Assembly: GCA_003602645.1 (NCBI GenBank)
Contig: QQSI01000040.1
Location: forward strand, 4,152-68,151
DNA length: 64,000 bases
Reading direction: 5' to 3'
Origin: Candidatus Poseidoniales archaeon
GTDB taxonomy: Archaea > Thermoplasmatota > Poseidoniia > Poseidoniales > Poseidoniaceae
Position numbers and translations under genes: made by a program. The notes under the pieces were generated by a model. The model was not told where the DNA came from, ran no database searches, and saw nothing but the letters and a program-made list of their open reading frames with translations. How positions within the stretch are numbered: the stretch's first letter is position 1; every line of letters starts with the position of its first letter. Of this stretch, positions 1 to 64,000 are shown piece by piece.

Positions 1-246
1 GGCGGGAAGGCATTTGGTCTCATGTGCACGTTAGGAGGGATCGAGAATTCGAACACCCTCAACCACATGCGAATTATGCTGCGCTGGCTTCATGCATGGC
101 CTGTGCCAGAACAACTTGCTGTCGGCCATGTCAAAGAAGCATTTGATGAGCACGGAGATTTGGTCCATGAAGCCACAATTGAACGGCTTGAAGGACTTGT
201 GGCCTCAGTCATTCGCACTGCTGCCTTACTCAAAACCAGCCAGTGA
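1..246 (+). CDS. 3' end of a gene beginning upstream of the window (hypothetical protein, partial)
   Basis: Frame 1 is open from base 1 to TGA at 244-246; no recognisable domain in the 81 visible residues. Confidence 0.3.
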   Translation, partial: GGKAFGLMCTLGGIENSNTLNHMRIMLRWLHAWPVPEQLAVGHVKEAFDEHGDLVHEATIERLEGLVASVIRTAALLKTSQ

Positions 247-251
247 GAAGC

Positions 252-1052
252 ATGCCCTCAACACGCCCCTCGTTTGATGACGCATTTGGTGGCCGTTACC
301 TTTTGGTCGAACCGGGAACCTATCAAATGGGTGATGGTGCTTCTCGTGGGAATAAGAATGAGCGTCCAGCTCACAAAGTGGACATCGACCAACCTTTCTT
401 CTTTGGCGAACGTCCAGTCACTCAGGCTCACTGGCAGGCGATTATGGAGACCAATCCCTCAAAATTTCAAGAGGGTTGGGCTGCGGGTTTGAGGCCAGTT
501 GAAAACGTTTCATGGAATGATGTTCATGTGTTTCTCGCCCGTTTGAATTCCACAGAACAAGAAACCGTTCGACTCGGGTTTACCGGATCATGGCGCCTGC
601 CATCCGAATCGGAATGGGAATATGTGGCTCGTGCGGGTACGGAGACTCGTTGGGCCTTTGGCGATCGAGATTCTGAGCTCAATGACTATGGTTGGCATGC
701 TGGCAATGCAGGAGCAACAACACGAGAAGTCGGGCAAAAGAAAGCAAATCCTTGGGGTTTTCTTGACATGTACGGTCAAACCGGTGAGTGGTGTCAAGAT
801 GATTACAGCAAAAATTATGAGAATCACGATGGCTCACAGTCTCCTCAAATATCAACAGGAGGCGAACGCAAGGTGCACCGAGGGGGCTCTTGGTTCACTG
901 AATCGGATTCCACCCGAAGCAGGGCACGCGCATCCGCAACTAGGACCACACGTAGCGATGGGATAGGGTTTAGGCTCGTTTGGGCGCCCCAAAAGGCCAA
1001 TGTAGAACCTGAAGTTCCCCATAGCAATGACGACCCTGTATCACAACCCTAG
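252..1052 (+). CDS. Formylglycine-generating-enzyme (FGE/SUMF1)-family domain protein
   Basis: Motifs typical of FGE-sulfatase domain: RPAHKVDIDQPFFFGERPVTQAHW, RLPSESEWEYVARAG, NPWGFLDMYGQTGEWCQDDY, HRGGSWF, GFRLVWAP. Track start 243 is GTG; first ATG at 252. Confidence 0.8.
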   Translation: MPSTRPSFDDAFGGRYLLVEPGTYQMGDGASRGNKNERPAHKVDIDQPFFFGERPVTQAHWQAIMETNPSKFQEGWAAGLRPVENVSWNDVHVFLARLNSTEQETVRLGFTGSWRLPSESEWEYVARAGTETRWAFGDRDSELNDYGWHAGNAGATTREVGQKKANPWGFLDMYGQTGEWCQDDYSKNYENHDGSQSPQISTGGERKVHRGGSWFTESDSTRSRARASATRTTRSDGIGFRLVWAPQKANVEPEVPHSNDDPVSQP

Positions 1053-1374
1053 GTGCTCCAAATCACGTTCTGCACTTGCGATGTGCCAAGCTTCAGATCA
1101 AGATGTTAATGTTCGATTGTACCTCAATGAACCGCTAACAATAGAGGAGTTGAACGGTATCCTATCACGTCTTAAGGGTCCGGTTTCCAAGATTGTACGC
1201 ACAAAGGATACGAAGTTCAAACTTGTAGATTCAACCATGTTGAACCTCGAGGAGGCCGATTCTATTGCTGAATTCCTCTCTCTCCATGGACATCTTATGG
1301 AACGTCCTTTGCTCGATGATGGCACAACTGCCATCATAGGTCGGCCAGTGGAGCATCTGGATCAACTTCTGTGA
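1027..1374 (+). CDS. arsC: ArsC/Spx-family protein (glutaredoxin-type arsenate reductase-like)
   Basis: N-terminus MTTLYHNPRCSKSRSAL matches the ArsC YHNPxCxxSR active-site motif; length 115 aa; 26-nt overlap with the upstream FGE gene. Confidence 0.8.
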   Translation: MTTLYHNPRCSKSRSALAMCQASDQDVNVRLYLNEPLTIEELNGILSRLKGPVSKIVRTKDTKFKLVDSTMLNLEEADSIAEFLSLHGHLMERPLLDDGTTAIIGRPVEHLDQLL

Positions 1375-1876
1375 ACTCCCCATCGCCCTCAATTGGCTCT
1401 GAATCAATCGTAAATTCATGACCTAAGTCACCTAATGTTTGGTGCGGTGGCACTTCACCTGGTTGGATGCACCACTTTTGATTGAATGCCTCGTTCAATG
1501 TCGTCATTAAGTTTCGACGTTTCAGCGCATCGATGCCAGCAGCGGTTCGATCGACGACGGGTGCAATCTCCTCTTGGAACGCAGCATTCATGTGTTCACA
1601 CACTTCCTCGAATGTTCGTTGACCATTGGACAACTCCCAAAGCATACTGTTCATTTGATCAAGAGGCCTTCGAACTTCCCTTGGCGCCCTGAATATGCGC
1701 GCCAAAAAACGTTCAAATTTTGAGAACTTTTTTGGGATCCTCAGGATCACCTTTCGCCCAGTCACGCCGGGTACATCCGGATGTTTTGAAGCCTCACCAT
1801 AGCGCCCCCACCACACGGGGACACGGCACGGATATGTCCCTGAATAGGTATGCTTTCCTTTGTCAGCAACTTCCAT
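1334..1876 (-). CDS. PqqD-like (RiPP recognition element-like) protein with acidic C-terminal tail
   Basis: Central region VILRIP...LDQMNSMLWELSNGQRTFEEVCEHMNAAFQEE...VVDRTAAGIDALKRRNLM resembles the PqqD/RRE signature (W-x-l-x-dG-x-rT-x-eI ... D-x-x-x-Fl-x-x-L); ATG at 1876; 208-nt untranslated gap upstream. Confidence 0.45.
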   Translation of the reverse strand: MEVADKGKHTYSGTYPCRVPVWWGRYGEASKHPDVPGVTGRKVILRIPKKFSKFERFLARIFRAPREVRRPLDQMNSMLWELSNGQRTFEEVCEHMNAAFQEEIAPVVDRTAAGIDALKRRNLMTTLNEAFNQKWCIQPGEVPPHQTLGDLGHEFTIDSEPIEGDGEFTEVDPDAPLADL

Positions 1877-2084
1877 ATTATCACCTCAAAATTCCAACAA
1901 CGTCCAAACCAACAAGGTCAACATCGATGCAACACCGAGCAAGGCCGATAGTCGTGTGGCCTCGACCCGTTCGGAGAAGTTTCGCAAAAACCACGTTGTG
2001 ACACCAAACACCATCACCAACACCCAAAGTGCATACCAGGATGCAGGATATGTGGTCATGTGCCTCGCTGGTGCGGTTCATGTA

Positions 2085-5000
2085 TCATGGTTGTCCTTGA
2101 TTTCTGTCAAGGTATTGCTGACCATAATGCACCCATTGTTCCATTGTCCAACCTGTGGGCAAGCCACCTTCGGGTACAGGTGGATGGGATGATTCGGTTG
2201 ATTGTTCGTGTTCAACTGGAGCTAAGGTCGCCTGCACATCAGGGATAGAGGCCGGTGGTCCGCTTGAGGCTGGCGGTCCAATTTGAACATCTTCTGGGAT
2301 TTCCTTTTCCAAGGTGAAGTCATCTTCATCATCTGAACGGGATCGCAAAAGGAGCACCATGAGGAGCGAGAAGGCAAGCAAAACCGCAATCCCGCCTGCG
2401 ACCACTTCAACCGAAGCACTTACGTCATCCACTGGGCGTTCTTCAAACTGGTATACCTGTGCGCCCTCCCAAGCTATTTCGCCGTCATGTGAAGCGATTA
2501 TGAATGTGATTTTCCCTTCCAATTGACCGCTAAGTCTGTGAAGCGTGCATGGGACATCTTGCAATTGAGGAGTGATATGTCCTGCACCAAACGTGAGATT
2601 TTGTCCATCCGCATCCATCAAGACACCATTGCATACGAGTTGCCATCCATCGGGGATTTGGGCTAGGAAAAGCATGTGTTCTGTTTGGCTTGAAACACTC
2701 GTCATGTTGACATAGAGTGGCACACCAGTCCCAGTGGCATGACTCATGGTATTCGGGACGCTAAGTTCTGCTTCGACGTGGCGTTGTTGATCGACAACGA
2801 TTAACGCCTCATGTTCCAATTCGTAAGGTTGCATTTCTGCATTCATGCCAGCAATAACTTGGAATGTAACGACAATTCTTGTGTTAAGAATCATGTCTTT
2901 GGGGAGAATCAGGTCGACTGTGAGAAGGGTGGATTGGTTTGCCAATAAAGTGATTGTCAGTGGTTCGTTCACAGCTTTTGTACTGCTGCTTAAACCGGTA
3001 GAAAAGAAGGCGACCATATCGGGTACGGGTGGAGAAGCAGATACACTTGCCAAGACGATGATTCCATCATCTGCTGCGTTACCAATATTGGTCAATGTAG
3101 CATTAATGCTGACCGTACCTCCAACAGTTGCCGATGTGGATTCAAATCCCCCTTCCAGTGAAGGTATTCGAACTGACGCCGTGATCGTATCAAAGGTTAC
3201 AATATTGTCTTGGGGTGTCAAATCCTCGAGGCCAAGGGCGTTTACGGCACTGATTGTGACGGTGTGGATTTCACTGGCTGCCTCTTCGCTTGGTACTTGG
3301 ACCCATAATTCTACGGTGGCGTTGTTCTCTAAATCATAAGGTGCAGAGAGTGAAATGGTTCCGTTATGCTGTGATCCATCCACTGTGATCCATGTGCTCC
3401 AGGCCATTGGGAGGTCAATTGTGGCGACGCTAGCCTCGATGGGCCCATTTCCATTATTGACCACTTCCAAGAGGATACGATTGGCAGTACCTGGTCGTAA
3501 TTTTGCAGGCGATTCTAAGAGTTCAATAGAGAGGTCGCTGATCGTTCGTACCACGATTGAATCAAAATCATCACCCGCGATGGTCATTCCACTTCGTTCA
3601 GAGGTAATTTGCGGGGTAATCGTTGGTGCTTTGTCACCGGCTTGGCCAGTTTCAGGTGCGGTTATTTTTGCTGTGAATGTGGTAGTGGCACCCGGATTGA
3701 TGACTGCATTGGGGCGCGTTGGCTGTTCAATGGTCCATAGCGATGAAGGATCATGAAGGATATTCATTGAAAAAATATCTTGACGAGAGGCATTATTCCA
3801 GATTGTAAATTCAACGGTTTTGGTTTCACCAGCATCGATCATCCAGTCCCTTGATGCTTGGTTATGGGTCATACCAACCTCGGCTTCGCTGATCATTGAT
3901 GCGGCAATATCAATGACTAACCCATGGGATTTAGCTGAATTATTTTGTGATTGGGCAAGCATGGTGAACGATACCACTGTGTCGGGAGTGGCTGTTGATG
4001 GAACTGTCATTGTTAGGCCAACCATCACCGGTGTGTCTGGCCGAACGAGGATTGATTCAGATTGAGTCCACGACAATTGAACCATCCATTGCTCTGGTAA
4101 ACTAAATTGATCTAGGGAGAGATCAAAAACATCGGTTGCGTCTCCGATGTTCCTTACCTCAACCTCAAACGGGCATGTGTAGCCGGGCGGGCATGCCGGG
4201 CGTGTTTCTGGTTGGATGACCAATGGTTCACGGTCCGGTAACACTTGGAATTGAACGGGTAATGTCGTGTTGATCGATTGATATTGACTTGATGTTCCTA
4301 TGAATGTCATTTGTTCGAATCCGGTCGTTGCGTTTTCATCCGGCTTAATTTTTACATCAATGGTTTTGCTTTCACCCGGGGCAAGCAACACCCCGGTTTG
4401 TTCGTTGATTGATACACCTGTTTGGTGAGCAAAATACACCTCCCAACCGCTCGGCAATTCATCGACAGAAGGAAGCACATAATCTGAAATGTTTCCATCA
4501 TTGGTTAAACTCACGCTCACCGTTCCCCATTCATTTGGTAGGGAACCCATTGTGGACACACCTGAGGACGAAAGCGCATATTCGATGGGCTTGACTTTTT
4601 GATCATACACAATGACAATGTCATCCAACCAAAAACCCACATCATTGACAGTTGCGTCGGTCGTAAGGATGAACCTAAATTTCGTTGAGGGTGAAAATCC
4701 ACTTTGTGGTGCGGGTATCAACGGTGATGATGTGCCTTGATTGTTGACAGAAAATGTTTGCCATGAGGCACCATCGATGAAGACTTGGTCGATGGTTCCC
4801 GAGATTGTAGCAAGTTCTGTGCTTGTTCCTGCGTTGTTTTGTACGTAGACTTTCAATTCATCACCGGGTTGGGAACTCCCAGTGTAAAAGAAGGAGAGCC
4901 CATTGGTCTGAAGCGGGGCCATCACCGCATCGGACATGTCGAAGGCAGGCGTTTCAAGAACACTTGTCGTTGATGCAGAATACGATGATGCTTCACCGTT

Positions 5001-5645
5001 ACCGGCATGACACGCAGTTCCTTGAGACAACGATGTGTCGGTGCTTAATCCCCATTCATTTGTCGTCGTCCACTGTGTGAGGTCGTTGCAATTAAAGTAA
5101 TGCGAAGCAACGGTGAAATGGCGGTTTCTTTGGTTATTTGAAGGGACGTCATCGAGGATCGTAGAAGTGCCGATCACCTGGATCGAGTGGTTTCCAGAGT
5201 AAGTAGGAGTAAAGGTAAACCCGATGGAATTTGATGCACCACCAGACAATCCTGCCATTTGTTGGGTGATGTTGATCATCTCAAAGAGCTGGTATTCATT
5301 GTGAAGAACCTTCAAGTTCACATCAATGGTACCTGATGGACTTGTCCCCTGGTTTTCTAACGTCACTTCAGCATAAATTGGGACGTTGACAACTGCGTCG
5401 ACGACATATAATTCAGCAGGTCGGTTGAATGCAGGAATTGGATGGTTCGAAGAAAACATACGGTATTTCGCTTCATCCACACTCGTTGTGTATGAAAAAG
5501 AGGTATTCGTTACTGTAACATCAACACCTGTGGCTTTCGCATTGCTCTGCAGAGGAGATTCTTCTTCAGGCGCCAATTGGGTGATTGGACTTGCAGTACC
5601 CATGACAAACAGAAGAACCAACAAAATTGCGGGGGCTCTTTTCAT
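2085..5645 (-). CDS. Giant secreted/membrane-anchored surface protein (~1186 aa). It has an N-terminal signal peptide, a single C-terminal TM helix and a Pro-rich cytoplasmic tail
   Basis: MKRAPAILLVLLFVMGTASP signal-like N-terminus (ATG 5645; track start 5717 is GTG); long Thr/Ser/Asn-rich beta-rich body; C-terminal VVAGGIAVLLAFSLLMVLLL TM followed by RSRSDDEDD and a PPASSGPPAS...GWTMEQWVHYGQQYL tail. Confidence 0.75.
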   Translation of the reverse strand: MKRAPAILLVLLFVMGTASPITQLAPEEESPLQSNAKATGVDVTVTNTSFSYTTSVDEAKYRMFSSNHPIPAFNRPAELYVVDAVVNVPIYAEVTLENQGTSPSGTIDVNLKVLHNEYQLFEMINITQQMAGLSGGASNSIGFTFTPTYSGNHSIQVIGTSTILDDVPSNNQRNRHFTVASHYFNCNDLTQWTTTNEWGLSTDTSLSQGTACHAGNGEASSYSASTTSVLETPAFDMSDAVMAPLQTNGLSFFYTGSSQPGDELKVYVQNNAGTSTELATISGTIDQVFIDGASWQTFSVNNQGTSSPLIPAPQSGFSPSTKFRFILTTDATVNDVGFWLDDIVIVYDQKVKPIEYALSSSGVSTMGSLPNEWGTVSVSLTNDGNISDYVLPSVDELPSGWEVYFAHQTGVSINEQTGVLLAPGESKTIDVKIKPDENATTGFEQMTFIGTSSQYQSINTTLPVQFQVLPDREPLVIQPETRPACPPGYTCPFEVEVRNIGDATDVFDLSLDQFSLPEQWMVQLSWTQSESILVRPDTPVMVGLTMTVPSTATPDTVVSFTMLAQSQNNSAKSHGLVIDIAASMISEAEVGMTHNQASRDWMIDAGETKTVEFTIWNNASRQDIFSMNILHDPSSLWTIEQPTRPNAVINPGATTTFTAKITAPETGQAGDKAPTITPQITSERSGMTIAGDDFDSIVVRTISDLSIELLESPAKLRPGTANRILLEVVNNGNGPIEASVATIDLPMAWSTWITVDGSQHNGTISLSAPYDLENNATVELWVQVPSEEAASEIHTVTISAVNALGLEDLTPQDNIVTFDTITASVRIPSLEGGFESTSATVGGTVSINATLTNIGNAADDGIIVLASVSASPPVPDMVAFFSTGLSSSTKAVNEPLTITLLANQSTLLTVDLILPKDMILNTRIVVTFQVIAGMNAEMQPYELEHEALIVVDQQRHVEAELSVPNTMSHATGTGVPLYVNMTSVSSQTEHMLFLAQIPDGWQLVCNGVLMDADGQNLTFGAGHITPQLQDVPCTLHRLSGQLEGKITFIIASHDGEIAWEGAQVYQFEERPVDDVSASVEVVAGGIAVLLAFSLLMVLLLRSRSDDEDDFTLEKEIPEDVQIGPPASSGPPASIPDVQATLAPVEHEQSTESSHPPVPEGGLPTGWTMEQWVHYGQQYLDRNQGQP

Positions 5646-5691
5646 GGCGCTCGCTCTGCTACACCGCTTCAAGGTATATGAGGAGAGTGGC

Positions 5692-6555
5692 TCATTCATT
5701 TTCCGAAGTTGATTCACGCCCTAGAGCATTTTCTATATCGTCTTCGGACTGTTTGAGTTTGACAGCATCTCGCTTCTCCTTTGCATTGGCTGCCCAATAC
5801 ACAGTAAAAGATGGGATAAGGACCATCGAGAAACACCCGGCAACGGCAGCGAGCGCCCACAAAAATTCAGTCGCAGCATCAACAGAAAACGGTTCTATGG
5901 TTGCGAATTCTTCATTCACCGTGGTGATGCTCATCGCAGGGGCTGTCGTTCGGTTGCCTCGTTCGATGATCTCGACCCTAATGAGCGAGGGTGAGTGCTC
6001 ATATTCAATGGCCTGTTCAGCCTTTACTTGCGCATCTTCAATGGTCTGGGCGTACACCGTACCGTTCGAACGACGCGCTGGGTCTGTGCTCGTTAGGGCA
6101 TTGATCCGTACATCGCCTCCATCCTCGGCAATGTAGGAGTGGGAGGTGTTCTTCTGGCAAGATTCTCTACAGCTAAACCCATCGGCATCCTCAGAACCCA
6201 AGAGTGGGTGACTGAACAAACCAGCGCCGTTAATCAAACGGACCTCGGCACCATTCGATACTTCTGTTGCGGTCAAATTAACCCACGTCAAATTTGCTCC
6301 ATTTGCCGGGACTGACCATGTCCAGGTTGTTGTGTTTTGATCGCCTTGGTAGATTCTGGTTGGTTCAATTTCCTGATGAAGGGTGGTGTTGGTATCGGTC
6401 TCGTAGAGGTAATAGGAAGGGGAGATCGTAGCACCGTAGACGGCGTACGAGAGCATGAAAATAAGTGTAAAGGAGAGCCCTAACAGGGTTCGTAGCAGGT
6501 TCGGGTTTTGAGCCAAAGCCTTCCTCATCGGGTTTAGGACGGACACGCCCTTCAT
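5692..6555 (-). CDS. Membrane protein with N- and C-terminal TM helices flanking an extracellular domain (hypothetical)
   Basis: TM LLGLSFTLIFMLSYAVYGA near N-terminus and LWALAAVAGCFSMVLIPSFTVYWAA near C-terminus; Asn/Thr-rich middle; first gene of an apparent operon with the giant surface protein (26-nt overlap); ATG at 6555. Confidence 0.55.
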   Translation of the reverse strand: MKGVSVLNPMRKALAQNPNLLRTLLGLSFTLIFMLSYAVYGATISPSYYLYETDTNTTLHQEIEPTRIYQGDQNTTTWTWSVPANGANLTWVNLTATEVSNGAEVRLINGAGLFSHPLLGSEDADGFSCRESCQKNTSHSYIAEDGGDVRINALTSTDPARRSNGTVYAQTIEDAQVKAEQAIEYEHSPSLIRVEIIERGNRTTAPAMSITTVNEEFATIEPFSVDAATEFLWALAAVAGCFSMVLIPSFTVYWAANAKEKRDAVKLKQSEDDIENALGRESTSENE

Positions 6556-6633
6556 CAACCCTTGTCTGCCGCATGTATCTGGTGAGAAAACGCCACACGG
6601 CGTGAGTTGTTGTACCGCTTAGCACCCGCTCTC

Positions 6634-6641
6634 TTCATATA
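6634..6641 (+). promoter_or_regulatory. TATA-like box (TTCATATA) upstream of rps19e
   Basis: A/T box ~40 nt upstream of the S19e ATG, in the 119-nt divergent intergenic region. Confidence 0.2.
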
Positions 6642-6677
6642 GGGGCGTAAGGTCGGCAAATTGCTTGGTGTATTGTC

Positions 6678-7169
6678 ATGACGACTCTCTATGATATCCC
6701 CGCAGAACTCTTGAACCCTGCTCTTGCTGCGCGTTTGGCCGCTGAAAAGGCTGTTGAAACACCAGATTGGGCTGAATTTGTCAAAACTGGAGTCTCTCGT
6801 GAACGCCCTCCAAGTCAAGAAAACTGGTGGTTCTTGCGATCGGCCGCACTCATGCGAAAAATCGCACGTGAAGGCCCAATCGGTGTGACCCACCTCTCGC
6901 AAGCTTACGGTGGACGCAAGGACAACGGTGCAGCACCCAACACCCCCGGTGTTGCTTCCCGCCACATCATTCGAACCTCGCTTCAACAACTCGAAGCCTC
7001 TGGCCTCGTTGAAAAAGTTCCAACTCGAACCGTGGACACCGAAGACGGGCCTGTCCAACTTTACGCAGGTCGTCGCATCACTGCAGCCGGGCAAAAGATG
7101 ATTGACTCTGTTGCTCACGAATGTCGCCCAGCAGCAGAAGAACAATTCCCAGGTCTATCCAAGTACTGA
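6678..7169 (+). CDS. rps19e: Ribosomal protein S19e
   Basis: MTTLYDIPAELL...WAEFVKTGVSRERPP...WWFLRSAALMRKIAREGPIGVTHLSQAYGGRK...IIRTSLQQLEASGLVEKV matches S19e along its full length. Confidence 0.9.
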   Translation: MTTLYDIPAELLNPALAARLAAEKAVETPDWAEFVKTGVSRERPPSQENWWFLRSAALMRKIAREGPIGVTHLSQAYGGRKDNGAAPNTPGVASRHIIRTSLQQLEASGLVEKVPTRTVDTEDGPVQLYAGRRITAAGQKMIDSVAHECRPAAEEQFPGLSKY

Positions 7170-7194
7170 CGAGGACGTGAAGAGGGTGGCCAGC

Positions 7195-7554
7195 ATGTCG
7201 ACATCGCACGATGATGAACTCAACATGCTCCGAGAACAACGCCGGGCTGCGCTCCAACAACAACTCGAGGCTCAAGCAGCACAGCAAGCCGATGCAGAAG
7301 TACAGGCACAACAAGCACAAGCAGAAGCAGCTCAACTCGATGGGGCAATGCGAACGCTTCTCTCGAACGATGCCCGTTCTCGCCTAGCAACCGTCGCCCT
7401 GGCTACACCTGCTCGCGCCGCATCCATCAAACAAAACATCGTTCAACTTCACTCACAGGGTAAATTCCAAGCCCCTATGTCTGATGATCAACTGAAACAG
7501 TTGCTCGCTTCACACTCCAAGAGCCGCCGTAGTGCGTCCATCCGAAGAATCTGA
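7195..7554 (+). CDS. PDCD5/TFAR19-like DNA-binding protein (conserved archaeal neighbour of S19e/L39e)
   Basis: 119 aa from ATG 7195 (GGTGG 6 nt upstream), in the conserved slot between rps19e and rpl39e; Gln/Ala-rich coiled segment then [37 protein letters not shown]. Confidence 0.7.
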
Positions 7555-7568
7555 GAAGGTGCTCGAAC

Positions 7569-7724
7569 ATGTCAAGAAATAAACCAGCAGCAAAAAAAAT
7601 CCGCCTCATGAAGGCAGGCAAGCAGAACCGGCGTGTCCCAGTTTGGGTCATGCTAAAGACCGACCGAAACACTGTGTCGCATCCTAAGCGACACCACTGG
7701 CGCCGTAGTAAGCTCCAACGCTGA
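7569..7724 (+). CDS. rpl39e: Ribosomal protein L39e (51 aa; not in ORF track)
   Basis: Translation [51 protein letters not shown] matches L39e; sits in the canonical position before rpl31e. Confidence 0.85.
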
Positions 7725-7735
7725 GGTGAAGAAGT

Positions 7736-8011
7736 ATGGTACGACCAAATGAATCCGAACTCATCGTCCCACTCCGTAAGGCCTGGGCCATCACCAGGTA
7801 CAAGCGCGCTCCTCGAGCAATGCAAATCATCCGAGAACATGTCATTCAGCACCTCAGTGTGAGGGAAGATGAAGAAGTGTGGATTGACCCCTCAGTCAAC
7901 GAACACATCTGGGCTCGTGGCATTGAAAATCCACCTCGAAAAATCAAGCTCCATGTGACACGTCACGATGAGCCTGATATTCCAATCGAAGTCAAACTAT
8001 CAACGGAGTGA
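7736..8011 (+). CDS. rpl31e: Ribosomal protein L31e
   Basis: IVPLRKAWAITRYKRAPRAMQIIREHV...VWIDPSVNEHIWARGIENPPRKIKLHV matches L31e. Confidence 0.9.
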   Translation: MVRPNESELIVPLRKAWAITRYKRAPRAMQIIREHVIQHLSVREDEEVWIDPSVNEHIWARGIENPPRKIKLHVTRHDEPDIPIEVKLSTE

Positions 8012-8017
8012 TCATTT

Positions 8018-8209
8018 ATGGGAAATATTCGACCAAGTTTTATCAAAATCCGAGCTATCCATCTTGTTGAAGATCACGGAGAAAAATTCACCGATGATTT
8101 TGACCACAACAAGAAGATGGTCCAACAACTCACTGATGTTGAGTCCAAAAAACTCCGCAACTGGATCGCTGGATACGTCACGCGATACCGACAACGCCGA
8201 GTCGACTGA
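8018..8209 (+). CDS. rps17e: Ribosomal protein S17e
   Basis: [57 protein letters not shown] follows the S17e consensus (MGxVRxKxIKRxAxxLIEKYxxxFTxDFxxNK...SKKLRNxIAGYxT). Confidence 0.85.
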
Positions 8210-8223
8210 GCAGGTGCTTCGAC

Positions 8224-8454
8224 GTGGCTCTGCGAGTCAACTGGGACCGCACTCCTGTGTCTGTGCATCACGACAGCAAAGAAGTTCTTGAGTTGCTGAT
8301 TCTGCACCTAAGAAACAAACATGGTCTTCGCAAGCGCTCCATCGTGATGGAGGATCGTGAAGAAGGCCCTGGCCACCTGTTTTTTTTGTATCAACCGTGT
8401 GATCCACGGTGGATCGCTGAATTCGATATCACAAAATTTTCTGAGGAGGAATGA
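8224..8454 (+). CDS. Hypothetical small protein (GTG start), apparently translationally coupled to the downstream methyltransferase
   Basis: 76-aa ORF with GTG start 15 nt after the rps17e stop; its TGA overlaps the ATG of the next gene (ATGA); no recognisable domain. Confidence 0.25.
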   Translation: MALRVNWDRTPVSVHHDSKEVLELLILHLRNKHGLRKRSIVMEDREEGPGHLFFLYQPCDPRWIAEFDITKFSEEE

Positions 8455-9296
8455 AGAAAATGGGTGACCGGAGCACACTTCCGTTGCCTCAATCCACCTA
8501 CGGCCTTGAAATTGTATTGATTGGCGTTTCTCATCCCGGCAACCTTGGTGCCGTTTGCCGGAGCATGTTGAATTATGGATTTGCTAACTTGAGGCTGGTC
8601 AATCCCAAATGTGAACCGGATCATATCGAGGCAAGAAACCGGGCCAAACATGCAGGGCGTATCCTCGACCAGTGCGCTGTGTACGATTCTCTTGATGCAG
8701 CAACAGAAGATGCCTCGATGATCATTGGCACGTCTGGAAAACGAGAAATTGGTTCGAAAACAAATTTTAGGCACTTCGTCTATCCATGGGAACTTTCAGA
8801 ACGCTTGGAAGGTTTTACCGGCAAAGTCTGTCTTGTATTCGGTGAAGAAGGAAAGGGGATGTCCACGGAAGACTTGGCGAAATGCGACTATCTTGTCACC
8901 CTCCCTACCTGGGAAGGCTACCCAATTGCCAACCTCTCTCACGCCGTGAATGCGTGTGTTTACGAATTACATCGGAACCGAGTAATTGCTCGACAAGGCA
9001 AGGAACAAGGGTTGCCCGACGTGGTCCCCCTTGAACGGTCGCTCAATCCTGAGTTGAAACAAATCCTTCATCAAACAGTTCGCGAATTAGCGAATGCCCT
9101 TCCCGGAAACGATGAGCGACGTCAGAGTTTTGGACAATCCCTTACGCGTTCAATCATGCGTTCTATGCCAACGCAAGGGGAGGCGACGAGAATGATTGGT
9201 GGTCTTCTTGATGCGACCACTGCAATCCAATACGTCGAGGGCAACGAGGAGTGGCGCAGCCAACGAAGGCGTAAAATCAGTCCTGAGGAAGAATGA
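8451..9296 (+). CDS. SpoU/TrmH-family RNA 2'-O-methyltransferase (TrmJ-like) with C-terminal extension
   Basis: LEIVLIGVSHPGNLGAVCRSMLNYGFANLRLVNP glycine-rich SPOUT motif; LVFGEEGKGMS and TLPTWEGYPIANLSHAVNACVYEL motifs. Confidence 0.8.
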   Translation: MKKMGDRSTLPLPQSTYGLEIVLIGVSHPGNLGAVCRSMLNYGFANLRLVNPKCEPDHIEARNRAKHAGRILDQCAVYDSLDAATEDASMIIGTSGKREIGSKTNFRHFVYPWELSERLEGFTGKVCLVFGEEGKGMSTEDLAKCDYLVTLPTWEGYPIANLSHAVNACVYELHRNRVIARQGKEQGLPDVVPLERSLNPELKQILHQTVRELANALPGNDERRQSFGQSLTRSIMRSMPTQGEATRMIGGLLDATTAIQYVEGNEEWRSQRRRKISPEEE

Positions 9297-9302
9297 GTCC
9301 AT

Positions 9303-9752
9303 TCAACCGTGCCAAGAAGCAACGCTCTTTGGCGTTTCCCGAACGTGCATGGCGACCAAACGTAACCTGTTTCCATAGGCTGATTTGATGTGTGGCTCAA
9401 CTTGCTCGAAAGCCCACTTTGCGAGATTTTCTGCAGTCGGAACAAATGGTACCACGACTGTTCTGTGATCTGAGTCCATCATTTCGAGGGCTGCACGGGC
9501 TTGTTGATCGTGCTCGTACACCACAAAGGCATGGTCCACCACATCATGGACATAAACAGTAAGAATTTCACTCACATCTGAGAAATCCATCAACATCCCC
9601 TCTTCTGAGACACCATGTTCTTGAACAACATCGCCTTCAATTTCTGCTTCAAAGCGGTAGCGATGGCCGTGCATGTGGCGGCATTTGCTCTTGTGGTTTG
9701 GCACTCGGTGGCCAGTGTCAGTCTCAATGTATCTTCGTATTCGTGTGGTCAT
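9303..9752 (-). CDS. queD: 6-carboxy-5,6,7,8-tetrahydropterin synthase
   Basis: CRHMHGHRYRFEAEIEGD and HGHxY-type motifs of the QueD/PTPS family; ATGA overlap with the upstream queC. Confidence 0.85.
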   Translation of the reverse strand: MTTRIRRYIETDTGHRVPNHKSKCRHMHGHRYRFEAEIEGDVVQEHGVSEEGMLMDFSDVSEILTVYVHDVVDHAFVVYEHDQQARAALEMMDSDHRTVVVPFVPTAENLAKWAFEQVEPHIKSAYGNRLRLVAMHVRETPKSVASWHG

Positions 9753-10903
9753 TGTTCCAACTCCTCAAACTCTAACGAGGCTGAATTGATACAGTATCTC
9801 ATTCCGCCGTGTTCTCTTGGTCCATCGTTGAAAATATGTCCAAGATGTGCGTCGCATTGAGAACATCGAACTTCTGTTCGAATCATGCCATGCGTGCGAT
9901 CTTCAATCTGATGAATGGACGCCCTTGCATGCTCACTATGGAAGGATGGCCATCCGCAACCTGAATCAAATTTCATGGCTGATGTGAACAGGTGATGACC
10001 GCAACAAATGCAATTGTAGTTTCCACTTCTTTTCTCATTCCAATACGCGCCTGTAAACGCCCTTTCAGTGCCACTTTCTCTCGTGACATGGTATTGCAAT
10101 TGAGTTAATTTTTCCTTGTAGTATGCATCTTTGTGCTTTTGTTCTGTTTCTAAAGCAGCAGCCAAAACAATCTCCCACGGTTCAATGTATTCAATTGGAT
10201 CCACCAAATCAAGTGCGTTAAAGGCAAGAATTCGCTCCACGTCAGAACCGCTTCGCCCTGAACTTCTGCCATCCTGATCGGGGTTGTACGATGTGATGGT
10301 GTTTTCAAAAACTCGGTCGAAATTTAAACCAATTTTGTCACATGAAGCCAAAGCGTCTTTCAAAATGGTCACTTTATCGCCGTCGATGTATGGTAAGTGG
10401 AAGGATACGGTATGGCTGTCCCAGTTTCCAACTGCAAAAGCGTGTTCAAGGGCATGATAAAATTCTGGACGGCAATCGGGGTAGATGGCATGATCGCCTG
10501 AATGCACTCCTAAGGCAATTTCGACATTCGCCTTTTCTCGCTTGGCCACTGAAAGGGCGTATCCGTAGAGAATTGATGCAAAAATAGCGTTTCTATTTGG
10601 AACGACAGTGGATTTCATTTGTTCTTCTTCGTAGTGGCCTTCAGGAACCTTGATGCCTTCATTGATCAAGGACGATTCGAACAAGGTCATCGCTGAAGTT
10701 AAATCGACAATGTGGTGTTCAACGTAGAATCCTTTGTCCTGCAAGTATGCAATGTTGTTTGATGCTCTGGTCAACTCAACGCTGTGCTTTTGGCCGTAAT
10801 TATAGGAAATACAGCTTACATTTTTCCCCTCAGCCAAGGCGTTCAAGAGCAAAGAAGTAGAGTCCATCCCACCTGAAAGTGCCATGACAGTATGCTCAGC
10901 CAT
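9749..10903 (-). CDS. queC: Fusion protein: 7-cyano-7-deazaguanine synthase (QueC) N-terminal domain + methionine-R-sulfoxide reductase (MsrB) C-terminal domain
   Basis: N-terminal ALSGGMDSTSLL, VPNRNAIFASILYGYA and YPDCRPEF are QueC signatures; C-terminal NCICCGHHLFTSAMKFDSGCGWPSF...HGMIRTEVRCSQCDAHLGHIFNDGP...RYCINSASL is a full MsrB/SelR domain with its CxxC...CxxC zinc site; single uninterrupted ORF; ATG at 10903 overlaps the queE stop. Confidence 0.85.
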   Translation of the reverse strand: MAEHTVMALSGGMDSTSLLLNALAEGKNVSCISYNYGQKHSVELTRASNNIAYLQDKGFYVEHHIVDLTSAMTLFESSLINEGIKVPEGHYEEEQMKSTVVPNRNAIFASILYGYALSVAKREKANVEIALGVHSGDHAIYPDCRPEFYHALEHAFAVGNWDSHTVSFHLPYIDGDKVTILKDALASCDKIGLNFDRVFENTITSYNPDQDGRSSGRSGSDVERILAFNALDLVDPIEYIEPWEIVLAAALETEQKHKDAYYKEKLTQLQYHVTRESGTERAFTGAYWNEKRSGNYNCICCGHHLFTSAMKFDSGCGWPSFHSEHARASIHQIEDRTHGMIRTEVRCSQCDAHLGHIFNDGPREHGGMRYCINSASLEFEELEQ

Positions 10904-11565
10904 CAATCAACACCCATCCATTTGTGTGTTTGGAGGCTTAGGCGCCATTGTGGATTTTCTTTGACCATTGCTTCTGTTTCAGCGAAATTTTTTCCGTTCC
11001 ACTCTACAGATTCTAATTCCATGTAACACGGTTGGAGGAAATGGTGTTTGAACCCTTGTCGCAATTCTTCGTACATCGATAGATCTTGACCTATATACAC
11101 ACACTTCAATTCGTCACCTGTACGTTGACGCAATTTCACTTCTGGATACATTTGATCTTTAGGTGACACACATATCCAATCCAAGAGTCCATCAGGGATT
11201 TCAATGGTTCCATTTGTTTCAACAGATAATGAGTACCCCCTTGCCTTGAGCAAACGATGCAACGGCCAAAGGTTCTGTAACATGGGTTCTCCACCAGTGA
11301 AGATGATTCGCTTACAATCAAACTTTGATAGTTCCCCAAGCAAGTCAATCGCATTCATAGTATTGAATGTTAGAAAATCTGTGTCGCACCATTCGCAACG
11401 GAGGTTACAATTTCCAAAACGAACGAAAACATGAGGAATCCCTGCGTGGTAACCTTCACCTTGAACTGAATGAAACACTTCGACGATTGGATACTCTGCA
11501 GCCAAATCGGTTGGATCATCAACGGGCGTGTCACCGGCACGAACACAGGAGTCGTTAACGGTCAT
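10903..11565 (-). CDS. queE: 7-carboxy-7-deazaguanine synthase (radical SAM)
   Basis: VFHSVQGEGYHAGIPHVFVRFGNCNLRCEWCDTDF matches the QueE CxxxCxxC-variant cluster and surrounding consensus. Confidence 0.85.
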   Translation of the reverse strand: MTVNDSCVRAGDTPVDDPTDLAAEYPIVEVFHSVQGEGYHAGIPHVFVRFGNCNLRCEWCDTDFLTFNTMNAIDLLGELSKFDCKRIIFTGGEPMLQNLWPLHRLLKARGYSLSVETNGTIEIPDGLLDWICVSPKDQMYPEVKLRQRTGDELKCVYIGQDLSMYEELRQGFKHHFLQPCYMELESVEWNGKNFAETEAMVKENPQWRLSLQTHKWMGVD

Positions 11566-11574
11566 ATTCTCACC

Positions 11575-12144
11575 TCAAAGTGGACGTGAATGAATCAATT
11601 GCATGAGTTCTTGCCTTGCTTCTGGTCGTTCAAAAAACACCCCTCGCATGGCCGATGTGGTCATGATTGAATTTTGCTTTTTGACCCCTCTGCATCGCAT
11701 ACATCCATGCTTCGCTTCAATAATGACGGCAGCACCCAACGGTGCTAGATGAGATTCTAAATCATCAGCAACGCCCTTCGTGATACGTTCCTGATTTTGC
11801 AAGCGTTGAGCATGGAGGTCCACAATCCGTGCTAATTTACTGATCCCCACAATCCGCTCAACTGGGATGTACGCAACGTGAGCACGCCCAGTGAATGGCT
11901 GCAGGTGATGCTCACAAGTGGAATGAAATTCAATATCCCTCAGAAGAACAATTCCATCGTAACCCTCTCCATTGAAGGTTGAATCAAGAAGTTCAGCGGC
12001 ATCCATTTGGTAACCACCAAAAATTTCATCCCATGAATCAATCACGCGTTTTGGTGTTTTTGCTAGCCCTTCACGATTTGGTTCAGGTTCAAGGTAGCCA
12101 AGGAGGGTATGCACTGCCTGTTCTGCTTCGTCTCGTGTCACCAT
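11575..12144 (-). CDS. folE: GTP cyclohydrolase I (FolE type)
   Basis: GIVLLRDIEFHSTCEHHLQPFTGRAHVAYIP...IVGISKLARIVDLHAQRLQNQERIT matches FolE active-site region (CEHH, zinc-binding Cys/His); ATG at 12144 (track start 12150 is TTG). Confidence 0.85.
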   Translation of the reverse strand: MVTRDEAEQAVHTLLGYLEPEPNREGLAKTPKRVIDSWDEIFGGYQMDAAELLDSTFNGEGYDGIVLLRDIEFHSTCEHHLQPFTGRAHVAYIPVERIVGISKLARIVDLHAQRLQNQERITKGVADDLESHLAPLGAAVIIEAKHGCMRCRGVKKQNSIMTTSAMRGVFFERPEARQELMQLIHSRPL

Positions 12145-12146
12145 CG

Positions 12147-12317
12147 TCAATCGCCTCCACGCCCATGCCTTGCGTCAATCTCATCCAGTTGGTCTAGCAA
12201 TTTTCTGCACGCCGTTCGAACTGCATCGGCAAGACTGACAAATTTGTGCTCGTCTCCGACATGCTTACGGAGATCTTCAACGAGCTCAGCAGGCATGTCC
12301 AGGGAGATTTTGGGCAT
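12147..12317 (-). CDS. Ribbon-helix-helix (CopG-like) small DNA-binding protein
   Basis: MPKISLDMPAELVEDLRKHVGDEHKFVSLADAVRTACRKLL has the RHH beta-strand/helix pattern; stop lies 2 nt before the folE ATG (operon head). Confidence 0.5.
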   Translation of the reverse strand: MPKISLDMPAELVEDLRKHVGDEHKFVSLADAVRTACRKLLDQLDEIDARHGRGGD

Positions 12318-12464
12318 AGTTAACGCACCCGATGGTCCCATATAAGTATTCTCTGAGTATTACCAGAAGAATACATTGGCCCCTGTTGTTGGTGTTCGTT
12401 TTCGTCAGATTTCATTCAATGTTAAGCCAATGTTCAAGGCATCCCGTGGCCGACACGGTCACTG

Positions 12465-13973
12465 ATGACAGTCATGCTATCACCGCATCAGGCCCTCGAA
12501 CACCTTCATGCATTGCGTTCAAAGACTGGAACGATGGACACCGTCGGACTTCCTGACGACGTGATTGACCGCTTTTGCGCACTGGATCCTAAACTCGTCA
12601 AAGCCATCCATGAAGCAAGCATCCGATTTCAAGAAATAGAATCTGAATTTGGCTCGGAGATGTTGCAACGAGACGAAGCGGATCTCGTCGGGGTCCTTCA
12701 ACACGATTTTGTAAATTTTTATGCACCAGCAACCGTCAATCCATACATTGCCCTTTCGGGCCGAGGTCCATGGATTGTCACCGCCTATGGAGCAGTTCTT
12801 CATGACAATGGGGGCTATGGCATGCTTGGTGCCGGTCATGGTCCTGAAGAAGTCATTGATGCAATGTCTGGAAACTGGGTCATGGCCAATGTCATGACGC
12901 CTTCTTTCAGTCAAAAGCGACTTGCTGAGCGATTGGAGCGAGAACTTGGTCACACTCGTGGCTCTTGCCCATTCACCCGATTTATTTGCATGAACAGTGG
13001 TTCTGAATCGGTCACGGTGAGCCTCAGAATTGCCGATGTGAATGCTCGAAGGCATACGGGTCCAGGTGGGCGACACGAAGGGAAGGAAATCAAATTGCTC
13101 GCCATTGAGAAAGCCTTCCATGGGCGCACAGACAGACCTGCACAGATTTCTCACTCTTGCAAAGGATCCTATGACAAAAATTTAGCAACATTCAGAGACC
13201 GGGATAACCTCCTGCTCGTTCCAGCAAATGACATCGCCTCACTCGAAGCGATGTTTAAGCGCGCCGAAGAAGAAAACTGGTTCATTGAATTAATGGCCAT
13301 TGAACCAGTACAGGGAGAAGGAAACCCAGGGGCATGTGTCCAGCGTGATTTCTATGACGCTGCACGTAGGCTCACATTAGAACACGGATCGATGCTTTTG
13401 GTTGATTCGATTCAGGCGGGAATTAGGGGCCAAGGTTGCCTTTCGATCATTGATTATGATGGATTCCAAGACGCCGAAGTGCCAGATTTGGAAACATGGT
13501 CAAAGGCATTAAACGCGGGCCAATATCCCCTTTCCGTGCTTGGTATGAACGACCGTGCTGCTGAAAATTACGTTGTTGGAATTTATGGCAACACGATGAC
13601 GACCAATCCACGAGCTTTGGAAACGGCATGTGCAGTTCTTGACAGCATGACGCCAGAACTTCGTTCTAACATCAAAGATCGAGGCGATGAATTTGTCGCT
13701 AAGTTGAAAATATTGCGAGAAGAGTTCCCTGGTATCATCACGAAAGTACAGGGCACCGGGCTATTGCTCAGTGCTGAATTAGAACCCACTCGATTCCCGG
13801 TTGTGGGGTTCGATGCTGTTGAACCATGGTGCCGTCGACAAGGACTGGGCGTGATTCATGGTGGCGTAAATGCGCTTCGATTTACCCCGCACTTTGGCAT
13901 CACTTCCGAAGAAATTGATTTGATCATCGAAGTGGTTCGGGCTTCATTAATCGAATTTAATCAGCGTTCATGA
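12465..13973 (+). CDS. Class-III (PLP-dependent) aminotransferase with ~90-aa N-terminal extension
   Basis: GSESVTVSLRIA, AIEKAFHGRTDRP (FHGRT), and IEPVQGEGN motifs typical of acetylornithine/omega-aminotransferase family. Confidence 0.8.
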   Translation: MTVMLSPHQALEHLHALRSKTGTMDTVGLPDDVIDRFCALDPKLVKAIHEASIRFQEIESEFGSEMLQRDEADLVGVLQHDFVNFYAPATVNPYIALSGRGPWIVTAYGAVLHDNGGYGMLGAGHGPEEVIDAMSGNWVMANVMTPSFSQKRLAERLERELGHTRGSCPFTRFICMNSGSESVTVSLRIADVNARRHTGPGGRHEGKEIKLLAIEKAFHGRTDRPAQISHSCKGSYDKNLATFRDRDNLLLVPANDIASLEAMFKRAEEENWFIELMAIEPVQGEGNPGACVQRDFYDAARRLTLEHGSMLLVDSIQAGIRGQGCLSIIDYDGFQDAEVPDLETWSKALNAGQYPLSVLGMNDRAAENYVVGIYGNTMTTNPRALETACAVLDSMTPELRSNIKDRGDEFVAKLKILREEFPGIITKVQGTGLLLSAELEPTRFPVVGFDAVEPWCRRQGLGVIHGGVNALRFTPHFGITSEEIDLIIEVVRASLIEFNQRS

Positions 13974-15188
13974 CAAACTCGTCACAATGTCCTCTCGGCT
14001 GAATTGCCGGCTGGCATAATAAGCTGCAAGTCCGGCGTATACAATGCTCGATAGGGCCCACACAAAGATGTGCTCAGGGATGACTCTGTTCATCAACAAC
14101 TCGCGCAAAGCCAACAAAATGTTGACGACAGGAACCGCGAACCAATATGATTCGATTCCATCGAGATTGATAACTTGGGTAAATAAGGCTGGGAAGACAA
14201 TTAACAAAAGCATAGGAGCGAGAATAGACCCTGCCTCTTTTACACTGTGAGAACGCATTGCTAAAGCCAGTTCAATGGCGACTACCATGATGGCAAATAG
14301 GAGAATTGCTCCAACGATCAGTGCCACGGTTGTGATCGACAGTTCCGGAAGCCCTATCACACTCGAAGAAGCGAGGTAGCCGATCGCAAAGAGTAGGCCA
14401 AAAATTTGTAAGATCACGCCCACTCCTGTAATGGTGGCAACAGCAACCCATTTTCCGAGAAGCAATTCAAGACGAGTACATGGCAAGCAGAGAAGCGCCT
14501 CTAGGGTTCCACGTTCTCGCTCTCCAGCCGTCATATCGATGGAAGGTTGTAGTGCGCTTGAATAGGTCCAAATTGCTAGGACTAGGGGTATGAACAACGA
14601 CAATACCATGCCCGCTTGTTCTCCACTGGTGGCTACATCACTCTGCGTGACATCACCATCCCAACGGAGGGGATTGAGCGTTGAGTTGACGTCCATACCT
14701 GAATCCGAAATTCGGCGTTCCACCTCCTCTTCCTCCCATGTGTTCAATGCATCCAACAAACGATTCCATGCCTCATTGGAACGTTCGGACGTCGATAATC
14801 GCAAAATTGCATAATCCCAAGTTGAATTGACCTTCTCGACGCGCAAGATCGCATCAACCGAACCATTCCGCACCCTTTCCAAATCATTTCCAGGTTCGGA
14901 GAGTTGAGATTGATGTTCTAGCGACTCCTTCACGACCTCAATTCCTGCACCAATAATGGCCTGCTCCATTGATTCTTCGAACGAATTAGATTGGACAATT
15001 ACTGTGAGTTCGAGTGCGTCCAATTCTGCTGCTTCAGATTCCAGTAAGATTGGGAATAAGATGAATAAAAGTGGAAACATCAACAGCGGAATGACAATGA
15101 TTGCCATAATGGTACGCCAGTCCCGAACAAATTCAACCACTTCCTTCTTTGCGATTGCCCGAATCCTATGGGTCGAAAATTTACTCAC
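13968..15188 (-). CDS. ABC-2 type transporter permease (multi-TM with large extracytoplasmic loop)
   Basis: N-terminal IRAIAKKEVVEFVRDWRTI typical of ABC-2 permeases, 6 TM segments, large loop after TM1; proposed GTG start at 15188 is 2 nt after the ATPase stop (track ORF to 15305 would overlap the ATPase by 125 nt); start uncertain. Confidence 0.7.
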   Translation of the reverse strand: MSKFSTHRIRAIAKKEVVEFVRDWRTIMAIIVIPLLMFPLLFILFPILLESEAAELDALELTVIVQSNSFEESMEQAIIGAGIEVVKESLEHQSQLSEPGNDLERVRNGSVDAILRVEKVNSTWDYAILRLSTSERSNEAWNRLLDALNTWEEEEVERRISDSGMDVNSTLNPLRWDGDVTQSDVATSGEQAGMVLSLFIPLVLAIWTYSSALQPSIDMTAGERERGTLEALLCLPCTRLELLLGKWVAVATITGVGVILQIFGLLFAIGYLASSSVIGLPELSITTVALIVGAILLFAIMVVAIELALAMRSHSVKEAGSILAPMLLLIVFPALFTQVINLDGIESYWFAVPVVNILLALRELLMNRVIPEHIFVWALSSIVYAGLAAYYASRQFSREDIVTSLS

Positions 15189-16014
15189 TTTCCCTGACCT
15201 CCTTCGTTTCAAGCATCGGTGGTTTCGGCGTGAAGAACCGCCTCCACCAACCGGTAAAACGCCCCTCACCTTCATTGTCTTCTTGTCTTGGTCGAGCCGC
15301 ATCATTTGTTAAAGCAACATAGGCTTCCTCTAACGATGTTGTTTGAGTTTGCTCAAGGAGGAGCTCGGGAGCCCCATCGGCACGAATATCGCCATTGTGG
15401 ACGATGACAATGCGATCGCACACTTGTTGCGCCTCTGAAAGTTGATGGGTCGAGTAAATGACGGTGCCTCCCTCTCGTTTCAGTTGGTCGACCAGCCGCC
15501 TCACGGTTCGGGCACTTGTGATGTCCAATCCTGCTGTTGGTTCATCCAACAAGAGGATGGAAGGTCCGTGGGCTAAAGCCCTGAGCAGGGCCGTTTTTTG
15601 GCGCATGCCACGGCTGAATCCTTTTGTATGACGCCCAAGAGATTCAACCATGTCAAGGTGCTGTGCAAACTTCGCGGTCCTTGCCCAAGCATCCTCATCC
15701 GAAACGCCGTGCATTCGTGAATGATAGCGGATGTTTTCCCAAGCAGTGAGCCTCGAATACAGTCCGGTGGATTCGGGGACAACGCCGAGCACTTGGCGCA
15801 TGTCACTCACAGGTTTTCCATCGGCAAGGAGAACTTTTCCTGATGTAGGTGTGTACACGCCAGCCATGAGGCGTAGGAGGGTGGTTTTTCCAGCGCCGTT
15901 GCTCCCGACCAAACCGATGATTTCGCCCGAATTGATTTTGAGATCAATTTCCGTCAACGCATGTAAATCGCCAAACGATTTGGACACTCGGGTCAATGTT
16001 AGAAGCGGTTGCAT
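15181..16014 (-). CDS. ABC transporter ATP-binding protein
   Basis: Walker A LVGSNGAGKTTLLRLMAG, signature/Walker B LLLDEPTAGLD, H-loop; ATG at 16014. Confidence 0.85.
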   Translation of the reverse strand: MQPLLTLTRVSKSFGDLHALTEIDLKINSGEIIGLVGSNGAGKTTLLRLMAGVYTPTSGKVLLADGKPVSDMRQVLGVVPESTGLYSRLTAWENIRYHSRMHGVSDEDAWARTAKFAQHLDMVESLGRHTKGFSRGMRQKTALLRALAHGPSILLLDEPTAGLDITSARTVRRLVDQLKREGGTVIYSTHQLSEAQQVCDRIVIVHNGDIRADGAPELLLEQTQTTSLEEAYVALTNDAARPRQEDNEGEGRFTGWWRRFFTPKPPMLETKEVRESE

Positions 16015-16026
16015 AACGCCCACATC

Positions 16027-16332
16027 TCATGAAGCACGACCTGATTCCACTGCGGAATCTAGGCCAGGGTGTTTTTCCTCCAAGCGGCAAGCACGGGCGA
16101 GTTGTTGTTTCAATTGACTGAAAATTTCCTTTTGTGGTACACCCATTTCAACGAGGTTTCCTATCATGTTAAACGCACCTTGGATGGCGCCTGCATCGAG
16201 GTAGGCATCGTTGGAAATTTGCCCGGTCTGGCGGAGGACATCCAGTCGGTCTGCAATGAATTGTGCTTCATTTCTGACGCTTGGTCCATCGACATGAGCG
16301 AGAGCCATCAAAGTATCCACGCAGGTTCGCAT
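16027..16332 (-). CDS. Hypothetical 101-aa protein heading the ABC transporter operon
   Basis: ATG start; stop 12 nt before the ABC ATPase ATG; no TM helix or recognisable HTH; function unknown. Confidence 0.45.
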   Translation of the reverse strand: MRTCVDTLMALAHVDGPSVRNEAQFIADRLDVLRQTGQISNDAYLDAGAIQGAFNMIGNLVEMGVPQKEIFSQLKQQLARACRLEEKHPGLDSAVESGRAS

Positions 16333-16391
16333 GGTGATTCACCTGGTACGGATGATTAAGATGGTTTGCCTTTCAAGGCATGAAAAAAGGC

Positions 16392-16832
16392 TCAGTGACT
16401 CGATTCAGTGAGTTCAACCAATACACCGCCAGTGGAATATGGGTGGACAAAAGCAATTCGTTTGCCACCAGCACCTTGCCTCGGCACAGTGTCGATCATT
16501 CGGATGCCATTCTCCACAAGATGAGCAATGAGTCCTTCAAGATCTCCAACTCTGAAACAAATTTGTTGAACGCCCGGCCCACGTTTGTTAAGGAAACGGC
16601 CAATTGGTGTGTCTTCGTGTGTTGGCTCAAGCAGTTCAACCATCGGAGGGTGAGCATCTGAAGTTTGTGAATCGATGGAGGTGGAAAAGAAACGCGTTTT
16701 TACCCCTTGATCAGCAACAACTTCATCCTCCTTGGATTGTGAAAGGCCAATCAATCTCCAAAACGAGGATGCATCATCTAAATTTGATGTAGCAATTCCG
16801 ATGTGATCAATGTGTACAGGTCCAAATCTCAT
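16392..16832 (-). CDS. mce: Methylmalonyl-CoA epimerase (VOC/glyoxalase-fold)
   Basis: HIDHIGIATSNLDDASSFW and GPGVQQICFRVGDLEGLIAHLVENGIRMID...RIAFVHPYSTGGVLVELTE match MCE; immediately downstream of mutase gene. Confidence 0.8.
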   Translation of the reverse strand: MRFGPVHIDHIGIATSNLDDASSFWRLIGLSQSKEDEVVADQGVKTRFFSTSIDSQTSDAHPPMVELLEPTHEDTPIGRFLNKRGPGVQQICFRVGDLEGLIAHLVENGIRMIDTVPRQGAGGKRIAFVHPYSTGGVLVELTESSH

Positions 16833-16841
16833 TTCAACACC

Positions 16842-18443
16842 TCAAAATCCACTTGGTGCCATCCAAGTTCCAAACTCATCTTTCATAGCCTGCATTATCT
16901 CGCCTAATGTGCAACCGGTTTTGACGGCAACAAGAACATGCGGAAATAGATTTTCGCCAACCTTAGCAGCATTCCTGATCGACTGAAGGTTGGCGTTACA
17001 AGCATCTCCATCTCGCTGTTCACGGAGTTTCTGAAGTTTCTTGCATTGGGCCTCCCCTACAGTTGGGTCGAGTTTCAAAACCTCTGGTGCAGATTCTTCT
17101 TCCATTACGCCATGGTTTACCCCCACAATCCGCCTCGATCCAGCTTCTACGTCGTTCAGATGTGCGTAGGCTGCGTTGTGTATTTCCCGTTGTTGCCACC
17201 CTTGCTCGATGGCCTTCATTGCACCACCAAGTGATTCAATTTGCATGATTTGTTCTAATGCCTGATCATGGATTTTTTTGGTCAACTGTTCCACATGGTA
17301 TGAGCCCCCTAATGGGTCGACGACATCTGCGGCACCACTTTCTTCTGCAATGATTTGCTGTGTTCGAAGGGCGACTGTCGCTGATTTTTCAGTGGGCAAC
17401 CCCAACGCTTCATCGTAGGAATTTGTGTGGAGGCTCTGTGTGCCACCGCATACGGCAGCCAATGCTTGGATGGTGACCCGTGCCACATTGTTGAGGGGTT
17501 GTTGAGCGGTGAGACTCACACCCGCGACTTGTGTGTGGAATCGCAACATTGCCGATTTAGGGTTTTTCGGACTGTACCGTTCAGTGATCAACTCGTACCA
17601 AAGGGTCCGTGCTGCCCTAAATTTGGACGCCTCTTCAAAGAAGTCGTTATGGCAATTAAAGAAAAAGGAAAGCCTTGGTCCAAAAGTGTCGATGTCAAGG
17701 CCAGACTCAATGGCTGCGTCTACATATTGCAACGCATTTGCCAACGTAAAAGCAACTTCTTGGACGGCAGTGGATCCTGCCTCTCGAATGTGGTAGCCTG
17801 AAATTGAAATTGTATTCCACTTCGGGACTTTATCTGCACAATACTCGAAGATGTCTGTAATCAAGCGCATGCTTGGTTGTGGGGGGAACACATAGGTGCC
17901 ACGTGCAATGTATTCTTTCAAGATGTCATTTTGAATGGTGCCAAGGACTTCCTCTGAGGGTACACCTTGTTCTTCAGCGACTGCAATGTACATCGCCAAG
18001 AGTACCATTGCTGGAGCATTAATGGTCATGGATGTGCTGACTTTGTCGAGGGGAATCCCATCAAGCAATTCACGCATGTCATCAAGTTGAGAAATGGAAA
18101 CCCCGACCTTTCCTACCTCGCCGTAAGACATCTCATCGTCTGCATCTAAGCCCAATTGAGTGGGCAAATCAAAGGCTACAGAGAGGCCTTTTTGACCCCG
18201 TTCCAGAAGTAGTTTGAATCGTTTATTTGTTGCCGTGGCACTGGAAAAGCCAGCGTATTGTCGCATGGTCCACAACCGTGAACGGTACATTGTGGAATGT
18301 ATACCGCGGGTGTATGGCGGGGCTCCTGCACTCCCGATGTTGGAAGAATCTATGCCCTGCTGCCTCAACGTATCTTGGCTGCTTTGAAGTGGTAGATCCA
18401 ATCCACTCAGGGTCTTCCACTCGTCCTTTCTTTGAGTGACCAT
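16842..18443 (-). CDS. mcmA: Methylmalonyl-CoA mutase, large (catalytic) subunit, archaeal split form
   Basis: AGFSSATATNKRFKLLLERGQKGLSVAFDLPTQLGLDADD and extensive MCM catalytic-domain similarity; no B12-binding domain in this ORF (split-type). Confidence 0.9.
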   Translation of the reverse strand: MVTQRKDEWKTLSGLDLPLQSSQDTLRQQGIDSSNIGSAGAPPYTRGIHSTMYRSRLWTMRQYAGFSSATATNKRFKLLLERGQKGLSVAFDLPTQLGLDADDEMSYGEVGKVGVSISQLDDMRELLDGIPLDKVSTSMTINAPAMVLLAMYIAVAEEQGVPSEEVLGTIQNDILKEYIARGTYVFPPQPSMRLITDIFEYCADKVPKWNTISISGYHIREAGSTAVQEVAFTLANALQYVDAAIESGLDIDTFGPRLSFFFNCHNDFFEEASKFRAARTLWYELITERYSPKNPKSAMLRFHTQVAGVSLTAQQPLNNVARVTIQALAAVCGGTQSLHTNSYDEALGLPTEKSATVALRTQQIIAEESGAADVVDPLGGSYHVEQLTKKIHDQALEQIMQIESLGGAMKAIEQGWQQREIHNAAYAHLNDVEAGSRRIVGVNHGVMEEESAPEVLKLDPTVGEAQCKKLQKLREQRDGDACNANLQSIRNAAKVGENLFPHVLVAVKTGCTLGEIMQAMKDEFGTWMAPSGF

Positions 18444-18484
18444 GCACCGCCCAGTACGGCCGGCTTCATCAACACTCGCTTGAA

Positions 18485-18988
18485 TCAGTGGTGGTGGCCA
18501 CCAGGTCCATGGACGTGTCCGTGGTCCAATTCTTCTGGTGTTGCAGGGCGTAATTCAACAATTTCAACAGCAAAAGTCAGCGATTTTCCTGCGAGAGCGT
18601 GGTTGAAATCTGCGGTGACCAATTCGTCAGTGAGGTTGGTAATGGTAAATGGAGAAGGTCCGTGTGGCATCTGTGCCACGAGTTGCATTCCAGTTTCCAA
18701 AGTGTTTGTTGCTTCGAGTTGGGCGAACTGCTCACGTGGAATTTCCATGACTGCTGCGTCGTCACGATCGCCGTATGCCTGGTCGGATTCTAAGGTGAAT
18801 TCTTTCCGATCTCCCACCTTTGCGCCCATTATTTCTTGCTCAAATCCTGGTATCATTTGCTTTAATCCCACGATGAAAGTCAACGGCTCGCGCCCTTCAC
18901 TGCTATCAAAAACTTCACCGCTTTCAGGGAGTGTTCCTGTATAATGTACGCTAGCAACCATTTTGTCGCTTACTGTATGTTCTGTCAT
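18485..18988 (-). CDS. slyD: FKBP-type peptidyl-prolyl cis-trans isomerase (SlyD-like) with His-rich C-terminal tail
   Basis: VHYTGTLPESGEVFDSSEGREPLTFIVGLKQMIPGFEQEIMGAKVGDRKEF FKBP core, inserted flap region, C-terminal HGHVHGPGGHHH metal-binding tail. Confidence 0.85.
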   Translation of the reverse strand: MTEHTVSDKMVASVHYTGTLPESGEVFDSSEGREPLTFIVGLKQMIPGFEQEIMGAKVGDRKEFTLESDQAYGDRDDAAVMEIPREQFAQLEATNTLETGMQLVAQMPHGPSPFTITNLTDELVTADFNHALAGKSLTFAVEIVELRPATPEELDHGHVHGPGGHHH

Positions 18989-18993
18989 AATAT

Positions 18994-19974
18994 TCACCTT
19001 CTTGTTGTCATTTTATTGACTAAATCTCGTAATTTTTGAGCTGCGTCTTCAGGAAGAATTTCTTCCATCACTTTTTGCTCTATGAACTCAATGCAATCGG
19101 ATACACCGATTCGCTCTCCCTTGGCCCAAACTTGCCCAAGGATGTTCGATCTATGCTCCTCAGGAATGTTTGGATTATCCAAAATATCCCTTGCAGCATA
19201 CTTGTACTCAAGGTACTTTTGTCGGTTCAACTTCTTTTCTTGCTTTTGTCGACCGCCACCTTTCTTGTCGTGGCGTCGGCGTTTGCGGCGTCGATCCCCA
19301 GATGGTTTTGCTACATCAGTTTGAATGGTTTTGAACACATTGATCGAACCTTGTTTTGGTTCCGATTGAGACACCGGTGATGCAACTGGTTCGATCTTCA
19401 CTTTGTCAGTTTCGATGCTCGGTTCGATGGTGGTCTCTTGAACCGGTGAAACGGCAACGGTGTCTGGCTGCACTTCGCTAGGAACGTCTGCTGGCTTCGC
19501 TTTTGCTTTGGCATTTTGCCGTGAAAGTTCCGACTTCCTCCGCAGTTCTGCGAGACGATCTTCGTGAGAAACTTGTGGCTTGGGAGCTGCTGGTTTTGCA
19601 ACCGAGGTTGTCATAGTCGGGGCGAAGGTTTCCTTTTTGGGTTCCGGCTTAGAGGTGGTTGGTTTTGAGACGCCGCCTTGCTGGCGCTTCATTCGCTCCA
19701 TCGCTTCTTTTTGCTTTTTTGCCAACTCAGTCATCCCAGAATTAGCATCGACTTGGGGGGTGGTGGATCGCGTGGGCGCAGGACGTCGTTCCACGCTTTT
19801 TCGTTCAGTTTGACGCTTGTTGCGTTGTGCGGAAGCGTTCGGGGCGAACGGGTTGAACGGCTCGTCCCGTTTTTTCCTTCCATTTCGGTCTGCGATACGA
19901 GAGGCCCCCACGCTGTTCCCGCTTGTGACCGTATAAAAACAATGAGTGTCCCATGCCGTGATTAAACTGGCCAT
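18994..19974 (-). CDS. Lys/Arg-rich, largely disordered protein with conserved C-terminal alpha-helical domain (hypothetical)
   Basis: ATG at 19974 overlaps kae1 stop by 13 nt; long K/R/E/P-rich low-complexity middle; C-terminal KYLEYKYAARDILDNPNIPEEHRSNILGQVWAKGERIGVSDCIEFIEQK segment looks folded. Confidence 0.5.
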   Translation of the reverse strand: MASLITAWDTHCFYTVTSGNSVGASRIADRNGRKKRDEPFNPFAPNASAQRNKRQTERKSVERRPAPTRSTTPQVDANSGMTELAKKQKEAMERMKRQQGGVSKPTTSKPEPKKETFAPTMTTSVAKPAAPKPQVSHEDRLAELRRKSELSRQNAKAKAKPADVPSEVQPDTVAVSPVQETTIEPSIETDKVKIEPVASPVSQSEPKQGSINVFKTIQTDVAKPSGDRRRKRRRHDKKGGGRQKQEKKLNRQKYLEYKYAARDILDNPNIPEEHRSNILGQVWAKGERIGVSDCIEFIEQKVMEEILPEDAAQKLRDLVNKMTTRR

Positions 19975-20978
19975 GTGACGGGTGTTTGGTCCGTTCGAAG
20001 GTATTGGTCGACCGCGCTTTGTGCATAGGAGGTTGTTCGTCCATGATCAAGCTCGATCTTACCAAGAAGGGCAATCATGGAACCGTTGTCAATACAGAAC
20101 ATCCTTGGTGGTGCATGAGAGGTTGCATCTCGCTCTTCAGCCATGAGTGTGCACATTTCTCTTAGTCGATTATTGCACGCAACGCCGCCTCCTAACAAAA
20201 CTTCTGACTTTCCTGTGTGTGCCAATGCTCGCTCAGCAATCTCTACACAGGCCGCAAACGAATGCTCTTGCAGTGACCAACACACAGCACCCAATTCTGC
20301 ACCGTTGTCCAACAGTCTTTGAGCGGCGGTCATAACTCCAGAAAAGGCAAGATCCATACCACGTACAGCAAAGGGTAATTCGAGTCCCTCTAAACTTGCA
20401 TTTGGGTTTTTGTCAAGCCATTCACTCGCGAGTTTTTCGATGACTGGGCCACCAGGGAATGGGATGCCTTGCCCTCGTGCAAACTTATCGAGCATGTTTC
20501 CAATGCCAATGTCTAGTGTTTCACCGAGCACTCTGTACCGACCATCGAGGTGTGCAATCACCTGAGTGTTTCCACCTGAGACATAGAGGAGAATAGGATC
20601 GCTGCACCCACATTGTTGACGTCCAATTTCGATATGAGCGACGCAGTGATTGACGCCGATGAGAGGGGTTTCTAATTTACTCGCTAGTCCACGGGCAATG
20701 GCTGCTCCTACCCTCAAACACGGGCCTAGACCTGGACCCTGTGAATAGGCGACAGCTCCGATGTCATCAGCGGCGATTCCATTGGCCTCGAACAAGCGTT
20801 GTAGCAATTCAGATGCAGCGTTTTTGTGATGGTCTGCTGCCTCACGTGGATGAATGCCACCTTCGTCTGGGCGAACGGTCGATGAACTGGATGGTGCAGG
20901 GTTTCCATCTGCATCTACCAAACCAAACGAAAGGGTGTGAGCGGTTGATTCGATCCCCAATGTCCAGAGGCCCGGCAT
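19962..20978 (-). CDS. kae1: tRNA N6-adenosine threonylcarbamoyltransferase Kae1 (TsaD/Kae1/Qri7 family, KEOPS catalytic subunit)
   Basis: LGIESTAHTLSFGLV N-terminus, VNHCVAHIEIG metal-binding His motif, ASKH-fold motifs throughout; first ATG at 20978 (track start is upstream alt-codon). Confidence 0.9.
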   Translation of the reverse strand: MPGLWTLGIESTAHTLSFGLVDADGNPAPSSSSTVRPDEGGIHPREAADHHKNAASELLQRLFEANGIAADDIGAVAYSQGPGLGPCLRVGAAIARGLASKLETPLIGVNHCVAHIEIGRQQCGCSDPILLYVSGGNTQVIAHLDGRYRVLGETLDIGIGNMLDKFARGQGIPFPGGPVIEKLASEWLDKNPNASLEGLELPFAVRGMDLAFSGVMTAAQRLLDNGAELGAVCWSLQEHSFAACVEIAERALAHTGKSEVLLGGGVACNNRLREMCTLMAEERDATSHAPPRMFCIDNGSMIALLGKIELDHGRTTSYAQSAVDQYLRTDQTPVTWPV

Positions 20979-21029
20979 GGTGGGTGGTTGAAGCCATTGT
21001 TCTTCAACCCTCAGCCTCAGCAAGGAGCA

Positions 21030-22295
21030 ATGCGGACCGTTTTGTTGGACATCGGGCCCATGGCACATCTTGGAGGAAAGGGCTCTTTGTCTGGAACCTC
21101 AGCAACTGACTATGAATTATTGACATCTCCTGCTGGAAAAGGAATTGTAGTGAATGACGGCGTTATTGAGAAAATTGAAGAATCATCCGAACTTCGTTCC
21201 GAGTATGGCTCACCACAAGAATCGACCGTTGACGTATCCATTCAATCCTTGGAGGGTTGTGCGGTTGTTCCTGGTTTAGTGGATGGACATAACCATTTGA
21301 TTTGGTCCGGTGATCGTTCGAATGAGATGACGATGAAGCAGCAGGGAATGACATATCAACAAATCGCGGCTAATGGCGGCGGCATCCAGCACACTGTGAG
21401 GGAAACCTCAGAAGCCACATACGAAGAGCTGGTTAAATCGGGTTACCAACGTATGCGCCAGGCTCTTCTTCATGGTACAACACACTTAGAAAGCAAAAGC
21501 GGATATGGCTTGTCGACAGAATCAGAGCTAAAACTCCTGAATGTTGCACATGACCTAAGCCAGATGAATCACCTCCCCACCATGGAGTTGACATGGCTTG
21601 GCGCCCATGATACACCTAAAGGTGTCAATCGCACAGACTATGTTGAGGAAATTCTAAGCGACCAACTTCCCAAAGTACTTGATCAAGGCTATGCTGATGC
21701 CGCTGATGTCTTTTGCGAGCCAGGCTGGTTCACTGTCGAGGAGAGTGAATTGATATTGTCCGCTGCCGGAAAGGGTGGTCTTCGACAACGGATTCACATT
21801 GATGAATTCGAGGATGGTGGTGGTGGAGAATTGGCAGCATCACTGGGTGTCGTTACTGCTGATCATGCCCATTACACTGCGCCTGAAACGCGGTTGAAGA
21901 TGGAATCCGCCGGCGTCAATACTGGATTTTTACCAGGAACCCCCTATACAATGGGTGCAGAATGGCCTTCATTTTCAGATGCCACTGAACAGGGGATTCG
22001 GTGGACAGTTGCAACGGACTTCAATCCAAATTGTAATATTCTCAGCATGCCGCTGATTGGATCTATGCTTGTTCACCGTAACCAAGTTGACCCACTGCTT
22101 GCATTGGTGGCCTCAACCAGAAATGCGGCAGAAACGACTCCACACCCAACGGGGATGCCACATGGGCGAATCGAGGTTGGCGCAGTCGCTAACCTCAATG
22201 TGCTCGATGGGTACCAATGGCAATCATGGTGCAATCGTCCTGGTACCACGCCTTTCAAATCCACCATGTTGAATGGTACTTTGATTCACCATTGA
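21030..22295 (+). CDS. hutI: Imidazolonepropionase
   Basis: VVPGLVDGHNHLIWSGDRSNEMTMKQQGMTYQQIAANGGGIQHTVRET matches HutI metal-binding HxH region and GGGI motif; ATG 21030 preceded by AGGAG. Confidence 0.85.
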   Translation: MRTVLLDIGPMAHLGGKGSLSGTSATDYELLTSPAGKGIVVNDGVIEKIEESSELRSEYGSPQESTVDVSIQSLEGCAVVPGLVDGHNHLIWSGDRSNEMTMKQQGMTYQQIAANGGGIQHTVRETSEATYEELVKSGYQRMRQALLHGTTHLESKSGYGLSTESELKLLNVAHDLSQMNHLPTMELTWLGAHDTPKGVNRTDYVEEILSDQLPKVLDQGYADAADVFCEPGWFTVEESELILSAAGKGGLRQRIHIDEFEDGGGGELAASLGVVTADHAHYTAPETRLKMESAGVNTGFLPGTPYTMGAEWPSFSDATEQGIRWTVATDFNPNCNILSMPLIGSMLVHRNQVDPLLALVASTRNAAETTPHPTGMPHGRIEVGAVANLNVLDGYQWQSWCNRPGTTPFKSTMLNGTLIHH

Positions 22296-22328
22296 TATAT
22301 TTCTAAATGCCAACTCAAATCCTTTTGC

Positions 22329-22336
22329 TATAAAAC
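22329..22336 (+). promoter_or_regulatory. TATA box (TATAAAAC) upstream of ABM-like gene
   Basis: Canonical archaeal TATA-like octamer ~15-20 nt upstream of ATG 22350 (leaderless-type arrangement). Confidence 0.25.
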
Positions 22337-22349
22337 GTGGGTGAAATGT

Positions 22350-22694
22350 ATGGATTCAGAAATCAATAATGTTCTTGTCGAAACTGTAGTTTGTGCCGGA
22401 GCCGAAGGAAAGGAAGCGAGATTTTTGCGGATGATCGAAACGCGCCAGGCATTCAAACGTCGCCAGAAGGGGTGCCTAGCTGCCTGGGTTGGATCATCAA
22501 CCGATGGAATAGGATTGGTACTGGTTCAAACTGTATTCTCTGATCGTGACAGTTGGAAAACCATTTCTGAATCCGTTGTCAACACACTCGACGCAAAAGA
22601 CGGTGGTCTTGAGTCTGTATTGGCCGGCCCTCCCCTTGTTGGAATGTTCGAAATTGATCCATCCAAACTGAATCTGGATGATGCACGGGAATAA
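22350..22694 (+). CDS. ABM (antibiotic biosynthesis monooxygenase)-like small alpha+beta barrel protein
   Basis: ~115 aa; pattern VLVETVVCAGAEGKEARFLRMIETRQAFKRRQKGCLAAWVGSS...LVLVQTVFSDRDSW resembles the ABM/Dabb ferredoxin-like fold consensus. Confidence 0.4.
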   Translation: MDSEINNVLVETVVCAGAEGKEARFLRMIETRQAFKRRQKGCLAAWVGSSTDGIGLVLVQTVFSDRDSWKTISESVVNTLDAKDGGLESVLAGPPLVGMFEIDPSKLNLDDARE

Positions 22695-22962
22695 TCACTC
22701 AAATCCCGCACCACATTGTGTCGCATAATGTATGTTATACGACACCGAACGAAATTTGCGATTTTTCGGGTGTTTCCGTCCTTTCCAAATCATAGAGCAG
22801 TACATCGTTTAGCCCCGTCCACGAGAAAAATATTTTCAAAAATTCTGACTTTTTGCCCATCAAGGAGGGGGTTTGAGGGTGGAATAACGTCTTTTTTGAA
22901 AAAGTCCATGCTTGACATGAAATTTTGTCGAAGCAACTAAGAAATGAATATCTCAGGAGGAA

Positions 22963-23124
22963 ATGAGTTCGATGTCTGCAGTAGAAGGATTCTGTTTGAA
23001 GTGCAAGACCTATGGTCCGATTAAGGACGGCCAACTGATCAAAATGAAAAATGGGCGTACGCGCATGGCGGGCTTCTGCTCACAACCAGGATGCAGTGGA
23101 AAAATTTCTAAGATCGTGAGCTAA
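22963..23124 (+). CDS. Small zinc-ribbon protein (53 aa, DUF5679-like; not in ORF track)
   Basis: MSSMSAVEGFCLKCKTYGPIKDGQLIKMKNGRTRMAGFCSQPGCSGKISKIVS has CxxC...CxxxC plus a KNGR motif; GGAGG 3 nt upstream of ATG. Confidence 0.5.
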   Translation: MSSMSAVEGFCLKCKTYGPIKDGQLIKMKNGRTRMAGFCSQPGCSGKISKIVS

Positions 23125-23146
23125 CTTCACTGATTCGAACCGATGC

Positions 23147-23156
23147 GGTTTAATAC
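23147..23156 (+). promoter_or_regulatory. TATA-like box (GGTTTAATAC) upstream of tRNA-Val
   Basis: A/T-rich box centred ~31 nt upstream of the mature tRNA 5' end. Confidence 0.25.
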
Positions 23157-23182
23157 ACCGGTTCGGTGGCCAAATTACCTAG

Positions 23183-23258
23183 GGGCTCGTGGTCTAGGGG
23201 TTATGACGTCGCCTTGACATGGCGAAGATCGAGAGTTCAATTCTCTCCGAGCCCACCA
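23183..23258 (+). tRNA. tRNA-Val (anticodon GAC), CCA encoded
   Basis: GGGCTCG acceptor stem pairs with CGAGCCC; anticodon stem TCGCC/GGCGA with loop TTGACAT (GAC); T-stem GAGAG/CTCTC with TTCAATT loop; discriminator A then CCA; 76 nt. Confidence 0.9.
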
Positions 23259-23342
23259 ATCCTTCAACCATTCAATCTATGATTTTTGAATTATTATATT
23301 TTGTAAAGGTAAAAATATAATGAGTATCTCTGAGAGATTTCA

Positions 23343-23714
23343 TTAATCTTCAATACGAGTCAAATCTTCCGGACTTGGTAAGACGAGATCGTCTGGGTCG
23401 ACGCGAGCAAGCGGTCGTTCTTCGATTTCTTCCATTGTGAAATCCGATGAGCCGCCATCCCAATTCACTAAATCCTCGGTTTCCTCAAATATTTCATCAG
23501 GCAGAGCCTGTTCTGTGGACAGCGAATATGCCGCAGGGTCTATTGGTTCACGACGTACAGGTTCGGCATTGGCAGGAACAAAGCGCTCTTCCATATGGAT
23601 GCCGGAGTGGAAGGTGCCACATTCAGAACATCGAACGGTGCCGCTTCTCTCAAAACAACCACAGTTAGGACAAGATGCCAAGGTAGCATACACCTTCAAT
23701 GGATCCTTGCCCAT
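23343..23714 (-). CDS. Zinc-ribbon protein with acidic C-terminal tail (hypothetical)
   Basis: CPNCGCFERSGTVRCSECG zinc ribbon then D/E-rich tail; ATG 23714 is 4 nt after the stop of the upstream EF-hand protein (operon). Confidence 0.5.
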   Translation of the reverse strand: MGKDPLKVYATLASCPNCGCFERSGTVRCSECGTFHSGIHMEERFVPANAEPVRREPIDPAAYSLSTEQALPDEIFEETEDLVNWDGGSSDFTMEEIEERPLARVDPDDLVLPSPEDLTRIED

Positions 23715-23718
23715 TCCA

Positions 23719-25605
23719 TCACTCCACGAACATGTCTTCCTGGTAGCCCGTGATGATATCCCCTGTACCATCTTCCTCGATTGTCACGGTTTCGTCTTCG
23801 TCATCGAACTCTATGATTGTTCCAAAGACCTCCTCGTCCTCAAGTGTAAGACCGATGTGTGAGCCAATATCGATTTCTCCTTCCCCTTCATCATCCTCAT
23901 CTTCCTCAGGTTCATCTGACTCGTCATGAGATTCATCATCCAACTCTTCATCTTCGAAATCCTCTTCGAGAGCCTCTTCCATTTCTTCTTCGAGGTCCCC
24001 ATCATCATCATTATCTTCAGATTCGGACGAAGCATCTGCTTGATCGTCTTGGACTTCCTTCATTGCCTTAGCGCGTGCACGCCAGCTAGGCATGAGCGCT
24101 AGATGCATGTAAAGTGAACCAGCTAATCCTGCTGCGCCAAGTACCATAAACAAAATACCGTCCCAATAGAAACCAGCAGGCATCGAACTTGCTTCACCAC
24201 TTAGGGGCGTTAACGAGTTCTTACAGTCGCCTTCCTGAATTGCTGGATCACAAGGGTAAGAATCACCTTCGGCAAGACCCGCAGGAGGGAGTAAATTGCC
24301 TTTGGTCTCTAGCTCAATTGGGCCGCCAGTTCCATCGACAATGACACCGAATCCATTCACGACCCACACGGCAATGAAAAGGCCAAATGCTAAGTGAATC
24401 AACGGCCATACATATTCGTTCCATTGCTTCCCCATCATGCGCTTTTGCATATCAGTTGGGAAGGGTTTGGTTGGTTTGCTGATGACAGCTCTTTCATCCG
24501 TTGCTTCATCGGCATCTGCCAAATTTTCTAAAGCTGTGATGAATTCTATCATGTCCACCGTTCGATCGTTGTCATCATCAACTTCAGACAGGAATTCTTC
24601 GATATCCTTGTGACCGATTTCATCATCAAAGAGCTTGTTCAATTCGTTCATTAGTTCGACAACATCGACGCGCCCATTGGCATCTCTGTCAATGCTCTTG
24701 AAGAATTGAGCTGGCGAGGTTTCCATTTCATCCATGGCATCAGCGATTTTGCGAATGAGCGAAACCTCCTCGATGCTTTCTTCTTCTGAAGGATCTTCAT
24801 CGGACGCCTCATCTTCGTCCATTGATTCTTCGCCGTTTTCCTCTTCTGAATCCAATGTTTCCTCTTCGACCACCTCTTCGTGTTCTGATTCAGAATCTTC
24901 AGATTCGTCATCATCCTGGGAATCTTGGATTTCCTCTTCATCAAGGTTTGATTCTGTTTGAACTTCTTCGTCAGGTTCGCCTTCATCCTCTGTTTCAATT
25001 TCCTCTTCTGGATCATCATCCACTTGGATTTCGGGATCGGTTTCCACCTCATCGTCTGAGTCATTGTCTTCTTCGTTTTCCGAATCTTCTTCCATTGCAT
25101 CCTCATCTTCAGAGGTTGTTGAATGATCCATTTTTTCGTCTTCTGGCAAGTCATCTCCGGTGATGGTTTTATGCAACTCAGCAAGGTCAATCCTTCCATC
25201 TCCGTCAGCATCGATTGTCTCAATGAGGCGCTCAACTTGAGATGGTGGCAAATCTGCTAGATTGAGGCTCAACAGTCCTGACTTCAATTCACTTGAGTCG
25301 ATTTGACCATCGCCATCCTTGTCAAATTTATTGAACAGCATCGGAATTGTAATCCCTGTTGTTGCCAACCAATTGCGCAGCACATCAACGACGTCGTCGG
25401 CGATAAAAACTGTACCACAGTGGCTACATTTTGTGGAATCTAAAGGCACGAGGCCACCGCATGCACCGCACTCTCCGAGGGCTTCATCGGATACACCGGA
25501 AAAAGAAATATTACATTCAGGACATTTGGTTGAATCGAGGGGAATTACTGCTCTGCAAGCACCACATTCTCCTGTAGCAACTTCTTCAGTCTTGTCTTCG
25601 GACAT
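23719..25605 (-). CDS. Large membrane protein with two zinc ribbons, four EF-hand Ca-binding loops, long poly-acidic (D/E) regions and two TM helices
   Basis: CGACRAVIPLDSTKCPECN and CGACGGLVPLDSTKCSHCG ribbons; DKDGDGQIDSSEL, DADGDGRIDLAEL, DRDANGRVDVVEL, DDDNDRTVDMIEF EF-hand loops; >200 aa D/E-rich; TM pair WPLIHLAFGLFIAVWVV / ILFMVLGAAGLAGSLYMHLAL. Confidence 0.75.
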   Translation of the reverse strand: MSEDKTEEVATGECGACRAVIPLDSTKCPECNISFSGVSDEALGECGACGGLVPLDSTKCSHCGTVFIADDVVDVLRNWLATTGITIPMLFNKFDKDGDGQIDSSELKSGLLSLNLADLPPSQVERLIETIDADGDGRIDLAELHKTITGDDLPEDEKMDHSTTSEDEDAMEEDSENEEDNDSDDEVETDPEIQVDDDPEEEIETEDEGEPDEEVQTESNLDEEEIQDSQDDDESEDSESEHEEVVEEETLDSEEENGEESMDEDEASDEDPSEEESIEEVSLIRKIADAMDEMETSPAQFFKSIDRDANGRVDVVELMNELNKLFDDEIGHKDIEEFLSEVDDDNDRTVDMIEFITALENLADADEATDERAVISKPTKPFPTDMQKRMMGKQWNEYVWPLIHLAFGLFIAVWVVNGFGVIVDGTGGPIELETKGNLLPPAGLAEGDSYPCDPAIQEGDCKNSLTPLSGEASSMPAGFYWDGILFMVLGAAGLAGSLYMHLALMPSWRARAKAMKEVQDDQADASSESEDNDDDGDLEEEMEEALEEDFEDEELDDESHDESDEPEEDEDDEGEGEIDIGSHIGLTLEDEEVFGTIIEFDDEDETVTIEEDGTGDIITGYQEDMFVE

Positions 25606-25676
25606 GGGCACACCTAATCCACCGACTACAACAACGGATATAATGATTCATAGTCTTTCAACGGTTACCCATACCA

Positions 25677-26567
25677 ATGGAGGGCTCAAACATGAGTGGC
25701 GTGACGATGAAAAACCTCCTACGCGGACAGGTTTACAGTTGCAATTTTGCCGATGGAACAACCATGTTTGAATGGATTGATCTCACATCCCAATCAAAGG
25801 ATGACCACCTCGTTTTTGTCTCTAGACTCCCACACAGAAGATTGCTCGACCGCATTGATGTCTCAAAGGTCGAAACATATTGGATGACGCACCGGGTGGG
25901 CCAAGCCCATATCGCCCCTGATTTGGAACAGTTACACAAACTCATGCTTTCCCGTATATCCAACCATCATGGATGTATTATTCTCGAAGGGTTAGAATGG
26001 TTAGTGACCTTGCACGGAGAAACGGTGGTGTTGAACTTCGTTCGTAGTTTGAGGGATGATTTACATCGAACTCAATGGTCGATTTTGATCCCCATCAAAC
26101 CGCTCGCCTTCAATTCAATTTGGTTGGCGCGTTTTCACCGTGAGGCGCCAGATATTTATTTGATGATAGAAGACCATGCCGAAGAAGTCATTCATAATGT
26201 GGAAGTGGACGTCGAGGAACCAAAAACAGAAGCCGCATCAACAGAGGAAGGATTACCGGTGCTGGTGATGCTGAACCGGCTTCCTAAGGTTGGGTTTACC
26301 AAGTCCATTCTACGAAAGCGAATTTTACAATGGCGGAGGATGGGGCTTGATGTCTCAGAAGTTGAACCCGCCCTCCATTTAGGCCCCGCAGCATCATACG
26401 ATTTGTATGCTGTTGTTGAAGAAAAAGTTCGTCGCGCTGTGGAACTCGAACAATTGGTCGATGCAACTCAAGAACACCTCACCGCAAGTGAACAAACCAC
26501 ATGTAAATTTAGAATCCGTCAACTCACTGGATTCGATGATATCCAAGCGATGTTAATGTCCCGGTAG
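25677..26567 (+). CDS. DUF835-like domain protein (hypothetical; possible signalling/ATPase-associated)
   Basis: GCIILEGLEWLVTLHGETVVLNFVRSLRDDLHRTQWSILIPIKPLAFNSIWLARFHREA resembles DUF835 core; divergent from the EF-hand gene. Confidence 0.45.
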   Translation: MEGSNMSGVTMKNLLRGQVYSCNFADGTTMFEWIDLTSQSKDDHLVFVSRLPHRRLLDRIDVSKVETYWMTHRVGQAHIAPDLEQLHKLMLSRISNHHGCIILEGLEWLVTLHGETVVLNFVRSLRDDLHRTQWSILIPIKPLAFNSIWLARFHREAPDIYLMIEDHAEEVIHNVEVDVEEPKTEAASTEEGLPVLVMLNRLPKVGFTKSILRKRILQWRRMGLDVSEVEPALHLGPAASYDLYAVVEEKVRRAVELEQLVDATQEHLTASEQTTCKFRIRQLTGFDDIQAMLMSR

Positions 26568-28118
26568 TCATCGAGGAATACGACCGTTTTCCGCTTCAAT
26601 CCGTGCTAACCATGCTCCATCTGACAATGCAGTGGCGATGTTGATGAGTTCTCTACTTGTGCTGCGATCACCAGTGAGGGGCTTTGCTAGCGTGCGCACG
26701 CGTTGCTTCAGACTTGCAACATATGTGGAAGGCTCAAGCGACTCAAATTCCAATGCTTCGCATGCAACCAACAGTTCACAGGCCAATACTTCTGAGAATC
26801 GTTGTGTGGCTTGAAGCAGGTTCCATGCGGCGGTAGCACCCATGCTGACATGGTCTTCTTGTCCAGCCGAAGTACTGGTGGAAAAGGCGGCTCGCGGACT
26901 TGCATGTCCATGGAGTTCCGCCAGGGATGCTCCGGCCACATACTGGACAATCATCAAACCAGATTCCAACCCCGAGTTCTTTGCCAAAAAAGCAGGCAAT
27001 TCACTGCGCGCTGGGTCGAGCATTTGGTCAATCCTACGTTCAGAAATTGAGCCGAGTTCAAACAAGGCAGCAGACATGGAATCTGCTGTTAATGCGATCA
27101 CCTCTCCATGAAAATTCCCTTGTGAAATGACTTCGTGCGGGCCCGGGTTCTTTGGGTCGGGGAAAATAAGGGGATTGTCGGTGGCGCTGTTCAATTCAAT
27201 CGTAATGGTTTCTAGCATGGAACTGTATTTTTGCAAGACGGCTCCATGAACTTGAGGGGCACATCGAAATGAATACGCATCTTGGACTCGTTCACAATTG
27301 GCGTGTGAGGCAAGAATTTGAGAATTCATCATGAAGGTCCGAATTCTCTTGGCAACAAGGCTTTGTCCAGGATGTGGTCTTGCATCGTGTACACGTGGGT
27401 CCGAGGGTTGAACACTTGCTTTTCTGGCCTCCATCGATGTGCAAAGGATGAGGTCTGCGAGTGGGAGCAGTGAAGAGAGTTTTCGCTCGGCAAGGGTCAT
27501 GAAGGCCAACATTTGACTTGTCCCATTGATCAATGATAATCCGTCCTTAGCACCCAATCGAACACCTATGAGTCCGTGTTCTCTGAGCACAGCCTCGGTG
27601 GGTGTTGGCGCTCCATCTTGGTCGAGAACATAGCCTTCCCCGAGCAATGCTAGCGCCATGTGAGAGAGTGGTGCTAAATCTCCACTTGCACCAAGACTTC
27701 CAATTCGCGGCACATGAGGAATGATGTCCTTATTGAGAAAATCAACGAGTTGCTCCACAACCTTTGGATGGACGCCTGAGTGGCCTTTGACAAGGGAATT
27801 TATTCGAACAGCCATCATCGCGCGAACGGCATGTTTTGGCATTGGTTCACCGAGGCCAGTGGCGTGTGAACGAACTAAATTGGTTTGCAATTGGGCCAAA
27901 TCATCGGGAGAGATTCGTTCATGAACCAAGGCACCAAATCCTGTATTGATGCCGTAAACCGTTTCCCCACGGCTCAATATTCCATCCACAACAGAGCGAG
28001 CAGCGTGTACATTTTGCCATGCATCTTCTGAAACAGCTACATCGGCATGGTTTGATGCGATCCGCTCAACTTCAGCGGGAGTAAGGGTTGTGCCATCAAA
28101 GTGAATTGTGTTTCTCAT
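26568..28118 (-). CDS. hutH: Histidine ammonia-lyase
   Basis: GSLGASGDLAPLSHMALALLGEG contains the Ala-Ser-Gly MIO-forming triad; aromatic ammonia-lyase family length; ATGA overlap with hutU. Confidence 0.9.
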   Translation of the reverse strand: MRNTIHFDGTTLTPAEVERIASNHADVAVSEDAWQNVHAARSVVDGILSRGETVYGINTGFGALVHERISPDDLAQLQTNLVRSHATGLGEPMPKHAVRAMMAVRINSLVKGHSGVHPKVVEQLVDFLNKDIIPHVPRIGSLGASGDLAPLSHMALALLGEGYVLDQDGAPTPTEAVLREHGLIGVRLGAKDGLSLINGTSQMLAFMTLAERKLSSLLPLADLILCTSMEARKASVQPSDPRVHDARPHPGQSLVAKRIRTFMMNSQILASHANCERVQDAYSFRCAPQVHGAVLQKYSSMLETITIELNSATDNPLIFPDPKNPGPHEVISQGNFHGEVIALTADSMSAALFELGSISERRIDQMLDPARSELPAFLAKNSGLESGLMIVQYVAGASLAELHGHASPRAAFSTSTSAGQEDHVSMGATAAWNLLQATQRFSEVLACELLVACEALEFESLEPSTYVASLKQRVRTLAKPLTGDRSTSRELINIATALSDGAWLARIEAENGRIPR

Positions 28119-30208
28119 GGTTCATCACCGTCTGGAAAAAGAGAATCGAGGAGTTGAGAATCTGTCGAGTGCGGAAGTGTGATGTTGAGCCTTTTCTCAG
28201 CCTTCATTGCCCTTTTTATGGCGAATTTTGCGCCATCATTACGAGCCCAAGCCCTTCTTGCCACACCATTGTTGACGTCCCAATGAAGCATTGATTGAAG
28301 CTTTTCCTCACACTCATTGCTTCCATCAAGTAACATACCAAACCCACCGTTCATTACTTGGCCCCAACCTACACCTCCTCCATTGTGAAGACTGACCCAA
28401 GTTGCGCCTCGGAAAGCATCACCGACAAAATTCTGAACAGCCATGTCTGCGGTCCACATGGATCCGTCTCGGATGTTTGCAGTTTCTCGATAAGGACTGT
28501 CCGTTCCTGAAACATCATGATGGTCGCGACCTAACACAACGGGGCCAGAAAGTTCGCCGTTTCGAATGGCTTGATTCATCGCAGAAGCGATTTTCCTCCG
28601 GCCTTCATCATCTGCATAGAGAATGCGTGCTTGGGAACCAACCACCATTTGATTTTGGCCTGCCTCCTTAATCCACCGAATGTTGTCCCTCATTTGTTGT
28701 GTGATTTCTGAAGGTGATGTATCCATCATGGATTCAAGCACTTCCATTGCAATCTGATCCGTCTTTTTCAGATCATCTGGATCGCCCGAACAACACACCC
28801 ATCGATAAGGACCAAACCCATAATCGAAACACATTGGTCCCATGATATCTTCAACGTAACTTGGATACCTAAAACTTCCATCACTGTTGAGCACGTCAGC
28901 CCCAGCTCTACTAGCTTCAAGCAAGAAGGCATTCCCATAATCCCAGAAATACATGCCTTGTTCTGACATGTGATTGATAGCATCGGCGTGTCGCACAAGG
29001 GTTTCACGGACTTTATTCTTGAACAATTCAGGATTGTTAGAAAGCATTTCAGCGGCTTCGGCGTAAGGCATTCCTACGGGGAAATATCCTCCTTGGAATG
29101 GATTGTGAAGGCTTGTTTGATCTGATCCAAGGTCAACTCGAACATTTCTTTCTACCAGTCGTTCCCAAAGTGCGACGATGTTGCCAACGTAGCCAATGGA
29201 TATTGCTTGACGGTTGGCAGCGCATTCAACCATCCGATCTATGGCAACATCGATGTCCTCGGTGACCTCGGTTAACCAGCCCTGATGGTGACGCTTGTAT
29301 GCTGCATGTGCGTTGGATTCCGCCACAATACACGACGCACCGGCAATGACCGCTGCCTTTGCTTGTGCACCTGACATGCCTCCGAGACCTGATGTGACGA
29401 AGGTAACACCTTCCAGACCCGACTCGCCAGATAGACCCAAATGCGCTCTTGCAGCGTTAAGGAGTGTGATGGTCGTACCATGGACAATACCTTGTGGGCC
29501 AATGTACATGTAAGACCCTGCCGTCATCTGACCATATTGTGTGACGCCGAGTGCGTTGAGGCGTTCGTAATTCTCAGGTGTCGACTCACTAGGAATCATC
29601 ATTCCATTGGTGACAATCACTCGCGGTGCATTGATATTGGAAGGAAAAAGCCCCATTGGATGGCCAGAATACATCACCAGCGTTTGATCATCGTTCATGA
29701 TTGAAAGGTACTGCATGGTCAACCTGTATTGAGCCCAATTTTGGAACACCGAACCGTTCCCACCATAGGTGATGAGTTCATGTGGGAATTGAGCAACTGC
29801 AGGGTCCAAATTATTCTGAATCATGAGCATGATTGATGCGGCATGAATCGATTTCGCGGGGTAGGCATCGATTGGATGGGCTTTCATTTCGTATTCAGTG
29901 GGACGGAACCTCCACATGATAATACGCCCAAATGTGTTCAATTCATCTGCAAACTCAGGTCCAAGAATAGCGTGGTGTTTTTCATCGAAGTAACGCAACG
30001 CATTTTCCAGTGCTAATTTTTTTTCTTGACGGGAAAGAACTTGACGTCTTTTAGGGGCCATATCGACGTTTGGATCAATGCCCGGGTGAGCAGGGAGGGT
30101 GTCGGGGATTCCCTCTGCTATATGCGCTCTTAACCCACTCACATCAGCGCCCATGTTTGGTTCAAACCACGCCTTGTCCTTGAGCGTTCGTATTGGGCTT
30201 TTTCGCAT
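28115..30208 (-). CDS. hutU: Urocanate hydratase (long, eukaryote-like form)
   Basis: Full-length urocanase similarity incl. GLGGMSGAQAKAAVIAGASCIVAE NAD-binding region and GTTITLLNAARAHLG; ~698 aa; ATG at 30208. Confidence 0.9.
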   Translation of the reverse strand: MRKSPIRTLKDKAWFEPNMGADVSGLRAHIAEGIPDTLPAHPGIDPNVDMAPKRRQVLSRQEKKLALENALRYFDEKHHAILGPEFADELNTFGRIIMWRFRPTEYEMKAHPIDAYPAKSIHAASIMLMIQNNLDPAVAQFPHELITYGGNGSVFQNWAQYRLTMQYLSIMNDDQTLVMYSGHPMGLFPSNINAPRVIVTNGMMIPSESTPENYERLNALGVTQYGQMTAGSYMYIGPQGIVHGTTITLLNAARAHLGLSGESGLEGVTFVTSGLGGMSGAQAKAAVIAGASCIVAESNAHAAYKRHHQGWLTEVTEDIDVAIDRMVECAANRQAISIGYVGNIVALWERLVERNVRVDLGSDQTSLHNPFQGGYFPVGMPYAEAAEMLSNNPELFKNKVRETLVRHADAINHMSEQGMYFWDYGNAFLLEASRAGADVLNSDGSFRYPSYVEDIMGPMCFDYGFGPYRWVCCSGDPDDLKKTDQIAMEVLESMMDTSPSEITQQMRDNIRWIKEAGQNQMVVGSQARILYADDEGRRKIASAMNQAIRNGELSGPVVLGRDHHDVSGTDSPYRETANIRDGSMWTADMAVQNFVGDAFRGATWVSLHNGGGVGWGQVMNGGFGMLLDGSNECEEKLQSMLHWDVNNGVARRAWARNDGAKFAIKRAMKAEKRLNITLPHSTDSQLLDSLFPDGDEP

Positions 30209-30212
30209 CAAA

Positions 30213-31454
30213 TCATGCGCTGCGTGGGTTTGGTCGCCACAAAGAGAAGAATGCCCCTGAGATCATCATCATCACGGAGAAGATCAAAAATCCATTTTTG
30301 AGTGTAAAATATTGTTCCTCCAACAGATAACCCGCTGTGGCACTGGATAACGAGAACGCTAATGACATCAAGAGCATGTCCATCGAAAACACTCGGCCGC
30401 GTACTTCATCCTCAACCCATTTCTGAGTCAGAATGGTTGACAACACCCAATTTGCTCCGGAAGCTGCATGAGCGAGCATCACAAGTGAGATCGTCAAGAA
30501 AAGACTCACGCCAAGCGTCCATCCGACGAGAAAATAGAACGCACCAGAAAGCATCACCAACAAACCGACCATAACAGGCCAGCGCTCTTCATTGGTGAGC
30601 AAGGCTCTTGCTGCAATTGGCCCAATTCCTGTGCCTACTCCGCGGGCGAAGAAAAAGATACCAAACCCTAGAGCCATACCAAAGCCGTCAATGTCTGAAC
30701 CTGCCACAACAAGGAATACGCCGGCCAAACCTCCACCTGCTATGTTCCATGAAGATTTTGCGAAGACGATGCGCAGAAGTCTTTTTTCACCGATAATACG
30801 TTTCCAACCTTTCTTGATGTTGGTAAAAGCAGTGGCCAGTAGTGGTCCTTTCATTTCATTTCCAATGGTCTGGGGGATGCTCAGATTTCTAAGCAGATAT
30901 GCCCCAAAGGCGAATGTGACTGCATCGATGATGAAGGCTGCATCTGTGCCCCAAATTTCGACCACAATGCCTCCAAGCATTGCACCTAAGCAGAGGGCTG
31001 TTGACCAACTCGCCGCATCTAATGCATTGGCTGTAGCGAGATGTTCAGCAGGAACAATGTTAGGCAATGCTGCCCGTTCTGCCGTCACATACATCCCATG
31101 CATAATCATCATCGCTCCAGTGAGAACGTAGATCCAAACAATGTGATTTTTTCCATCGATGAGCAGGAAACTTAACGCTAAGCCAACCTGGAGAATGTTT
31201 GTCCAAACCATAATCGTTTTTCGATTTAAGCGATCGGCCAAAAGACCACCAAATGGTTGGAATGCAGCAAAACACAGCATCCTCATCGTGAACAGAAGGC
31301 CGAGGAGAAATTCAGATTCGGTGTATTCGAAAATCAGAAGGAAAAGGGCAATCGTGTTGAACCACTCCCCTAGCATAGAGATGACTGAAGCAGACCATAA
31401 GCGCCTGAATGCGTGGTTGGTCCTGATCAACTCCAGGTAACCGATTTGAGTCAT
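30213..31454 (-). CDS. MFS transporter
   Basis: 12 predicted TM helices, MFS loop motif GLLADRLNRK between TM2 and TM3; ATGA overlap with upstream gene. Confidence 0.8.
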   Translation of the reverse strand: MTQIGYLELIRTNHAFRRLWSASVISMLGEWFNTIALFLLIFEYTESEFLLGLLFTMRMLCFAAFQPFGGLLADRLNRKTIMVWTNILQVGLALSFLLIDGKNHIVWIYVLTGAMMIMHGMYVTAERAALPNIVPAEHLATANALDAASWSTALCLGAMLGGIVVEIWGTDAAFIIDAVTFAFGAYLLRNLSIPQTIGNEMKGPLLATAFTNIKKGWKRIIGEKRLLRIVFAKSSWNIAGGGLAGVFLVVAGSDIDGFGMALGFGIFFFARGVGTGIGPIAARALLTNEERWPVMVGLLVMLSGAFYFLVGWTLGVSLFLTISLVMLAHAASGANWVLSTILTQKWVEDEVRGRVFSMDMLLMSLAFSLSSATAGYLLEEQYFTLKNGFLIFSVMMMISGAFFSLWRPNPRSA

Positions 31455-33748
31455 TCTTCTTCATGCCCCATGTTCACCTTGGTCTGAGCATGGATGGAAA
31501 CCGTGATCCATTTTGACGTAGGTGTGTTCGATACTTCAGCGGTTGATTCCAGAGGAACAATGCTGTTGGCTTCAGGGAAATAACTAGCCACGTTTCCCCG
31601 TGGGATGTCATAAGCGACAAGTTGCCAGCCGTTTGATGAGCGTTGTTGACCATTAAAATGACTTGTGAGGCGTATTTTTTGACGGTTTTTCCAACCACGC
31701 TCCACCATGTCCAGCGCATTCATTAACACCACACGACGGTTTCCATGTATGCCCCTGTAACGGTCGTGGACATCGTAGATTGTGGTGTTATACTGATCGT
31801 GTGAACGCATGGTCATCATGGTGTAGCAGTCTTCGGGAATGCTAAGGTTGGGCAATGAATGTGTGGTAAAGTGTGCTTTTCCATCGAATGTTGAGAACGA
31901 ACGGGTGTCACGTGGTGGATTTGGTAAGGCGAATCCATTTTCTTTGGAAACGCGTGTGTTGTAGTTTTCAAAGCCGGCTAAACTTTTGCTCATTAAGTCC
32001 CGGATTAAATTGTAATTACCTGCGAGTTTCATCCAATCAATAGGGCTTGATTCGATCGATCTATTCGCCATTTTTGCTACAATCATCGGTTCGCTAAGCA
32101 ACGATGTTGCCGCTGGAGGAAGCCCACCTACTGAGCGGTGAACGACGCCCATTGAATTTTCAACAGTGACAAACTGCTTCCCACTTTCTTGCATGTCCAA
32201 TTCAGTCCGTCCTAGGCATGGCAGAATCAAAGCGGATTTGCCAGTAATGAGGTGCGAGCGGTTAAGTTTTGTCGAAACTTGCACGGTCAAATTGACCTTT
32301 CTCAAACCATCTGCAGTAACATTGGTGTCAGGTGTTGCAGACAAGAAATTACCACCCATGCAGAAAAATAGATCGACACGGTTATCCACCATTGCTTTGA
32401 TAGCGTTGACAACATCATATCCGTGCTCTCGCGGCATGGGAATGCCGAGACCTCGTTCCATTCGATCAAGGAATTGTTCTGATGGCGCCTCCCAAATGCC
32501 TACTGTCCGGTCGCCTTGCACGTTCGAGTGTCCTCGTACGGGGCAAAATCCTGCGCCCGGACGACCTACGTGCCCACCCATGAGCAGCAAATTGACAACC
32601 TCTTGGATGACGGCAACACCATTGGGTTGCTGAGTGAGCCCCATCGCCCAGCATGCAATGGTTGCGTTCGACCGAGCAAGCAAGCGACCAACCGTTACAA
32701 TCTCTTCTTTTGAAATTCCGCTGTCCCTGACAATGGAATCCCAAGGTGTGCTTTTTGCCATCGATGCCATTGATTCATATCCGCTTGTCGATGATGCAAT
32801 GAATGCATCATCCAATCTACCTTGCTCGATATGGACTTTGATGAAACCCTTCAACAAAGCGGCATCTCCACCGATTCGCACCTGTAGATGATGGTCCGAG
32901 AGTTGAGTTGATTTGAAATCGAGTTTCATGTAATCTTGTGGATGCTTAAAACGCTCTAAACCAGCTTCAGGAAGCGGATTGATGTTGATGATTGTAGATC
33001 CATTATGCTTTGCATCTCGTAGAGCTGTGAGCATCCGCGGGTGATTTGTACCGGGGTTCTGACCGATAACAAGGATCACTTCAGATGAATTGAAATCCTC
33101 GAGGGTGACTGTTCCTTTCCCTATACCAATGGTTTGACCAAGCCCTTTCCCACTTGATTCATGACACATGTTGGAGCAATCTGGCATATTATTGGTCCCC
33201 AATGAACGAACAAATGCTTGGTAAAGAAAAGCTGCTTCATTGGATGTTCTTCCCGATGTGTAAAAAACGGCGCGTTCTGGTTTTGATAGGGATTTGAGTT
33301 GTTGTGCAATTCGGTCAAATGCATTATCCCAAGAAATTTCCTTGTAATGCGATGCTCCTTCCTCAAGCACCACCGGGTGCGAAATTCGTCCTTGCTTATT
33401 GAGCCAATGATCGCTCTTTTTTGCCAAAGACTGAACGCTGTGTTTTGAAAAAAATTCTGGAGTGACCCTTGCTTTCATTGCCTCATCAGCGACTGCTTTC
33501 GCTCCATTTTCGCAGAATTCAAAGGTTGTTCTGTGCTCGGGGTCGGGCCATGCACAACCTGGGCAATCGAATCCATCTTGCTGATTGACCATGGTGAGGG
33601 TTTTGACAGTTTTTACAAGGCCCATTTTTGTGACGCCGTGTTTCATCGATGAAACCGCTGCAGGTATTCCTGCTGCTAATTTTTTGGGTTTTCCAAGACG
33701 AAGACTGAGCCGATCTTCCGGAGTTTCTGGTGAAATCGGTGACCTCAT
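31451..33748 (-). CDS. Molybdopterin oxidoreductase, formate-dehydrogenase-alpha-like (YdeP/FdhF-related)
   Basis: N-terminal QQDGFDCPGCAWPDPEHRTTFEFCENGAKA motif characteristic of YdeP-type Mo-bisPGD enzymes; ~765 aa; followed by fdhD. Confidence 0.8.
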   Translation of the reverse strand: MRSPISPETPEDRLSLRLGKPKKLAAGIPAAVSSMKHGVTKMGLVKTVKTLTMVNQQDGFDCPGCAWPDPEHRTTFEFCENGAKAVADEAMKARVTPEFFSKHSVQSLAKKSDHWLNKQGRISHPVVLEEGASHYKEISWDNAFDRIAQQLKSLSKPERAVFYTSGRTSNEAAFLYQAFVRSLGTNNMPDCSNMCHESSGKGLGQTIGIGKGTVTLEDFNSSEVILVIGQNPGTNHPRMLTALRDAKHNGSTIININPLPEAGLERFKHPQDYMKLDFKSTQLSDHHLQVRIGGDAALLKGFIKVHIEQGRLDDAFIASSTSGYESMASMAKSTPWDSIVRDSGISKEEIVTVGRLLARSNATIACWAMGLTQQPNGVAVIQEVVNLLLMGGHVGRPGAGFCPVRGHSNVQGDRTVGIWEAPSEQFLDRMERGLGIPMPREHGYDVVNAIKAMVDNRVDLFFCMGGNFLSATPDTNVTADGLRKVNLTVQVSTKLNRSHLITGKSALILPCLGRTELDMQESGKQFVTVENSMGVVHRSVGGLPPAATSLLSEPMIVAKMANRSIESSPIDWMKLAGNYNLIRDLMSKSLAGFENYNTRVSKENGFALPNPPRDTRSFSTFDGKAHFTTHSLPNLSIPEDCYTMMTMRSHDQYNTTIYDVHDRYRGIHGNRRVVLMNALDMVERGWKNRQKIRLTSHFNGQQRSSNGWQLVAYDIPRGNVASYFPEANSIVPLESTAEVSNTPTSKWITVSIHAQTKVNMGHEEE

Positions 33749-33784
33749 GACCAAGCCTCATCCATAACGGAAAGACTGGGGTTC

Positions 33785-34582
33785 TCAAGGGTTGTCCTTC
33801 ATTGCCGGTTGTATGTACCCAATTCCTATGCTGCGGTGGGGTTTCACAAAACTGTAAATCCTCATTCCTAAGGCACGAGCCGTCTCTGCTGCAAGGGTTG
33901 AGCAAGCACCAACGCAAGCAATGGTTCCAATTCCAGCCCGGGCCGATTTAGCAACGATGTCCCACCCACATCGGCCAGACAGAAGTAAAACTAGGTTGTT
34001 CATATTTTGGCCCAAAGAAACGCATGTGCCGACTGCTTTGTCCACAGCATTGTGTCGTCCTATATCCTCGCACACAATCGAATCTTTCTCCCCAATCCGA
34101 AATAATCCCGCAGCATGCATGCCGCCGGTTTTTGAAAAACCATGTTGTTTTGCTTTCATAATTTCAAAGGACTGATTGAGCCAACTCAATTCGATGGTTC
34201 TATGACTTCCAGTATAGATTGGTAAGTTGCTTAGGAGATCTTCAACTCCTGGTGAATTGCATGCTCCACATGAAGTTGATACGATTTGCTTTGGTCTTGA
34301 TTTACCAATTTCATTTACGGTAAAATCAATGGCTTGAACGGTATAACCATCGCCTGATACCATAACTTCTATCTCGGCTGCAGGAGAAAGGTCATAGCCT
34401 TCAGTGGTGCAATGCCCAATGAGCAATTCAGGAAGTTGTGTTGGCGTGGCAAGCAACGTAGTGAACACGCCATCTTGGTCCGATAATTTGACTACAGTTT
34501 CCGTCGCAAGGTGATCGGAGGTCAATGCATACCCATCATGTGTCATTGTATGTACGCCAATTTGTTTGAATAGATCATTCAT
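33785..34582 (-). CDS. fdhD: FdhD sulfurtransferase (formate dehydrogenase accessory protein)
   Basis: Family-wide similarity incl. catalytic STSCGACN loop and C-terminal RCGWDIVAKSARAGIGTIACVGACSTLAAETA. Confidence 0.8.
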   Translation of the reverse strand: MNDLFKQIGVHTMTHDGYALTSDHLATETVVKLSDQDGVFTTLLATPTQLPELLIGHCTTEGYDLSPAAEIEVMVSGDGYTVQAIDFTVNEIGKSRPKQIVSTSCGACNSPGVEDLLSNLPIYTGSHRTIELSWLNQSFEIMKAKQHGFSKTGGMHAAGLFRIGEKDSIVCEDIGRHNAVDKAVGTCVSLGQNMNNLVLLLSGRCGWDIVAKSARAGIGTIACVGACSTLAAETARALGMRIYSFVKPHRSIGIGYIQPAMKDNP

Positions 34583-35157
34583 GATTCATCCTCCGATTTT
34601 TTCAAATGGTCTAAATCAAAGAACTCGAATTGTAATGCGACCAATTCTGCGCTGGATTGCGCTGCTGCGTATGCTTCTAATGGCTCTCGATTCAATTCAA
34701 AAAACCGTTCACCCCAACGGAACGCACCTAGGACATCCCGAGCCTGTTCTTCTCTCCCGAGTAGAAATAGTACGGTTGATATCGCTTCAGCGGTCGTGAG
34801 TCGGCCAGGTTTCCCCCAATTGACAGGGTTTGCTGCAAGAAGAAGCGGTAACATGCGCGGTTGAAGCCTTGTTCGCTTCATGACCTGGGCCACGCTCGAC
34901 TCAATGTGCGCCCAACTGCAGTCAAGGCCCACAATCGATCCCCCTTGTTGCAAAATCAATGGGTGATCTTCAGGACCGAAGACTTTGCCGCAAAGAGGCT
35001 CCAGAATGATTCCTTTCCTTGGGAGTGTGTTTATTTTTTTGTGGAGGGTTAAGTCACCACGCCGGGATGCAAGAACTGCAGTGTTCTTCTTTGGATCATC
35101 CTGAGCCAGCCAAAGGGCATGGACGGGCAAATCGATGTTCGAATCAACTGTTTTCAT
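34579..35157 (-). CDS. tsr3: 16S rRNA aminocarboxypropyltransferase Tsr3 (DTW/DUF367)
   Basis: LDCSWAHIE (DxSW) motif and overall Tsr3 similarity; ATG at 35157. Confidence 0.8.
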   Translation of the reverse strand: MKTVDSNIDLPVHALWLAQDDPKKNTAVLASRRGDLTLHKKINTLPRKGIILEPLCGKVFGPEDHPLILQQGGSIVGLDCSWAHIESSVAQVMKRTRLQPRMLPLLLAANPVNWGKPGRLTTAEAISTVLFLLGREEQARDVLGAFRWGERFFELNREPLEAYAAAQSSAELVALQFEFFDLDHLKKSEDES

Positions 35158-35647
35158 TGAAGTAATCACCTAAGGTCATGCCTCTGCTCGATGAACGATC
35201 AAGTTGAGTGGTGGTCTCCTCCGATGCTACGACCCAGAGTGAGATTCCAAGAACACGTTCGAACTTCTTAAGCACGCCATCGGTTGGTCTTTTTCCGGCT
35301 TCGGTTGATTTGATGATGTTGACCGTTTCAGCCATTCTTTTTCCAAGAGTCGCATGATTCCAGCCCTTGTTTTTCCTTGCTTGAGTGATCCTCTTGCCAA
35401 AATCGGATGCGAGTTCCTTTTCAGTCTTCAACATGATGTCCTTGCCTTTCTTGCCGCGTGCAGCGTAGGCCGAATTGTGAGCTGGCCTTGCATGCATTGA
35501 TTGAGCCTTGGCCAAACCTGGAGCCGTTTCCTTGGGGCCCAGGTTCATTCTTTCGATACAACGGGAGCATGCGGCCACTTCAGTCTTCCCTGTTTTTACC
35601 CGGCGAACACTCACTTTCATTGCGCCACACAATTCACAATCTGCCAT
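35144..35647 (-). CDS. mbf1: Multiprotein-bridging factor 1 (archaeal MBF1: N-terminal zinc ribbon + C-terminal XRE HTH)
   Basis: CELCG...CSRC zinc ribbon; HTH region GKRITQARKNKGWNHATLGKRMAETVNIIKSTEAGKRPTDGVLKKFERVLGISL. Confidence 0.8.
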   Translation of the reverse strand: MADCELCGAMKVSVRRVKTGKTEVAACSRCIERMNLGPKETAPGLAKAQSMHARPAHNSAYAARGKKGKDIMLKTEKELASDFGKRITQARKNKGWNHATLGKRMAETVNIIKSTEAGKRPTDGVLKKFERVLGISLWVVASEETTTQLDRSSSRGMTLGDYFNENS

Positions 35648-35733
35648 TTACCTCACTCCCTAGCGCATGGTTCGGTCGACAACCTTTGAAGGCTTCGTCT
35701 TTGATTGCTGCGTGTAAAATCTCCCGGTTTGTT

Positions 35734-35740
35734 CTTATAA
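35734..35740 (+). promoter_or_regulatory. TATA-like box (CTTATAA) upstream of pan
   Basis: A/T box ~20 nt upstream of the first ATG of PAN in a 100-nt divergent intergenic region. Confidence 0.2.
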
Positions 35741-35758
35741 CCTAAGCAAGTGGGTACA

Positions 35759-36988
35759 ATGGTTAGCATGGGTACAGAGGTCGAACAGAATGCTCATTCC
35801 AGGGCACAACCTCATGAAGATGAGATCAAAACCCTTGAACTTGCATACTCTGATTTGCAAGACCAAGCCCAGAATTTGATCAATGAACGCTCCCAATTGG
35901 AAAGCGATATTCGTAACTTGAAGAAAAGAGCTCAGCGGCTCGATGATGAAGTTCGTTTGCTCAAGTCACCTCCGCTGATTATTGGGCATTTACAAGATGT
36001 GTTAGATGACCGTACAGCGATTGTTCGTTCATCAAATGGTACGGTTTTCCAAGTTTCACTTAACCAGCGCCTCGAACCCAAAACCCTCAAGCCTGGCACA
36101 CGGGTTGCCCTAAATCAAGACACACTTGCTGTAATTGAAGTGCTCCATGACGCTTGGGATCCAATGGTCAGTGGGGCTGAAATGGTCACTAAACCCGACA
36201 TTAATTATGATGCGGTTGCGGGACTGGATGAACAAGTAGAGTCTGTTCGAGAAGCGATTGAACTTCCGTTGACATCCCCAGAATTGTTCCACAAGGTTGG
36301 AATCACACCTCCAAAAGGAATTTTGCTTGTAGGGCCACCCGGATGTGGAAAGACCCTCCTCGCAAAAGCCGTTGCCAATCAAACAGATGCGACATTTATC
36401 CGAATGGTCGGGAGCGAATTAGCTCAGAAATACATTGGGGAAGGTGGTCGAATGGTCCGAGAATTGTTTTCCCTCGCTAAAGACAAATCACCTTCAATTA
36501 TCTTCTTGGATGAAATTGATGCAATTGGGGCTAAGCGTTTGGATGGTTCAACCAGTGGTGACCGAGAAGTGCAACGGACCCTCATGCAATTGCTAGCAGA
36601 ATTGGATGGATTTGACGCTTTAGAAGATGTCAAAATTATTGCTGCAACCAACCGGCCCGATATTCTGGATGATGCCCTCCTGCGCCCTGGTCGATTTGAC
36701 AGAATCATTACCATACCTCTCCCGGATGAAAAGGGACGTAAAGCAATCTTATCGTTGCACATATCAGCCATGTCCACAAAAAGAATCAATCTACAACGTA
36801 TTGTCGAAAAAACAGAAGGCTATTCAGGCGCTGAACTCAAAGCAACATGTGTTGAAGCCGGGATGATCGCGATTCGTGATGGTCGTAGTTCAATCACAAA
36901 CGACGATCTTCTTCAAGCAGTCGTTCGGATCAACGAAAAGAAAAGCAATGGAGGCCGCAGCGCATCTCCTGATGCACTCTATTCGTGA
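35759..36988 (+). CDS. pan: Proteasome-activating nucleotidase (AAA+ ATPase)
   Basis: N-terminal coiled coil, GPPGCGKTLLAKAVAN Walker A, IIFLDEIDAI Walker B, second region of homology; archaeal PAN length. Confidence 0.9.
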   Translation: MVSMGTEVEQNAHSRAQPHEDEIKTLELAYSDLQDQAQNLINERSQLESDIRNLKKRAQRLDDEVRLLKSPPLIIGHLQDVLDDRTAIVRSSNGTVFQVSLNQRLEPKTLKPGTRVALNQDTLAVIEVLHDAWDPMVSGAEMVTKPDINYDAVAGLDEQVESVREAIELPLTSPELFHKVGITPPKGILLVGPPGCGKTLLAKAVANQTDATFIRMVGSELAQKYIGEGGRMVRELFSLAKDKSPSIIFLDEIDAIGAKRLDGSTSGDREVQRTLMQLLAELDGFDALEDVKIIAATNRPDILDDALLRPGRFDRIITIPLPDEKGRKAILSLHISAMSTKRINLQRIVEKTEGYSGAELKATCVEAGMIAIRDGRSSITNDDLLQAVVRINEKKSNGGRSASPDALYS

Positions 36989-37042
36989 TTTTATTGCAAA
37001 TTGCAGTGAACATTGAAGGTCCGAGTAGGCTGGACAACAGAC

Positions 37043-38089
37043 ATGCACCCCCTCGTCGAATGCGTACCTAATATTTCAGAAGGCAGAGATGCTGAGAAAA
37101 TCCAACGGATCGTGGCCGCCGCATCCACATTCGATGGGTGCTCAGTTTTGGGTGTCGAACCTGATGCTGATTACAACCGAACTGTAATCACAATCGCAGG
37201 GTCGCCTGAATCGGTTGCTTCGGCAGCCTTCGCCCTTGTTTCCATGGCCATTGCGGAAATTGATATGCGTTCCCATAGCGGAGAACACCCAAGGCTAGGT
37301 GCCGTCGATGTTTGTCCGTTTGTCCCACTGGCAGACACCACAATGGATCAATGTGCCGAACTTGCAAGATCGCTTGCCAAGCGGGTAGCGGAGGAATTGG
37401 ATGTTCCAACTTTCTTGTACGGTGCAGCGGCCACACATCCTGCAAAATCCCTCCTATCCTCGATTCGCAAAGGTGAATATGAGGGGCTGGAAAATCGCCT
37501 TACAAATGGAAACTCTCCGCATGATGAGCACACCAGATACCCAGATTTTGGTCCAAGAGATTGGTCCGAGGGTGTAGCGCGATCTGGGGGTTTGACGTTT
37601 GGGGCACGAGAAATTCTCGTAGCCTACAATGTTAATTTGAACGAGTCTGACGCGAAAGTAGCTCGTTTGGTTGGGTCATTAGTGCGATCATCCGGCCGTT
37701 TGGTCAAGAAAGACGATGGACGAAGAATGAGGATCCCTGGTTCGTTGCCGATGGTTCAAGGCATGGGTGTCCCTCTGGAATCCCACGGTATTAGTCAAGT
37801 TTCTATGAACCTCAGGGATGTCAATCAGTGCCCAATGCATGTGGCCTTTGAGGCTTGCAAATCAATCGCGATGGACCATGGCGTGGAGGTACCTGGAAGC
37901 GAGGTTGTTGGTCTAGTTCCACTTTCTGCAATTTTGACCGCAGGCCAATGGTATGCCAAGGATGGGGAAACCAATGAATCTGCACTGGTGGACGCGGCCA
38001 TTCGAGGTCTAGGATTGGACAATTTGAATGCGTTTGACCCGAAAGAACGGATTATTGAATATGCACTCAAGGAAGGTGAAATCGAGTGA
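37043..38089 (+). CDS. ftcD: Glutamate formimidoyltransferase (FtcD N-terminal formiminotransferase domain as separate gene)
   Basis: LVECVPNISEGRD hallmark of FTCD_N; full N- and C-subdomains (~350 aa); ATG at 37043 (track start is TTG). Confidence 0.85.
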   Translation: MHPLVECVPNISEGRDAEKIQRIVAAASTFDGCSVLGVEPDADYNRTVITIAGSPESVASAAFALVSMAIAEIDMRSHSGEHPRLGAVDVCPFVPLADTTMDQCAELARSLAKRVAEELDVPTFLYGAAATHPAKSLLSSIRKGEYEGLENRLTNGNSPHDEHTRYPDFGPRDWSEGVARSGGLTFGAREILVAYNVNLNESDAKVARLVGSLVRSSGRLVKKDDGRRMRIPGSLPMVQGMGVPLESHGISQVSMNLRDVNQCPMHVAFEACKSIAMDHGVEVPGSEVVGLVPLSAILTAGQWYAKDGETNESALVDAAIRGLGLDNLNAFDPKERIIEYALKEGEIE

Positions 38090-38715
38090 ATTGGATGGAT
38101 CTCACTCTAGAAGAGTTCCAGAACCATCTGGCGTCAGACGATCCAACTCCGGGGGGTGGCACCGCAGCAGCAATTGCCTTGGGTCAAGCGGCAGCACTCA
38201 CCGAAATGGTTGCTGGCCTAACATTGGGTAGAGAAAAATGGCAATCTGGGTGGGTTGCTGCTGAAACTGCTCGTGCGGTAGCACGACGGGTCATGGTGCG
38301 TTCAGGTGAACTCGCCAAAGAAGACAGTCAGGCCTTCGACTCTGTGGTTGCCGGATTTAAAATGCCAAAATCAACGGAGGAAGAAAAGGATGCTCGTCGG
38401 CAATCCATTCGGCTTGCGACCTTGCATGCTGCCGAGGTACCATTAGCGACATCCCAGCATGGAATGGAATTGCTGAATGTCCTTTCAAGTTTAGCAACCC
38501 ATGGCAATGCAAATGCTGCTTCTGACGTAGGAGTGGCCTCCCTTCTTGCCAGTGCGGCAGTCAAGGGTGCACTTTTCAACGTGGACATCAATGTAGCAGC
38601 ACTTCCGGTTGATATGGCCCAGCATGTCATCGAACAGTGCGCTGGGATGCGTGAAGAATGCAGCAGAATCTCACGCCTCGTCATGCATGCGGTTCATGAG
38701 AGGATTAATTCTTGA
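38086..38715 (+). CDS. Formiminotetrahydrofolate cyclodeaminase (FtcD C-terminal domain as separate gene)
   Basis: LTLEEFQNHLASDDPTPGGGTAAAIALGQAAALTEMVAGLT matches the cyclodeaminase family; GTG 38086 overlaps upstream stop (GTGA), alternative ATG 38095. Confidence 0.8.
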   Translation: MNWMDLTLEEFQNHLASDDPTPGGGTAAAIALGQAAALTEMVAGLTLGREKWQSGWVAAETARAVARRVMVRSGELAKEDSQAFDSVVAGFKMPKSTEEEKDARRQSIRLATLHAAEVPLATSQHGMELLNVLSSLATHGNANAASDVGVASLLASAAVKGALFNVDINVAALPVDMAQHVIEQCAGMREECSRISRLVMHAVHERINS

Positions 38716-40992
38716 TCAACGGACTTGTGACCCTGTTGATATGTCGCCATCTATGGTGATGAGGCGAACGTTGTCCTCCCCATCATCTGCCGCCAACATC
38801 ATGCCTTCCGAAACAACACCGCGAAGTGGGCGTGGTTTTAGATTCGCAACAAAAACAATCGATTTCCCTTGCATTTCTTCTGAGGAATAATATGCTTTGA
38901 GTCCAGCGCAAATGGTCCTACCACTCTCTGTACCATCATCAATAGACACAACATACAGCCGATCGGCGTTTGGATGGTCCTCAACCTTGGTAATTTTACC
39001 TACTCTAAGATCGACTTCCATGAATGTTTCAAAATTCAAATAGGTTATTCCTTCTGGTGCTTCTGGCATATTTTGTTCCTCCTTGGTCTTGCTTTTTGCT
39101 TTCTTCCCACCTTTGATGGCGAGTGTGGCGGGTGTTGAGGATGTGTCTTTTTCCACTAAAGCCTGTTCGGATTCGAGAATTTCATCGAGGTCCAATCGCT
39201 TGAACAAAGGAACCGCTTCATTTGAGTTCCAAGTCATCGGAGCGTCCCAATCTAGAGCTTCACTCCAATCAGCCTCGGAAACTTCTCCGCTTTGTCCGAG
39301 AGCTTCCCAAAGGCGTTGGGCGCTAAAGGGCATGAATGGCTGTGTTGTGATGGCTAGGTAGCGAGCAATACGCCAACCAAACGCGAGGTCTGACAATGAG
39401 CGTGATCGATTTTCAGAAGGAGTATCATCCTTGAGGAACTTCCATGGCGTTGCTGCCTGAAGCATTTGGTTTCCATATTGAGCTGCATTCATGACAAAAC
39501 GAAGTGCCTCTTTGTAACGGTGTTTTTCCAGTGAGGCTGTAATGGAGGCGTGTAAACTTTCCAACTTCTCTTGGTGAGGTCTTGTGTAATCCACATTCTC
39601 ACATGGTGCGAGCGGGCCGTTCTTGCTGGTCGGCAATCGATGACCGAGGGTAAGGACGCGATGGACAAAATTACCGTAGGCTGCTATCAATTCGCTGTTA
39701 ATTTTTTCAACAAAATCAGGCCAGTTGAAATCCGTATCGTGGTTTTCAGGCATGTTGATGCTGAGGTAGTACCTCAGGGTATCAGGGTCGAAGCGTTCTA
39801 AAAATGATGGTAACCACACAGCATGTTTCCGTGATTTGGAAAATTGCCCTCCTGCTAACATGAGGTATTCCATTGCAGGGACGTTCGTTTCTAAAGCCAT
39901 TTCACCCGGTCCAGGCAATTCGATTGGATCGTCAATGGTTAATCCCTTACTGGCTTGATTGAGACCTAAAATTAGGGCTGGCCAAATGACTGTATGAAAC
40001 GGTATGTTGTCCTTACCGAGGAAATACAAATGACGTGGCTTCGTTCCATCTTCTGCTACCTGCCACCATTGCTTCCATGCATCTTTACCATCAGGGTGAG
40101 AGGCACCAGCCGCCACCGTTTCTGCCCAAATCCGAGCGCAGGTGGAATACCCTTGCACAGCTTCAAACCAAACATAGACGCATTTTCCATCCCATTGTTT
40201 CTCATCGAGTGGAAGAGGTATGCCCCAAGAGAGATCTCGTGTCACAGCCCTCGGCCTTAGACCCATATCCAGCCATTGTTTTGTCATGGCCTTGACGTTG
40301 GATTTCCATACTTTTTGTTGTTCGCTCGCATGATGTTCGAGAGCCGTTTGAAAGGCATCCAAACGGTAGAAAAGATGTTCTGTATCGCGAACCTCAATTT
40401 TTGCTTCAGGGTTCATTTTCGATATTGGTTGTAGCAATTCCTCTGCCTCATACGTCGCCCCGCAAGCATCACATTGGTCGCCACGGGCACCATCTGAACC
40501 ACAAGAGGGGCAAACCCCCTCAACATATCGGTCTGGAAGGAAGCGCCCACTCCCGTCCGCGTTCGTTTCATAATATTGCTTCATTGTCTTCTGTTCAAAG
40601 AAACCTGCTTCAAGCAAGGATGTGAAATTATCTTGCACCATAGTTTTGTGACGCTCATCGGTTGTCCGATTAAACAAGGAACCCCCGTATTCGACACCCC
40701 GTGGATCAATTCGTGGCTCCCATGAGCATCCCAAGTCAAGCAATGCTTGGGTGTTCAGTGCGTGATATTGATCCACAATATCTTGGGGTGAAACACCATT
40801 CTGCTCAGCTGAGACCGTGATCGGTGTGCCGTGTTCATCAGAGCCAGAAACCATGAGGACTCTATTGCCTCGGGCGCGTTCAAATCGGGCTTGTATATCG
40901 GGAGGGAGGTAGCACCCTGCAACATGGCCGAGATGGAGGGGGCCGTTAGCGTATGGCCAAGCGACACAAATCAACACATAGTCGTCGGTCAT
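38716..40992 (-). CDS. metG: Methionyl-tRNA synthetase with C-terminal tRNA-binding (EMAP/Trbp111-like) domain
   Basis: PYANGPLHLGHVAG (HIGH), zinc knuckles CPSCG...CDACG, KFSKSR-type KMSKS variant, C-terminal OB-fold region ITKVEDHPNADRLYV. Confidence 0.9.
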   Translation of the reverse strand: MTDDYVLICVAWPYANGPLHLGHVAGCYLPPDIQARFERARGNRVLMVSGSDEHGTPITVSAEQNGVSPQDIVDQYHALNTQALLDLGCSWEPRIDPRGVEYGGSLFNRTTDERHKTMVQDNFTSLLEAGFFEQKTMKQYYETNADGSGRFLPDRYVEGVCPSCGSDGARGDQCDACGATYEAEELLQPISKMNPEAKIEVRDTEHLFYRLDAFQTALEHHASEQQKVWKSNVKAMTKQWLDMGLRPRAVTRDLSWGIPLPLDEKQWDGKCVYVWFEAVQGYSTCARIWAETVAAGASHPDGKDAWKQWWQVAEDGTKPRHLYFLGKDNIPFHTVIWPALILGLNQASKGLTIDDPIELPGPGEMALETNVPAMEYLMLAGGQFSKSRKHAVWLPSFLERFDPDTLRYYLSINMPENHDTDFNWPDFVEKINSELIAAYGNFVHRVLTLGHRLPTSKNGPLAPCENVDYTRPHQEKLESLHASITASLEKHRYKEALRFVMNAAQYGNQMLQAATPWKFLKDDTPSENRSRSLSDLAFGWRIARYLAITTQPFMPFSAQRLWEALGQSGEVSEADWSEALDWDAPMTWNSNEAVPLFKRLDLDEILESEQALVEKDTSSTPATLAIKGGKKAKSKTKEEQNMPEAPEGITYLNFETFMEVDLRVGKITKVEDHPNADRLYVVSIDDGTESGRTICAGLKAYYSSEEMQGKSIVFVANLKPRPLRGVVSEGMMLAADDGEDNVRLITIDGDISTGSQVR

Positions 40993-41176
40993 ACTGCTTG
41001 TACGGGCGTAGGACTACGACTTAAACTCATCATTCGCACGATATCCAAAAATGACCGATGGGCATACTGAGGCTATCGCCGACCGCATTTTTCATGTTCC
41101 AACCTAGCGTCATTTTGAAGAACCCACCGGTCTTGGATGAGTTTACACCCGAAAGGTCAGGGGCTCTCGAAAATCC

Positions 41177-42265
41177 ATGGATTACTCAGCAATGGCAGCG
41201 GTCGTAAACGCATCTAACAGCACTGGTGATGGGGATATCACCCTCCTTCTCTTCTATGTTTCACTCGCCTTGGGCGTGTCATTTCTCTGTTCAATATTGG
41301 AAGCTGTTGTTCTATCGATCCCACACACCCAAATTGCGATGTGGGAAAAGGATGGACGCTCGGAGGGCTCTGTTTGGTCATCTCTAAAATCGGATGATGC
41401 CGTTAAACCACTCACAGCAATTCTCACCCTCAACACCATCGCCCACACGATGGGTGCTGCAGGTGTTGGTTCTGAAGTTGCCAAAATTTGGGGCAGTGAA
41501 GTCCTCACCGGCGCCTCAATCGTTCTCACATTACTCGTTTTGTTCCTCTCAGAAATCATACCCAAGACTTTGGGGACTGCCTATTGGAGGCAACTTGCAC
41601 GGCCAACGGGTTGGATTTTGAAGAACCTCACATTCCTACTCAGTTTCCTTATCGTTCCGATTCAAATGCTCAAATCAGTATTGCCAAAGGGCGATTACAC
41701 TCTTGTCACACGTGACGATGTAGCTGCACTTGCGGACTTAGGAGAAGAAGAGGGCATCATTGAGAAAGATGAAGAAACCGTCATTCATAATTTATTGAAA
41801 TTGCGAGAAATGCATGTGGGAGAAATTATGACACCGCGTGTGGTTATGACCGCGTTTGAAACAACCCAGACCATCAAATCTGTTCTCGATGAACATAAAA
41901 TCATTCGAGTCTCAAGAATCCCTGTCTTTGATGAAACCGTCGATGATATTTCGGGAATTGTGATCCGTTCTGAGTTGCTCATGGCAGCAAGCCGGGATGA
42001 GTGGGATGTCACGATGGCTGATCTACGAAAAGATGTGATGTTCCTTGATGCCAAATCCTCTGTCGATCATGCATTAGAGATGTTTTTGTCCCAGCGACAA
42101 CAATTCGCAGTTGTTCGCGATGAATTTGGCGGCACAGCGGGTCTTGTCACCATGGAAGACGTTTTAGAAACTCTGTTGGGTGAAGAGATTGTTGATGAAT
42201 TGGATGAAGTCGACGACATGCGCGAACTAGCTCGTGTACAAGCAGATTCACAAGAGCAAGAATGA
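41177..42265 (+). CDS. CNNM/CorC-family transporter (DUF21 membrane domain + CBS pair)
   Basis: 4 TM N-terminal DUF21 region followed by tandem CBS domains (IMTPRVVMTAF...IPVFDE... and FAVVRDEFGGTAGLVTMEDVLETLLGEEI). Confidence 0.85.
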   Translation: MDYSAMAAVVNASNSTGDGDITLLLFYVSLALGVSFLCSILEAVVLSIPHTQIAMWEKDGRSEGSVWSSLKSDDAVKPLTAILTLNTIAHTMGAAGVGSEVAKIWGSEVLTGASIVLTLLVLFLSEIIPKTLGTAYWRQLARPTGWILKNLTFLLSFLIVPIQMLKSVLPKGDYTLVTRDDVAALADLGEEEGIIEKDEETVIHNLLKLREMHVGEIMTPRVVMTAFETTQTIKSVLDEHKIIRVSRIPVFDETVDDISGIVIRSELLMAASRDEWDVTMADLRKDVMFLDAKSSVDHALEMFLSQRQQFAVVRDEFGGTAGLVTMEDVLETLLGEEIVDELDEVDDMRELARVQADSQEQE

Positions 42266-43249
42266 TTACACCGTCTTGCTCAACCATTCCTCAATCAGTT
42301 GATTCCTCTCTGGATGTATTTTTGCACCTGTATGAGTGAGCCCCTTTAACCGATGCGCGGTGAGTAAGTCTGATTCTCCCCGCTGTTTGTAAGTCAAAAC
42401 CAAGCGGTTGAAATGCTCCATGCCAAGGCGTTGATCTGGATCTGCTTGAATGCAAAGAACTGGAATTGACGGTCCACCCCACAGGGGCAGATCAAATTCA
42501 TCCATAGACCGGAACTCGGACCTTGGCGTAATTGAGGCATTAAACCGTTGAATAAGCCGTCGTTGATACGGGTATTTCAAGAGAGAAGGGATGCGTAAAC
42601 GAATGGAAATCTCCTCTAAAATAGGGCTGTACATCGTCATTGGGGATTCTAAAATGAGAGCGGTAAAAGGCTGGGAGCCAATGCGTAATCCAGGTTGGTT
42701 GAGCAGTCTTAAGCCGATGAAACCGCCCATACTGTGGCCATAGTACATTGAATATTGAATCATATCATGTCGGGCAAGTTGCTCGATGTTTCGGCAAACA
42801 TGCTCGACGGCCTGCATGGATTTGTATGCGGACCATACGGGGTGGGTATCCGATGAACCGTGGCTTGGTAATTCAATCATAAGAACGTGCCAACCACGAT
42901 TCGCAAACCATATTCCACGATCGCTCACAGATGCTGATGAAGCCCTCCATCCATGGACCAAAACGAGCAAAGGTGCAGGTGTTTCCTTCCAATGTGAGAT
43001 TGTATGGACCATTCGAGACTCAAATGTAAATCCGTTTTGTTGCCACCCGTCTGCCACGAATGACGGTTTTGCGCGTCCCGGTGTCAAGAAACTAAGCGAA
43101 ACAAATGAATCAATCACTGCATTGTAAGCAAAAAATATCCCCAAAGGAATGAGAATTGGGTAAGGGGCATTGTAAAAAAAACCTGTAAACCCTGTAGAGA
43201 TCAACAGAAGAAACCATATCAATGGCTTCGCTATTAGAAGGGGTGCCAT
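42266..43249 (-). CDS. Alpha/beta-hydrolase fold protein with N-terminal TM helices
   Basis: GHSMGG nucleophile elbow (GxSxG), LVLVHGW oxyanion region; hydrophobic N-terminus; ATG at 43249. Confidence 0.7.
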   Translation of the reverse strand: MAPLLIAKPLIWFLLLISTGFTGFFYNAPYPILIPLGIFFAYNAVIDSFVSLSFLTPGRAKPSFVADGWQQNGFTFESRMVHTISHWKETPAPLLVLVHGWRASSASVSDRGIWFANRGWHVLMIELPSHGSSDTHPVWSAYKSMQAVEHVCRNIEQLARHDMIQYSMYYGHSMGGFIGLRLLNQPGLRIGSQPFTALILESPMTMYSPILEEISIRLRIPSLLKYPYQRRLIQRFNASITPRSEFRSMDEFDLPLWGGPSIPVLCIQADPDQRLGMEHFNRLVLTYKQRGESDLLTAHRLKGLTHTGAKIHPERNQLIEEWLSKTV

Positions 43250-43269
43250 ATGAATCAATGTTCAAAAGG

Positions 43270-44175
43270 TCACTGAGGTGAGGCTTCTTTGGAAGCCTCC
43301 TCTTTCTTATCGTCTTTCCCTGTGGTGGTTTCTTTGGTGGCATCCTTAGGTGAATCCTCTTGTGCGAGGGCTGCTTCCTTCTTTTCAGCACGCCTCTTAG
43401 CAGCTTTTTCTTGGCGCTTTTGGAAGGAGTCACCGAAGTTTGCCATGCTTTCAAGCCGTAGGGCGATGCCAGAGAGTTCCTCATCCTCTGCACGGACATA
43501 TTTGACAAGGTAGGCGCCAAACAACATGTCGTAGAGGCCTTGATTTTGGTCGCTGTTTTTCTTGAATCTGCCATCAATAATGCGGATTGAGAACAAGATG
43601 ATACCCAGGACAAGCAATCCGATGGCAACTGGGTTGGCTTTACCTGCCGTGTCGAAGAGGTTACCCATGTTGATAATGACCAATGATAATCCTACAAGCG
43701 CCATCAGTCCTACCGAATTGACAAGGAATCCATGCAATGGGTTAGGTTTGGCATCTGCTGATGTGATGTAGCGCGTTCTTGACATGAAATTTCCAAGTGT
43801 TCGACCGGTCATAATCGGGATAACAAATACATTTGTGATGATCATCAGGAGTGCTCCAATAGCGGGTATGGTAGGGGTCGAGCCCATGACTGAGAGGAAA
43901 ATGGCTCCAAAGAGGACACCGAAATTCCAGATGAAATTCATCAACCAGGCTAAAAATCTAGAGTTTTGTGTGGCAATTTCATACCCTTCAGGGAGTCCAG
44001 CAGTGCTTAATTTGGGTTTCTTAACACGTGGTGCACGAGGGGTTTTTTCAGCCTTTGCGGCCTTGACAGGTTTTGCGACAGCAGTGGCTTTTTTGGGTAT
44101 AGCTTTGGCCACTGCCTTTTTGGGCGCTTCCTTTGTTTCACTGCCTGCTGTGTTTGCCTTGTCTAGTAGTCCCAT
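43270..44175 (-). CDS. RDD-family membrane protein with Lys/Ala-rich N-terminal tail
   Basis: 3 TM segments, GRTLGNFMSRTRYI motif typical of RDD family, K/A/P-rich N-terminus; ATG 6 nt after upstream stop. Confidence 0.6.
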   Translation of the reverse strand: MGLLDKANTAGSETKEAPKKAVAKAIPKKATAVAKPVKAAKAEKTPRAPRVKKPKLSTAGLPEGYEIATQNSRFLAWLMNFIWNFGVLFGAIFLSVMGSTPTIPAIGALLMIITNVFVIPIMTGRTLGNFMSRTRYITSADAKPNPLHGFLVNSVGLMALVGLSLVIINMGNLFDTAGKANPVAIGLLVLGIILFSIRIIDGRFKKNSDQNQGLYDMLFGAYLVKYVRAEDEELSGIALRLESMANFGDSFQKRQEKAAKRRAEKKEAALAQEDSPKDATKETTTGKDDKKEEASKEASPQ

Positions 44176-44180
44176 TGTGG

Positions 44181-45173
44181 TCACTCACCCTTGTACTGTG
44201 CGCCAATTGCGCTGTAAATTTGGAAGTTCTCAGAAGCAACAAAGGCATCGATGTCGGCTTCGGCCATGTTGCCAAGTTGGCCGTCAACGATGGTAAAGAA
44301 GGCCGTCCTCATTTCGTCACTGGAGTTTTGAGGATCACTTCCGACGGCTTCGTAGATTGCAAAATCTTCACTGCCCACGAACGTGGTGACGACCTCTTCC
44401 GGCAAATTTGATCCAAGGAGATCATCCACGATTGCGACAAAAGTGACAAACATGTCATCAGTTTGCTCTGTTTCGTTGGATATTGGTTGTGCAGTGGTCA
44501 CGTCAGCGGTGTCCCCAGCAATCATGGCTTGAAGTGATTTACGTTCGGCCATTAATGATTCCAAAACTGGACGAAGTTCTGCAAGAACTTGAGCGTCCCC
44601 GGCAACCTTTGCTGCTTGATATTCAGGTTTCAATGAACGCAATTCATCTTCAATCATGGTTAACTGACTTTGGAGTTCATTTTCAGCAGTCTCTGATTCA
44701 AGGAGTTCGACGACTGGAGCATCTCGAACCTCTGATATTTTCCCTTCATGTTCTTGCTTGCGTAAAACGATGATGTCCCTGTCGAGTGCATGACCAAATC
44801 GGTCGGCATATCGGTCCAATAGTGAACCAGCGTCCGCAGAGGAAATTCGATCAATGTGCCCATAAATTTGTGGGAGTGGTTTATCCGATCGCTTGGCCCA
44901 CAGGTCGCCATATTTGTCAGACACTGGAGTTTTAGGTGTTGCAGCGAGACTGTCATTGTTCCAAACTGAAGCCTCTGCAGGCACTGGAAGGGGTGCGTCT
45001 GGAAGCGGAAGGCTTGGTTCAGCAGCCGGTGCGGGTGGCAATGGAAGGGGGGGGTTGTCCGGAGAGGCGCCTGGCGGTGCTGGCAGAGGTGGCATACCGG
45101 GCAATGGCGGCAATGGTAGACCTGGTGTTGGTGCGGCTGGAGCCTTGTTTTTCTTGCCTTTCCTCAGACCCAT
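44181..45173 (-). CDS. Hypothetical protein. Pro-rich N-terminus, central coiled coil and two C-terminal ~40-aa repeats
   Basis: PLPPLPGMPPLPAPP... region; heptad-like LQSQLTMIEDELRSLKPEY; repeats MFVTFVAIVDDLLGSNLPEEVVTTFVGSEDFAIYEAVG / MRTAFFTIVDGQLGNMAEADIDAFVASENFQIYSAIG. Confidence 0.5.
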   Translation of the reverse strand: MGLRKGKKNKAPAAPTPGLPLPPLPGMPPLPAPPGASPDNPPLPLPPAPAAEPSLPLPDAPLPVPAEASVWNNDSLAATPKTPVSDKYGDLWAKRSDKPLPQIYGHIDRISSADAGSLLDRYADRFGHALDRDIIVLRKQEHEGKISEVRDAPVVELLESETAENELQSQLTMIEDELRSLKPEYQAAKVAGDAQVLAELRPVLESLMAERKSLQAMIAGDTADVTTAQPISNETEQTDDMFVTFVAIVDDLLGSNLPEEVVTTFVGSEDFAIYEAVGSDPQNSSDEMRTAFFTIVDGQLGNMAEADIDAFVASENFQIYSAIGAQYKGE

Positions 45174-45269
45174 GTGGTTCACCCCTAAACCTGTGGATGG
45201 TAGCGCGGTCTTGAACCTTACCTCAAGAAGTGGTGACGAAAAGCGTAGTTGTCAAACGAATTATTTTCG

Positions 45270-46472
45270 CTATGCGATGACTTTTGCCCAGCCTTTTAAC
45301 ACCAAAAATGTGGCGCCAGCTTCGTGAATTTCAAATTGGTCCCCAGCGGCTTTGGCATACATTGTATCGCCAAATTGTGCGATTGAATCATCCACCGTCA
45401 TTTCCACTGTTAGCTTGTCTTGAGTACTGAGTGCAAGTGCCTCGTGTAGAGGGGAATAAGGGTTTGAACCATCAGGATCCAACCTTGACAGTGGGAATTC
45501 ACACACCTTCATGCCCGACTTGCCATGAAGGGATGTAGGCCATCGAATTTGGCGTCGAACGTCGATGGTAACAACTTCATCTGTTTCTCCTGCAGAACCT
45601 AAGACCACAGAAGTATCGGTTTTAAGCAAATCGAGAAAGAGGGCTTGATGTTTGTCGAGGACTCCAAAATTTCCATCCCTCAGACGAGAAGCACGGTCAG
45701 GATGATTGACAATAGATGCGAGCTGCTCGATGGATGTAGGGCCCTTTGTTGATTTTCGACCTTCGCGTTGAGATTGTGACTTTAACCCTTCATGAAGTGT
45801 TTTTATCACCTTTTTATGGCCCTCTTCTTTTTCTGCAATGCCTTGCAGTTTTTCGATCATGCCACCCATTCCGTCGCGGATCCTGCGCGTCCACCCCTCG
45901 CTTGAAAGATCATGATATCGAGCAAGTCCTCCTTTGACATCAACACCTTCACCTCTGATGTAAGACACCATTTCTCTACGAGCTTCAGAATCGAGGTGAA
46001 AGAGGGATGGGTCCCGATAGTGCAGGTGGAACCCTCTGTGACCAGAAAAGGTTACTTGCAAATATTTTTCTTGAAATCCAAATTCTGGTTCGAGAAAATC
46101 ATTCCATAACGACCATGCTTGTTCGTGGATCACCTCAAGCATACCCGGGAAATCCTTGTCGGTCACCCCTGGCAAGTGATCTCCATCTAAGTCGAAAATT
46201 AAGTCTGCGCCCAACCAATTTTTATCGGCCATTTTCATTTCAAATGGTCGCTCCCAATATGCGGTCGAATAGAAACAGGAATGCATGGCTCGGTCTGTCA
46301 AGAATTGACGAACACCTTGCATATCACTGAATCCCTTGTGGCGAATTGGAGGGGCTCCCCCGAATGGAATGAACATCCATTCCCTGGTTTTCAAGCGAGG
46401 AGGCGTCCAAAATTCTGAGCTCCGATAATACGCACCAAAACGATGTGCGAACCTTGCCCAACCAGTTGCCAA
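45270..46472 (-). CDS. priS: DNA primase small (catalytic) subunit PriS
   Basis: REWMFIPFGGAPPIRHKGF and ADLIFDLDGDH (DxD catalytic motif) match archaeo-eukaryotic primase small subunit; apparent TTG start. Confidence 0.8.
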   Translation of the reverse strand: MATGWARFAHRFGAYYRSSEFWTPPRLKTREWMFIPFGGAPPIRHKGFSDMQGVRQFLTDRAMHSCFYSTAYWERPFEMKMADKNWLGADLIFDLDGDHLPGVTDKDFPGMLEVIHEQAWSLWNDFLEPEFGFQEKYLQVTFSGHRGFHLHYRDPSLFHLDSEARREMVSYIRGEGVDVKGGLARYHDLSSEGWTRRIRDGMGGMIEKLQGIAEKEEGHKKVIKTLHEGLKSQSQREGRKSTKGPTSIEQLASIVNHPDRASRLRDGNFGVLDKHQALFLDLLKTDTSVVLGSAGETDEVVTIDVRRQIRWPTSLHGKSGMKVCEFPLSRLDPDGSNPYSPLHEALALSTQDKLTVEMTVDDSIAQFGDTMYAKAAGDQFEIHEAGATFLVLKGWAKVIA

Positions 46473-46525
46473 TAAAGTCCCTCCAGTTCCCTGAAAGGAC
46501 GAAGGTTCTTGAACACTGAGGGCGG

Positions 46526-46735
46526 TTATTCGTTGGTCATCCAGAAGCGTTCTTCTGCTTCACCGACCGCGGTCGCGGTGTCAGCACCGGTTGTTTCGAC
46601 GTAGTGCTCCCAACACATGTAGAACTTACCAACGGCCATAGCGTTGCCAAAAGTGAGGCGAATGCCGCAGGACTCGCAACGAGGGCCAATTTCACCGTTT
46701 GGTGCTTGGGCGAGAGTGATGTGTTCGTGTGGCAT
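46526..46735 (-). CDS. Hypothetical small Cys/His-containing protein
   Basis: 69 aa from ATG: MPHEHITLAQAPNGEIGPRCESCGIRL...YMCWEHY; possible zinc-binding; weak support. Confidence 0.25.
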   Translation of the reverse strand: MPHEHITLAQAPNGEIGPRCESCGIRLTFGNAMAVGKFYMCWEHYVETTGADTATAVGEAEERFWMTNE

Positions 46736-46794
46736 TGCTGTCCCCTTGTTATGGCTGTGGGCGCTCAAGTCTTTGAACTTGAGCCTTGTTGGGA

Positions 46795-47277
46795 TTACCA
46801 ACTGGTCTCTTCCCATTGGGGTGATTTACACCATTGGAGCAAATCGAGAGCGACCTCGCAAGATTCTGCAACTTCTGGATTTGGATCGTTGAGGTGGGCT
46901 TTGAGCACCGGCAAGACGCTCAGATCACCAATCGCTCCCATTGCTTCGGCCGCTTCGTGTCGGACCATGACATGCTCCTTATCGTCGCTGAGCCTTTCAA
47001 TGAGAGTAGGGAGGGCGGTTGGGTTTTGCATTTGACCAAGGACATAGGCGAGTTCATGACGCAGCAAAGCACTGCTTGAAAAAAATGCACTACACAATGC
47101 TAGGCAAGCTTCGTCCGACCCGTCGTTGCGAAGGGAGAACACTGTTCGCATTCGCTGAAACATTGGTGCGTTTTCATCCATTAAAAGAGCAGACCACTCT
47201 TTGAGTGTACCCACATTCTGTGGAGGGGCGGGGTCAACCGAACCATATTGGCTCACTCCAGGTGCCCGTTCAGTCAT
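46795..47277 (-). CDS. Deoxyhypusine-hydroxylase-like HEAT-repeat protein (half-size, two His-Glu motifs)
   Basis: FQRMRTVFSLRNDG...SSALLRHELAYVLGQMQ...EHVMVRHEAAEAMGAIGD...NPEVAESCEVALD closely follows the DOHH HEAT-repeat/HE-motif pattern; ~160 aa = one lobe; ATG at 47277 (track start GTG). Confidence 0.7.
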   Translation of the reverse strand: MTERAPGVSQYGSVDPAPPQNVGTLKEWSALLMDENAPMFQRMRTVFSLRNDGSDEACLALCSAFFSSSALLRHELAYVLGQMQNPTALPTLIERLSDDKEHVMVRHEAAEAMGAIGDLSVLPVLKAHLNDPNPEVAESCEVALDLLQWCKSPQWEETSW

Positions 47278-47289
47278 ACACCTCACCAC

Positions 47290-48177
47290 TCAGGACTCAT
47301 CGGAGCCAATAAATTGCATGTCTCCGGGCTTGAACGCTGGATCAATGAGTCCGATTTCTTGGCCTTCTGTGATAAATTGCCGGATGGAAGCGCGTCCTTC
47401 TTTCTTGTAATCGATGGTGCGGTCATTGACGTACATGCTCACAAATTCCTTATTGGTGTCATCATCAATGCCTCTGCCCCACTTTTTGGCAAATTCAAGT
47501 GCTTCAGCAGGTGATTTCAGAGCATACTCAATGCTCATTTTGGTGTACTTAGTGATGTCTTCCATTGCTTGTGCTCCAAGATCTCGACGGACGACATTGC
47601 CTCCAAGCGGCATAGGCCAACCGCCGGTTCGTTCGTTCCACCAAACACCAAGATCAATATGCACGTGAAGGTCGTGATCAACATAGGTCAGTTGGCCTTC
47701 GTGAATGATGAGACCACTCAAGTAGGTTCCATCGAGGATGCGTGGGATGATTTCATCGAAGGGAACAACGGCAACTTCGCAGTCACCCCATGCCAGACGC
47801 AGCCCCATGTAGGCACTTGTTTTGAGGCCAGGGACGGCGATGATGTTGCTTCGGACATCTGATTCGCTTGCGCCCTGCATTGAAACAACCATTGGACCAT
47901 ACCCCTCACCCATCGAGGCACCACAATTCATCAAAGCATAATTCTCGGAAATTTCTGGGAATGCGTGGATGGAGACTGCTGAAACTTCAAGGTCGCAATT
48001 CATTGCGCGGTGGTTGAGTGTTTCGATGTCTTGCAGTTCGTGTACGAAGTGGTAGCCAGGAGTTGGAAAGGCACCAGTGGTCATTGCGTGGAACATAAAG
48101 GCGTCATCTGGGTCCGGAGAGTGTCCGATTCGAACAATTTTGTTGCCGTCTTCATCAAGGGGTAATTGAGCCACCAT
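47290..48177 (-). CDS. mqnD: MqnA/MqnD-family protein (likely 1,4-dihydroxy-6-naphthoate synthase, futalosine pathway)
   Basis: RIGHSPDPDDAFMFHAM...ELQDIETLNHRAMNCDLEVSAVSIHAF follows MqnD (PF02621) consensus; ATG at 48177. Confidence 0.7.
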   Translation of the reverse strand: MVAQLPLDEDGNKIVRIGHSPDPDDAFMFHAMTTGAFPTPGYHFVHELQDIETLNHRAMNCDLEVSAVSIHAFPEISENYALMNCGASMGEGYGPMVVSMQGASESDVRSNIIAVPGLKTSAYMGLRLAWGDCEVAVVPFDEIIPRILDGTYLSGLIIHEGQLTYVDHDLHVHIDLGVWWNERTGGWPMPLGGNVVRRDLGAQAMEDITKYTKMSIEYALKSPAEALEFAKKWGRGIDDDTNKEFVSMYVNDRTIDYKKEGRASIRQFITEGQEIGLIDPAFKPGDMQFIGSDES

Positions 48178-48312
48178 GATGCCTCGACTGGCGCGCCCTT
48201 GATGAACCAACCGCTAATTTTTCCTGATTTCTTCTTTTCCTGCATTGGTGATGCATTCACCGATTTGTTTTCAGTGTTGATTGATTCATCTGGGTCCAAG
48301 GGGAGTCGTGGT

Positions 48313-50514
48313 TTGGGCGTCAAGGCAACTGGTTGCATTGCATTTATGCTGTTGGTGATGCTCTCCACGCCAGTGGCCTCGAGCGCGTCAACCATTTCGT
48401 TCACAGGCACCACGACCGTTGAAACCACCGACGGATCCTCGGCCTTAGCTATTGATTCGGACATGAACTACCTCGCAAGCGGTTACGATGACCACATGGC
48501 CATCATGTGGTTGGATAATCTATCGCTGATTGATATCATTGAAGTGGATCGACCCGTGGAATCACTGGAGTTTTCACCGGATGGCTCTCTCTTGGCTATT
48601 GCCATATCAGGGTCGGAAACAAAGGAGGACACCATTCAATTATTTGATGTCGAATCCATGACTCTGAGCCAAAAGCAACAATCGGCTAACGCTCGCCCAG
48701 TGGACATTGCCTGGTCGCCAGATGGGTTGCTACTTGCGGTTCCAAACGCGAATAATGGTATTGATTTAATCCGTATTTCTGATATGGAAATAGAGCGGAG
48801 TTTGACTGGCGAACACAATACAGACGTGACTTGTATTGGATTCACAAGCAACGGTGGGCATGTTATCAGCGGTGATGAATCGGGGCGAATGGTGATGTGG
48901 AACGTCGATGGTACTCCGACAGCAAAAAAATGGGAGTTTGGAAATGAACTCAAAACATGTTCTTTTGACCCAACCGACACACGCATCGCATCGCTTACGG
49001 TCGACGGTGCATTGAACACGCTTTCTTTTTCCGGTGGTGATTTACAAAGCGCTCAATTTACCTCAGGAGGTGGCTTGAGTTGGTCGTATGAAGGGACCTA
49101 CATACATTTGACAGAAAATGGCGATGCTCCACGATTGCTGACATTGGATGCCTCCACATTTGAACAAGTGGAATCGACCTACATGGCTCACCAAGTGTTG
49201 GATATTGCCACGATCGAAAATCAATACGGTTTGGTTCAAGAATTCTATGCAGCAACCAACACCCTCCATTTGGCGAGGTATGGTAGCCATGCTGTCCCCG
49301 AAGGAATGGGGGTTGCTGGAGCAGACCTCGATGGTGATGGCATACCGGATTCACTCGACGATGATGATGACGGTGATGCGATCTTTGATCAATGGGATAC
49401 GTATTGCGGTGAGGTTGAAACAGATTGTGCACGCTCCCCCCATGAAGACCACATTCGTTCGGTTTCGATTCAATTGAACGCCACACATATGACGATTAAT
49501 GACAGGATCAAATTGGACATCGTCCTATCCTCTTCAATCAGAAATATGTCGAGAATTTCTATTATTGAGGATGCTCAGCTCAGTGGGAGCGAAACCGAAT
49601 TGTTTGCCCAATCCGTTTGTGCTAACCATGATGAGAGCAGAATCCTTGAACAATGGAAAGATACACTGATGCTTTCAGAAGGCCAATTGGAAGGTGGAAT
49701 AGTAACCTGTGCCGTCAGCGAAGGCATGACGCTCAGAGCACAAAATGATTTCAAAACTCACATCGGTGTTGAATACACGATTTCGTTCAACCTTTCCTCT
49801 GCACCGATTTTCCCGTTCACAGTTGCATTCGAAGAGCAACCTATCGCCACTGATGCCTCATTATCCCATCTTGCAGAAATGCATCCTATTCATGTGACGC
49901 TTTCTGCAAAGGGAGCGAATGATGTCGAATTGTCTCCATGGTGGACCACAGAATCTCCTTTGGAACTCACTTTGGAGGAACGCGTGGTCAAAGAACCAAC
50001 CTTGACACAGAAAGGAGTGGATTTATTCGCGAATTATCCAATTCTTTTTGTCTTCGTTCTTGCCTTCCTTGCTGGAGGCATCGTGCTCGTATTGAGGACA
50101 AAAAACACAATGGGTATGGATCTCAACATCTTTGACGAAGAGGATGATGAGCCGAGTCGCGATGAAGACGAGGATGAATCAAGCACCTCAATCGAAGAGG
50201 AAGCTTCACTTGAAGTCCCTCTTGCCGAGCCGGAACAAGCAAAACCCGTCGAATCAAAAACGAATGTAAGGGACACAACGACCGACCATCCAGTTCAGAC
50301 CAAAAAACGCAGGAAAGTGAGCCAACGCACCTCCAGAGAGGGCCCGATTACAACAGTGAAGAGAAAGCGCTTGGATGGTGGAGAAGAACCTCCTGTTCAG
50401 AAAAGAGCAACCAGCAAAAAGCGAATTGTCAAACCCAACACGTCGACAAAGCGGAAGACAAGAAGGGTCGTAACTCAATCCGACAAAGAAGAAGACACTT
50501 CACCAGGCGAATGA
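48313..50514 (+). CDS. Membrane-anchored extracellular WD40/beta-propeller protein with basic C-terminal tail
   Basis: Signal-like KATGCIAFMLLVMLSTPVASSAS, multiple WD-like repeats (e.g. SPDGSLLAIA, SPDGLLLAVP, GHVISGDESGRMVMWN), C-terminal TM ILFVFVLAFLAGGIVLVL then D/E then K/R-rich tail; start uncertain (TTG 48313 or ATG 48346) because upstream alternatives overlap divergent mqnD. Confidence 0.7.
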   Translation: MGVKATGCIAFMLLVMLSTPVASSASTISFTGTTTVETTDGSSALAIDSDMNYLASGYDDHMAIMWLDNLSLIDIIEVDRPVESLEFSPDGSLLAIAISGSETKEDTIQLFDVESMTLSQKQQSANARPVDIAWSPDGLLLAVPNANNGIDLIRISDMEIERSLTGEHNTDVTCIGFTSNGGHVISGDESGRMVMWNVDGTPTAKKWEFGNELKTCSFDPTDTRIASLTVDGALNTLSFSGGDLQSAQFTSGGGLSWSYEGTYIHLTENGDAPRLLTLDASTFEQVESTYMAHQVLDIATIENQYGLVQEFYAATNTLHLARYGSHAVPEGMGVAGADLDGDGIPDSLDDDDDGDAIFDQWDTYCGEVETDCARSPHEDHIRSVSIQLNATHMTINDRIKLDIVLSSSIRNMSRISIIEDAQLSGSETELFAQSVCANHDESRILEQWKDTLMLSEGQLEGGIVTCAVSEGMTLRAQNDFKTHIGVEYTISFNLSSAPIFPFTVAFEEQPIATDASLSHLAEMHPIHVTLSAKGANDVELSPWWTTESPLELTLEERVVKEPTLTQKGVDLFANYPILFVFVLAFLAGGIVLVLRTKNTMGMDLNIFDEEDDEPSRDEDEDESSTSIEEEASLEVPLAEPEQAKPVESKTNVRDTTTDHPVQTKKRRKVSQRTSREGPITTVKRKRLDGGEEPPVQKRATSKKRIVKPNTSTKRKTRRVVTQSDKEEDTSPGE

Positions 50515-51306
50515 TGAGCCTTCTGTGAGATCGCAAGCATCGACCAAGAACTGTTCTAGCCCTTGTATGTGTTCTGGGTCCAACCGATTGAAAACTTCAC
50601 CAAAGTATCGATCCAATCGATCGTATTTGAGGTCTGATTTCGACATTGACCACTCGATAACTTCCTTCCTTGTTTTTGGGTCGGATTCAAAATGTGAAAG
50701 GCGATGAAGCAAAGCTTCCTGTGCGGCTTGCACATCCTCTATTGGGGTGTCTCTTCTGGCTGCAAAAACTCCGAAAACCATTGGTTTTTGCGTTCGATTG
50801 AGCCATGCTTGTCCAAGATCGAGTTGAACTCGTTCTGGTTGTTTCTTGGCTTCTTCCAAGGCACGGTCTCCAATGAGAAGGGCACCATCGCATTCGGAGA
50901 GCATGGTGTCCAAATCTGGGCCCATCAACTGTGTTTTTGGTTCCAAACGCTCTTGTTTTAGAATGTACTTCAGTAGAGCAACAGACGTCATCGAATCTGT
51001 GGGTAATGCGATGCTTTGCATTTTTGCCAACGGCAGATCACCGAACAGCAAAACGCTACCAACTTCCCCTTTGCTGCAGATCCCTATTTCTGGAACCAGA
51101 ACAAGTTTGTCGGCATGTCGGGCGTAATCTGCTGCTGGAATGGGGGCAAGGACACAATCCTTTCTCAGGAGGTGTCCGGTGAGCCATGAAGGGGGAGCGG
51201 GTAGAACTTCCCATTCATCATCGAGGCCGTAAAAAAGTGGGTCGCAATTTAGGAAAGCAACGCGGCCGATGATGCGCTTCCACCGAGGGGTTTGAGCCAC
51301 TTGCAT
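50500..51306 (-). CDS. mqnA: Chorismate dehydratase MqnA-family protein (futalosine pathway)
   Basis: RVAFLNCDPLFYGL...VLAPIPAADYA and later LLIGDRALE match MqnA consensus (ig-x-YlN-x-Pl). Confidence 0.7.
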   Translation of the reverse strand: MQVAQTPRWKRIIGRVAFLNCDPLFYGLDDEWEVLPAPPSWLTGHLLRKDCVLAPIPAADYARHADKLVLVPEIGICSKGEVGSVLLFGDLPLAKMQSIALPTDSMTSVALLKYILKQERLEPKTQLMGPDLDTMLSECDGALLIGDRALEEAKKQPERVQLDLGQAWLNRTQKPMVFGVFAARRDTPIEDVQAAQEALLHRLSHFESDPKTRKEVIEWSMSKSDLKYDRLDRYFGEVFNRLDPEHIQGLEQFLVDACDLTEGSSFAW

Positions 51307-51314
51307 CCGTCCAT

Positions 51315-52529
51315 CTACTCCTGTATAACTTGCAGTCTTTTTCGGCGCTTTGGCTCAGGCGCAACATAGATTTCAAATCGCTCATACGTCGTGTTTCTTT
51401 GAATTGGAACACACCCCGCATCTTTGATTAAGCGAGACAACTGAAATCGATCATGGTCCAACGGTGTTGTCGAACCTGCCAAATGCATGATTGATTCTTT
51501 TTGAACGGTCCCGTCAATATCATCAGCGCCAAATTGGAGGGCAAGTTCAGCGAGTTCATCACCAATGTTCATTCTGTAAGCTTTGATGTGGGGAATTGAA
51601 TGGAGCATAAGTCGAGATACTGCTATGGTTCTTAGGATTTCACTCCCTGTCGCAAGTTGCGCTTCAGGAAGGCGAGTGTCATCTGGAAGGAAGGGATAGG
51701 GCACAAAGCATTGAAATCCGCCGGTTTCTGAGGCAAGTTCGCGCAATGAAATCATGTGCTCCACTCGTTGTTGGAGTGTTTCAATGGTCCCAAAGAGCAT
51801 GGTGCAATTGGTTGGAAGCCCGATTTCGTGGGCAGATCTGTGGATGTCGAGGTATTCTTGGGAACTTTCTTTTCCGTTGCAGATAATGGCTCTCACATCA
51901 TCGTCGAGTATTTCCGCGCCCCCTCCAGGCAAAGACCCTAGGCCGGCGTCCTTCATTCGTTGGAGTGTCTCGGTGTACGAAAGGTTCGAAAGTTGGGAAA
52001 TATGTTTGATTTCAACAGCCGTCAATGCCTTGATCGTGATGTGAGGGAACTGTGCTTTTGTGGCACGGAAAAGTTGTTCATAATGTTCAATACCCCAATC
52101 TGGATGAAGGCCTCCTACTGAATGAACCTCATCCACAAATGGAGCATACTGGGCGAGATCTTCGAGGTAAGCGTCGATTTCCATAGCGTACGCATCCTGT
52201 GCCTTTTTGCTTCTTCGGAAAGCGCAGAATTTGCAGGCTAATACGCAGACATTGGTTTGGTTCACGTGGACATTGCTGTTGAAGAATGCCTTGTCATCAA
52301 AGCGCGCTGTCCGTACCTCATGCGCTAACCGCCCAACCTCACTGAGGTTTGGGTGATTGTAGAGGGTGAGACCGTCTTCCAATGAGAGGGATTCACCGCG
52401 AATCAATTTGTCTACCAAGGGTGAGAGAGGTTTGCTCCATTGGGAACTTTGTAGAAGTGAATCTGTCAGGCGTTGTTGCCAATCTTGGTTTGAACCAGCG
52501 TCAAACCGCGATGATGTCCATCCTGACAT
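51315..52529 (-). CDS. Radical-SAM enzyme of the MqnC/MqnE family (aminofutalosine synthase or cyclic dehypoxanthine-futalosine synthase)
   Basis: NSNVHVNQTNVCVLACKFCAF CxxxCxxC-type cluster motif and CofH/MqnE-like overall similarity; ATG at 52529. Confidence 0.8.
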   Translation of the reverse strand: MSGWTSSRFDAGSNQDWQQRLTDSLLQSSQWSKPLSPLVDKLIRGESLSLEDGLTLYNHPNLSEVGRLAHEVRTARFDDKAFFNSNVHVNQTNVCVLACKFCAFRRSKKAQDAYAMEIDAYLEDLAQYAPFVDEVHSVGGLHPDWGIEHYEQLFRATKAQFPHITIKALTAVEIKHISQLSNLSYTETLQRMKDAGLGSLPGGGAEILDDDVRAIICNGKESSQEYLDIHRSAHEIGLPTNCTMLFGTIETLQQRVEHMISLRELASETGGFQCFVPYPFLPDDTRLPEAQLATGSEILRTIAVSRLMLHSIPHIKAYRMNIGDELAELALQFGADDIDGTVQKESIMHLAGSTTPLDHDRFQLSRLIKDAGCVPIQRNTTYERFEIYVAPEPKRRKRLQVIQE

Positions 52530-52584
52530 ACATACCCCTATCACGATGCGTTCTTGAAGATGTGGATGAATCCATAGCGTAACA

Positions 52585-55506
52585 TCAACGAGAACCCGGT
52601 GTGAAGAAATTCGAATTGACGATGAATTTTCTGAACTCGTCAATCACGAAAACAGAGCCTGAGACGACAAAAATAATCGCCCAATCTGTTGCTGATAAGA
52701 CCGTTGTCGACATCAAGTCACCCACGTGTAAACTGGTGAGTGGTATCCTATGTTCTGCAAGTTGAACAAAGAACATCAATAATCCGAGTGAGAATAAAAA
52801 GGCGTAATTAATCCACTTGTTTGAAAACAAGCCGAGCTTGAACGCACTTTCTCGATTGCTTCGGCAATTCATCACGTTGAACAGTTGATAGACAATAAAC
52901 ACTGAGAACGTCATGGTTTGAGCATGTTGGAACAATTCCTCATTGTTTGTTTCAGAAGCTTGTATTGCAGCAAGTTGTTCTTGAGTGGCCTCGTCTCCCA
53001 TTCGAATACCAAGTTCACATTGGGCGACATCAAAGGGAGCTTCAGCTTCAGTTTGGAGGGGGTGGATGTCACATGTACCAACTCCGCCACCTGCAAGGAA
53101 GAAGACGATGAGCGTCCCAGTGACCATCACAGCACCAAGATAGAAGATCAGTGTGATGTCCCTGAAATTAGGCATGCCTTCATTGACCGGACGCGGTGGT
53201 TGGTTCATGACATCACCATGGTTTTTCTCAACACCTAAGGCAACGGCAGGTGGACCATCCATCAGAATGTTGATGACGAGAATTTGTGTTGCTGTCAAAG
53301 GTAAATTCCAACCAAACAAAAAGGTGGAAATAATGATCAAGGCAACAGCTGCGACGTTGGTAGAGACCTGGTAGCGTACGAAATTTCGAATGTTTTGGTA
53401 GATTTTTCGTCCTTCTTCAACGGCATGAACAATGTTGGCGAAGTTATCATCTTGAAGCACCATGTCGGCAGCATCCTTGGCTACATCTGTACCAGCAATG
53501 CCCATTGCGATGCCGATGTTAGCTCGTGATAAGGCGGGGGCGTCATTGACCCCATCACCCGTCATGGCAACAATTTCACCTTGATCCTGTAGGGAAGAGA
53601 CGATGCGCATCTTCTGTTCTGGTGTGACCCTAGAAAAGATGGAAGCCTGACCGGATGCTTCGCTCAATTGTTGGTCGTCATAATCCGCCAATGCATTGCC
53701 GTTCACAGGAGGTATGCCACCTTCGGTGATGTTCAATTCACGGCCGATGGCTTCCGCAGTGTATTGTTGATCACCAGTGATCATTTTCACCCGGATTCCT
53801 GCGCGCTGACACACTTCAATGGCGTCTTTGACTTCCGCTCTAGGCGGGTCCATGATACCAACAAGGCCGAGGAAAATGAAACTTGATTCAACACTGTCGA
53901 TGTCCTCGATGTCTTCATCATCATCAAGGCGACGGGCGCAGAGGGCAATCACGCGCATGGCTTGGCCTGCCATGTCTTTGTTAGCAATTGAGGCCAGTTC
54001 AAAGTCAGTTTCCTCGATCGGAACAATTTCCCCATCCTTGATTTTCCATTTCACCAGAGAAACATATCCACCAGCTCCGCCTTTCGAAAAGACCCAGCGT
54101 TCGCCTTCATAATCGTGGATAACTGACATTCGCTTCCGATTGGTATCGAAAAAGAATTCATGGAGCCGCGAATGTCGTTGAGCGAATTTCTTCACATCCC
54201 CATTGATTTTCCACCCAAGAACTGCGCATGCTGAGTCTGTTGGATCGCCAAGTGCCTGCCATTGTCCATCAACTTTAGAGATTTGAGAATTGTGACATAG
54301 ACTCAAGCACGCAGCAGAAAGGCGGAAAGCAAGATCGCTTTGATATCCTGAAAGTTCTTCGCCAGTGACAATTTTTCCGTTATACGAAAGTTCACCCTTT
54401 GGTTTGAAACCTTCTCCGGAGATAGTGAATGTGCCATCCGTGGTGGTGAGTTGGCGTGCTGTCATCTGATTCTTTGTGAGTGTGCCAGTTTTGTCAGAGC
54501 AAATGACAGTTGTGGAGCCAAGCGTTTCAACAGCCTTCATTCGTCGAATGATTGCTTTGTGTTTAGCCATATTACGCATACCAAGGGCAAGCGTAATCAC
54601 AAGAATAATTGGCAATCCTTCTGGAACAATAGCCACGAAAATCGCGATGGCTACAATAAATTGTTCAACCGCAACCTCTCGCAAATCCGCTGTCGGGTCA
54701 CCATAAGCAATGATCATCTTGATGGCTACCATGAGTACCGCAACAACAAGCGCTACAATTCCAAGGAATTTGCCCAAGGATTCAAGTTTGTGCTCAAGGG
54801 GGGTTTTCGGTGACTCGGAGCCCACGATATCGCTTGCAATCCGTCCAAGTTCAGTGTTCATTCCTATGTTGACCACAATGCCAACAGCACGTCCAGTGGC
54901 TACACTGGTGCCCATGTAGGCCATGTTATTTCTGTCAGCGAGCAAAGCTTCGCTAGCAATTGGCGCGGTTGTTTTCTTAATGCTGTCAGATTCACCTGTC
55001 AGCGATGACTCATCAATTTTGCATTGATAGGATTCAACCACTCGTACATCCGCTGGCACATTGATGCCTTCCTCGAGTTTGACCACATCCCCGGGAACCA
55101 GGAGGGGGGTTGGCACCTCTTGTTCGACACCATCACGAACAACAATACAGCTTGATACGGCCATTTGTTTGAGTGAATCCATCGCCTGTTCCGCCTGACC
55201 TTCTTGCCAAAATCCGAAAACGGCATTTGCAGTGAGGACTGAAAAAATGAAAATTGCGTCTCCAGGTTGGTCTGGGTGAATGGAAAGGGCAACGAGTGCA
55301 GCACCAATGAGAAGGTAATTGAGTGGATCGTTATATTGGGAGAGAAAACGCAACCAGGCAGGGGTTTTCTCAGGTTCTTGGAGTTTGTTTTCACCATATT
55401 TGGCGCGTCGAACTTCAACCTCGGAAGCACTCAACCCTTCAGGCTGGGTCTCGAGCTTGAGATATGTGTCTTCAGATGTCACATCGTGCCATTGTTGTGT
55501 TGCCAT
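52585..55506 (-). CDS. P-type cation-transporting ATPase (type II, Ca2+-ATPase-like)
   Basis: ICSDKTGTLT phosphorylation motif, TGES-type actuator region, MITGDQ and TGDGVNDAPAL hinge motifs, 10 TM; ATG at 55506. Confidence 0.9.
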   Translation of the reverse strand: MATQQWHDVTSEDTYLKLETQPEGLSASEVEVRRAKYGENKLQEPEKTPAWLRFLSQYNDPLNYLLIGAALVALSIHPDQPGDAIFIFSVLTANAVFGFWQEGQAEQAMDSLKQMAVSSCIVVRDGVEQEVPTPLLVPGDVVKLEEGINVPADVRVVESYQCKIDESSLTGESDSIKKTTAPIASEALLADRNNMAYMGTSVATGRAVGIVVNIGMNTELGRIASDIVGSESPKTPLEHKLESLGKFLGIVALVVAVLMVAIKMIIAYGDPTADLREVAVEQFIVAIAIFVAIVPEGLPIILVITLALGMRNMAKHKAIIRRMKAVETLGSTTVICSDKTGTLTKNQMTARQLTTTDGTFTISGEGFKPKGELSYNGKIVTGEELSGYQSDLAFRLSAACLSLCHNSQISKVDGQWQALGDPTDSACAVLGWKINGDVKKFAQRHSRLHEFFFDTNRKRMSVIHDYEGERWVFSKGGAGGYVSLVKWKIKDGEIVPIEETDFELASIANKDMAGQAMRVIALCARRLDDDEDIEDIDSVESSFIFLGLVGIMDPPRAEVKDAIEVCQRAGIRVKMITGDQQYTAEAIGRELNITEGGIPPVNGNALADYDDQQLSEASGQASIFSRVTPEQKMRIVSSLQDQGEIVAMTGDGVNDAPALSRANIGIAMGIAGTDVAKDAADMVLQDDNFANIVHAVEEGRKIYQNIRNFVRYQVSTNVAAVALIIISTFLFGWNLPLTATQILVINILMDGPPAVALGVEKNHGDVMNQPPRPVNEGMPNFRDITLIFYLGAVMVTGTLIVFFLAGGGVGTCDIHPLQTEAEAPFDVAQCELGIRMGDEATQEQLAAIQASETNNEELFQHAQTMTFSVFIVYQLFNVMNCRSNRESAFKLGLFSNKWINYAFLFSLGLLMFFVQLAEHRIPLTSLHVGDLMSTTVLSATDWAIIFVVSGSVFVIDEFRKFIVNSNFFTPGSR

Positions 55507-55559
55507 GAAATTCACCAAAGAAGGGAGGACCCTACATTAGGGGGTTCTATATTGGACTT

Positions 55560-57686
55560 ATGATAATAATGGTGGCACTCCCTTCTCTATTGCAGCGATG
55601 TGTTGAACAACTGGCTTGGTTTGGAGACGGTATGAGCGCCGACCATCAGCCGTATATTCCGGCTACTGAATCGCCCAGTGAATTGACACTGCGTGTGATT
55701 GTTGTCGGTATTTTGCTCGGTATTTTGATGACCGCTGCAAATGCCTACCTCGGGCTCTATGCAGGAATGACTGTCTCCGCAAGCATACCCGCTGCCGTCA
55801 TGTCAATGATCATACTACGCGGTATTTTCAACGATGTGAGTATTCTTGAAAACAACGCTGTTCAAACTATGGCAAGCGCAGGAGAGTCGCTAGCGGCTGG
55901 TGTGATTTTTACTGTACCTGCTATGTTGGTGATTGGACTGTGGACTGAAATTCAATGGTTCGATACGCTCATGATCGCCACTCTAGGAGGGCTCTTGGGA
56001 ACGATGTTTACCATCGCCCTTCGACGTCTTTTCATCGTTGAAGAAGCATTACCATATCCGGAAGGTGTAGCATGCCGAGAAGTCTTGGTTGCTGGAGAAG
56101 AAGGTGGCGAAGGAGCATTGGCCATCCTTTACGCTCTAGGAATTGGTGCAATCTATGGACTCATGGTAAAAGGTTTCGAAGTCACTCACCACACGGTTGA
56201 ATCGGCAGTTGGCTTCCTTGGCACACGATTGTATGCTGGAATGGATTTGTCCATTGCTTTGCTGTCAGTCGGTTACATCGTCGGCGTTCGCATTGCTTCG
56301 TTCATTTTCTTGGGAGGTGTCTTGGGGTTCGGACTCCTCGTGCCAATGTACGGGCTCATTCATGGATGGCCGAATTCACCAACGCTCGTCGAAGGGTTTT
56401 ACGACATCTGGGCTGAGCAAATCCGGTATGTTGGAGTCGGTGCGATGGTGGTTGGCGGGGTCTACACCCTTTGGTCAATGAGAAAAACAATCATCACAGG
56501 TCTCTCTAAGGCCTTGATCAAAACAGATGGGGAGGCTGAACAACCCCTTCGTACAGAAATCGATTTGCCTCTAGATAAGGTCATCATGTTTTGTGGGTTC
56601 CTCGTTCTCATGACTTTCCTGTACTATTGGCAAGCAACGGGATCGCTTGGCTTAGCATTCGCAGGGGCACTTTTCCTTGGCGTAGTCGCCTTCTTTTTCG
56701 CTGCAGTTGCAGGTTACATTGCAGGGGTTGTCGGTTCATCCAACTCCCCTGTTTCAGGCATGACCATAGCCACCCTTCTGTTCACCGTAGCGCTTGTGTG
56801 GATTGTTGGGGATTTCATGCTTGGCTTGGGCACTGAGGAACTTATGCTGGCTACGTTGTTAATTGCGGCGGTTGTCGCATCGTCGGCAGCGATCGCTGGG
56901 GACGTGATGCAGGATTTGAAGACCGGCCACATGGTAGGGGCAACTCCTTGGCGGCAACAAGTGGCTGAAATCATTGGTGTGTTAACCGGAGCAGTAGTGA
57001 TTGGACCAACCCTTGCCCTTCTGCACAATGCCTTCCAAATTTCCAAAACCGCATGTGCCAAGACAAATTTGAACCTTGCCGTTGCAGACCAATATGACTG
57101 CAGCAACGCTCTGTTCGCACCACAAGCTGAGTTAATTGGTGCCATCATTCAAGGTGCATTTGGTGGAGAACTTAACCTCCAAATGGTGACGTTGGGAGCC
57201 ATCATCGCCATCGTTTTGATCTATCTAAAAATGCCAGTGATGTCTGTTGCCATTGGAATTTACCTTCCACTGGGCCTTTCAGTTCCGATTATGCTTGGTG
57301 GAATCATATCCTTTTTCGCTTTACGAACGGCGCATTACCGCGTGGACGGACGCCTTGACATGGTCCCTTCGAAAAAGGCGCAACTCGCAGCGAAAGAAGT
57401 TGAAAATCGTGGCGTGCTTATAGGGGCAGGATTCATTGCTGGAGAATCCATCCTCGGAGTGTTCATTGCCGTACTAATTGTGGCCGATATCCGCTTGCCA
57501 GAAATCTTCGGCGTTGTCACCCTCAATGATCTCTTCTCGCTGGTATTCTTTGGATGGTTTGTTGCTGTGTTCATTTGGCTTGCGACCCGAGCCCTTCCAA
57601 AGGGCGGTCATCTGATGAGCGATGCTGTTGTTGTCGCCAGGGATGTTGCCTCGCGATTCAAAGCGGCTTTGTTGCCAGGGAAGTGA
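55560..57686 (+). CDS. OPT-family oligopeptide transporter
   Basis: ~16 TM, N-terminal PYIPATESPSELTLRVIVVGILLGILMTAANAYLGLYAGMTVSASIPAAV typical of OPT superfamily. Confidence 0.85.
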   Translation: MIIMVALPSLLQRCVEQLAWFGDGMSADHQPYIPATESPSELTLRVIVVGILLGILMTAANAYLGLYAGMTVSASIPAAVMSMIILRGIFNDVSILENNAVQTMASAGESLAAGVIFTVPAMLVIGLWTEIQWFDTLMIATLGGLLGTMFTIALRRLFIVEEALPYPEGVACREVLVAGEEGGEGALAILYALGIGAIYGLMVKGFEVTHHTVESAVGFLGTRLYAGMDLSIALLSVGYIVGVRIASFIFLGGVLGFGLLVPMYGLIHGWPNSPTLVEGFYDIWAEQIRYVGVGAMVVGGVYTLWSMRKTIITGLSKALIKTDGEAEQPLRTEIDLPLDKVIMFCGFLVLMTFLYYWQATGSLGLAFAGALFLGVVAFFFAAVAGYIAGVVGSSNSPVSGMTIATLLFTVALVWIVGDFMLGLGTEELMLATLLIAAVVASSAAIAGDVMQDLKTGHMVGATPWRQQVAEIIGVLTGAVVIGPTLALLHNAFQISKTACAKTNLNLAVADQYDCSNALFAPQAELIGAIIQGAFGGELNLQMVTLGAIIAIVLIYLKMPVMSVAIGIYLPLGLSVPIMLGGIISFFALRTAHYRVDGRLDMVPSKKAQLAAKEVENRGVLIGAGFIAGESILGVFIAVLIVADIRLPEIFGVVTLNDLFSLVFFGWFVAVFIWLATRALPKGGHLMSDAVVVARDVASRFKAALLPGK

Positions 57687-57689
57687 TGT

Positions 57690-57749
57690 TGAGGCCTGAG
57701 GTCAACCTTTCCGATGCACAAGCATCAAAGGTCGCCCGTTAAGGCCTCA
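57690..57749 (+). terminator. Nested hairpin element (possible intrinsic terminator/cis-regulatory RNA structure) between OPT and tktA
   Basis: Outer 7-bp stem TGAGGCC(57690-96)/GGCCTCA(57743-49) enclosing a perfect inner hairpin CCTTT-cc-GATGC acaa GCATC AAAGG (57706-57731); begins 4 nt after OPT stop, ends 18 nt before tktA ATG. Confidence 0.3.
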
Positions 57750-57767
57750 GAATGAGCAGGGACTTAC

Positions 57768-58601
57768 ATGTCAACGAGCATCGAAGAAATTGAAGAGATT
57801 GCACGAAAGTGCAGGGTAGAGATTGTGAAGATGGTCTATCGTGCTCAAGCAGGGCACCCTGGCGGCTCGTTATCTGAAATTGATCTGCTCGCGGCGTTGT
57901 ATGCCACCCGTATGCGCGTTCGACCTGATGAACCAAAGTGGAACGATCGAGACCGATTCATTTTGTCCAAAGGTCACGCCTCACCCGGTATGTATGCCAT
58001 CCTAGCAGAGATGGGGTTCATCAGCCATGAAGATTTGAAATCATACAGGGTTCTTGGTGGCGTCTGCCAGGGCCACGTTGACATGAAGTGGTGTCCAGGG
58101 GTTGATTTCTCCGCCGGATCCCTTGGCATGGGCCTTTCGTTTGGAATGGGTTGTGCTCTTGCGGCTCGACTTGACAACAGCGACCGAAGATCGTTTGTCA
58201 TGATTGGAGACGGTGAAATGCAAGAAGGAAGCGTTTGGGAAGCTGCGATGGCTGCTGCCCATCATGAATTGGGTAATCTCAAGGTGATCCTTGATCGAAA
58301 TCGCATACAAAACGATGATTTTTGTGAGGAACAAATGCGCATGTTCGACATACCTGCAAAGTGGAAGGCTTTCGGCTGGAACGTCAAAGAAATTGACGGA
58401 CATAACATGCAAGAAGTCATGGAAGGACTGGACTTTCTCGAGGCAGAGGAAAATTGCAACGGACCTTCAATCCTGATTGCCCACACCATCAAGGGCGGTG
58501 GAATCTCCTACATGGAAAACAACCCTTCGTTCCACGGAGCAGCCCCCAACGAGGAACAGTACAATCAAGCCATGATCGAACTCGGGGAGGTGAAAGCATG
58601 A
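57768..58601 (+). CDS. tktA: Transketolase, N-terminal (TPP-binding) subunit
   Basis: QAGHPGGSLSEIDLLAALY, GDGEMQEGSVWEA (TPP-binding GDG motif); split-type transketolase. Confidence 0.9.
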   Translation: MSTSIEEIEEIARKCRVEIVKMVYRAQAGHPGGSLSEIDLLAALYATRMRVRPDEPKWNDRDRFILSKGHASPGMYAILAEMGFISHEDLKSYRVLGGVCQGHVDMKWCPGVDFSAGSLGMGLSFGMGCALAARLDNSDRRSFVMIGDGEMQEGSVWEAAMAAAHHELGNLKVILDRNRIQNDDFCEEQMRMFDIPAKWKAFGWNVKEIDGHNMQEVMEGLDFLEAEENCNGPSILIAHTIKGGGISYMENNPSFHGAAPNEEQYNQAMIELGEVKA

Positions 58602-59533
58602 CCCGAATGGCTGCGACACGCGATGGTTACGGCCAAGCATTGCTCGACCTTGCAGGCAACCCTAAAGTTGTGGTCCTTGAAGCTGATTTAGGAAAGTCAA
58701 CCAAGTCCCTTCACTTCCGAAAAGCACATCCTGAACGAACAGTTTCTTGTGGAATTGGAGAACAAAACATGCTGCTTGTTGGCGCAGGTTTGGCTTCCGC
58801 AGGTTACATTCCATTCGCCAGCACCTTCGCTATCTTCACTGAACGTGCTTTCGAGCAAATGCGGAACGGAGTGGCTCGTCCCAACCTGCCAGTCCACCTT
58901 TGTGGTAGCCACGGCGGTACGCACACTGGCACAGACGGATCCTCCGCACAATCCATTGAAGATCTCGCAGTGTTCCGAACCCTCCCAAACGTTGTGGTGA
59001 TGCATCCCTGTGATGATGTGAGCACACGAGCACTTACTATGCAATTGCCCGCACTTGGAAAACCATCCTACATGCGCACTGCGCGCAACAAAACTCCGGT
59101 GCTCTACGACGGAAGAGAAGCGGAGATTCAAATTGGTAAAGGCGTCGTTTTGGAAGAAGGGACCGATGTGGCCATCATCGCTTGCGGTGTCTTAGTGTCT
59201 GAAGCGCTAAAAGCAGCGGACCAGCTGAAGCAAGAAGGCGTCTCTGCGTGTGTTGTTGACATGCACACCCTCAAGCCTCTGGATGGTGCTTTGATTGACA
59301 GGCTTGTCGAACAGTGTGGTGCACTCGTCACTGCTGAAGATCACAACATCATTGGTGGACTTGGTGGCGCTGTTGCAGAACACCTCGTTTCAAACACCTT
59401 TGCTCCGTTGGAACGGGTGGGCGTCCCTGACCGGTTTGGTGAATCTGGACAAGCTGATGAGATGTTGGAATTGATGCAAATATCTGCTCCACACATTGCT
59501 AAAGCAGCACAGAGAGCGCTCACTCGAAAGTGA
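58598..59533 (+). CDS. tktB: Transketolase, C-terminal (pyrimidine-binding) subunit
   Basis: MTRMAATRDGYGQALLDLAGNPKVVVLEADL start at ATG 58598 (GGGGAGG upstream; ATGA overlap with tktA stop); FASTFAIF, C-terminal domain. Confidence 0.9.
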   Translation: MTRMAATRDGYGQALLDLAGNPKVVVLEADLGKSTKSLHFRKAHPERTVSCGIGEQNMLLVGAGLASAGYIPFASTFAIFTERAFEQMRNGVARPNLPVHLCGSHGGTHTGTDGSSAQSIEDLAVFRTLPNVVVMHPCDDVSTRALTMQLPALGKPSYMRTARNKTPVLYDGREAEIQIGKGVVLEEGTDVAIIACGVLVSEALKAADQLKQEGVSACVVDMHTLKPLDGALIDRLVEQCGALVTAEDHNIIGGLGGAVAEHLVSNTFAPLERVGVPDRFGESGQADEMLELMQISAPHIAKAAQRALTRK

Positions 59534-59569
59534 GCCAAGAACCATTAGCGTCATCGTTCACCAATAACC

Positions 59570-59932
59570 ATGCCCGAAACGGACCGACTGGCCCAAACAA
59601 ATCGTGTTCTGGAATCATTCATCCAAGAACGGGATTGGGAACAATTTCACACCGTCAAAAACATCATTGCCTCCATTGGGATTGAAGCGGCTGAATTGGC
59701 CGAAACTGTCCAATGGTCGAATCCCTCGGTTGATGATGCCAAGAAGGATCCAAAACTAATGGAAAATTTGTCTCATGAATTGGCCGATGTAATGCTGTAT
59801 TGTCTCCGATTGTGCAGCATCTTGGGACTCGACCCAATTGATTTGATGAATAAAAAAATCATCCTCAATGGAGAAAAATACCCTGCGGATTTAGTCCGTG
59901 GTTCCTCTGCAAAATACACAGATTATGTATGA
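59570..59932 (+). CDS. MazG-like nucleotide pyrophosphohydrolase
   Basis: EAAELAETVQW...ENLSHELADVMLYCLRLCSILGLDPIDLMNKKIILNGEKYP matches the all-alpha NTP-PPase (MazG-like) fold motifs (EExxE, ELAD). Confidence 0.75.
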   Translation: MPETDRLAQTNRVLESFIQERDWEQFHTVKNIIASIGIEAAELAETVQWSNPSVDDAKKDPKLMENLSHELADVMLYCLRLCSILGLDPIDLMNKKIILNGEKYPADLVRGSSAKYTDYV

Positions 59933-59988
59933 AATCTTTTGAAGGCTGAGGCGCATACTTGATGGAGTGGGTCCGATAACCAATCTTC

Positions 59989-60651
59989 ATGGAGTTCTTT
60001 TTGGACACAGCCGACGTAGATGAAATTCGTGAAATAGCAGCTTGGGGCATCTTAGATGGTGTGACCACAAACCCTTCATTGATCAAAAAGAGCGGTCGCG
60101 ATTTTAAACAAGTCGTTGCAGAAATCGCTTCCATTTGTGATGGCCCAATTTCAGCAGAGGTCACGGCAATGGACACCGAGGGGATGGTGGCTCAAGGCAT
60201 GGCTCTCAAGAATGAACTTCCAGAAAATGTCATCATCAAGATTCCATGCACTCCAGAAGGATTGGCTGCGACTAAAATTCTCACAGAAGCAAACATCAAA
60301 ACAAACGTCACGTTGATTTTTTCTGCGTCCCAAGCGTTGATGGCCGCAAAAGCAGGAGCAACCTATGTCTCCCCATTCATTGGTCGAATCGACGATACAG
60401 GCCATGATGGAATGAACCTTATTGCGGAAATTATGGAAACCTGGAACAATTATCCAACGATCACCACCAAAGTTCTTGCAGCATCCATTCGACACCCCAC
60501 ACATGTGCTTCAGTGCATTCAATTGGGCGCTCATACCGCAACAATGCCAGCAAAGACATTCCGTCAACTCATGACCCATCCATTAACGGACAAAGGACTT
60601 GAAGGATTCATGCGGGATTGGGCCGAAGTCGAAAAGGCTGGAAACGCGTGA
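59989..60651 (+). CDS. tal: Transaldolase (short TalC/fructose-6-phosphate aldolase-type)
   Basis: [15 protein letters not shown]...GVTTNPSLI...[15 protein letters not shown]...NVTLIFS...[11 protein letters not shown] incl. Schiff-base Lys region. Confidence 0.9.
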
Positions 60652-60731
60652 AGCCGAGCAAATCAAACCGCTATTGGAAAAGGAGGATTCTTGAATGAAG
60701 TCCTCCCCGCTTGTTGTATAGGGGGTACACC

Positions 60732-61307
60732 ATGAGTTCATCGAGAGACCGGCTACAGCAGTTGTTGGATGGTGACCTTTCACCAGAGGACATCGCTGAT
60801 GACCCAGCGCTCGTTAGCCTTGCAGATCGTCTCTACGGAATCAAAATTGCACCTGCTCGCCCTAAAAAGGCGAGGGACATGGTCGACAACCCTGTCTCCG
60901 AAGTGACAGAAGTGGCACCGCCAACTGACATGTTGATCGAGGTCATTGGCGACATTGCCATCGCAGAACCACTCCCTGAGCTCCCATTGGGTGACCTTCC
61001 CGCGATTGCTCCAATTCCTGGAGCCAAAGGGAAAATGAATCCTCTTGTCTATGCTCTAGGGGCAGGTCTTGCATTTGTTGTTGCGAACCTCTTTGGTCTG
61101 TTCCAATCAGTTCTTGGAAACAACTGTCAAGCAAGTGATCTTTGCCCGGCCGACGGTTACACAAGAATGAATTTACTCGATCTTCACAACCTTGACACTG
61201 GTATGGGGTGGTCCCTTCCGTTGCAGGAAGGAGCCTATGGCATCCCGGACCTGGTCGCAGTGCTCGTGCTCACAATTGGCATTGTTGTGCTCATGCGCAG
61301 ATCGTGA
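60732..61307 (+). CDS. Hypothetical membrane protein (2 predicted TM)
   Basis: ATG 60732; Pro/Leu-rich middle, TM NPLVYALGAGLAFVVANLFGLF and LVAVLVLTIGIVVLM; no known domain. Confidence 0.4.
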   Translation: MSSSRDRLQQLLDGDLSPEDIADDPALVSLADRLYGIKIAPARPKKARDMVDNPVSEVTEVAPPTDMLIEVIGDIAIAEPLPELPLGDLPAIAPIPGAKGKMNPLVYALGAGLAFVVANLFGLFQSVLGNNCQASDLCPADGYTRMNLLDLHNLDTGMGWSLPLQEGAYGIPDLVAVLVLTIGIVVLMRRS

Positions 61308-61312
61308 TTTCA

Positions 61313-61588
61313 ATGATGTTAGAAACACCAACAGAGGTCCTTTCTTACATAGGAATGATGGCAATCCTTGCAGCATTTGTTCTTGAAACTCGCAATGTGC
61401 TTCACAGCAAACAGACCAGCTATCTGGCCCTCATGGCTGTTGGTTCGGCCCTTCTTGGCATCCGAGCTTTGTTGATCGAAGAATGGGCCTTTTTGATCCT
61501 GGAAGCGGCATGGTGTTTTGCGGCGGTGTGGGCCTACATTCAAACTCGACAACCCCAAACATCGACCAAGGAACAAGCGTCATCTTGA
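61313..61588 (+). CDS. Small (91-aa) three-TM membrane protein, hypothetical
   Basis: ATG 61313 6 nt after previous stop; three hydrophobic helices; its TGA overlaps the proS ATG (TGATG). Confidence 0.4.
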   Translation: MMLETPTEVLSYIGMMAILAAFVLETRNVLHSKQTSYLALMAVGSALLGIRALLIEEWAFLILEAAWCFAAVWAYIQTRQPQTSTKEQASS

Positions 61589-63144
61589 TGAGCAAGAGAT
61601 GGCCGAAGGGAACCATGAGCCAAGGACCGGGTAAGGCCAAACGTGGCATTCCTTCGAAAGAAGAGAACTTCAACGAATGGTACCCTTTTATTGTTGAAGC
61701 AGCAGAATTGGTTGACAAACGTTACCCAATCAAGGGCATGGATGTATGGCGTCCATATGGTTGGAAAACGATGAAGCTCATCGACGCTCTGACGCATCGG
61801 GAGATGGAGCGAACTGACCATGAAGAAGTCAATTTCCCACTCCTCATCCCAGAGAATCTCCTTGACCGTGAAAACGCTCTTGTTGCACGGCTGAAGCGTG
61901 CAAGGGAAGAAGGCGTAGACCCTGATGACCTCCGCGATGAAGAGGAAGAAGGCGGCTTCAAAAAAGAGGTCTATTGGGTTAAACACGCTGGTGAAAATGA
62001 ACTTGACATTCCGATGTTCTTGAGGCCAACATCTGAAACGGCGATGTACACAATGTTCCCACTTTGGATTCGATCACACAAGGATTTACCCTTGAAGGTG
62101 TATCAAATGGTCAACACTTTCCGATATGAAACAAAACAGACGAGGTCGTTTATTCGGGTGAGGGAGATTCACTTTTTCGAAGCACACACTGCCCACGCTG
62201 ACGAAGCTGACGCAACTCGGCAAATCGAACAGGATTTGGAAATCGTTGACACAATCATGCACGACCTTTGCCTCCCAGTGATCAAGGCAAAACGTCCCCT
62301 TTGGGATACATTCCCTGGCGCATGGTACACCATTGGTATCGATGCAGTAATGCCAAACGGACGAACGCTCCAAGTGGCTTCATGCCACCATTATCAAGAC
62401 CAGTGGGCCAAGGCTTTCGATCTCACCTATGAAAACCTCGATGCACAACAACAACATTGCCATCAAACAACCTACGGCATGTCGGAACGATTGTTGGGTG
62501 CAGTGGTAGGTATGCATGGAGATGAAAATGGACTCATCATGCCACCCGCTGTTGCACCATTCCAAGTGGTCGTCTGTCCGATGATCAAGAAGAATTCAGA
62601 TGTCGACACCGTGGCGGCAGCCGAAGAATTAGCAGCGAAGTTGCGCCGTCATGGTTTGCGTGTCAAGGTTGATTCCCGTGACATTCGTGCAGGTCAGAAG
62701 TACTACGATTGGGAAATCAAAGGCGTGCCCCTCCGCCTCGACTTAGGCCCCCGGGATCTCGCTCAAGGAACAGCCTATGCAGCCCGTCGAACAGGAGGCA
62801 AAGAACCAATTCCCCTCGATGGAATTGAAGAGACATGCCTTTCAATCCTCGAGGAAATATCAGAGGAATTGCGTCGTCGGTCCCATGCCCACATGAACGA
62901 TGTTGTCCAACCATTGCCCCCAATCAATTTGATTGATGAGACGTACGTTCTCGAAGGTGATGTTAAAGACGGCCACATTTACGAGTTACCTTTTGATGGA
63001 ACAGACGCTCATGCAGAAACAATTGAACGATTAACCGGCTTCGCATTCTTAGGGGATTCAACCGATGAATACGAATCAGACCGGCCTTGTCACATGAGTG
63101 GAACACCGACACGCCGCCGAGTTCTCTTAGCCAAAACCTACTGA
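61588..63144 (+). CDS. proS: Prolyl-tRNA synthetase, archaeal/eukaryotic type
   Basis: EENFNEWYPFIVEAAELVDKRYPIKGMDVWRPYGW, class-II motifs (FRYE, GxGxGxxR-type), C-terminal zinc-binding archaeal ProRS domain; contains an acidic insertion (DPDDLRDEEEEGGFKKE). Confidence 0.9.
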   Translation: MSKRWPKGTMSQGPGKAKRGIPSKEENFNEWYPFIVEAAELVDKRYPIKGMDVWRPYGWKTMKLIDALTHREMERTDHEEVNFPLLIPENLLDRENALVARLKRAREEGVDPDDLRDEEEEGGFKKEVYWVKHAGENELDIPMFLRPTSETAMYTMFPLWIRSHKDLPLKVYQMVNTFRYETKQTRSFIRVREIHFFEAHTAHADEADATRQIEQDLEIVDTIMHDLCLPVIKAKRPLWDTFPGAWYTIGIDAVMPNGRTLQVASCHHYQDQWAKAFDLTYENLDAQQQHCHQTTYGMSERLLGAVVGMHGDENGLIMPPAVAPFQVVVCPMIKKNSDVDTVAAAEELAAKLRRHGLRVKVDSRDIRAGQKYYDWEIKGVPLRLDLGPRDLAQGTAYAARRTGGKEPIPLDGIEETCLSILEEISEELRRRSHAHMNDVVQPLPPINLIDETYVLEGDVKDGHIYELPFDGTDAHAETIERLTGFAFLGDSTDEYESDRPCHMSGTPTRRRVLLAKTY

Positions 63145-63203
63145 CGAAGCATCGAGGTTAGGGGTTGGTTCAACGCTCTTGTCAGTGGTGTATGATGTTG
63201 AAA

Positions 63204-64000
63204 TCATTCAGTCCATGTACCATGGAAATCTTCAGCATTGTCAACCCTGATGAAAAGGTCAAGAGAACTCCACACGAGGCTGTTAAAACCGCTTTCCATG
63301 CCTTCTTGACCGCCAGCTTTGGCCGTCATAAATTCAAATGTATCGGATGGAGAATGCCATTCTTGCCAGAAGGAGATGTCACCACCGGGGCTGAAAAAAT
63401 TGAATGTCGGATATCCTTCAGAGAAGAACGAACAATGATCAGAGGCACATGATTCTGCAATTTGCCAAGTGATTGGGTTCGCTTCGGTTGGCTGGTATGA
63501 TAAATCATCATCAATCGTGGTTCCAACCCAGTCATACATTCGTTCCATATTGGATTGACTTGCACCAGCGATACTAATGGTCCAATCGTATTTTGTGGCC
63601 GAAAAGATCTCTCCACCTGGGCCAATAAGAGGCTCCGCCAAAGGTACAATCGGATAGTTGAGGGAGACCATATCGAAGTTCATGTAGGCGCGGACTGATA
63701 CATTTTCTGGAAGGTGCTCCACGTAAGCAAGCGACCCGAGGAGACCTTCTTCTTCGCACGCCCATAGGGCTGCCACCACAGTATGATCAAATTCCATTTG
63801 TGCAAGGGCTTGGGCCATCTCCAATGAAACAGTCGAACCTGATGTGTCGTCGTTTGCTCCTTCGTTGGTACCGCCACCTGGTGGGGTGAACATGTACGCA
63901 ATGTCGAAATGTCCTCCAATCACAATGTATTCATCAGGTGTGACTCGGCCCCAATTGTAACCAACAACGTTGAGTTGATCGGGATCATCATCATAGCGAG
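63204..64000 (-). CDS. M28-family zinc aminopeptidase (N-terminal part truncated by window edge)
   Basis: IVIGGHFD, GANDDTSGSTVSLEMAQAL, EEEGLLGSLAYVE metal-binding motifs of M28; reading frame stays open to base 64000 upstream of the track start. Confidence 0.8.
   Translation of the reverse strand, partial: RYDDDPDQLNVVGYNWGRVTPDEYIVIGGHFDIAYMFTPPGGGTNEGANDDTSGSTVSLEMAQALAQMEFDHTVVAALWACEEEGLLGSLAYVEHLPENVSVRAYMNFDMVSLNYPIVPLAEPLIGPGGEIFSATKYDWTISIAGASQSNMERMYDWVGTTIDDDLSYQPTEANPITWQIAESCASDHCSFFSEGYPTFNFFSPGGDISFWQEWHSPSDTFEFMTAKAGGQEGMESGFNSLVWSSLDLFIRVDNAEDFHGTWTE

Follow-up and report, generated by a model that had tools for sequence, protein, structure and literature searches.

QueC enzymes are recognized by the signature motifs YxQxHxxE, VPxRN, and YPDC, together with an essential Tyr beside the first zinc ligand, and have been described as zinc-dependent, with a Cys4 motif treated as a hallmark (PMC13082051). 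The paralogue QatC is distinguished by loss of the YxQxHxxE/VPxRN/YPDC motifs, by N- and C-terminal extensions, and by its partner genes (PMC13082051), and mutation of four cysteines in QatC severely reduced its function (PMC13639016). Here, we analysed a 64,000-nucleotide stretch of DNA (referred to as the window) from a Candidatus Poseidoniales archaeon, in which a QueC domain without these cysteines is joined to a methionine sulfoxide reductase of the MsrB type in one protein.

A queC::msrB gene within a preQ0 operon

The first-pass annotation had read a single ORF of the window as QueC followed by MsrB, and this reading held: the frame is open from 9749 to 10906 on the minus strand with no break throughout, PF06508 and PF01641 both match its product, and every QueC and MsrB motif that had been quoted was located in the protein (Table 1). 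The ATG at 10903 is likely the start of the fusion, since most homologues are also 384 aa long; an alternative TTG start at 10906 would make the protein one residue longer, and our residue numbering counts from that TTG.

Table 1. Features of the queC::msrB locus (positions refer to the window)
Feature	Coordinates	Strand	Evidence
folE (GTP cyclohydrolase I), first operon gene	11575..12150	(-)	PF01227 E 7e-67; NF006825 236 bits, above cut-off
queE (7-carboxy-7-deazaguanine synthase, radical SAM), immediately upstream of fusion	10903..11565	(-)	best match TIGR04508, below cut-off; conserved operon
queC::msrB fusion CDS, one uninterrupted ORF, 384 aa	9749..10903	(-)	ATG at 10903; stop codon 9749-9751
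QueC domain	10214..10891	(-)	PF06508 E 3e-42; SGGMDS, YGQKHSVE, VPNRN, YPDC
Former zinc-binding loop, aa 203-225 (TITSYNPDQDGRSSGRSGSDVER)	10232..10300	(-)	alignment with Cys4-bearing relatives L059, L063, L067-L080
C-terminal helical extension of long-form QueC clade, aa 232-262	10121..10213	(-)	alignment to stand-alone relatives; AF2 helix
MsrB (peptide-methionine (R)-S-oxide reductase) domain, aa 263-385	9752..10120	(-)	PF01641 E 1.5e-50; TIGR00357
queD (6-carboxytetrahydropterin synthase, PTPS family), immediately downstream of fusion	9303..9752	(-)	PF01242 E 6e-26; position conserved in related loci

The PF06508 match covers aa 6 to 231 (144.9 bits; Pfam cut-off, 22), and the NCBIfam QueC equivalog TIGR00364 scored just below its cut-off on this half (137.7 versus 150.3). 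The signature motifs SGGMDS (aa 11 to 16), YGQKHSVE (37 to 44), VPNRN (102 to 106), and YPDC (142 to 145), together with Y207, are invariant across 62 fusions, as are M14, which lies in the SGGMDS PP-loop, and M97. Most likely, the QueC half still makes the archaeosine precursor preQ0 from 7-carboxy-7-deazaguanine with ATP and ammonia. Beyond the core, stand-alone QueCs from Poseidoniales, Pirellulaceae, and viruses align through aa ~255 to 261, and the AF2 model places a helix at aa 244 to 266. Since stand-alone relatives carry this extension too, aa 232 to 262, as aligned, are not a new linker.

The MsrB half was matched by PF01641 at aa 267 to 381 (170.4 bits; cut-off, 24.9) and by NCBIfam TIGR00357 (178.5 versus a cut-off of 113.05), with motifs CICC at 299, GCGWP at 316, CSQC at 348, HLGH at 354, and RYCIN at 370. 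That MsrB keeps its zinc site, as had been proposed, is borne out by the CxxC pairs C299/C302 and C348/C351, which are invariant in 62/62 fusions and are also kept in separate-gene and short-junction forms. Similarly, the catalytic Cys C372 (RYCINS) and the resolving Cys C317 (GCGWPSF), as well as H354, H357, R370, and N374, are retained in all 62. This half is most likely an ordinary zinc-containing, two-cysteine MsrB that would reduce methionine-R-sulfoxide in proteins with a thioredoxin-type reductant. Apart from QueC and SelR, Pfam gave one weak, sub-threshold Yippee-Mis18 match overlapping the MsrB domain. The AF2 model of the full fusion (pLDDT 84, pTM 0.74) matches both MsrB and QueC structures; this, together with motif retention and the location of queC between queE and queD, makes both halves look catalytically active.

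The fusion gene lies in a translationally coupled operon of the order folE-queE-queC::msrB-queD, in which the queE stop overlaps the fusion start (TGATG) and the fusion stop overlaps the queD start (ATGA). The linkage of queC to queD and queE is preserved, and over 40 Poseidoniales loci have kept the operon. A search of the window found no second msrB or queC, the fusion gene being the only queC homologue in the window or in the examined flanks, and Pfam scans of ~40 further ORFs of the window revealed no arcTGT, ArcS, or MsrA.

ENA, JGI, and Logan assemblies together yielded the exact 384-aa protein on no fewer than 23 independent metagenome contigs, each with the same operon around it. The QueC-MsrB architecture is shared by over 120 protein clusters with 66 to 93% identity, and all are from Marine Group II archaea (Poseidoniales), assigned to Poseidoniaceae or Thalassarchaeaceae wherever the source names an organism; the archaeal fusion that had been suspected is thus one of Marine Group II. 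The domain-architecture search that had been suggested returned both Pfam domains in 120/120 of the best database clusters. Among 1.84 billion representatives, the sole full-length QueC+MsrB match was the Marine Group II cluster P0121, all other two-stretch matches being intein-containing QueC or double MsrB, and fused ORFs were present in 27 GTDB species representatives. A sequencing or assembly artefact, by which a frameshift or a lost stop would have joined two separate genes, therefore has a negligible chance of being correct: sister lineages do have queC and msrB as two genes, as this reading would have it, but the exact sequence recurs in independent assemblies and the architecture recurs across clusters and species representatives, so we rejected it. 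Separate genes in other assemblies, which had been named as the finding that would undo the fusion, do exist in those sister lineages and were not seen in the window's own lineage, in which at least 23 contigs are fused. The architecture had also been called unfamiliar, and our literature searches, which extended to Poseidoniales Msr and to archaeosine in Marine Group II, likewise found no description of it. NCBI labels the fusion proteins "MsrB" only, while JGI labels them "QueC" only.

Operon states and fusion junctions

To describe how the locus varies, we scored operon states in GTDB species representatives and distinguished four: a long-junction fusion (11 loci and the window), a short-junction fusion (16 loci), an unfused arrangement in which queC and msrB occupy different frames and overlap by ATGA, TTGA, or TAATG (11 loci), and an operon lacking msrB (9 loci). 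The fusion junction of the window lies at about K259/D260 (nt ~10129/10130). In the long-junction form, the QueC tail (..E-x-x-H-K) is joined directly to the N-terminal helix of MsrB, D-x-x-[YW]-[KR]-x-x-L-[ST]-x-L-Q-Y-x-V-T, which is also seen in the separate genes. The states are interleaved on the operon tree; the deep branches of the NJ trees (bootstrap) have weak support. Fusion seems to have happened repeatedly, the number of independent events being one that we infer from the junction types, of which there are at least two.

The former zinc site and alternative readings

The QueC Cys4 zinc motif had been reported as absent, with a single Cys after the core, and we confirmed both points: the C(x)8CxxCxxC motif is missing, C189 is the sole Cys in the QueC half after YPDC, and aa 190 to 298 contain none at all. 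More specifically, alignment with Cys4-bearing relatives placed S206, S216, S219, and D222 at the four ligand positions, with Cys186 of Bacillus subtilis QueC (3BL5) aligning with S206 and the essential Tyr kept as Y207 (residue counts at this loop were taken over 62 fusions). The cysteine-less loop, with the consensus S..SSG[KRT][ST]G[SA]D[VI]ERILAF, is also found without an attached MsrB, namely in 11 Poseidoniales loci with separate queC and msrB, in 9 with no msrB in the operon, and in the stand-alone QueC of marine Pirellulaceae (14 Planctomycetota loci), and the Cys4 motif is lost in 76/80 of the closest viral QueCs. Because QueCs without MsrB carry the same loop, the zinc loss, as read from these alignments, is a trait of the clade, predates the fusion, and does not depend on it. 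The QueC half belongs to a clade common to many marine viruses and marine Pirellulaceae, in which Ser/Ser/Ser-Thr/Asp has replaced Cys4, and would function independently of zinc. Our literature searches found no zinc-less QueC in a preQ0 operon. The description of QueC as a zinc-dependent enzyme and the QatC cysteine mutants weigh against an active zinc-less QueC. We also considered a zinc-sparing adaptation as the reason for the cysteine loss, which was not supported; FolE of type I, QueD, and MsrB are ordinarily zinc proteins.

The first-pass annotation had suggested that the CxxC/CxxC zinc ribbon of MsrB structurally replaces the lost zinc knuckle of QueC, so that the fusion compensates for the loss. 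One polypeptide does combine a lost QueC site with a kept MsrB site, and the MsrB domain follows directly upon the QueC C-terminal helix. Nevertheless, the stand-alone cysteine-less QueCs of Poseidoniales, Planctomycetota, and viruses lack any such fused partner, the loop sequence is alike in fused and unfused forms, and the former zinc loop is modelled at pLDDT ~77 to 90 (AF2); on the distribution of the loop we rejected this proposal, which we regard as very improbable. The zinc-less domain might instead not be a preQ0 synthase: it might halt at the amide, as an ADG synthase of the QueC* type proposed for phages would, use another substrate, or be inactive, so that the fusion would effectively be an MsrB with a repurposed N-terminal domain. 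This would fit the zinc dependence described for QueC (PMC13082051), the largely viral affinities of its closest relatives, given that phages have been proposed to carry QueC* variants (PMC10516641), and the TIGR00364 score below cut-off, but we consider it improbable: all non-zinc catalytic signature motifs are invariant, including residues essential in Escherichia coli, no QatC-type or LarE-type motif replacements are present, and the gene, the sole queC homologue of the window and the examined flanks, is part of a complete folE-queE-queC-queD operon that is retained across an order of archaea.

A functional coupling, in which MsrB is tethered so as to act on QueC or the preQ0 pathway, is unlikely, although less so than either of the readings above. 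MsrB might repair oxidised methionines, for example the invariant M14 or M97, or might let preQ0/archaeosine synthesis respond to the oxidative stress of sunlit surface water. Consistent with such coupling, msrB, whether fused or separate, has queC and queD as its neighbours in much of Poseidoniales, the two or more junction types and the interleaved operon states suggest repeated fusion, both methionines are invariant in the 62 fusions, and the pTM, obtained for a chain of two domains, would allow for their being arranged in a defined way. Against it, SGGMDS is also present in all examined relatives without MsrB (Pirellulaceae and gamma-proteobacterial QueCs and msrB-less Poseidoniales), and nine Poseidoniales species representatives lost or never had the operon msrB, with no visible change in QueC. 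Moreover, repeated fusion need not be a product of selection, since a small indel could plausibly merge genes that overlap by ATGA. A joint reading, according to which the clade is a zinc-independent preQ0 synthase and msrB has been repeatedly recruited and fused as MsrB acts in cis on QueC or its pathway, is given a similarly small chance.

We hold it probable that the protein is a bifunctional enzyme of Marine Group II produced by fusion of adjacent operon genes, with both halves expected to be active and no functional coupling between them expected. Such a fusion would have arisen when two adjacent, translationally coupled genes of a folE-queE-queC-msrB-queD operon lost the stop/start boundary between them. 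A pattern that this explanation leaves unaccounted for is the retention of msrB in the preQ0 operon across the order together with the seemingly repeated fusion, which could reflect selection for a functional link.

The locus bears on annotation, since one-name labels cause automated reconstructions of an archaeal group that ranks among the most abundant in the surface ocean to miss one of the two functions, and the archaeosine precursor pathway can seem to lack queC. For enzymology, it presents a full preQ0 operon whose QueC has none of the four zinc ligands, a condition that is kept across an order of archaea and is frequent among marine viral contigs; such operons run against the zinc-dependent, hallmark-Cys4 description (PMC13082051) and offer natural test cases for the role of the zinc site. 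In evolutionary terms, the stages of a fusion survive at this locus (msrB absent, msrB separate but overlapping with queC, and msrB fused through either of two types of junction), which provides a clean natural example of operon neighbours fusing without an implied shared pathway, hence a caution for guilt-by-fusion prediction. If true, a zinc-independent preQ0 synthase clade would overturn the view of QueC as an obligate zinc enzyme, and an MsrB acting in cis, if true, would give deazaguanine/archaeosine synthesis either resistance to the oxidative stress of sunlit water or a means of responding to it.

Comparison with known systems

The fusion resembles canonical QueC in its PP-loop Rossmann fold (AF2 model of the QueC half versus 2pg3 and 3bl5, TM 0.74 to 0.77), in its SGGxDS, YxQxHxxE, VPxRN, and YPDC motifs and essential Tyr, and in its queD/queE operon. 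It differs in that the four zinc cysteines are replaced, the C-terminal helix is ~30 aa longer, Met stands for Gln in the PP-loop, identity is only ~26 to 28%, the TIGR00364 cut-off is not reached, and MsrB is attached. Closer to it are the long-form QueCs of marine viruses (IMG/VR contigs) and marine Pirellulaceae, which share 45 to 62% identity, the same C-terminal helix, and the loss of Cys4, and many of the viral copies adjoin folE, queE, or queD homologues. None of these proteins, however, carries MsrB; most viral copies show another replacement pattern (S..SDYKSASS), and the Pirellulaceae genes stand alone next to a WYL regulator, in a neighbourhood where we found no que genes and no functional clue.

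Among QueC-family proteins with other roles or partners, the QatC/Cap9 defence proteins differ from the fusion, which keeps the canonical motifs and has folE, queE, and queD as neighbours rather than qatABD or CBASS genes. Gat-QueC, which acts in archaeosine (G+) synthesis and is found in Crenarchaeota and phage 9g, likewise combines a QueC-family domain with a second catalytic domain (PMC10516641). Its N-terminal GATase, however, supplies nitrogen to the same chemistry, whereas MsrB is C-terminal and chemically unrelated, and Pfam detected no class-II glutamine amidotransferase domain in the fusion.

The second half compares closely with form 1 MsrB (Burkholderia 3CEZ, E. coli 6SYM, and human MSRB3 6Q9V), with ~50 to 54% identity, TM of 0.8 to 0.88, and rmsd of 1.8 to 1.9 A; for 3cez, the AF2 model gave ~52% identity, TM 0.88, and rmsd 1.8 A over 124 columns. 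The catalytic Cys, the resolving Cys, the His pair, and both CxxC pairs of that form are all present in the fusion, in which MsrB differs in that its start codon and initial few residues are absent and its N-terminal helix is joined to QueC. In serving as a module of a multidomain protein, the fused MsrB recalls MsrAB and Neisseria PilB (Trx-MsrA-MsrB), and structural matches of the AF2 model include the MsrB multidomain proteins 3E0M, 7E43, 5FA9, and 3HCG. No MsrA (PMSR) domain was detected in the fusion, NCBIfam MsrA/B models matching the MsrB part only and far below their cut-offs. MsrAB and PilB combine MsrB with members of its own repair pathway (MsrA or thioredoxin), whereas here the partner is an unrelated enzyme of nucleobase biosynthesis.

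Organisation and distribution of the queC::msrB gene

The queC::msrB gene lies in a compact minus-strand operon (folE - queE - queC::msrB - queD; see table), with a stop/start overlap with its neighbour at either end, and a convergent SpoU-family methyltransferase gene comes next after the operon. The single ORF comprises 385 codons counted from TTG, where our residue numbering starts, or 384 codons from the ATG at 10903, which is the start chosen by gene callers on other contigs and gives the commonest homologue length (384 aa). As the first-pass annotation proposed, one uninterrupted frame encodes both domains, with Pfam matches to QueC (PF06508; aa 6-231, E 3e-42) and SelR/MsrB (PF01641; aa 267-381, E 1.5e-50), and all motifs that it quoted are present in the protein. 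In NCBIfam, the C-terminal half exceeded the MsrB equivalog-domain cut-off (178.5 versus 113), and the N-terminal half fell slightly short of that for the QueC equivalog TIGR00364 (137.7 versus 150.3). Public entries annotate one half of these fusions and miss the other: the JGI name is '7-cyano-7-deazaguanine synthase' only, and the NCBI name is 'MsrB' only, probably because of the sub-threshold QueC score. Given such names and this score, queC may be missed in pathway reconstructions of Marine Group II archaea (MGII).

Coordinates of the operon, of other window genes and of loci in relatives
Location	Coordinates	Strand	Feature
Window	9303-9752	-	queD
Window	9749-10903	-	queC::msrB, from ATG
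Window	9749-10906	-	queC::msrB ORF, from TTG
Window	10903-11565	-	queE
Window	11575-12150	-	folE
Window	23719-25611		630-aa protein; weak N-terminal zinc-ribbon-like matches, EF-hand calcium-binding motifs
Window	26568-30211, 37013-38715		histidine ammonia-lyase, urocanase, formiminotransferase and cyclodeaminase (two adjacent genes)
Window	31451-34582		767-aa molybdopterin oxidoreductase adjoining FdhD/NarQ-family protein
Window	47290-48210, 50500-51306, 51315-52643		two VitK2_biosynth (MqnA/MqnD-like) genes, CofH/MqnC-like radical SAM gene
Window	48166-50514		782-aa WD40 beta-propeller protein
L014 (NZFX01000056.1)	998-4510		complete MGII-type folE-queE-queC::msrB-queD/spoU locus
L019	6262-6264		in-frame TAG within queC (HYE*EQMK), short-junction fusion
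L049	5989-6798		zinc-less long-form planctomycete QueC

The exact 384-aa protein was found on at least 23 contigs (those read from an index of 42 blocks) in ENA, JGI and Logan assemblies, with an identical operon each time; the fusion is thus genuine, and the idea that misassembly joined two genes can be dismissed with near certainty. Both Pfam domains were present in 120/120 of the best clusters from a 5.8-billion-protein collection (66-93% identity, 331-404 aa), whose named organisms were Candidatus Poseidoniaceae or Thalassarchaeaceae, i.e., MGII. When 1.84 billion representatives at 50% identity were scanned with HMMER, the one full-length QueC+MsrB protein came from MGII (P0121), and a few fragments spanned the junction (P0130, P0137); the remaining two-stretch matches were intein-interrupted QueC or tandem MsrB. 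Among the sequences retrieved, the fusion is restricted to Poseidoniales. A complete MGII-type locus labelled 'Phycisphaerae bacterium MED703' (L014) is probably a mis-binned archaeal contig, and the in-frame TAG in L019 marks a pseudogene or stems from a sequencing error.

Elsewhere, the window is typical of an archaeal chromosome (Kae1, proteasome-activating nucleotidase, primase small subunit). It also carries histidine-utilisation genes with an MFS transporter nearby, a molybdopterin oxidoreductase that could be formate dehydrogenase-like or S-/N-oxide reductase-like, and genes indicative of menaquinone synthesis by the futalosine route, among which the WD40 protein is encoded. The pairing of zinc-ribbon-like and EF-hand motifs in the 630-aa protein is unusual for an archaeon.

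The zinc site and the motifs of the two halves

In recent literature, the Cys4 zinc motif is regarded as a hallmark of QueC and the enzyme as zinc-dependent (PMC13082051; PMC13376578), and mutation of the four Cys severely reduces function of the paralogue QatC (PMC13639016); neither an MsrB fusion nor zinc-less QueCs of preQ0 operons are mentioned in any of these papers. Consistent with the first-pass annotation, the motif is missing here, with C189 as the only Cys downstream of YPDC in the QueC half. S206 aligns with Cys186 of B. subtilis QueC, and the ligand positions in the window and all Poseidoniales are S206, S216, S219 (Ser or Thr) and D222, irrespective of msrB state. Cys4 is kept as C..C-x2-C-x2-C in gamma-proteobacterial loci (L067-L080), L059 and L063. 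The same replacement occurs in Planctomycetota (mainly Pirellulaceae) QueCs of 52-59% identity, and Cys4 is missing from 76/80 of the closest IMG/VR viral QueCs ("S..SDYKSASS" loop variant, n=65; MGII-like variant, n=11), all 80 of which lack MsrB; many of these viral genes adjoin folE, queE or queD homologues. Since the sequence of the former zinc loop is the same whether or not MsrB is attached, zinc loss is a trait of a broader QueC clade, mostly marine and viral, and is independent of the fusion.

Zinc-less long-form QueCs of marine planctomycetes (L043-L053, L057, L058, L060, L065) suggest gene transfer among these bacteria, MGII archaea and viruses; in the two loci scanned (L049, L045), queC stands alone outside a que operon, with a WYL/WCX regulator and a ComM-like ATPase as neighbours. 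Four IMG/VR contigs classed as viral (L081-L084), with QueCs 60-62% identical to the window protein and an MGII-type zinc-less loop, may be MGII viruses or misclassified archaeal fragments. By eye, seven QueC homologues (P0123, P0124, P0140, P0145, P0155, P0157, P0172) appear to carry intein-like insertions of ~170-420 aa at the catalytic YPDC motif, between ..SGDH and [S/C]IYPDC, starting CF[TS]..DT or CLTGDT and ending ..HN; in P0146, a similar insertion lies within the CxxCxxC zinc motif.

The QueC half keeps SGGxDS, YxQxHxxE, VPxRN, YPDC and the Tyr beside the first ligand position, i.e., every non-zinc element of the signature set by mutagenesis in E. coli (PMC13082051). For the MsrB half, identity to characterised MsrBs is about 50-54%, and 62/62 aligned fusions retain Cys372 (RYCINS, catalytic), Cys317 (GCGWPSF, resolving), His354/His357 and both CxxC pairs. 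In an AlphaFold2 model from these 62 fusions (mean pLDDT 84.2, pTM 0.74), the MsrB domain resembles 3CEZ (TM 0.88, 1.8 A) and the QueC domain 2PG3 and 3BL5 (TM 0.74-0.77), an unbroken helix (244-266) runs into the MsrB N-terminal helix, and the former zinc loop has pLDDT about 77-90.

Operon states and origin of the fusion

We compared 80 loci from GTDB species-representative genomes (tblastn, ORF extraction, alignment), among which the Poseidoniales operon has four states: (i) the long-junction fusion of the window (..ALETEQKHKDAYYKEKLTQLQYHVT; L001-L007, L022, L033, L054, L056); (ii) a short-junction fusion, in which the junction has 14 residues fewer (..ALKAQ-LRFHVM; 16 loci); (iii) queC and msrB as two separate genes that differ in frame (11 loci), with ATGA (L028, L037, L046), TTGA (L036) or TAATG (L034) overlaps typical of translational coupling; and (iv) no msrB, with queD directly after queC (9 loci, one labelled MGIII). 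The long junction is a stand-alone QueC tail (..E-x-x-H-K..) abutting the stand-alone MsrB N-terminal helix (D-x-x-[W/Y]-[K/R]-x-x-L-[S/T]-x-L-Q-Y-x-V-T), with the stop codon of queC and roughly 8-12 initial codons of msrB lost. Residues 232-259 are not a linker but a C-terminal helix that belongs to the QueC clade and is present in stand-alone Poseidoniales, Pirellulaceae and viral homologues. In the MsrB NJ tree, the majority of short-junction MsrBs, which share a 4-residue deletion, group together (81% bootstrap), L024 and L031 make up a second clade (100%), and separate and long-junction MsrBs are intermixed; in the NJ tree of concatenated FolE+QueE+QueC+QueD (778 columns), none of the four states keeps to its own part of the tree, and they alternate. 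From these junction and tree patterns, in which deep nodes are poorly supported, we infer that queC and msrB were ancestrally adjacent, and that two or more fusions and several losses came later.

Readings of the fusion and known systems

We consider it likely that neighbouring operon genes fused into a bifunctional protein whose halves would each keep their usual function. That MsrB is functionally linked to the preQ0 pathway is unlikely, albeit ahead of the other, weaker rivals: msrB is persistently placed within the operon and its fusion was apparently repeated, but some Poseidoniales lack msrB there, and candidate targets (e.g., PP-loop Met) are common to relatives without MsrB. We are more doubtful still that the zinc-less domain yields a product other than preQ0, such as the amide proposed for phage QueC* (PMC10516641), given the intact catalytic motifs and the complete operon, with queC between queE and queD, conserved across the archaeal order. 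The initial suggestion that the MsrB zinc ribbon substitutes for the lost QueC zinc is highly improbable, as the same Cys-less loop occurs in QueCs with no attached MsrB; with zinc loss independent of fusion, the basis for such compensation is gone.

We found no paper describing a QueC-MsrB fusion or a zinc-less QueC clade. Taken by itself, the fusion is a joining of neighbouring genes particular to one lineage; the QueC clade without the zinc site, which is abundant in the ocean, would merit biochemical attention. Known multidomain MsrB proteins include MsrAB and PilB, and Gat-QueC is a known QueC fusion.

Follow-up and report, generated by a model that had tools for sequence, protein, structure and literature searches.

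The question raised by this locus is whether an archaeon carries the eukaryotic-type hydroxylation step of hypusine formation, and whether a protein of half the usual size could perform it. Reviews describe archaea as having deoxyhypusine synthase (DHS) and lacking an orthologue of deoxyhypusine hydroxylase (DOHH), thereby leaving the archaeal hypusine route and the origin of the eukaryotic enzyme as open questions. DHS homologues were found in all archaeal genomes sequenced at that time, and most cultured Euryarchaeota, including Thermoplasmatales, contain deoxyhypusine only (PMC5178350). A previous reading of this DNA, made from its letters (the sequence-only reading), had proposed a half-size DOHH at this locus and stated that a DOHH homologue has generally gone unrecognised in archaea; the literature says the same, and no archaeal DOHH orthologue is known from it (PMC5178350, PMC6105217). 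In this study, the gene was analysed within a 64-kb stretch of DNA from Candidatus Poseidoniales (the window) and across its relatives. The best explanation, to which we assign a probability of about 0.6, is that the gene encodes a single-lobe DOHH that would be active as a homodimer on aIF5A.

The gene lies on the minus strand at 46795..47277. The open reading frame begins with an ATG at 47277 and ends at 46795 including the stop codon, and its 160-aa product comprises four HEAT hairpins. A GTG at 47289 is an alternative start, for a product of 164 aa. The 160-aa form is probably the one made, because the starts of orthologues coincide with the ATG position in the orthologue alignment and because the Shine-Dalgarno-like GGTGAGGTG lies inside the 12-nt spacer before the ATG. 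The two His-Glu dyads and the motifs quoted in the sequence-only reading were all found in this frame: RHELAYVLGQ holds the His74-Glu75 dyad (CAT GAA, 47053..47058, minus strand), RHEAAEAMGAIG holds the His107-Glu108 dyad (CAC GAA, 46954..46959, minus strand), and the MFQRMRTVFSLRN and EVAESCEVALD blocks were both read in the 160-aa product.

Judged by alignment scores, the resemblance to DOHH exceeds chance by far, because human DOHH (4d4z) was matched at E 8e-70 using phmmer, whereas artificial many-repeat HEAT proteins reached about 1e-33 or weaker in the same search. Separate alignments to human DOHH gave 108.8 bits and 48% core identity for the N-lobe and 128.2 bits and 51% core identity for the C-lobe. 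Mean core identity to eukaryotic lobes was 44-47% (C-lobes 47.0%, N-lobes 43.7%). An exhaustive sequence search was performed against 1.84 billion representatives, and the best 150 matches were examined; approximately 120 of these were two-lobe DOHH-like proteins of ~300 aa with roughly 40-52% identity, in a search that places two-lobe proteins above single-lobe ones, so that half-size families may lie below rank 150. The other top representatives were giant multi-repeat HEAT proteins and one Marine Group II (MGII) representative, and the few two-lobe matches with a named source were eukaryotic or labelled DOHH.

The fold is consistent with the sequence comparison. The AlphaFold (AF2) model of the 160-aa protein had a pLDDT of 94 and showed four helical hairpins, and its best Foldseek match was human DOHH (4d4z), onto one lobe of which it was superposed with a TM of 0.88 and an rmsd of 1.2-1.3 Å; the next matches were artificial HEAT proteins at E 1e-5. 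The best match in a fold search of a viral structure library had an E of 0.2, and a viral vector was not indicated.

Profile searches alone would suggest a less specific protein. Matches above the Pfam gathering threshold included HEAT_2 (PF13646, 77.6 bits vs 27.7) and HEAT_PBS (PF03130, 48.4 vs 20.9); the families matched (HEAT_2, HEAT_PBS and HEAT) are all generic HEAT or Armadillo repeat families, and PF13646 and PF03130 denote a repeat class and no functional family. The NCBI family name is only 'HEAT repeat domain-containing protein', whereas the JGI/IMG automatic annotation of the same family is 'deoxyhypusine monooxygenase'. These repeat families and the NCBI name, together with weak NCBIfam matches to NblB and CpcE, are what could be expected of a non-catalytic HEAT/PBS-lyase-like scaffold in which the resemblance to DOHH reflects repeat consensus only. 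Such a scaffold is hardly credible. No NCBIfam model reached its cutoff (NblB 21.4 bits vs 300, CpcE 19.6 vs 330), the 48-51% identity to DOHH covers the whole lobe together with the ESCEVALD helix and the linker motif, which are not repeat features, and the metal ligands are the same in all 30 orthologues. The scaffold reading is effectively refuted by the DOHH match, the invariant ligands, the fold match and the shared conserved positions. Although the profile search recommended earlier returned generic HEAT families only, the best specific relatives are true DOHHs and the dyads are invariant. The original suggestion of a DOHH-like HEAT protein was confirmed at the level of sequence: by its match to human DOHH and its identity to both lobes, the product is a specific DOHH homologue and not a generic HEAT protein.

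The residues required by a DOHH lobe are retained. H74, E75, G81, H107 and E108 occur in every one of 30 orthologues, and the two dyads are spaced by 33 residues, matching both human lobes. His74-Glu75 corresponds to human H56-E57 and H207-E208, and His107-Glu108 to H89-E90 and H240-E241, and the ligand set H74/H107/E108 aligns to H56/H89/E90 and H207/H240/E241. The roles of the human residues (the iron ligands, the substrate-binding Glu and Gly214) were taken from PMC9117371, in which E57 and E208 bind substrate and do not bind iron. By this equivalence, His74, His107 and Glu108 are predicted iron ligands, and Glu75 is the predicted contact for the substrate amine. In the HELAYVLGQ helix, Gly81 (47035..47037, minus strand) is equivalent to human Gly214 and stands at H+7, like G214 from H207; it is likewise predicted to bind substrate. 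The N-terminal segment SQYGSVDPAPP (residues 9-19; 47221..47253, minus strand) is a homologue of the segment that joins the two lobes in eukaryotic DOHH, where it aligns to human 'YLSVDPAPP'. Across the 30 orthologues, S9, G12, S13 and D15-P18 never vary, and Q10, V14 and P19 hardly do. Among 106 eukaryotic two-lobe proteins, 73 carry a motif of the SVDPAPP type in the linker and none (0/106) at the N-terminus, and the D and P of the motif are 97-98% conserved in eukaryotic linkers.

A single lobe would supply half of the ligands of a diiron site, and two copies probably pair to build the two-iron active site. The tandem q+q model had a pLDDT of 91.5 and a pTM of 0.90, and was superposed onto full-length human DOHH with a TM of 0.92 and 1.9 Å over 285 columns, a geometry borrowed from the aligned eukaryotic two-lobe sequences that indicates compatibility but no independent evidence. 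The structure 4d4z, released in 2015, was probably part of the AlphaFold training data, a circumstance that also bears on the independence of the dimer model. Because the tandem model takes the arrangement of human DOHH, the four dyads could meet at a single site, and the failure of the His-Glu motifs to approach each other, named earlier as a possible objection, was not seen in this inherited geometry.

The proposed mechanism would proceed as follows. The half-size gene would be translated from an operon with mqnD, and DHS would make the deoxyhypusine that the half-size DOHH would convert to hypusine. Each 160-residue subunit would form one four-hairpin HEAT lobe, with one iron coordinated by His74, His107 and Glu108 and the amino end of the side chain of the substrate held by Glu75 and Gly81. 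Head-to-head pairing of two subunits, like that of the eukaryotic N- and C-lobes, would create a two-iron centre at the interface, where O2 would be bound and the deoxyhypusine side chain of aIF5A would be hydroxylated at carbon 2.

The eukaryotic enzyme has two non-identical lobes, and the archaeal DOHH might analogously be active as a heterodimer whose second subunit is a more divergent half-size paralogue from another part of the genome; a paralogue below ~50% identity would be missed by the family-specific motif scan and by the best matches listed. We consider this arrangement very unlikely. No second DOHH-like copy was found within the 64-kb window, and a divergent group with 57% identity is an orthologue, because it occupies the same mqnD locus. 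An apparent paralogue pair in the MAG CTOTU8138 was rejected as a mixed bin. Furthermore, the archaeal lobe is consensus-like for the N- and C-lobe profiles, the pattern that a single sequence serving in both positions of the preferred homodimer would produce.

The genomic neighbourhood raises a different question, namely that of the substrate. Directly upstream on the minus strand lies mqnD (47290..48210; 1,4-dihydroxy-6-naphthoate synthase of the futalosine pathway; PF02621, E 7e-61), a probable operon partner. The best solved-structure matches of its product were AF1704 (1zbm, E 4.5e-65) and T. thermophilus TTHA1568 (2czl/3a3u, E 3.4e-46), which was deposited under the title 'Menaquinone biosynthetic enzyme' and which we take to be MqnD. 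The position 12 nt downstream of a futalosine-pathway gene, regarded as unexpected in the sequence-only reading, was reproduced: mqnD ends at 47290, and the spacer GTGGTGAGGTGT (47278..47289, minus strand) separates its stop from the ATG by 12 nt. Because this spacer carries the Shine-Dalgarno-like GGTGAGGTG, the arrangement implies co-transcription and translational coupling of the two genes. The junction consists of a 2-nt gap or a 4-nt overlap in relatives, and mqnD adjoins the half-size DOHH gene in 74/74 testable GTDB loci. Downstream, a 69-aa Cys-rich zinc-ribbon-like gene (46526..46735, minus strand) directly follows and was found within 300 nt of the DOHH homologue in 72/72 loci; it is also called as a gene in relatives, where it has a weak YrzR_Zn_ribbon match, and a Pfam scan of the window copy gave no match. 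The archaeal DNA primase small subunit PriS (45270..46472, minus strand; PF01896 and NCBIfam PriS models) is located downstream of the half-size gene in 72/72 loci and points to an archaeal host. In a divergent rearranged lineage, PriS, the zinc-ribbon gene, mqnA and a radical-SAM gene have moved away, and the pair of mqnD and the DOHH homologue is intact with a 2-nt gap.

This linkage is to mqnD and not to translation or polyamine genes, an observation that counts against a hypusine role, as does the prevalence of deoxyhypusine in cultured Euryarchaeota. Recruitment of a DOHH-like ancestor might have turned the same diiron HEAT fold to another substrate, for example a naphthoquinone intermediate of the futalosine/menaquinone pathway that it would hydroxylate, or to a different small molecule or protein. 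The constant position of mqnD, the retention of the pair in the divergent lineage despite moved neighbours, and the co-expression implied by the Shine-Dalgarno-containing spacer all favour such a recruitment. So does the outcome of a tblastn search with approximate human DHS and eIF5A queries, in which no DHS or aIF5A gene was found in the window and 87 loci (1.02 Mb). We nevertheless regard another substrate as improbable. The 44-47% identity to DOHH lobes is similar to the identity among eukaryotic lobes, which argues for unchanged function, and the residues that serve the substrate only, E75 (= E57/E208) and G81 (= G214), are invariant. We know of no step in the futalosine pathway that calls for an O2-dependent hydroxylase, and unrelated genes are often co-transcribed in compact archaeal genomes. 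Hydroxylation of aIF5A is retained as the preferred reading.

The gene is spread across MGII and is under purifying selection, with a dN/dS of 0.02-0.06. At least 1082 homologues were found as 90%-identity clusters, and the best 120 listed are 157-177 aa. A scan of GTDB species-representative genomes using the family-specific motifs AYVLGQMQ and MVRHEAAE, in which the best 80 of 388 loci were listed, detected at least 388 single-lobe loci, including one on the 2.06-Mb MG-II chromosome CM001443.1. Among the matches listed, the named close homologues belong to MAGs of Ca. Poseidoniaceae or Poseidonia, Marine Group II, and the host of the window is placed in this group. Within this motif scan and the protein matches listed, the gene was seen in Poseidoniales only. 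The idea of a candidate missing archaeal enzyme therefore holds in part: a DOHH homologue exists in Poseidoniales, but it cannot be the missing enzyme for Sulfolobus and other Crenarchaeota with measured hypusine, which is left unexplained, because the gene is restricted to Poseidoniales in these searches. A DHS homologue ('speY') is reported to cluster with agmatinase in MGII/Poseidoniales MAGs (PMC10407285), and PMC10783094 describes the MGII habitat as oxygenated, ROS-rich surface water. No description of the half-size protein was found in the literature on hypusine or DOHH in Marine Group II, Poseidoniales, Thermoplasmatota and Asgard.

How a single-lobe DOHH arose can be approached by comparing it with the two eukaryotic lobes. 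One origin would be the linker and C-lobe of a eukaryotic two-lobe DOHH, acquired horizontally by the ancestor of Marine Group II and truncated later. SVDPAPP otherwise occurs only in the eukaryotic inter-lobe linker and never at eukaryotic N-termini (0/106), similarity to the C-lobe is slightly above that to the N-lobe (47.0 vs 43.7%), other archaeal carriers are not known, and MGII and stramenopiles are documented to have exchanged a polyamine gene across domains (PMC10407285). This transfer is possible but doubtful in view of the lobe comparison. On the N-lobe profile, the archaeal lobe scored 152 bits, exceeding the 144 bits of the N-lobes and, by a wide margin, the 126 bits of the C-lobes. 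Its scores on the N- and C-lobe profiles are similar to those of their own members, whereas the lobes cross-score much lower, and the N- and C-lobes resemble it more closely than they resemble one another, a relation that holds in every score tertile and for human DOHH. N-specific states (L72, M83, A88, P90, A115, G117 and E135) are present beside C-specific ones. Neighbour-joining (NJ) trees with bootstraps, under full and reduced taxon sampling, placed the archaeal clade without resolution; it lies outside the C-lobes in the best tree and inside them in 7-15% of bootstraps, and our view of the origin rests on profile cross-scoring and signature columns rather than on these trees. The base composition of the gene is native, which rules out a recent horizontal transfer, and any transfer would be ancient.

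The eukaryotic lobes are nearly interchangeable, because 35 core positions conserve the same residue in both and 3 positions differ, all conservatively; the archaeal family keeps 34/35. The archaeal lobe looks like the common consensus of both eukaryotic lobes, because it matches both profiles and the lobes cross-score lower. On this comparison, the archaeal lineage most likely split at or before the duplication that gave the two-lobe eukaryotic enzyme, a recent C-lobe truncation is disfavoured, and the earlier idea of an ancestral form fits the lobe analysis. Going further, it can be suggested only tentatively that the MGII protein is a living pre-duplication homodimeric DOHH, that an archaeal gene of this kind was duplicated in tandem and fused to give the eukaryotic enzyme, with SVDPAPP becoming the linker, and that Poseidoniales make true hypusine by means of a minimal diiron oxygenase of 160 residues.

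The presence of a clear DOHH homologue in an archaeal group among the most abundant of the surface ocean makes three points testable: a eukaryotic-type hydroxylation step in any archaeon, a diiron HEAT oxygenase built from two identical 160-residue subunits, and the formation of the two-lobe eukaryotic enzyme by duplication of such a half. If true, a DOHH of two identical subunits would provide a minimal symmetric system for the unusually stable peroxo-diiron intermediate, and a pre-duplication origin would overturn the view that archaea lack DOHH and date the enzyme before the last eukaryotic common ancestor. The case also shows that the current NCBI name understates the family.

Among known systems, the E/F-type bilin lyases and PBS-lyase HEAT proteins (CpcE/CpcF, NblB and E. 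coli YibA) share PF13646, PF03130 and the short prokaryotic HEAT solenoid with the archaeal protein. Their structural matches are far weaker (5n3u, E 7e-4, 22% identity; 1oyz, E 8e-3), and we know of no paired His-Glu metal site in proteins of this type. Eukaryotic DOHH (Lia1/nero; EC 1.14.99.29; 4D4Z) is similar in its HEAT-hairpin lobe fold with four hairpins per lobe, in its two His-Glu dyads per lobe at a distance of 33 residues, and in the ESCEVALD helix, the SVDPAPP linker motif and the substrate-binding Glu and Gly. It differs in having two lobes, eight HEAT hairpins and four His-Glu motifs in one polypeptide of ~300 aa, whereas the archaeal protein has 160 aa, one lobe and two His-Glu motifs, so that its diiron site would have to be inter-subunit. 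The archaeal protein also differs in its archaeal host, its operon with a menaquinone gene and its sequence, which stands between the N- and C-lobes and is a member of neither. By analogy only, duplicated pseudo-symmetric enzymes with obligate-dimer ancestors offer a parallel: a single-domain homodimer corresponds to a fused two-domain relative, and the sequence of the half-size form is close to what the two halves have in common, as is found here.

The single-lobe deoxyhypusine hydroxylase homologue (half-DOHH) is encoded on the minus strand of the window, from an ATG at 47277 to a stop codon at 46795-46797, and comprises 160 aa. Starting in frame at a GTG (47289) instead would add four residues. 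The 160-aa form is the likely product, because the spacer between mqnD and half-DOHH (GTGGTGAGGTGT) contains the Shine-Dalgarno-like GGTGAGGTG and the aligned orthologues start at the ATG position. All motifs quoted in the sequence-only reading were found in the ORF by direct inspection, namely, the His-Glu dyad H74-E75 within RHELAYVLGQ (47058-47053, minus strand, codons CAT GAA), the dyad H107-E108 within RHEAAEAMGAIG (46959-46954, minus strand, codons CAC GAA), MFQRMRTVFSLRN and EVAESCEVALD. The base composition of the gene is like that of the surrounding DNA, and dN/dS among close orthologues is 0.02-0.06.

Pfam returned only HEAT_2, HEAT_PBS and HEAT for half-DOHH, and NCBIfam returned NblB and CpcE at about 20 bits (cutoffs of 300-330). 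Neither library gave a match to a DOHH-specific model; thus, these scans do not discriminate between DOHH and a generic HEAT protein. Among all PDB sequences, human DOHH (4d4z) was the best match (E 8e-70), with separate alignments to the N-lobe (108.8 bits) and C-lobe (128.2 bits), and artificial HEAT proteins with many repeats reached E 1e-33 or weaker. Exhaustive HMMER searching of 1.84 billion cluster representatives yielded 441 proteins at E<1e-30. About 120 of the best 150 are proteins of ~300 aa with two matching stretches at roughly 40-52% identity, and the few source-labelled ones among the best matches are eukaryotic (EukProt, Caenorhabditis) or named deoxyhypusine monooxygenase. An AlphaFold model built from an alignment of 30 orthologues comprised four helical hairpins (pLDDT 94). 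Human DOHH also ranked first when this model was compared with the PDB using Foldseek (TM 0.88, rmsd 1.2-1.3 Å, 47-48% identity), followed by artificial alphaRep proteins that were five orders of magnitude weaker.

The diiron centre of human DOHH is anchored by H56, H89, E90, H207, H240 and E241, and the deoxyhypusine side chain is bound by E57, E90, E208, E241 and G214 (PMC9117371). In alignments to both lobes, H74/E75 of half-DOHH correspond to human H56/E57 and H207/E208, H107/E108 correspond to H89/E90 and H240/E241, and G81 corresponds to G214. H74, E75, G81, H107 and E108 are invariant in the 30 orthologues, with identity down to 64%. Given these invariant dyads and DOHH-like best relatives, half-DOHH does not behave as a generic HEAT protein. 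The same residue is conserved in both eukaryotic lobes at 35 core positions, 34 of which are retained in the archaeal family; conserved residues differ between the eukaryotic lobes at only three positions, all conservatively (L/F, S/T, V/L).

From its ligands (two His and one Glu), one half-DOHH lobe is predicted to suffice for one iron, and known DOHH requires two such ligand sets, face to face. The proposed homodimer was approximated by a tandem of two query copies in one chain (q+q), modelled with an alignment of q+q as first row followed by 51 eukaryotic two-lobe proteins. The model (pTM 0.90, pLDDT 91.5) was superposed on full-length human DOHH with a target-normalised TM of 0.92 and an rmsd of 1.9 Å over 285 columns, and shows that the DOHH architecture would be compatible with two copies of the archaeal lobe. 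Because its geometry was taken over from the eukaryotic alignment and probably also from AlphaFold training on 4d4z, the fit gives no independent support to a homodimer. No second half-DOHH copy was found in the 64-kb window. A subgroup at 57% identity is regarded as orthologous because it lies at the same mqnD locus. Two copies occurred in a single MAG; these were considered as paralogues and rejected, since their shared synteny, with nothing alike at the nucleotide level, points to a mixed bin. In this MAG (DAIUCF01, isolate CTOTU8138), the whole block of mqnD, half-DOHH, zinc-ribbon gene and PriS occurs twice (loci L059 and L073) with proteins 65% identical and no nucleotide similarity; hence, the bin mixes two Poseidoniales genomes.

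The half-DOHH family comprises at least 1082 clusters at 90% identity (E<=1e-5), and the best 120 listed homologues are 157-177 aa long. Named close homologues come from Candidatus Poseidoniaceae, Poseidonia sp. and 'Euryarchaeota archaeon' MAGs. Scanning one genome per GTDB species gave 388 relative-encoding loci, of which the best 80 without exception bear Marine Group II (MGII)-type titles (Poseidoniales, Poseidoniaceae, Poseidonia, or the older Euryarchaeota/Methanobacteriota archaeon) and include the 2.06-Mb MG-II chromosome CM001443.1. With the archaeal PriS gene downstream of half-DOHH, these names assign the window to an MGII archaeon. Many homologues are named 'deoxyhypusine monooxygenase' by JGI and 'HEAT repeat domain-containing protein' by NCBI; automated KO-based annotation has labelled the gene before, and the label itself is not new. 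No description of half-DOHH was found in the literature on DOHH or hypusine combined with Marine Group II, Poseidoniales, Thermoplasmatota or Asgard, for which coverage was incomplete.

Homologues of deoxyhypusine synthase (DHS) occurred in all archaeal genomes then sequenced; mostly deoxyhypusine was found in Euryarchaeota including Thermoplasmatales, and hypusine was measured in Crenarchaeota (PMC5178350). Later reviews restate the pathway and leave the archaeal hydroxylase unnamed. In MGII/Poseidoniales MAGs, a DHS homologue ('speY') lies beside agmatinase and arginine decarboxylase (PMC10407285); DHS and aIF5A genes are absent from the window and the fetched loci. Our preferred explanation, with a probability of about 0.6, is that half-DOHH pairs into a homodimer and serves aerobic Marine Group II archaea as a single-lobe deoxyhypusine hydroxylase for aIF5A. 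All computationally checkable points of the sequence-only reading held up. Its candidate for the missing archaeal DOHH stands as a DOHH homologue, but having been seen in Poseidoniales only, it does not solve the puzzle of archaeal hypusine in general.

The position of mqnD 12 nt ahead of half-DOHH, as originally reported, was borne out. This PF02621 gene ends at 47290, 12 nt upstream of the half-DOHH ATG, and its product best matches the solved structures of AF1704 and T. thermophilus TTHA1568 ('Menaquinone biosynthetic enzyme', E 3.4e-46), the latter of which we take to be MqnD. These matches confirm the mqnD label, as does the match of a further PF02621 gene (50500-51306) to chorismate dehydratase, MqnA. 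NCBIfam gave no match whatsoever for the MqnD protein, so the archaeal MqnD of this group may escape that library. The order mqnD, half-DOHH, a 69-aa zinc-ribbon-like gene and archaeal PriS (second gene downstream) was kept upstream in 74/74 and downstream in 72/72 testable GTDB loci. The lineage at 57% identity has different surroundings, yet mqnD still ends 2 nt ahead of half-DOHH there. Adjacency that survives rearrangement hints at co-expression or a functional tie between the menaquinone gene and the hydroxylase, and may also reflect operon inertia in a compact genome. A role of half-DOHH in menaquinone synthesis would explain this adjacency, but its probability is low because the residues that serve only substrate binding in DOHH are invariant, half-DOHH is as near to the eukaryotic lobes as those lobes are to each other, and we know of no oxygen-dependent hydroxylation in the futalosine pathway.

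Several features of the neighbourhood were also recorded. At L088 and L089, loci of the divergent 57%-identity lineage (7141-8480, compared with window 46795-48210), PriS, the zinc-ribbon gene, mqnA and a radical-SAM gene have switched side and strand around the preserved mqnD-half-DOHH pair (gap 2 nt). In the window, mqnA and the adjacent radical-SAM gene, whose C-terminal region is of CofH/MqnC type (50500-52643, minus strand), form, together with mqnD, a split futalosine-pathway cluster. Between mqnA and mqnD, it is broken up by an oppositely oriented gene for a WD40 beta-propeller protein of 782 aa (48166-50514, plus strand), whose C-terminal half is charged and of low complexity with a hydrophobic stretch; this placement recurred in all five distinct contigs inspected from two groups of relatives. 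WD40 proteins of large size are not common among archaea. The Cys-containing zinc-ribbon-like ORF (46526-46735, minus strand) lies between half-DOHH and PriS in 72/72 related loci; relatives match YrzR_Zn_ribbon weakly, and the window copy has no Pfam match. The ORF finder extended it to 96 aa from an upstream ATG (22-nt overlap with half-DOHH), and relatives favour the 69-aa start. Two conserved genes downstream of PriS (44181-45182 and 43270-44184, minus strand) give little Pfam signal or none. The product of one has a Pro/Ala-rich N-terminus and an acidic C-terminal half with an internal repeat (…FV.IVD..LG…), and that of the other is Lys/Ala-rich at its N-terminus, has hydrophobic segments and matches RDD below threshold; related contigs hold similar-sized genes there, likewise without Pfam matches. 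A lone tRNA gene (23183-23255, plus strand) was the sole Rfam match in the 64 kb.

For comparison with eukaryotic DOHH, 106 two-lobe proteins were cut into N- and C-lobes and aligned with 21 archaeal sequences, and identities were computed over the core (query residues 31-148). Mean identity was 47.0% between archaeal sequences and C-lobes, 43.7% between archaeal sequences and N-lobes, and 38.4% between N- and C-lobes (39.1% within the same protein); archaeal-to-lobe values may be slightly inflated, the two-lobe set having been picked by similarity to the query. The ranking was kept in every tertile of the hit list and in human DOHH, which was not rank-selected (archaeal-N 48%, archaeal-C 51%, N-C 42%), and these controls argue that the closeness to both lobes is real. 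Profile cross-scoring separated the groups more sharply: the N-lobe profile gave 152 bits for archaeal lobes, 144 for N-lobes and 126 for C-lobes, and the C-lobe profile gave 155, 118 and 158 bits for archaeal lobes, N-lobes and C-lobes, respectively. Signature columns are mosaic, with C-lobe states at S139, V142, F40, V79 and M104 and N-lobe states at L72, M83, A88, P90, A115, G117 and E135. In the best NJ tree, archaeal lobes, N-lobes and C-lobes form three clean clades, and the archaeal one falls inside neither of the other two; bootstraps are weak, and replicates placed it within C-lobes in 7-15% and within N-lobes, which are more heterogeneous, in 20-46%. Cross-scores, mosaic columns and tree disfavour the idea that a modern C-lobe was recently truncated. 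Taken together, the comparisons indicate that the archaeal lineage most likely split off at, or close to, the duplication of the lobes, an event older than the eukaryotic radiation.

The N-terminal SQYGSVDPAPP of half-DOHH shares homology with the linker between the eukaryotic lobes; this motif occurs in 73/106 eukaryotic linkers and 0/106 eukaryotic N-termini, and speaks against the simple 'ancestral half' reading. The archaeal gene may be a relic of the unduplicated gene, though a true pre-duplication relic appears rather unlikely, or an early transfer of a linker-plus-C half that has stayed consensus-like ever since. The MGII MAGs carry a speDA–speB–speY cluster, and their SpeDA belongs to a clade with trans-domain transfer involving stramenopile algae (PMC10407285). 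This transfer is a precedent for genes of polyamine and hypusine metabolism moving between MGII and eukaryotes of the sea.
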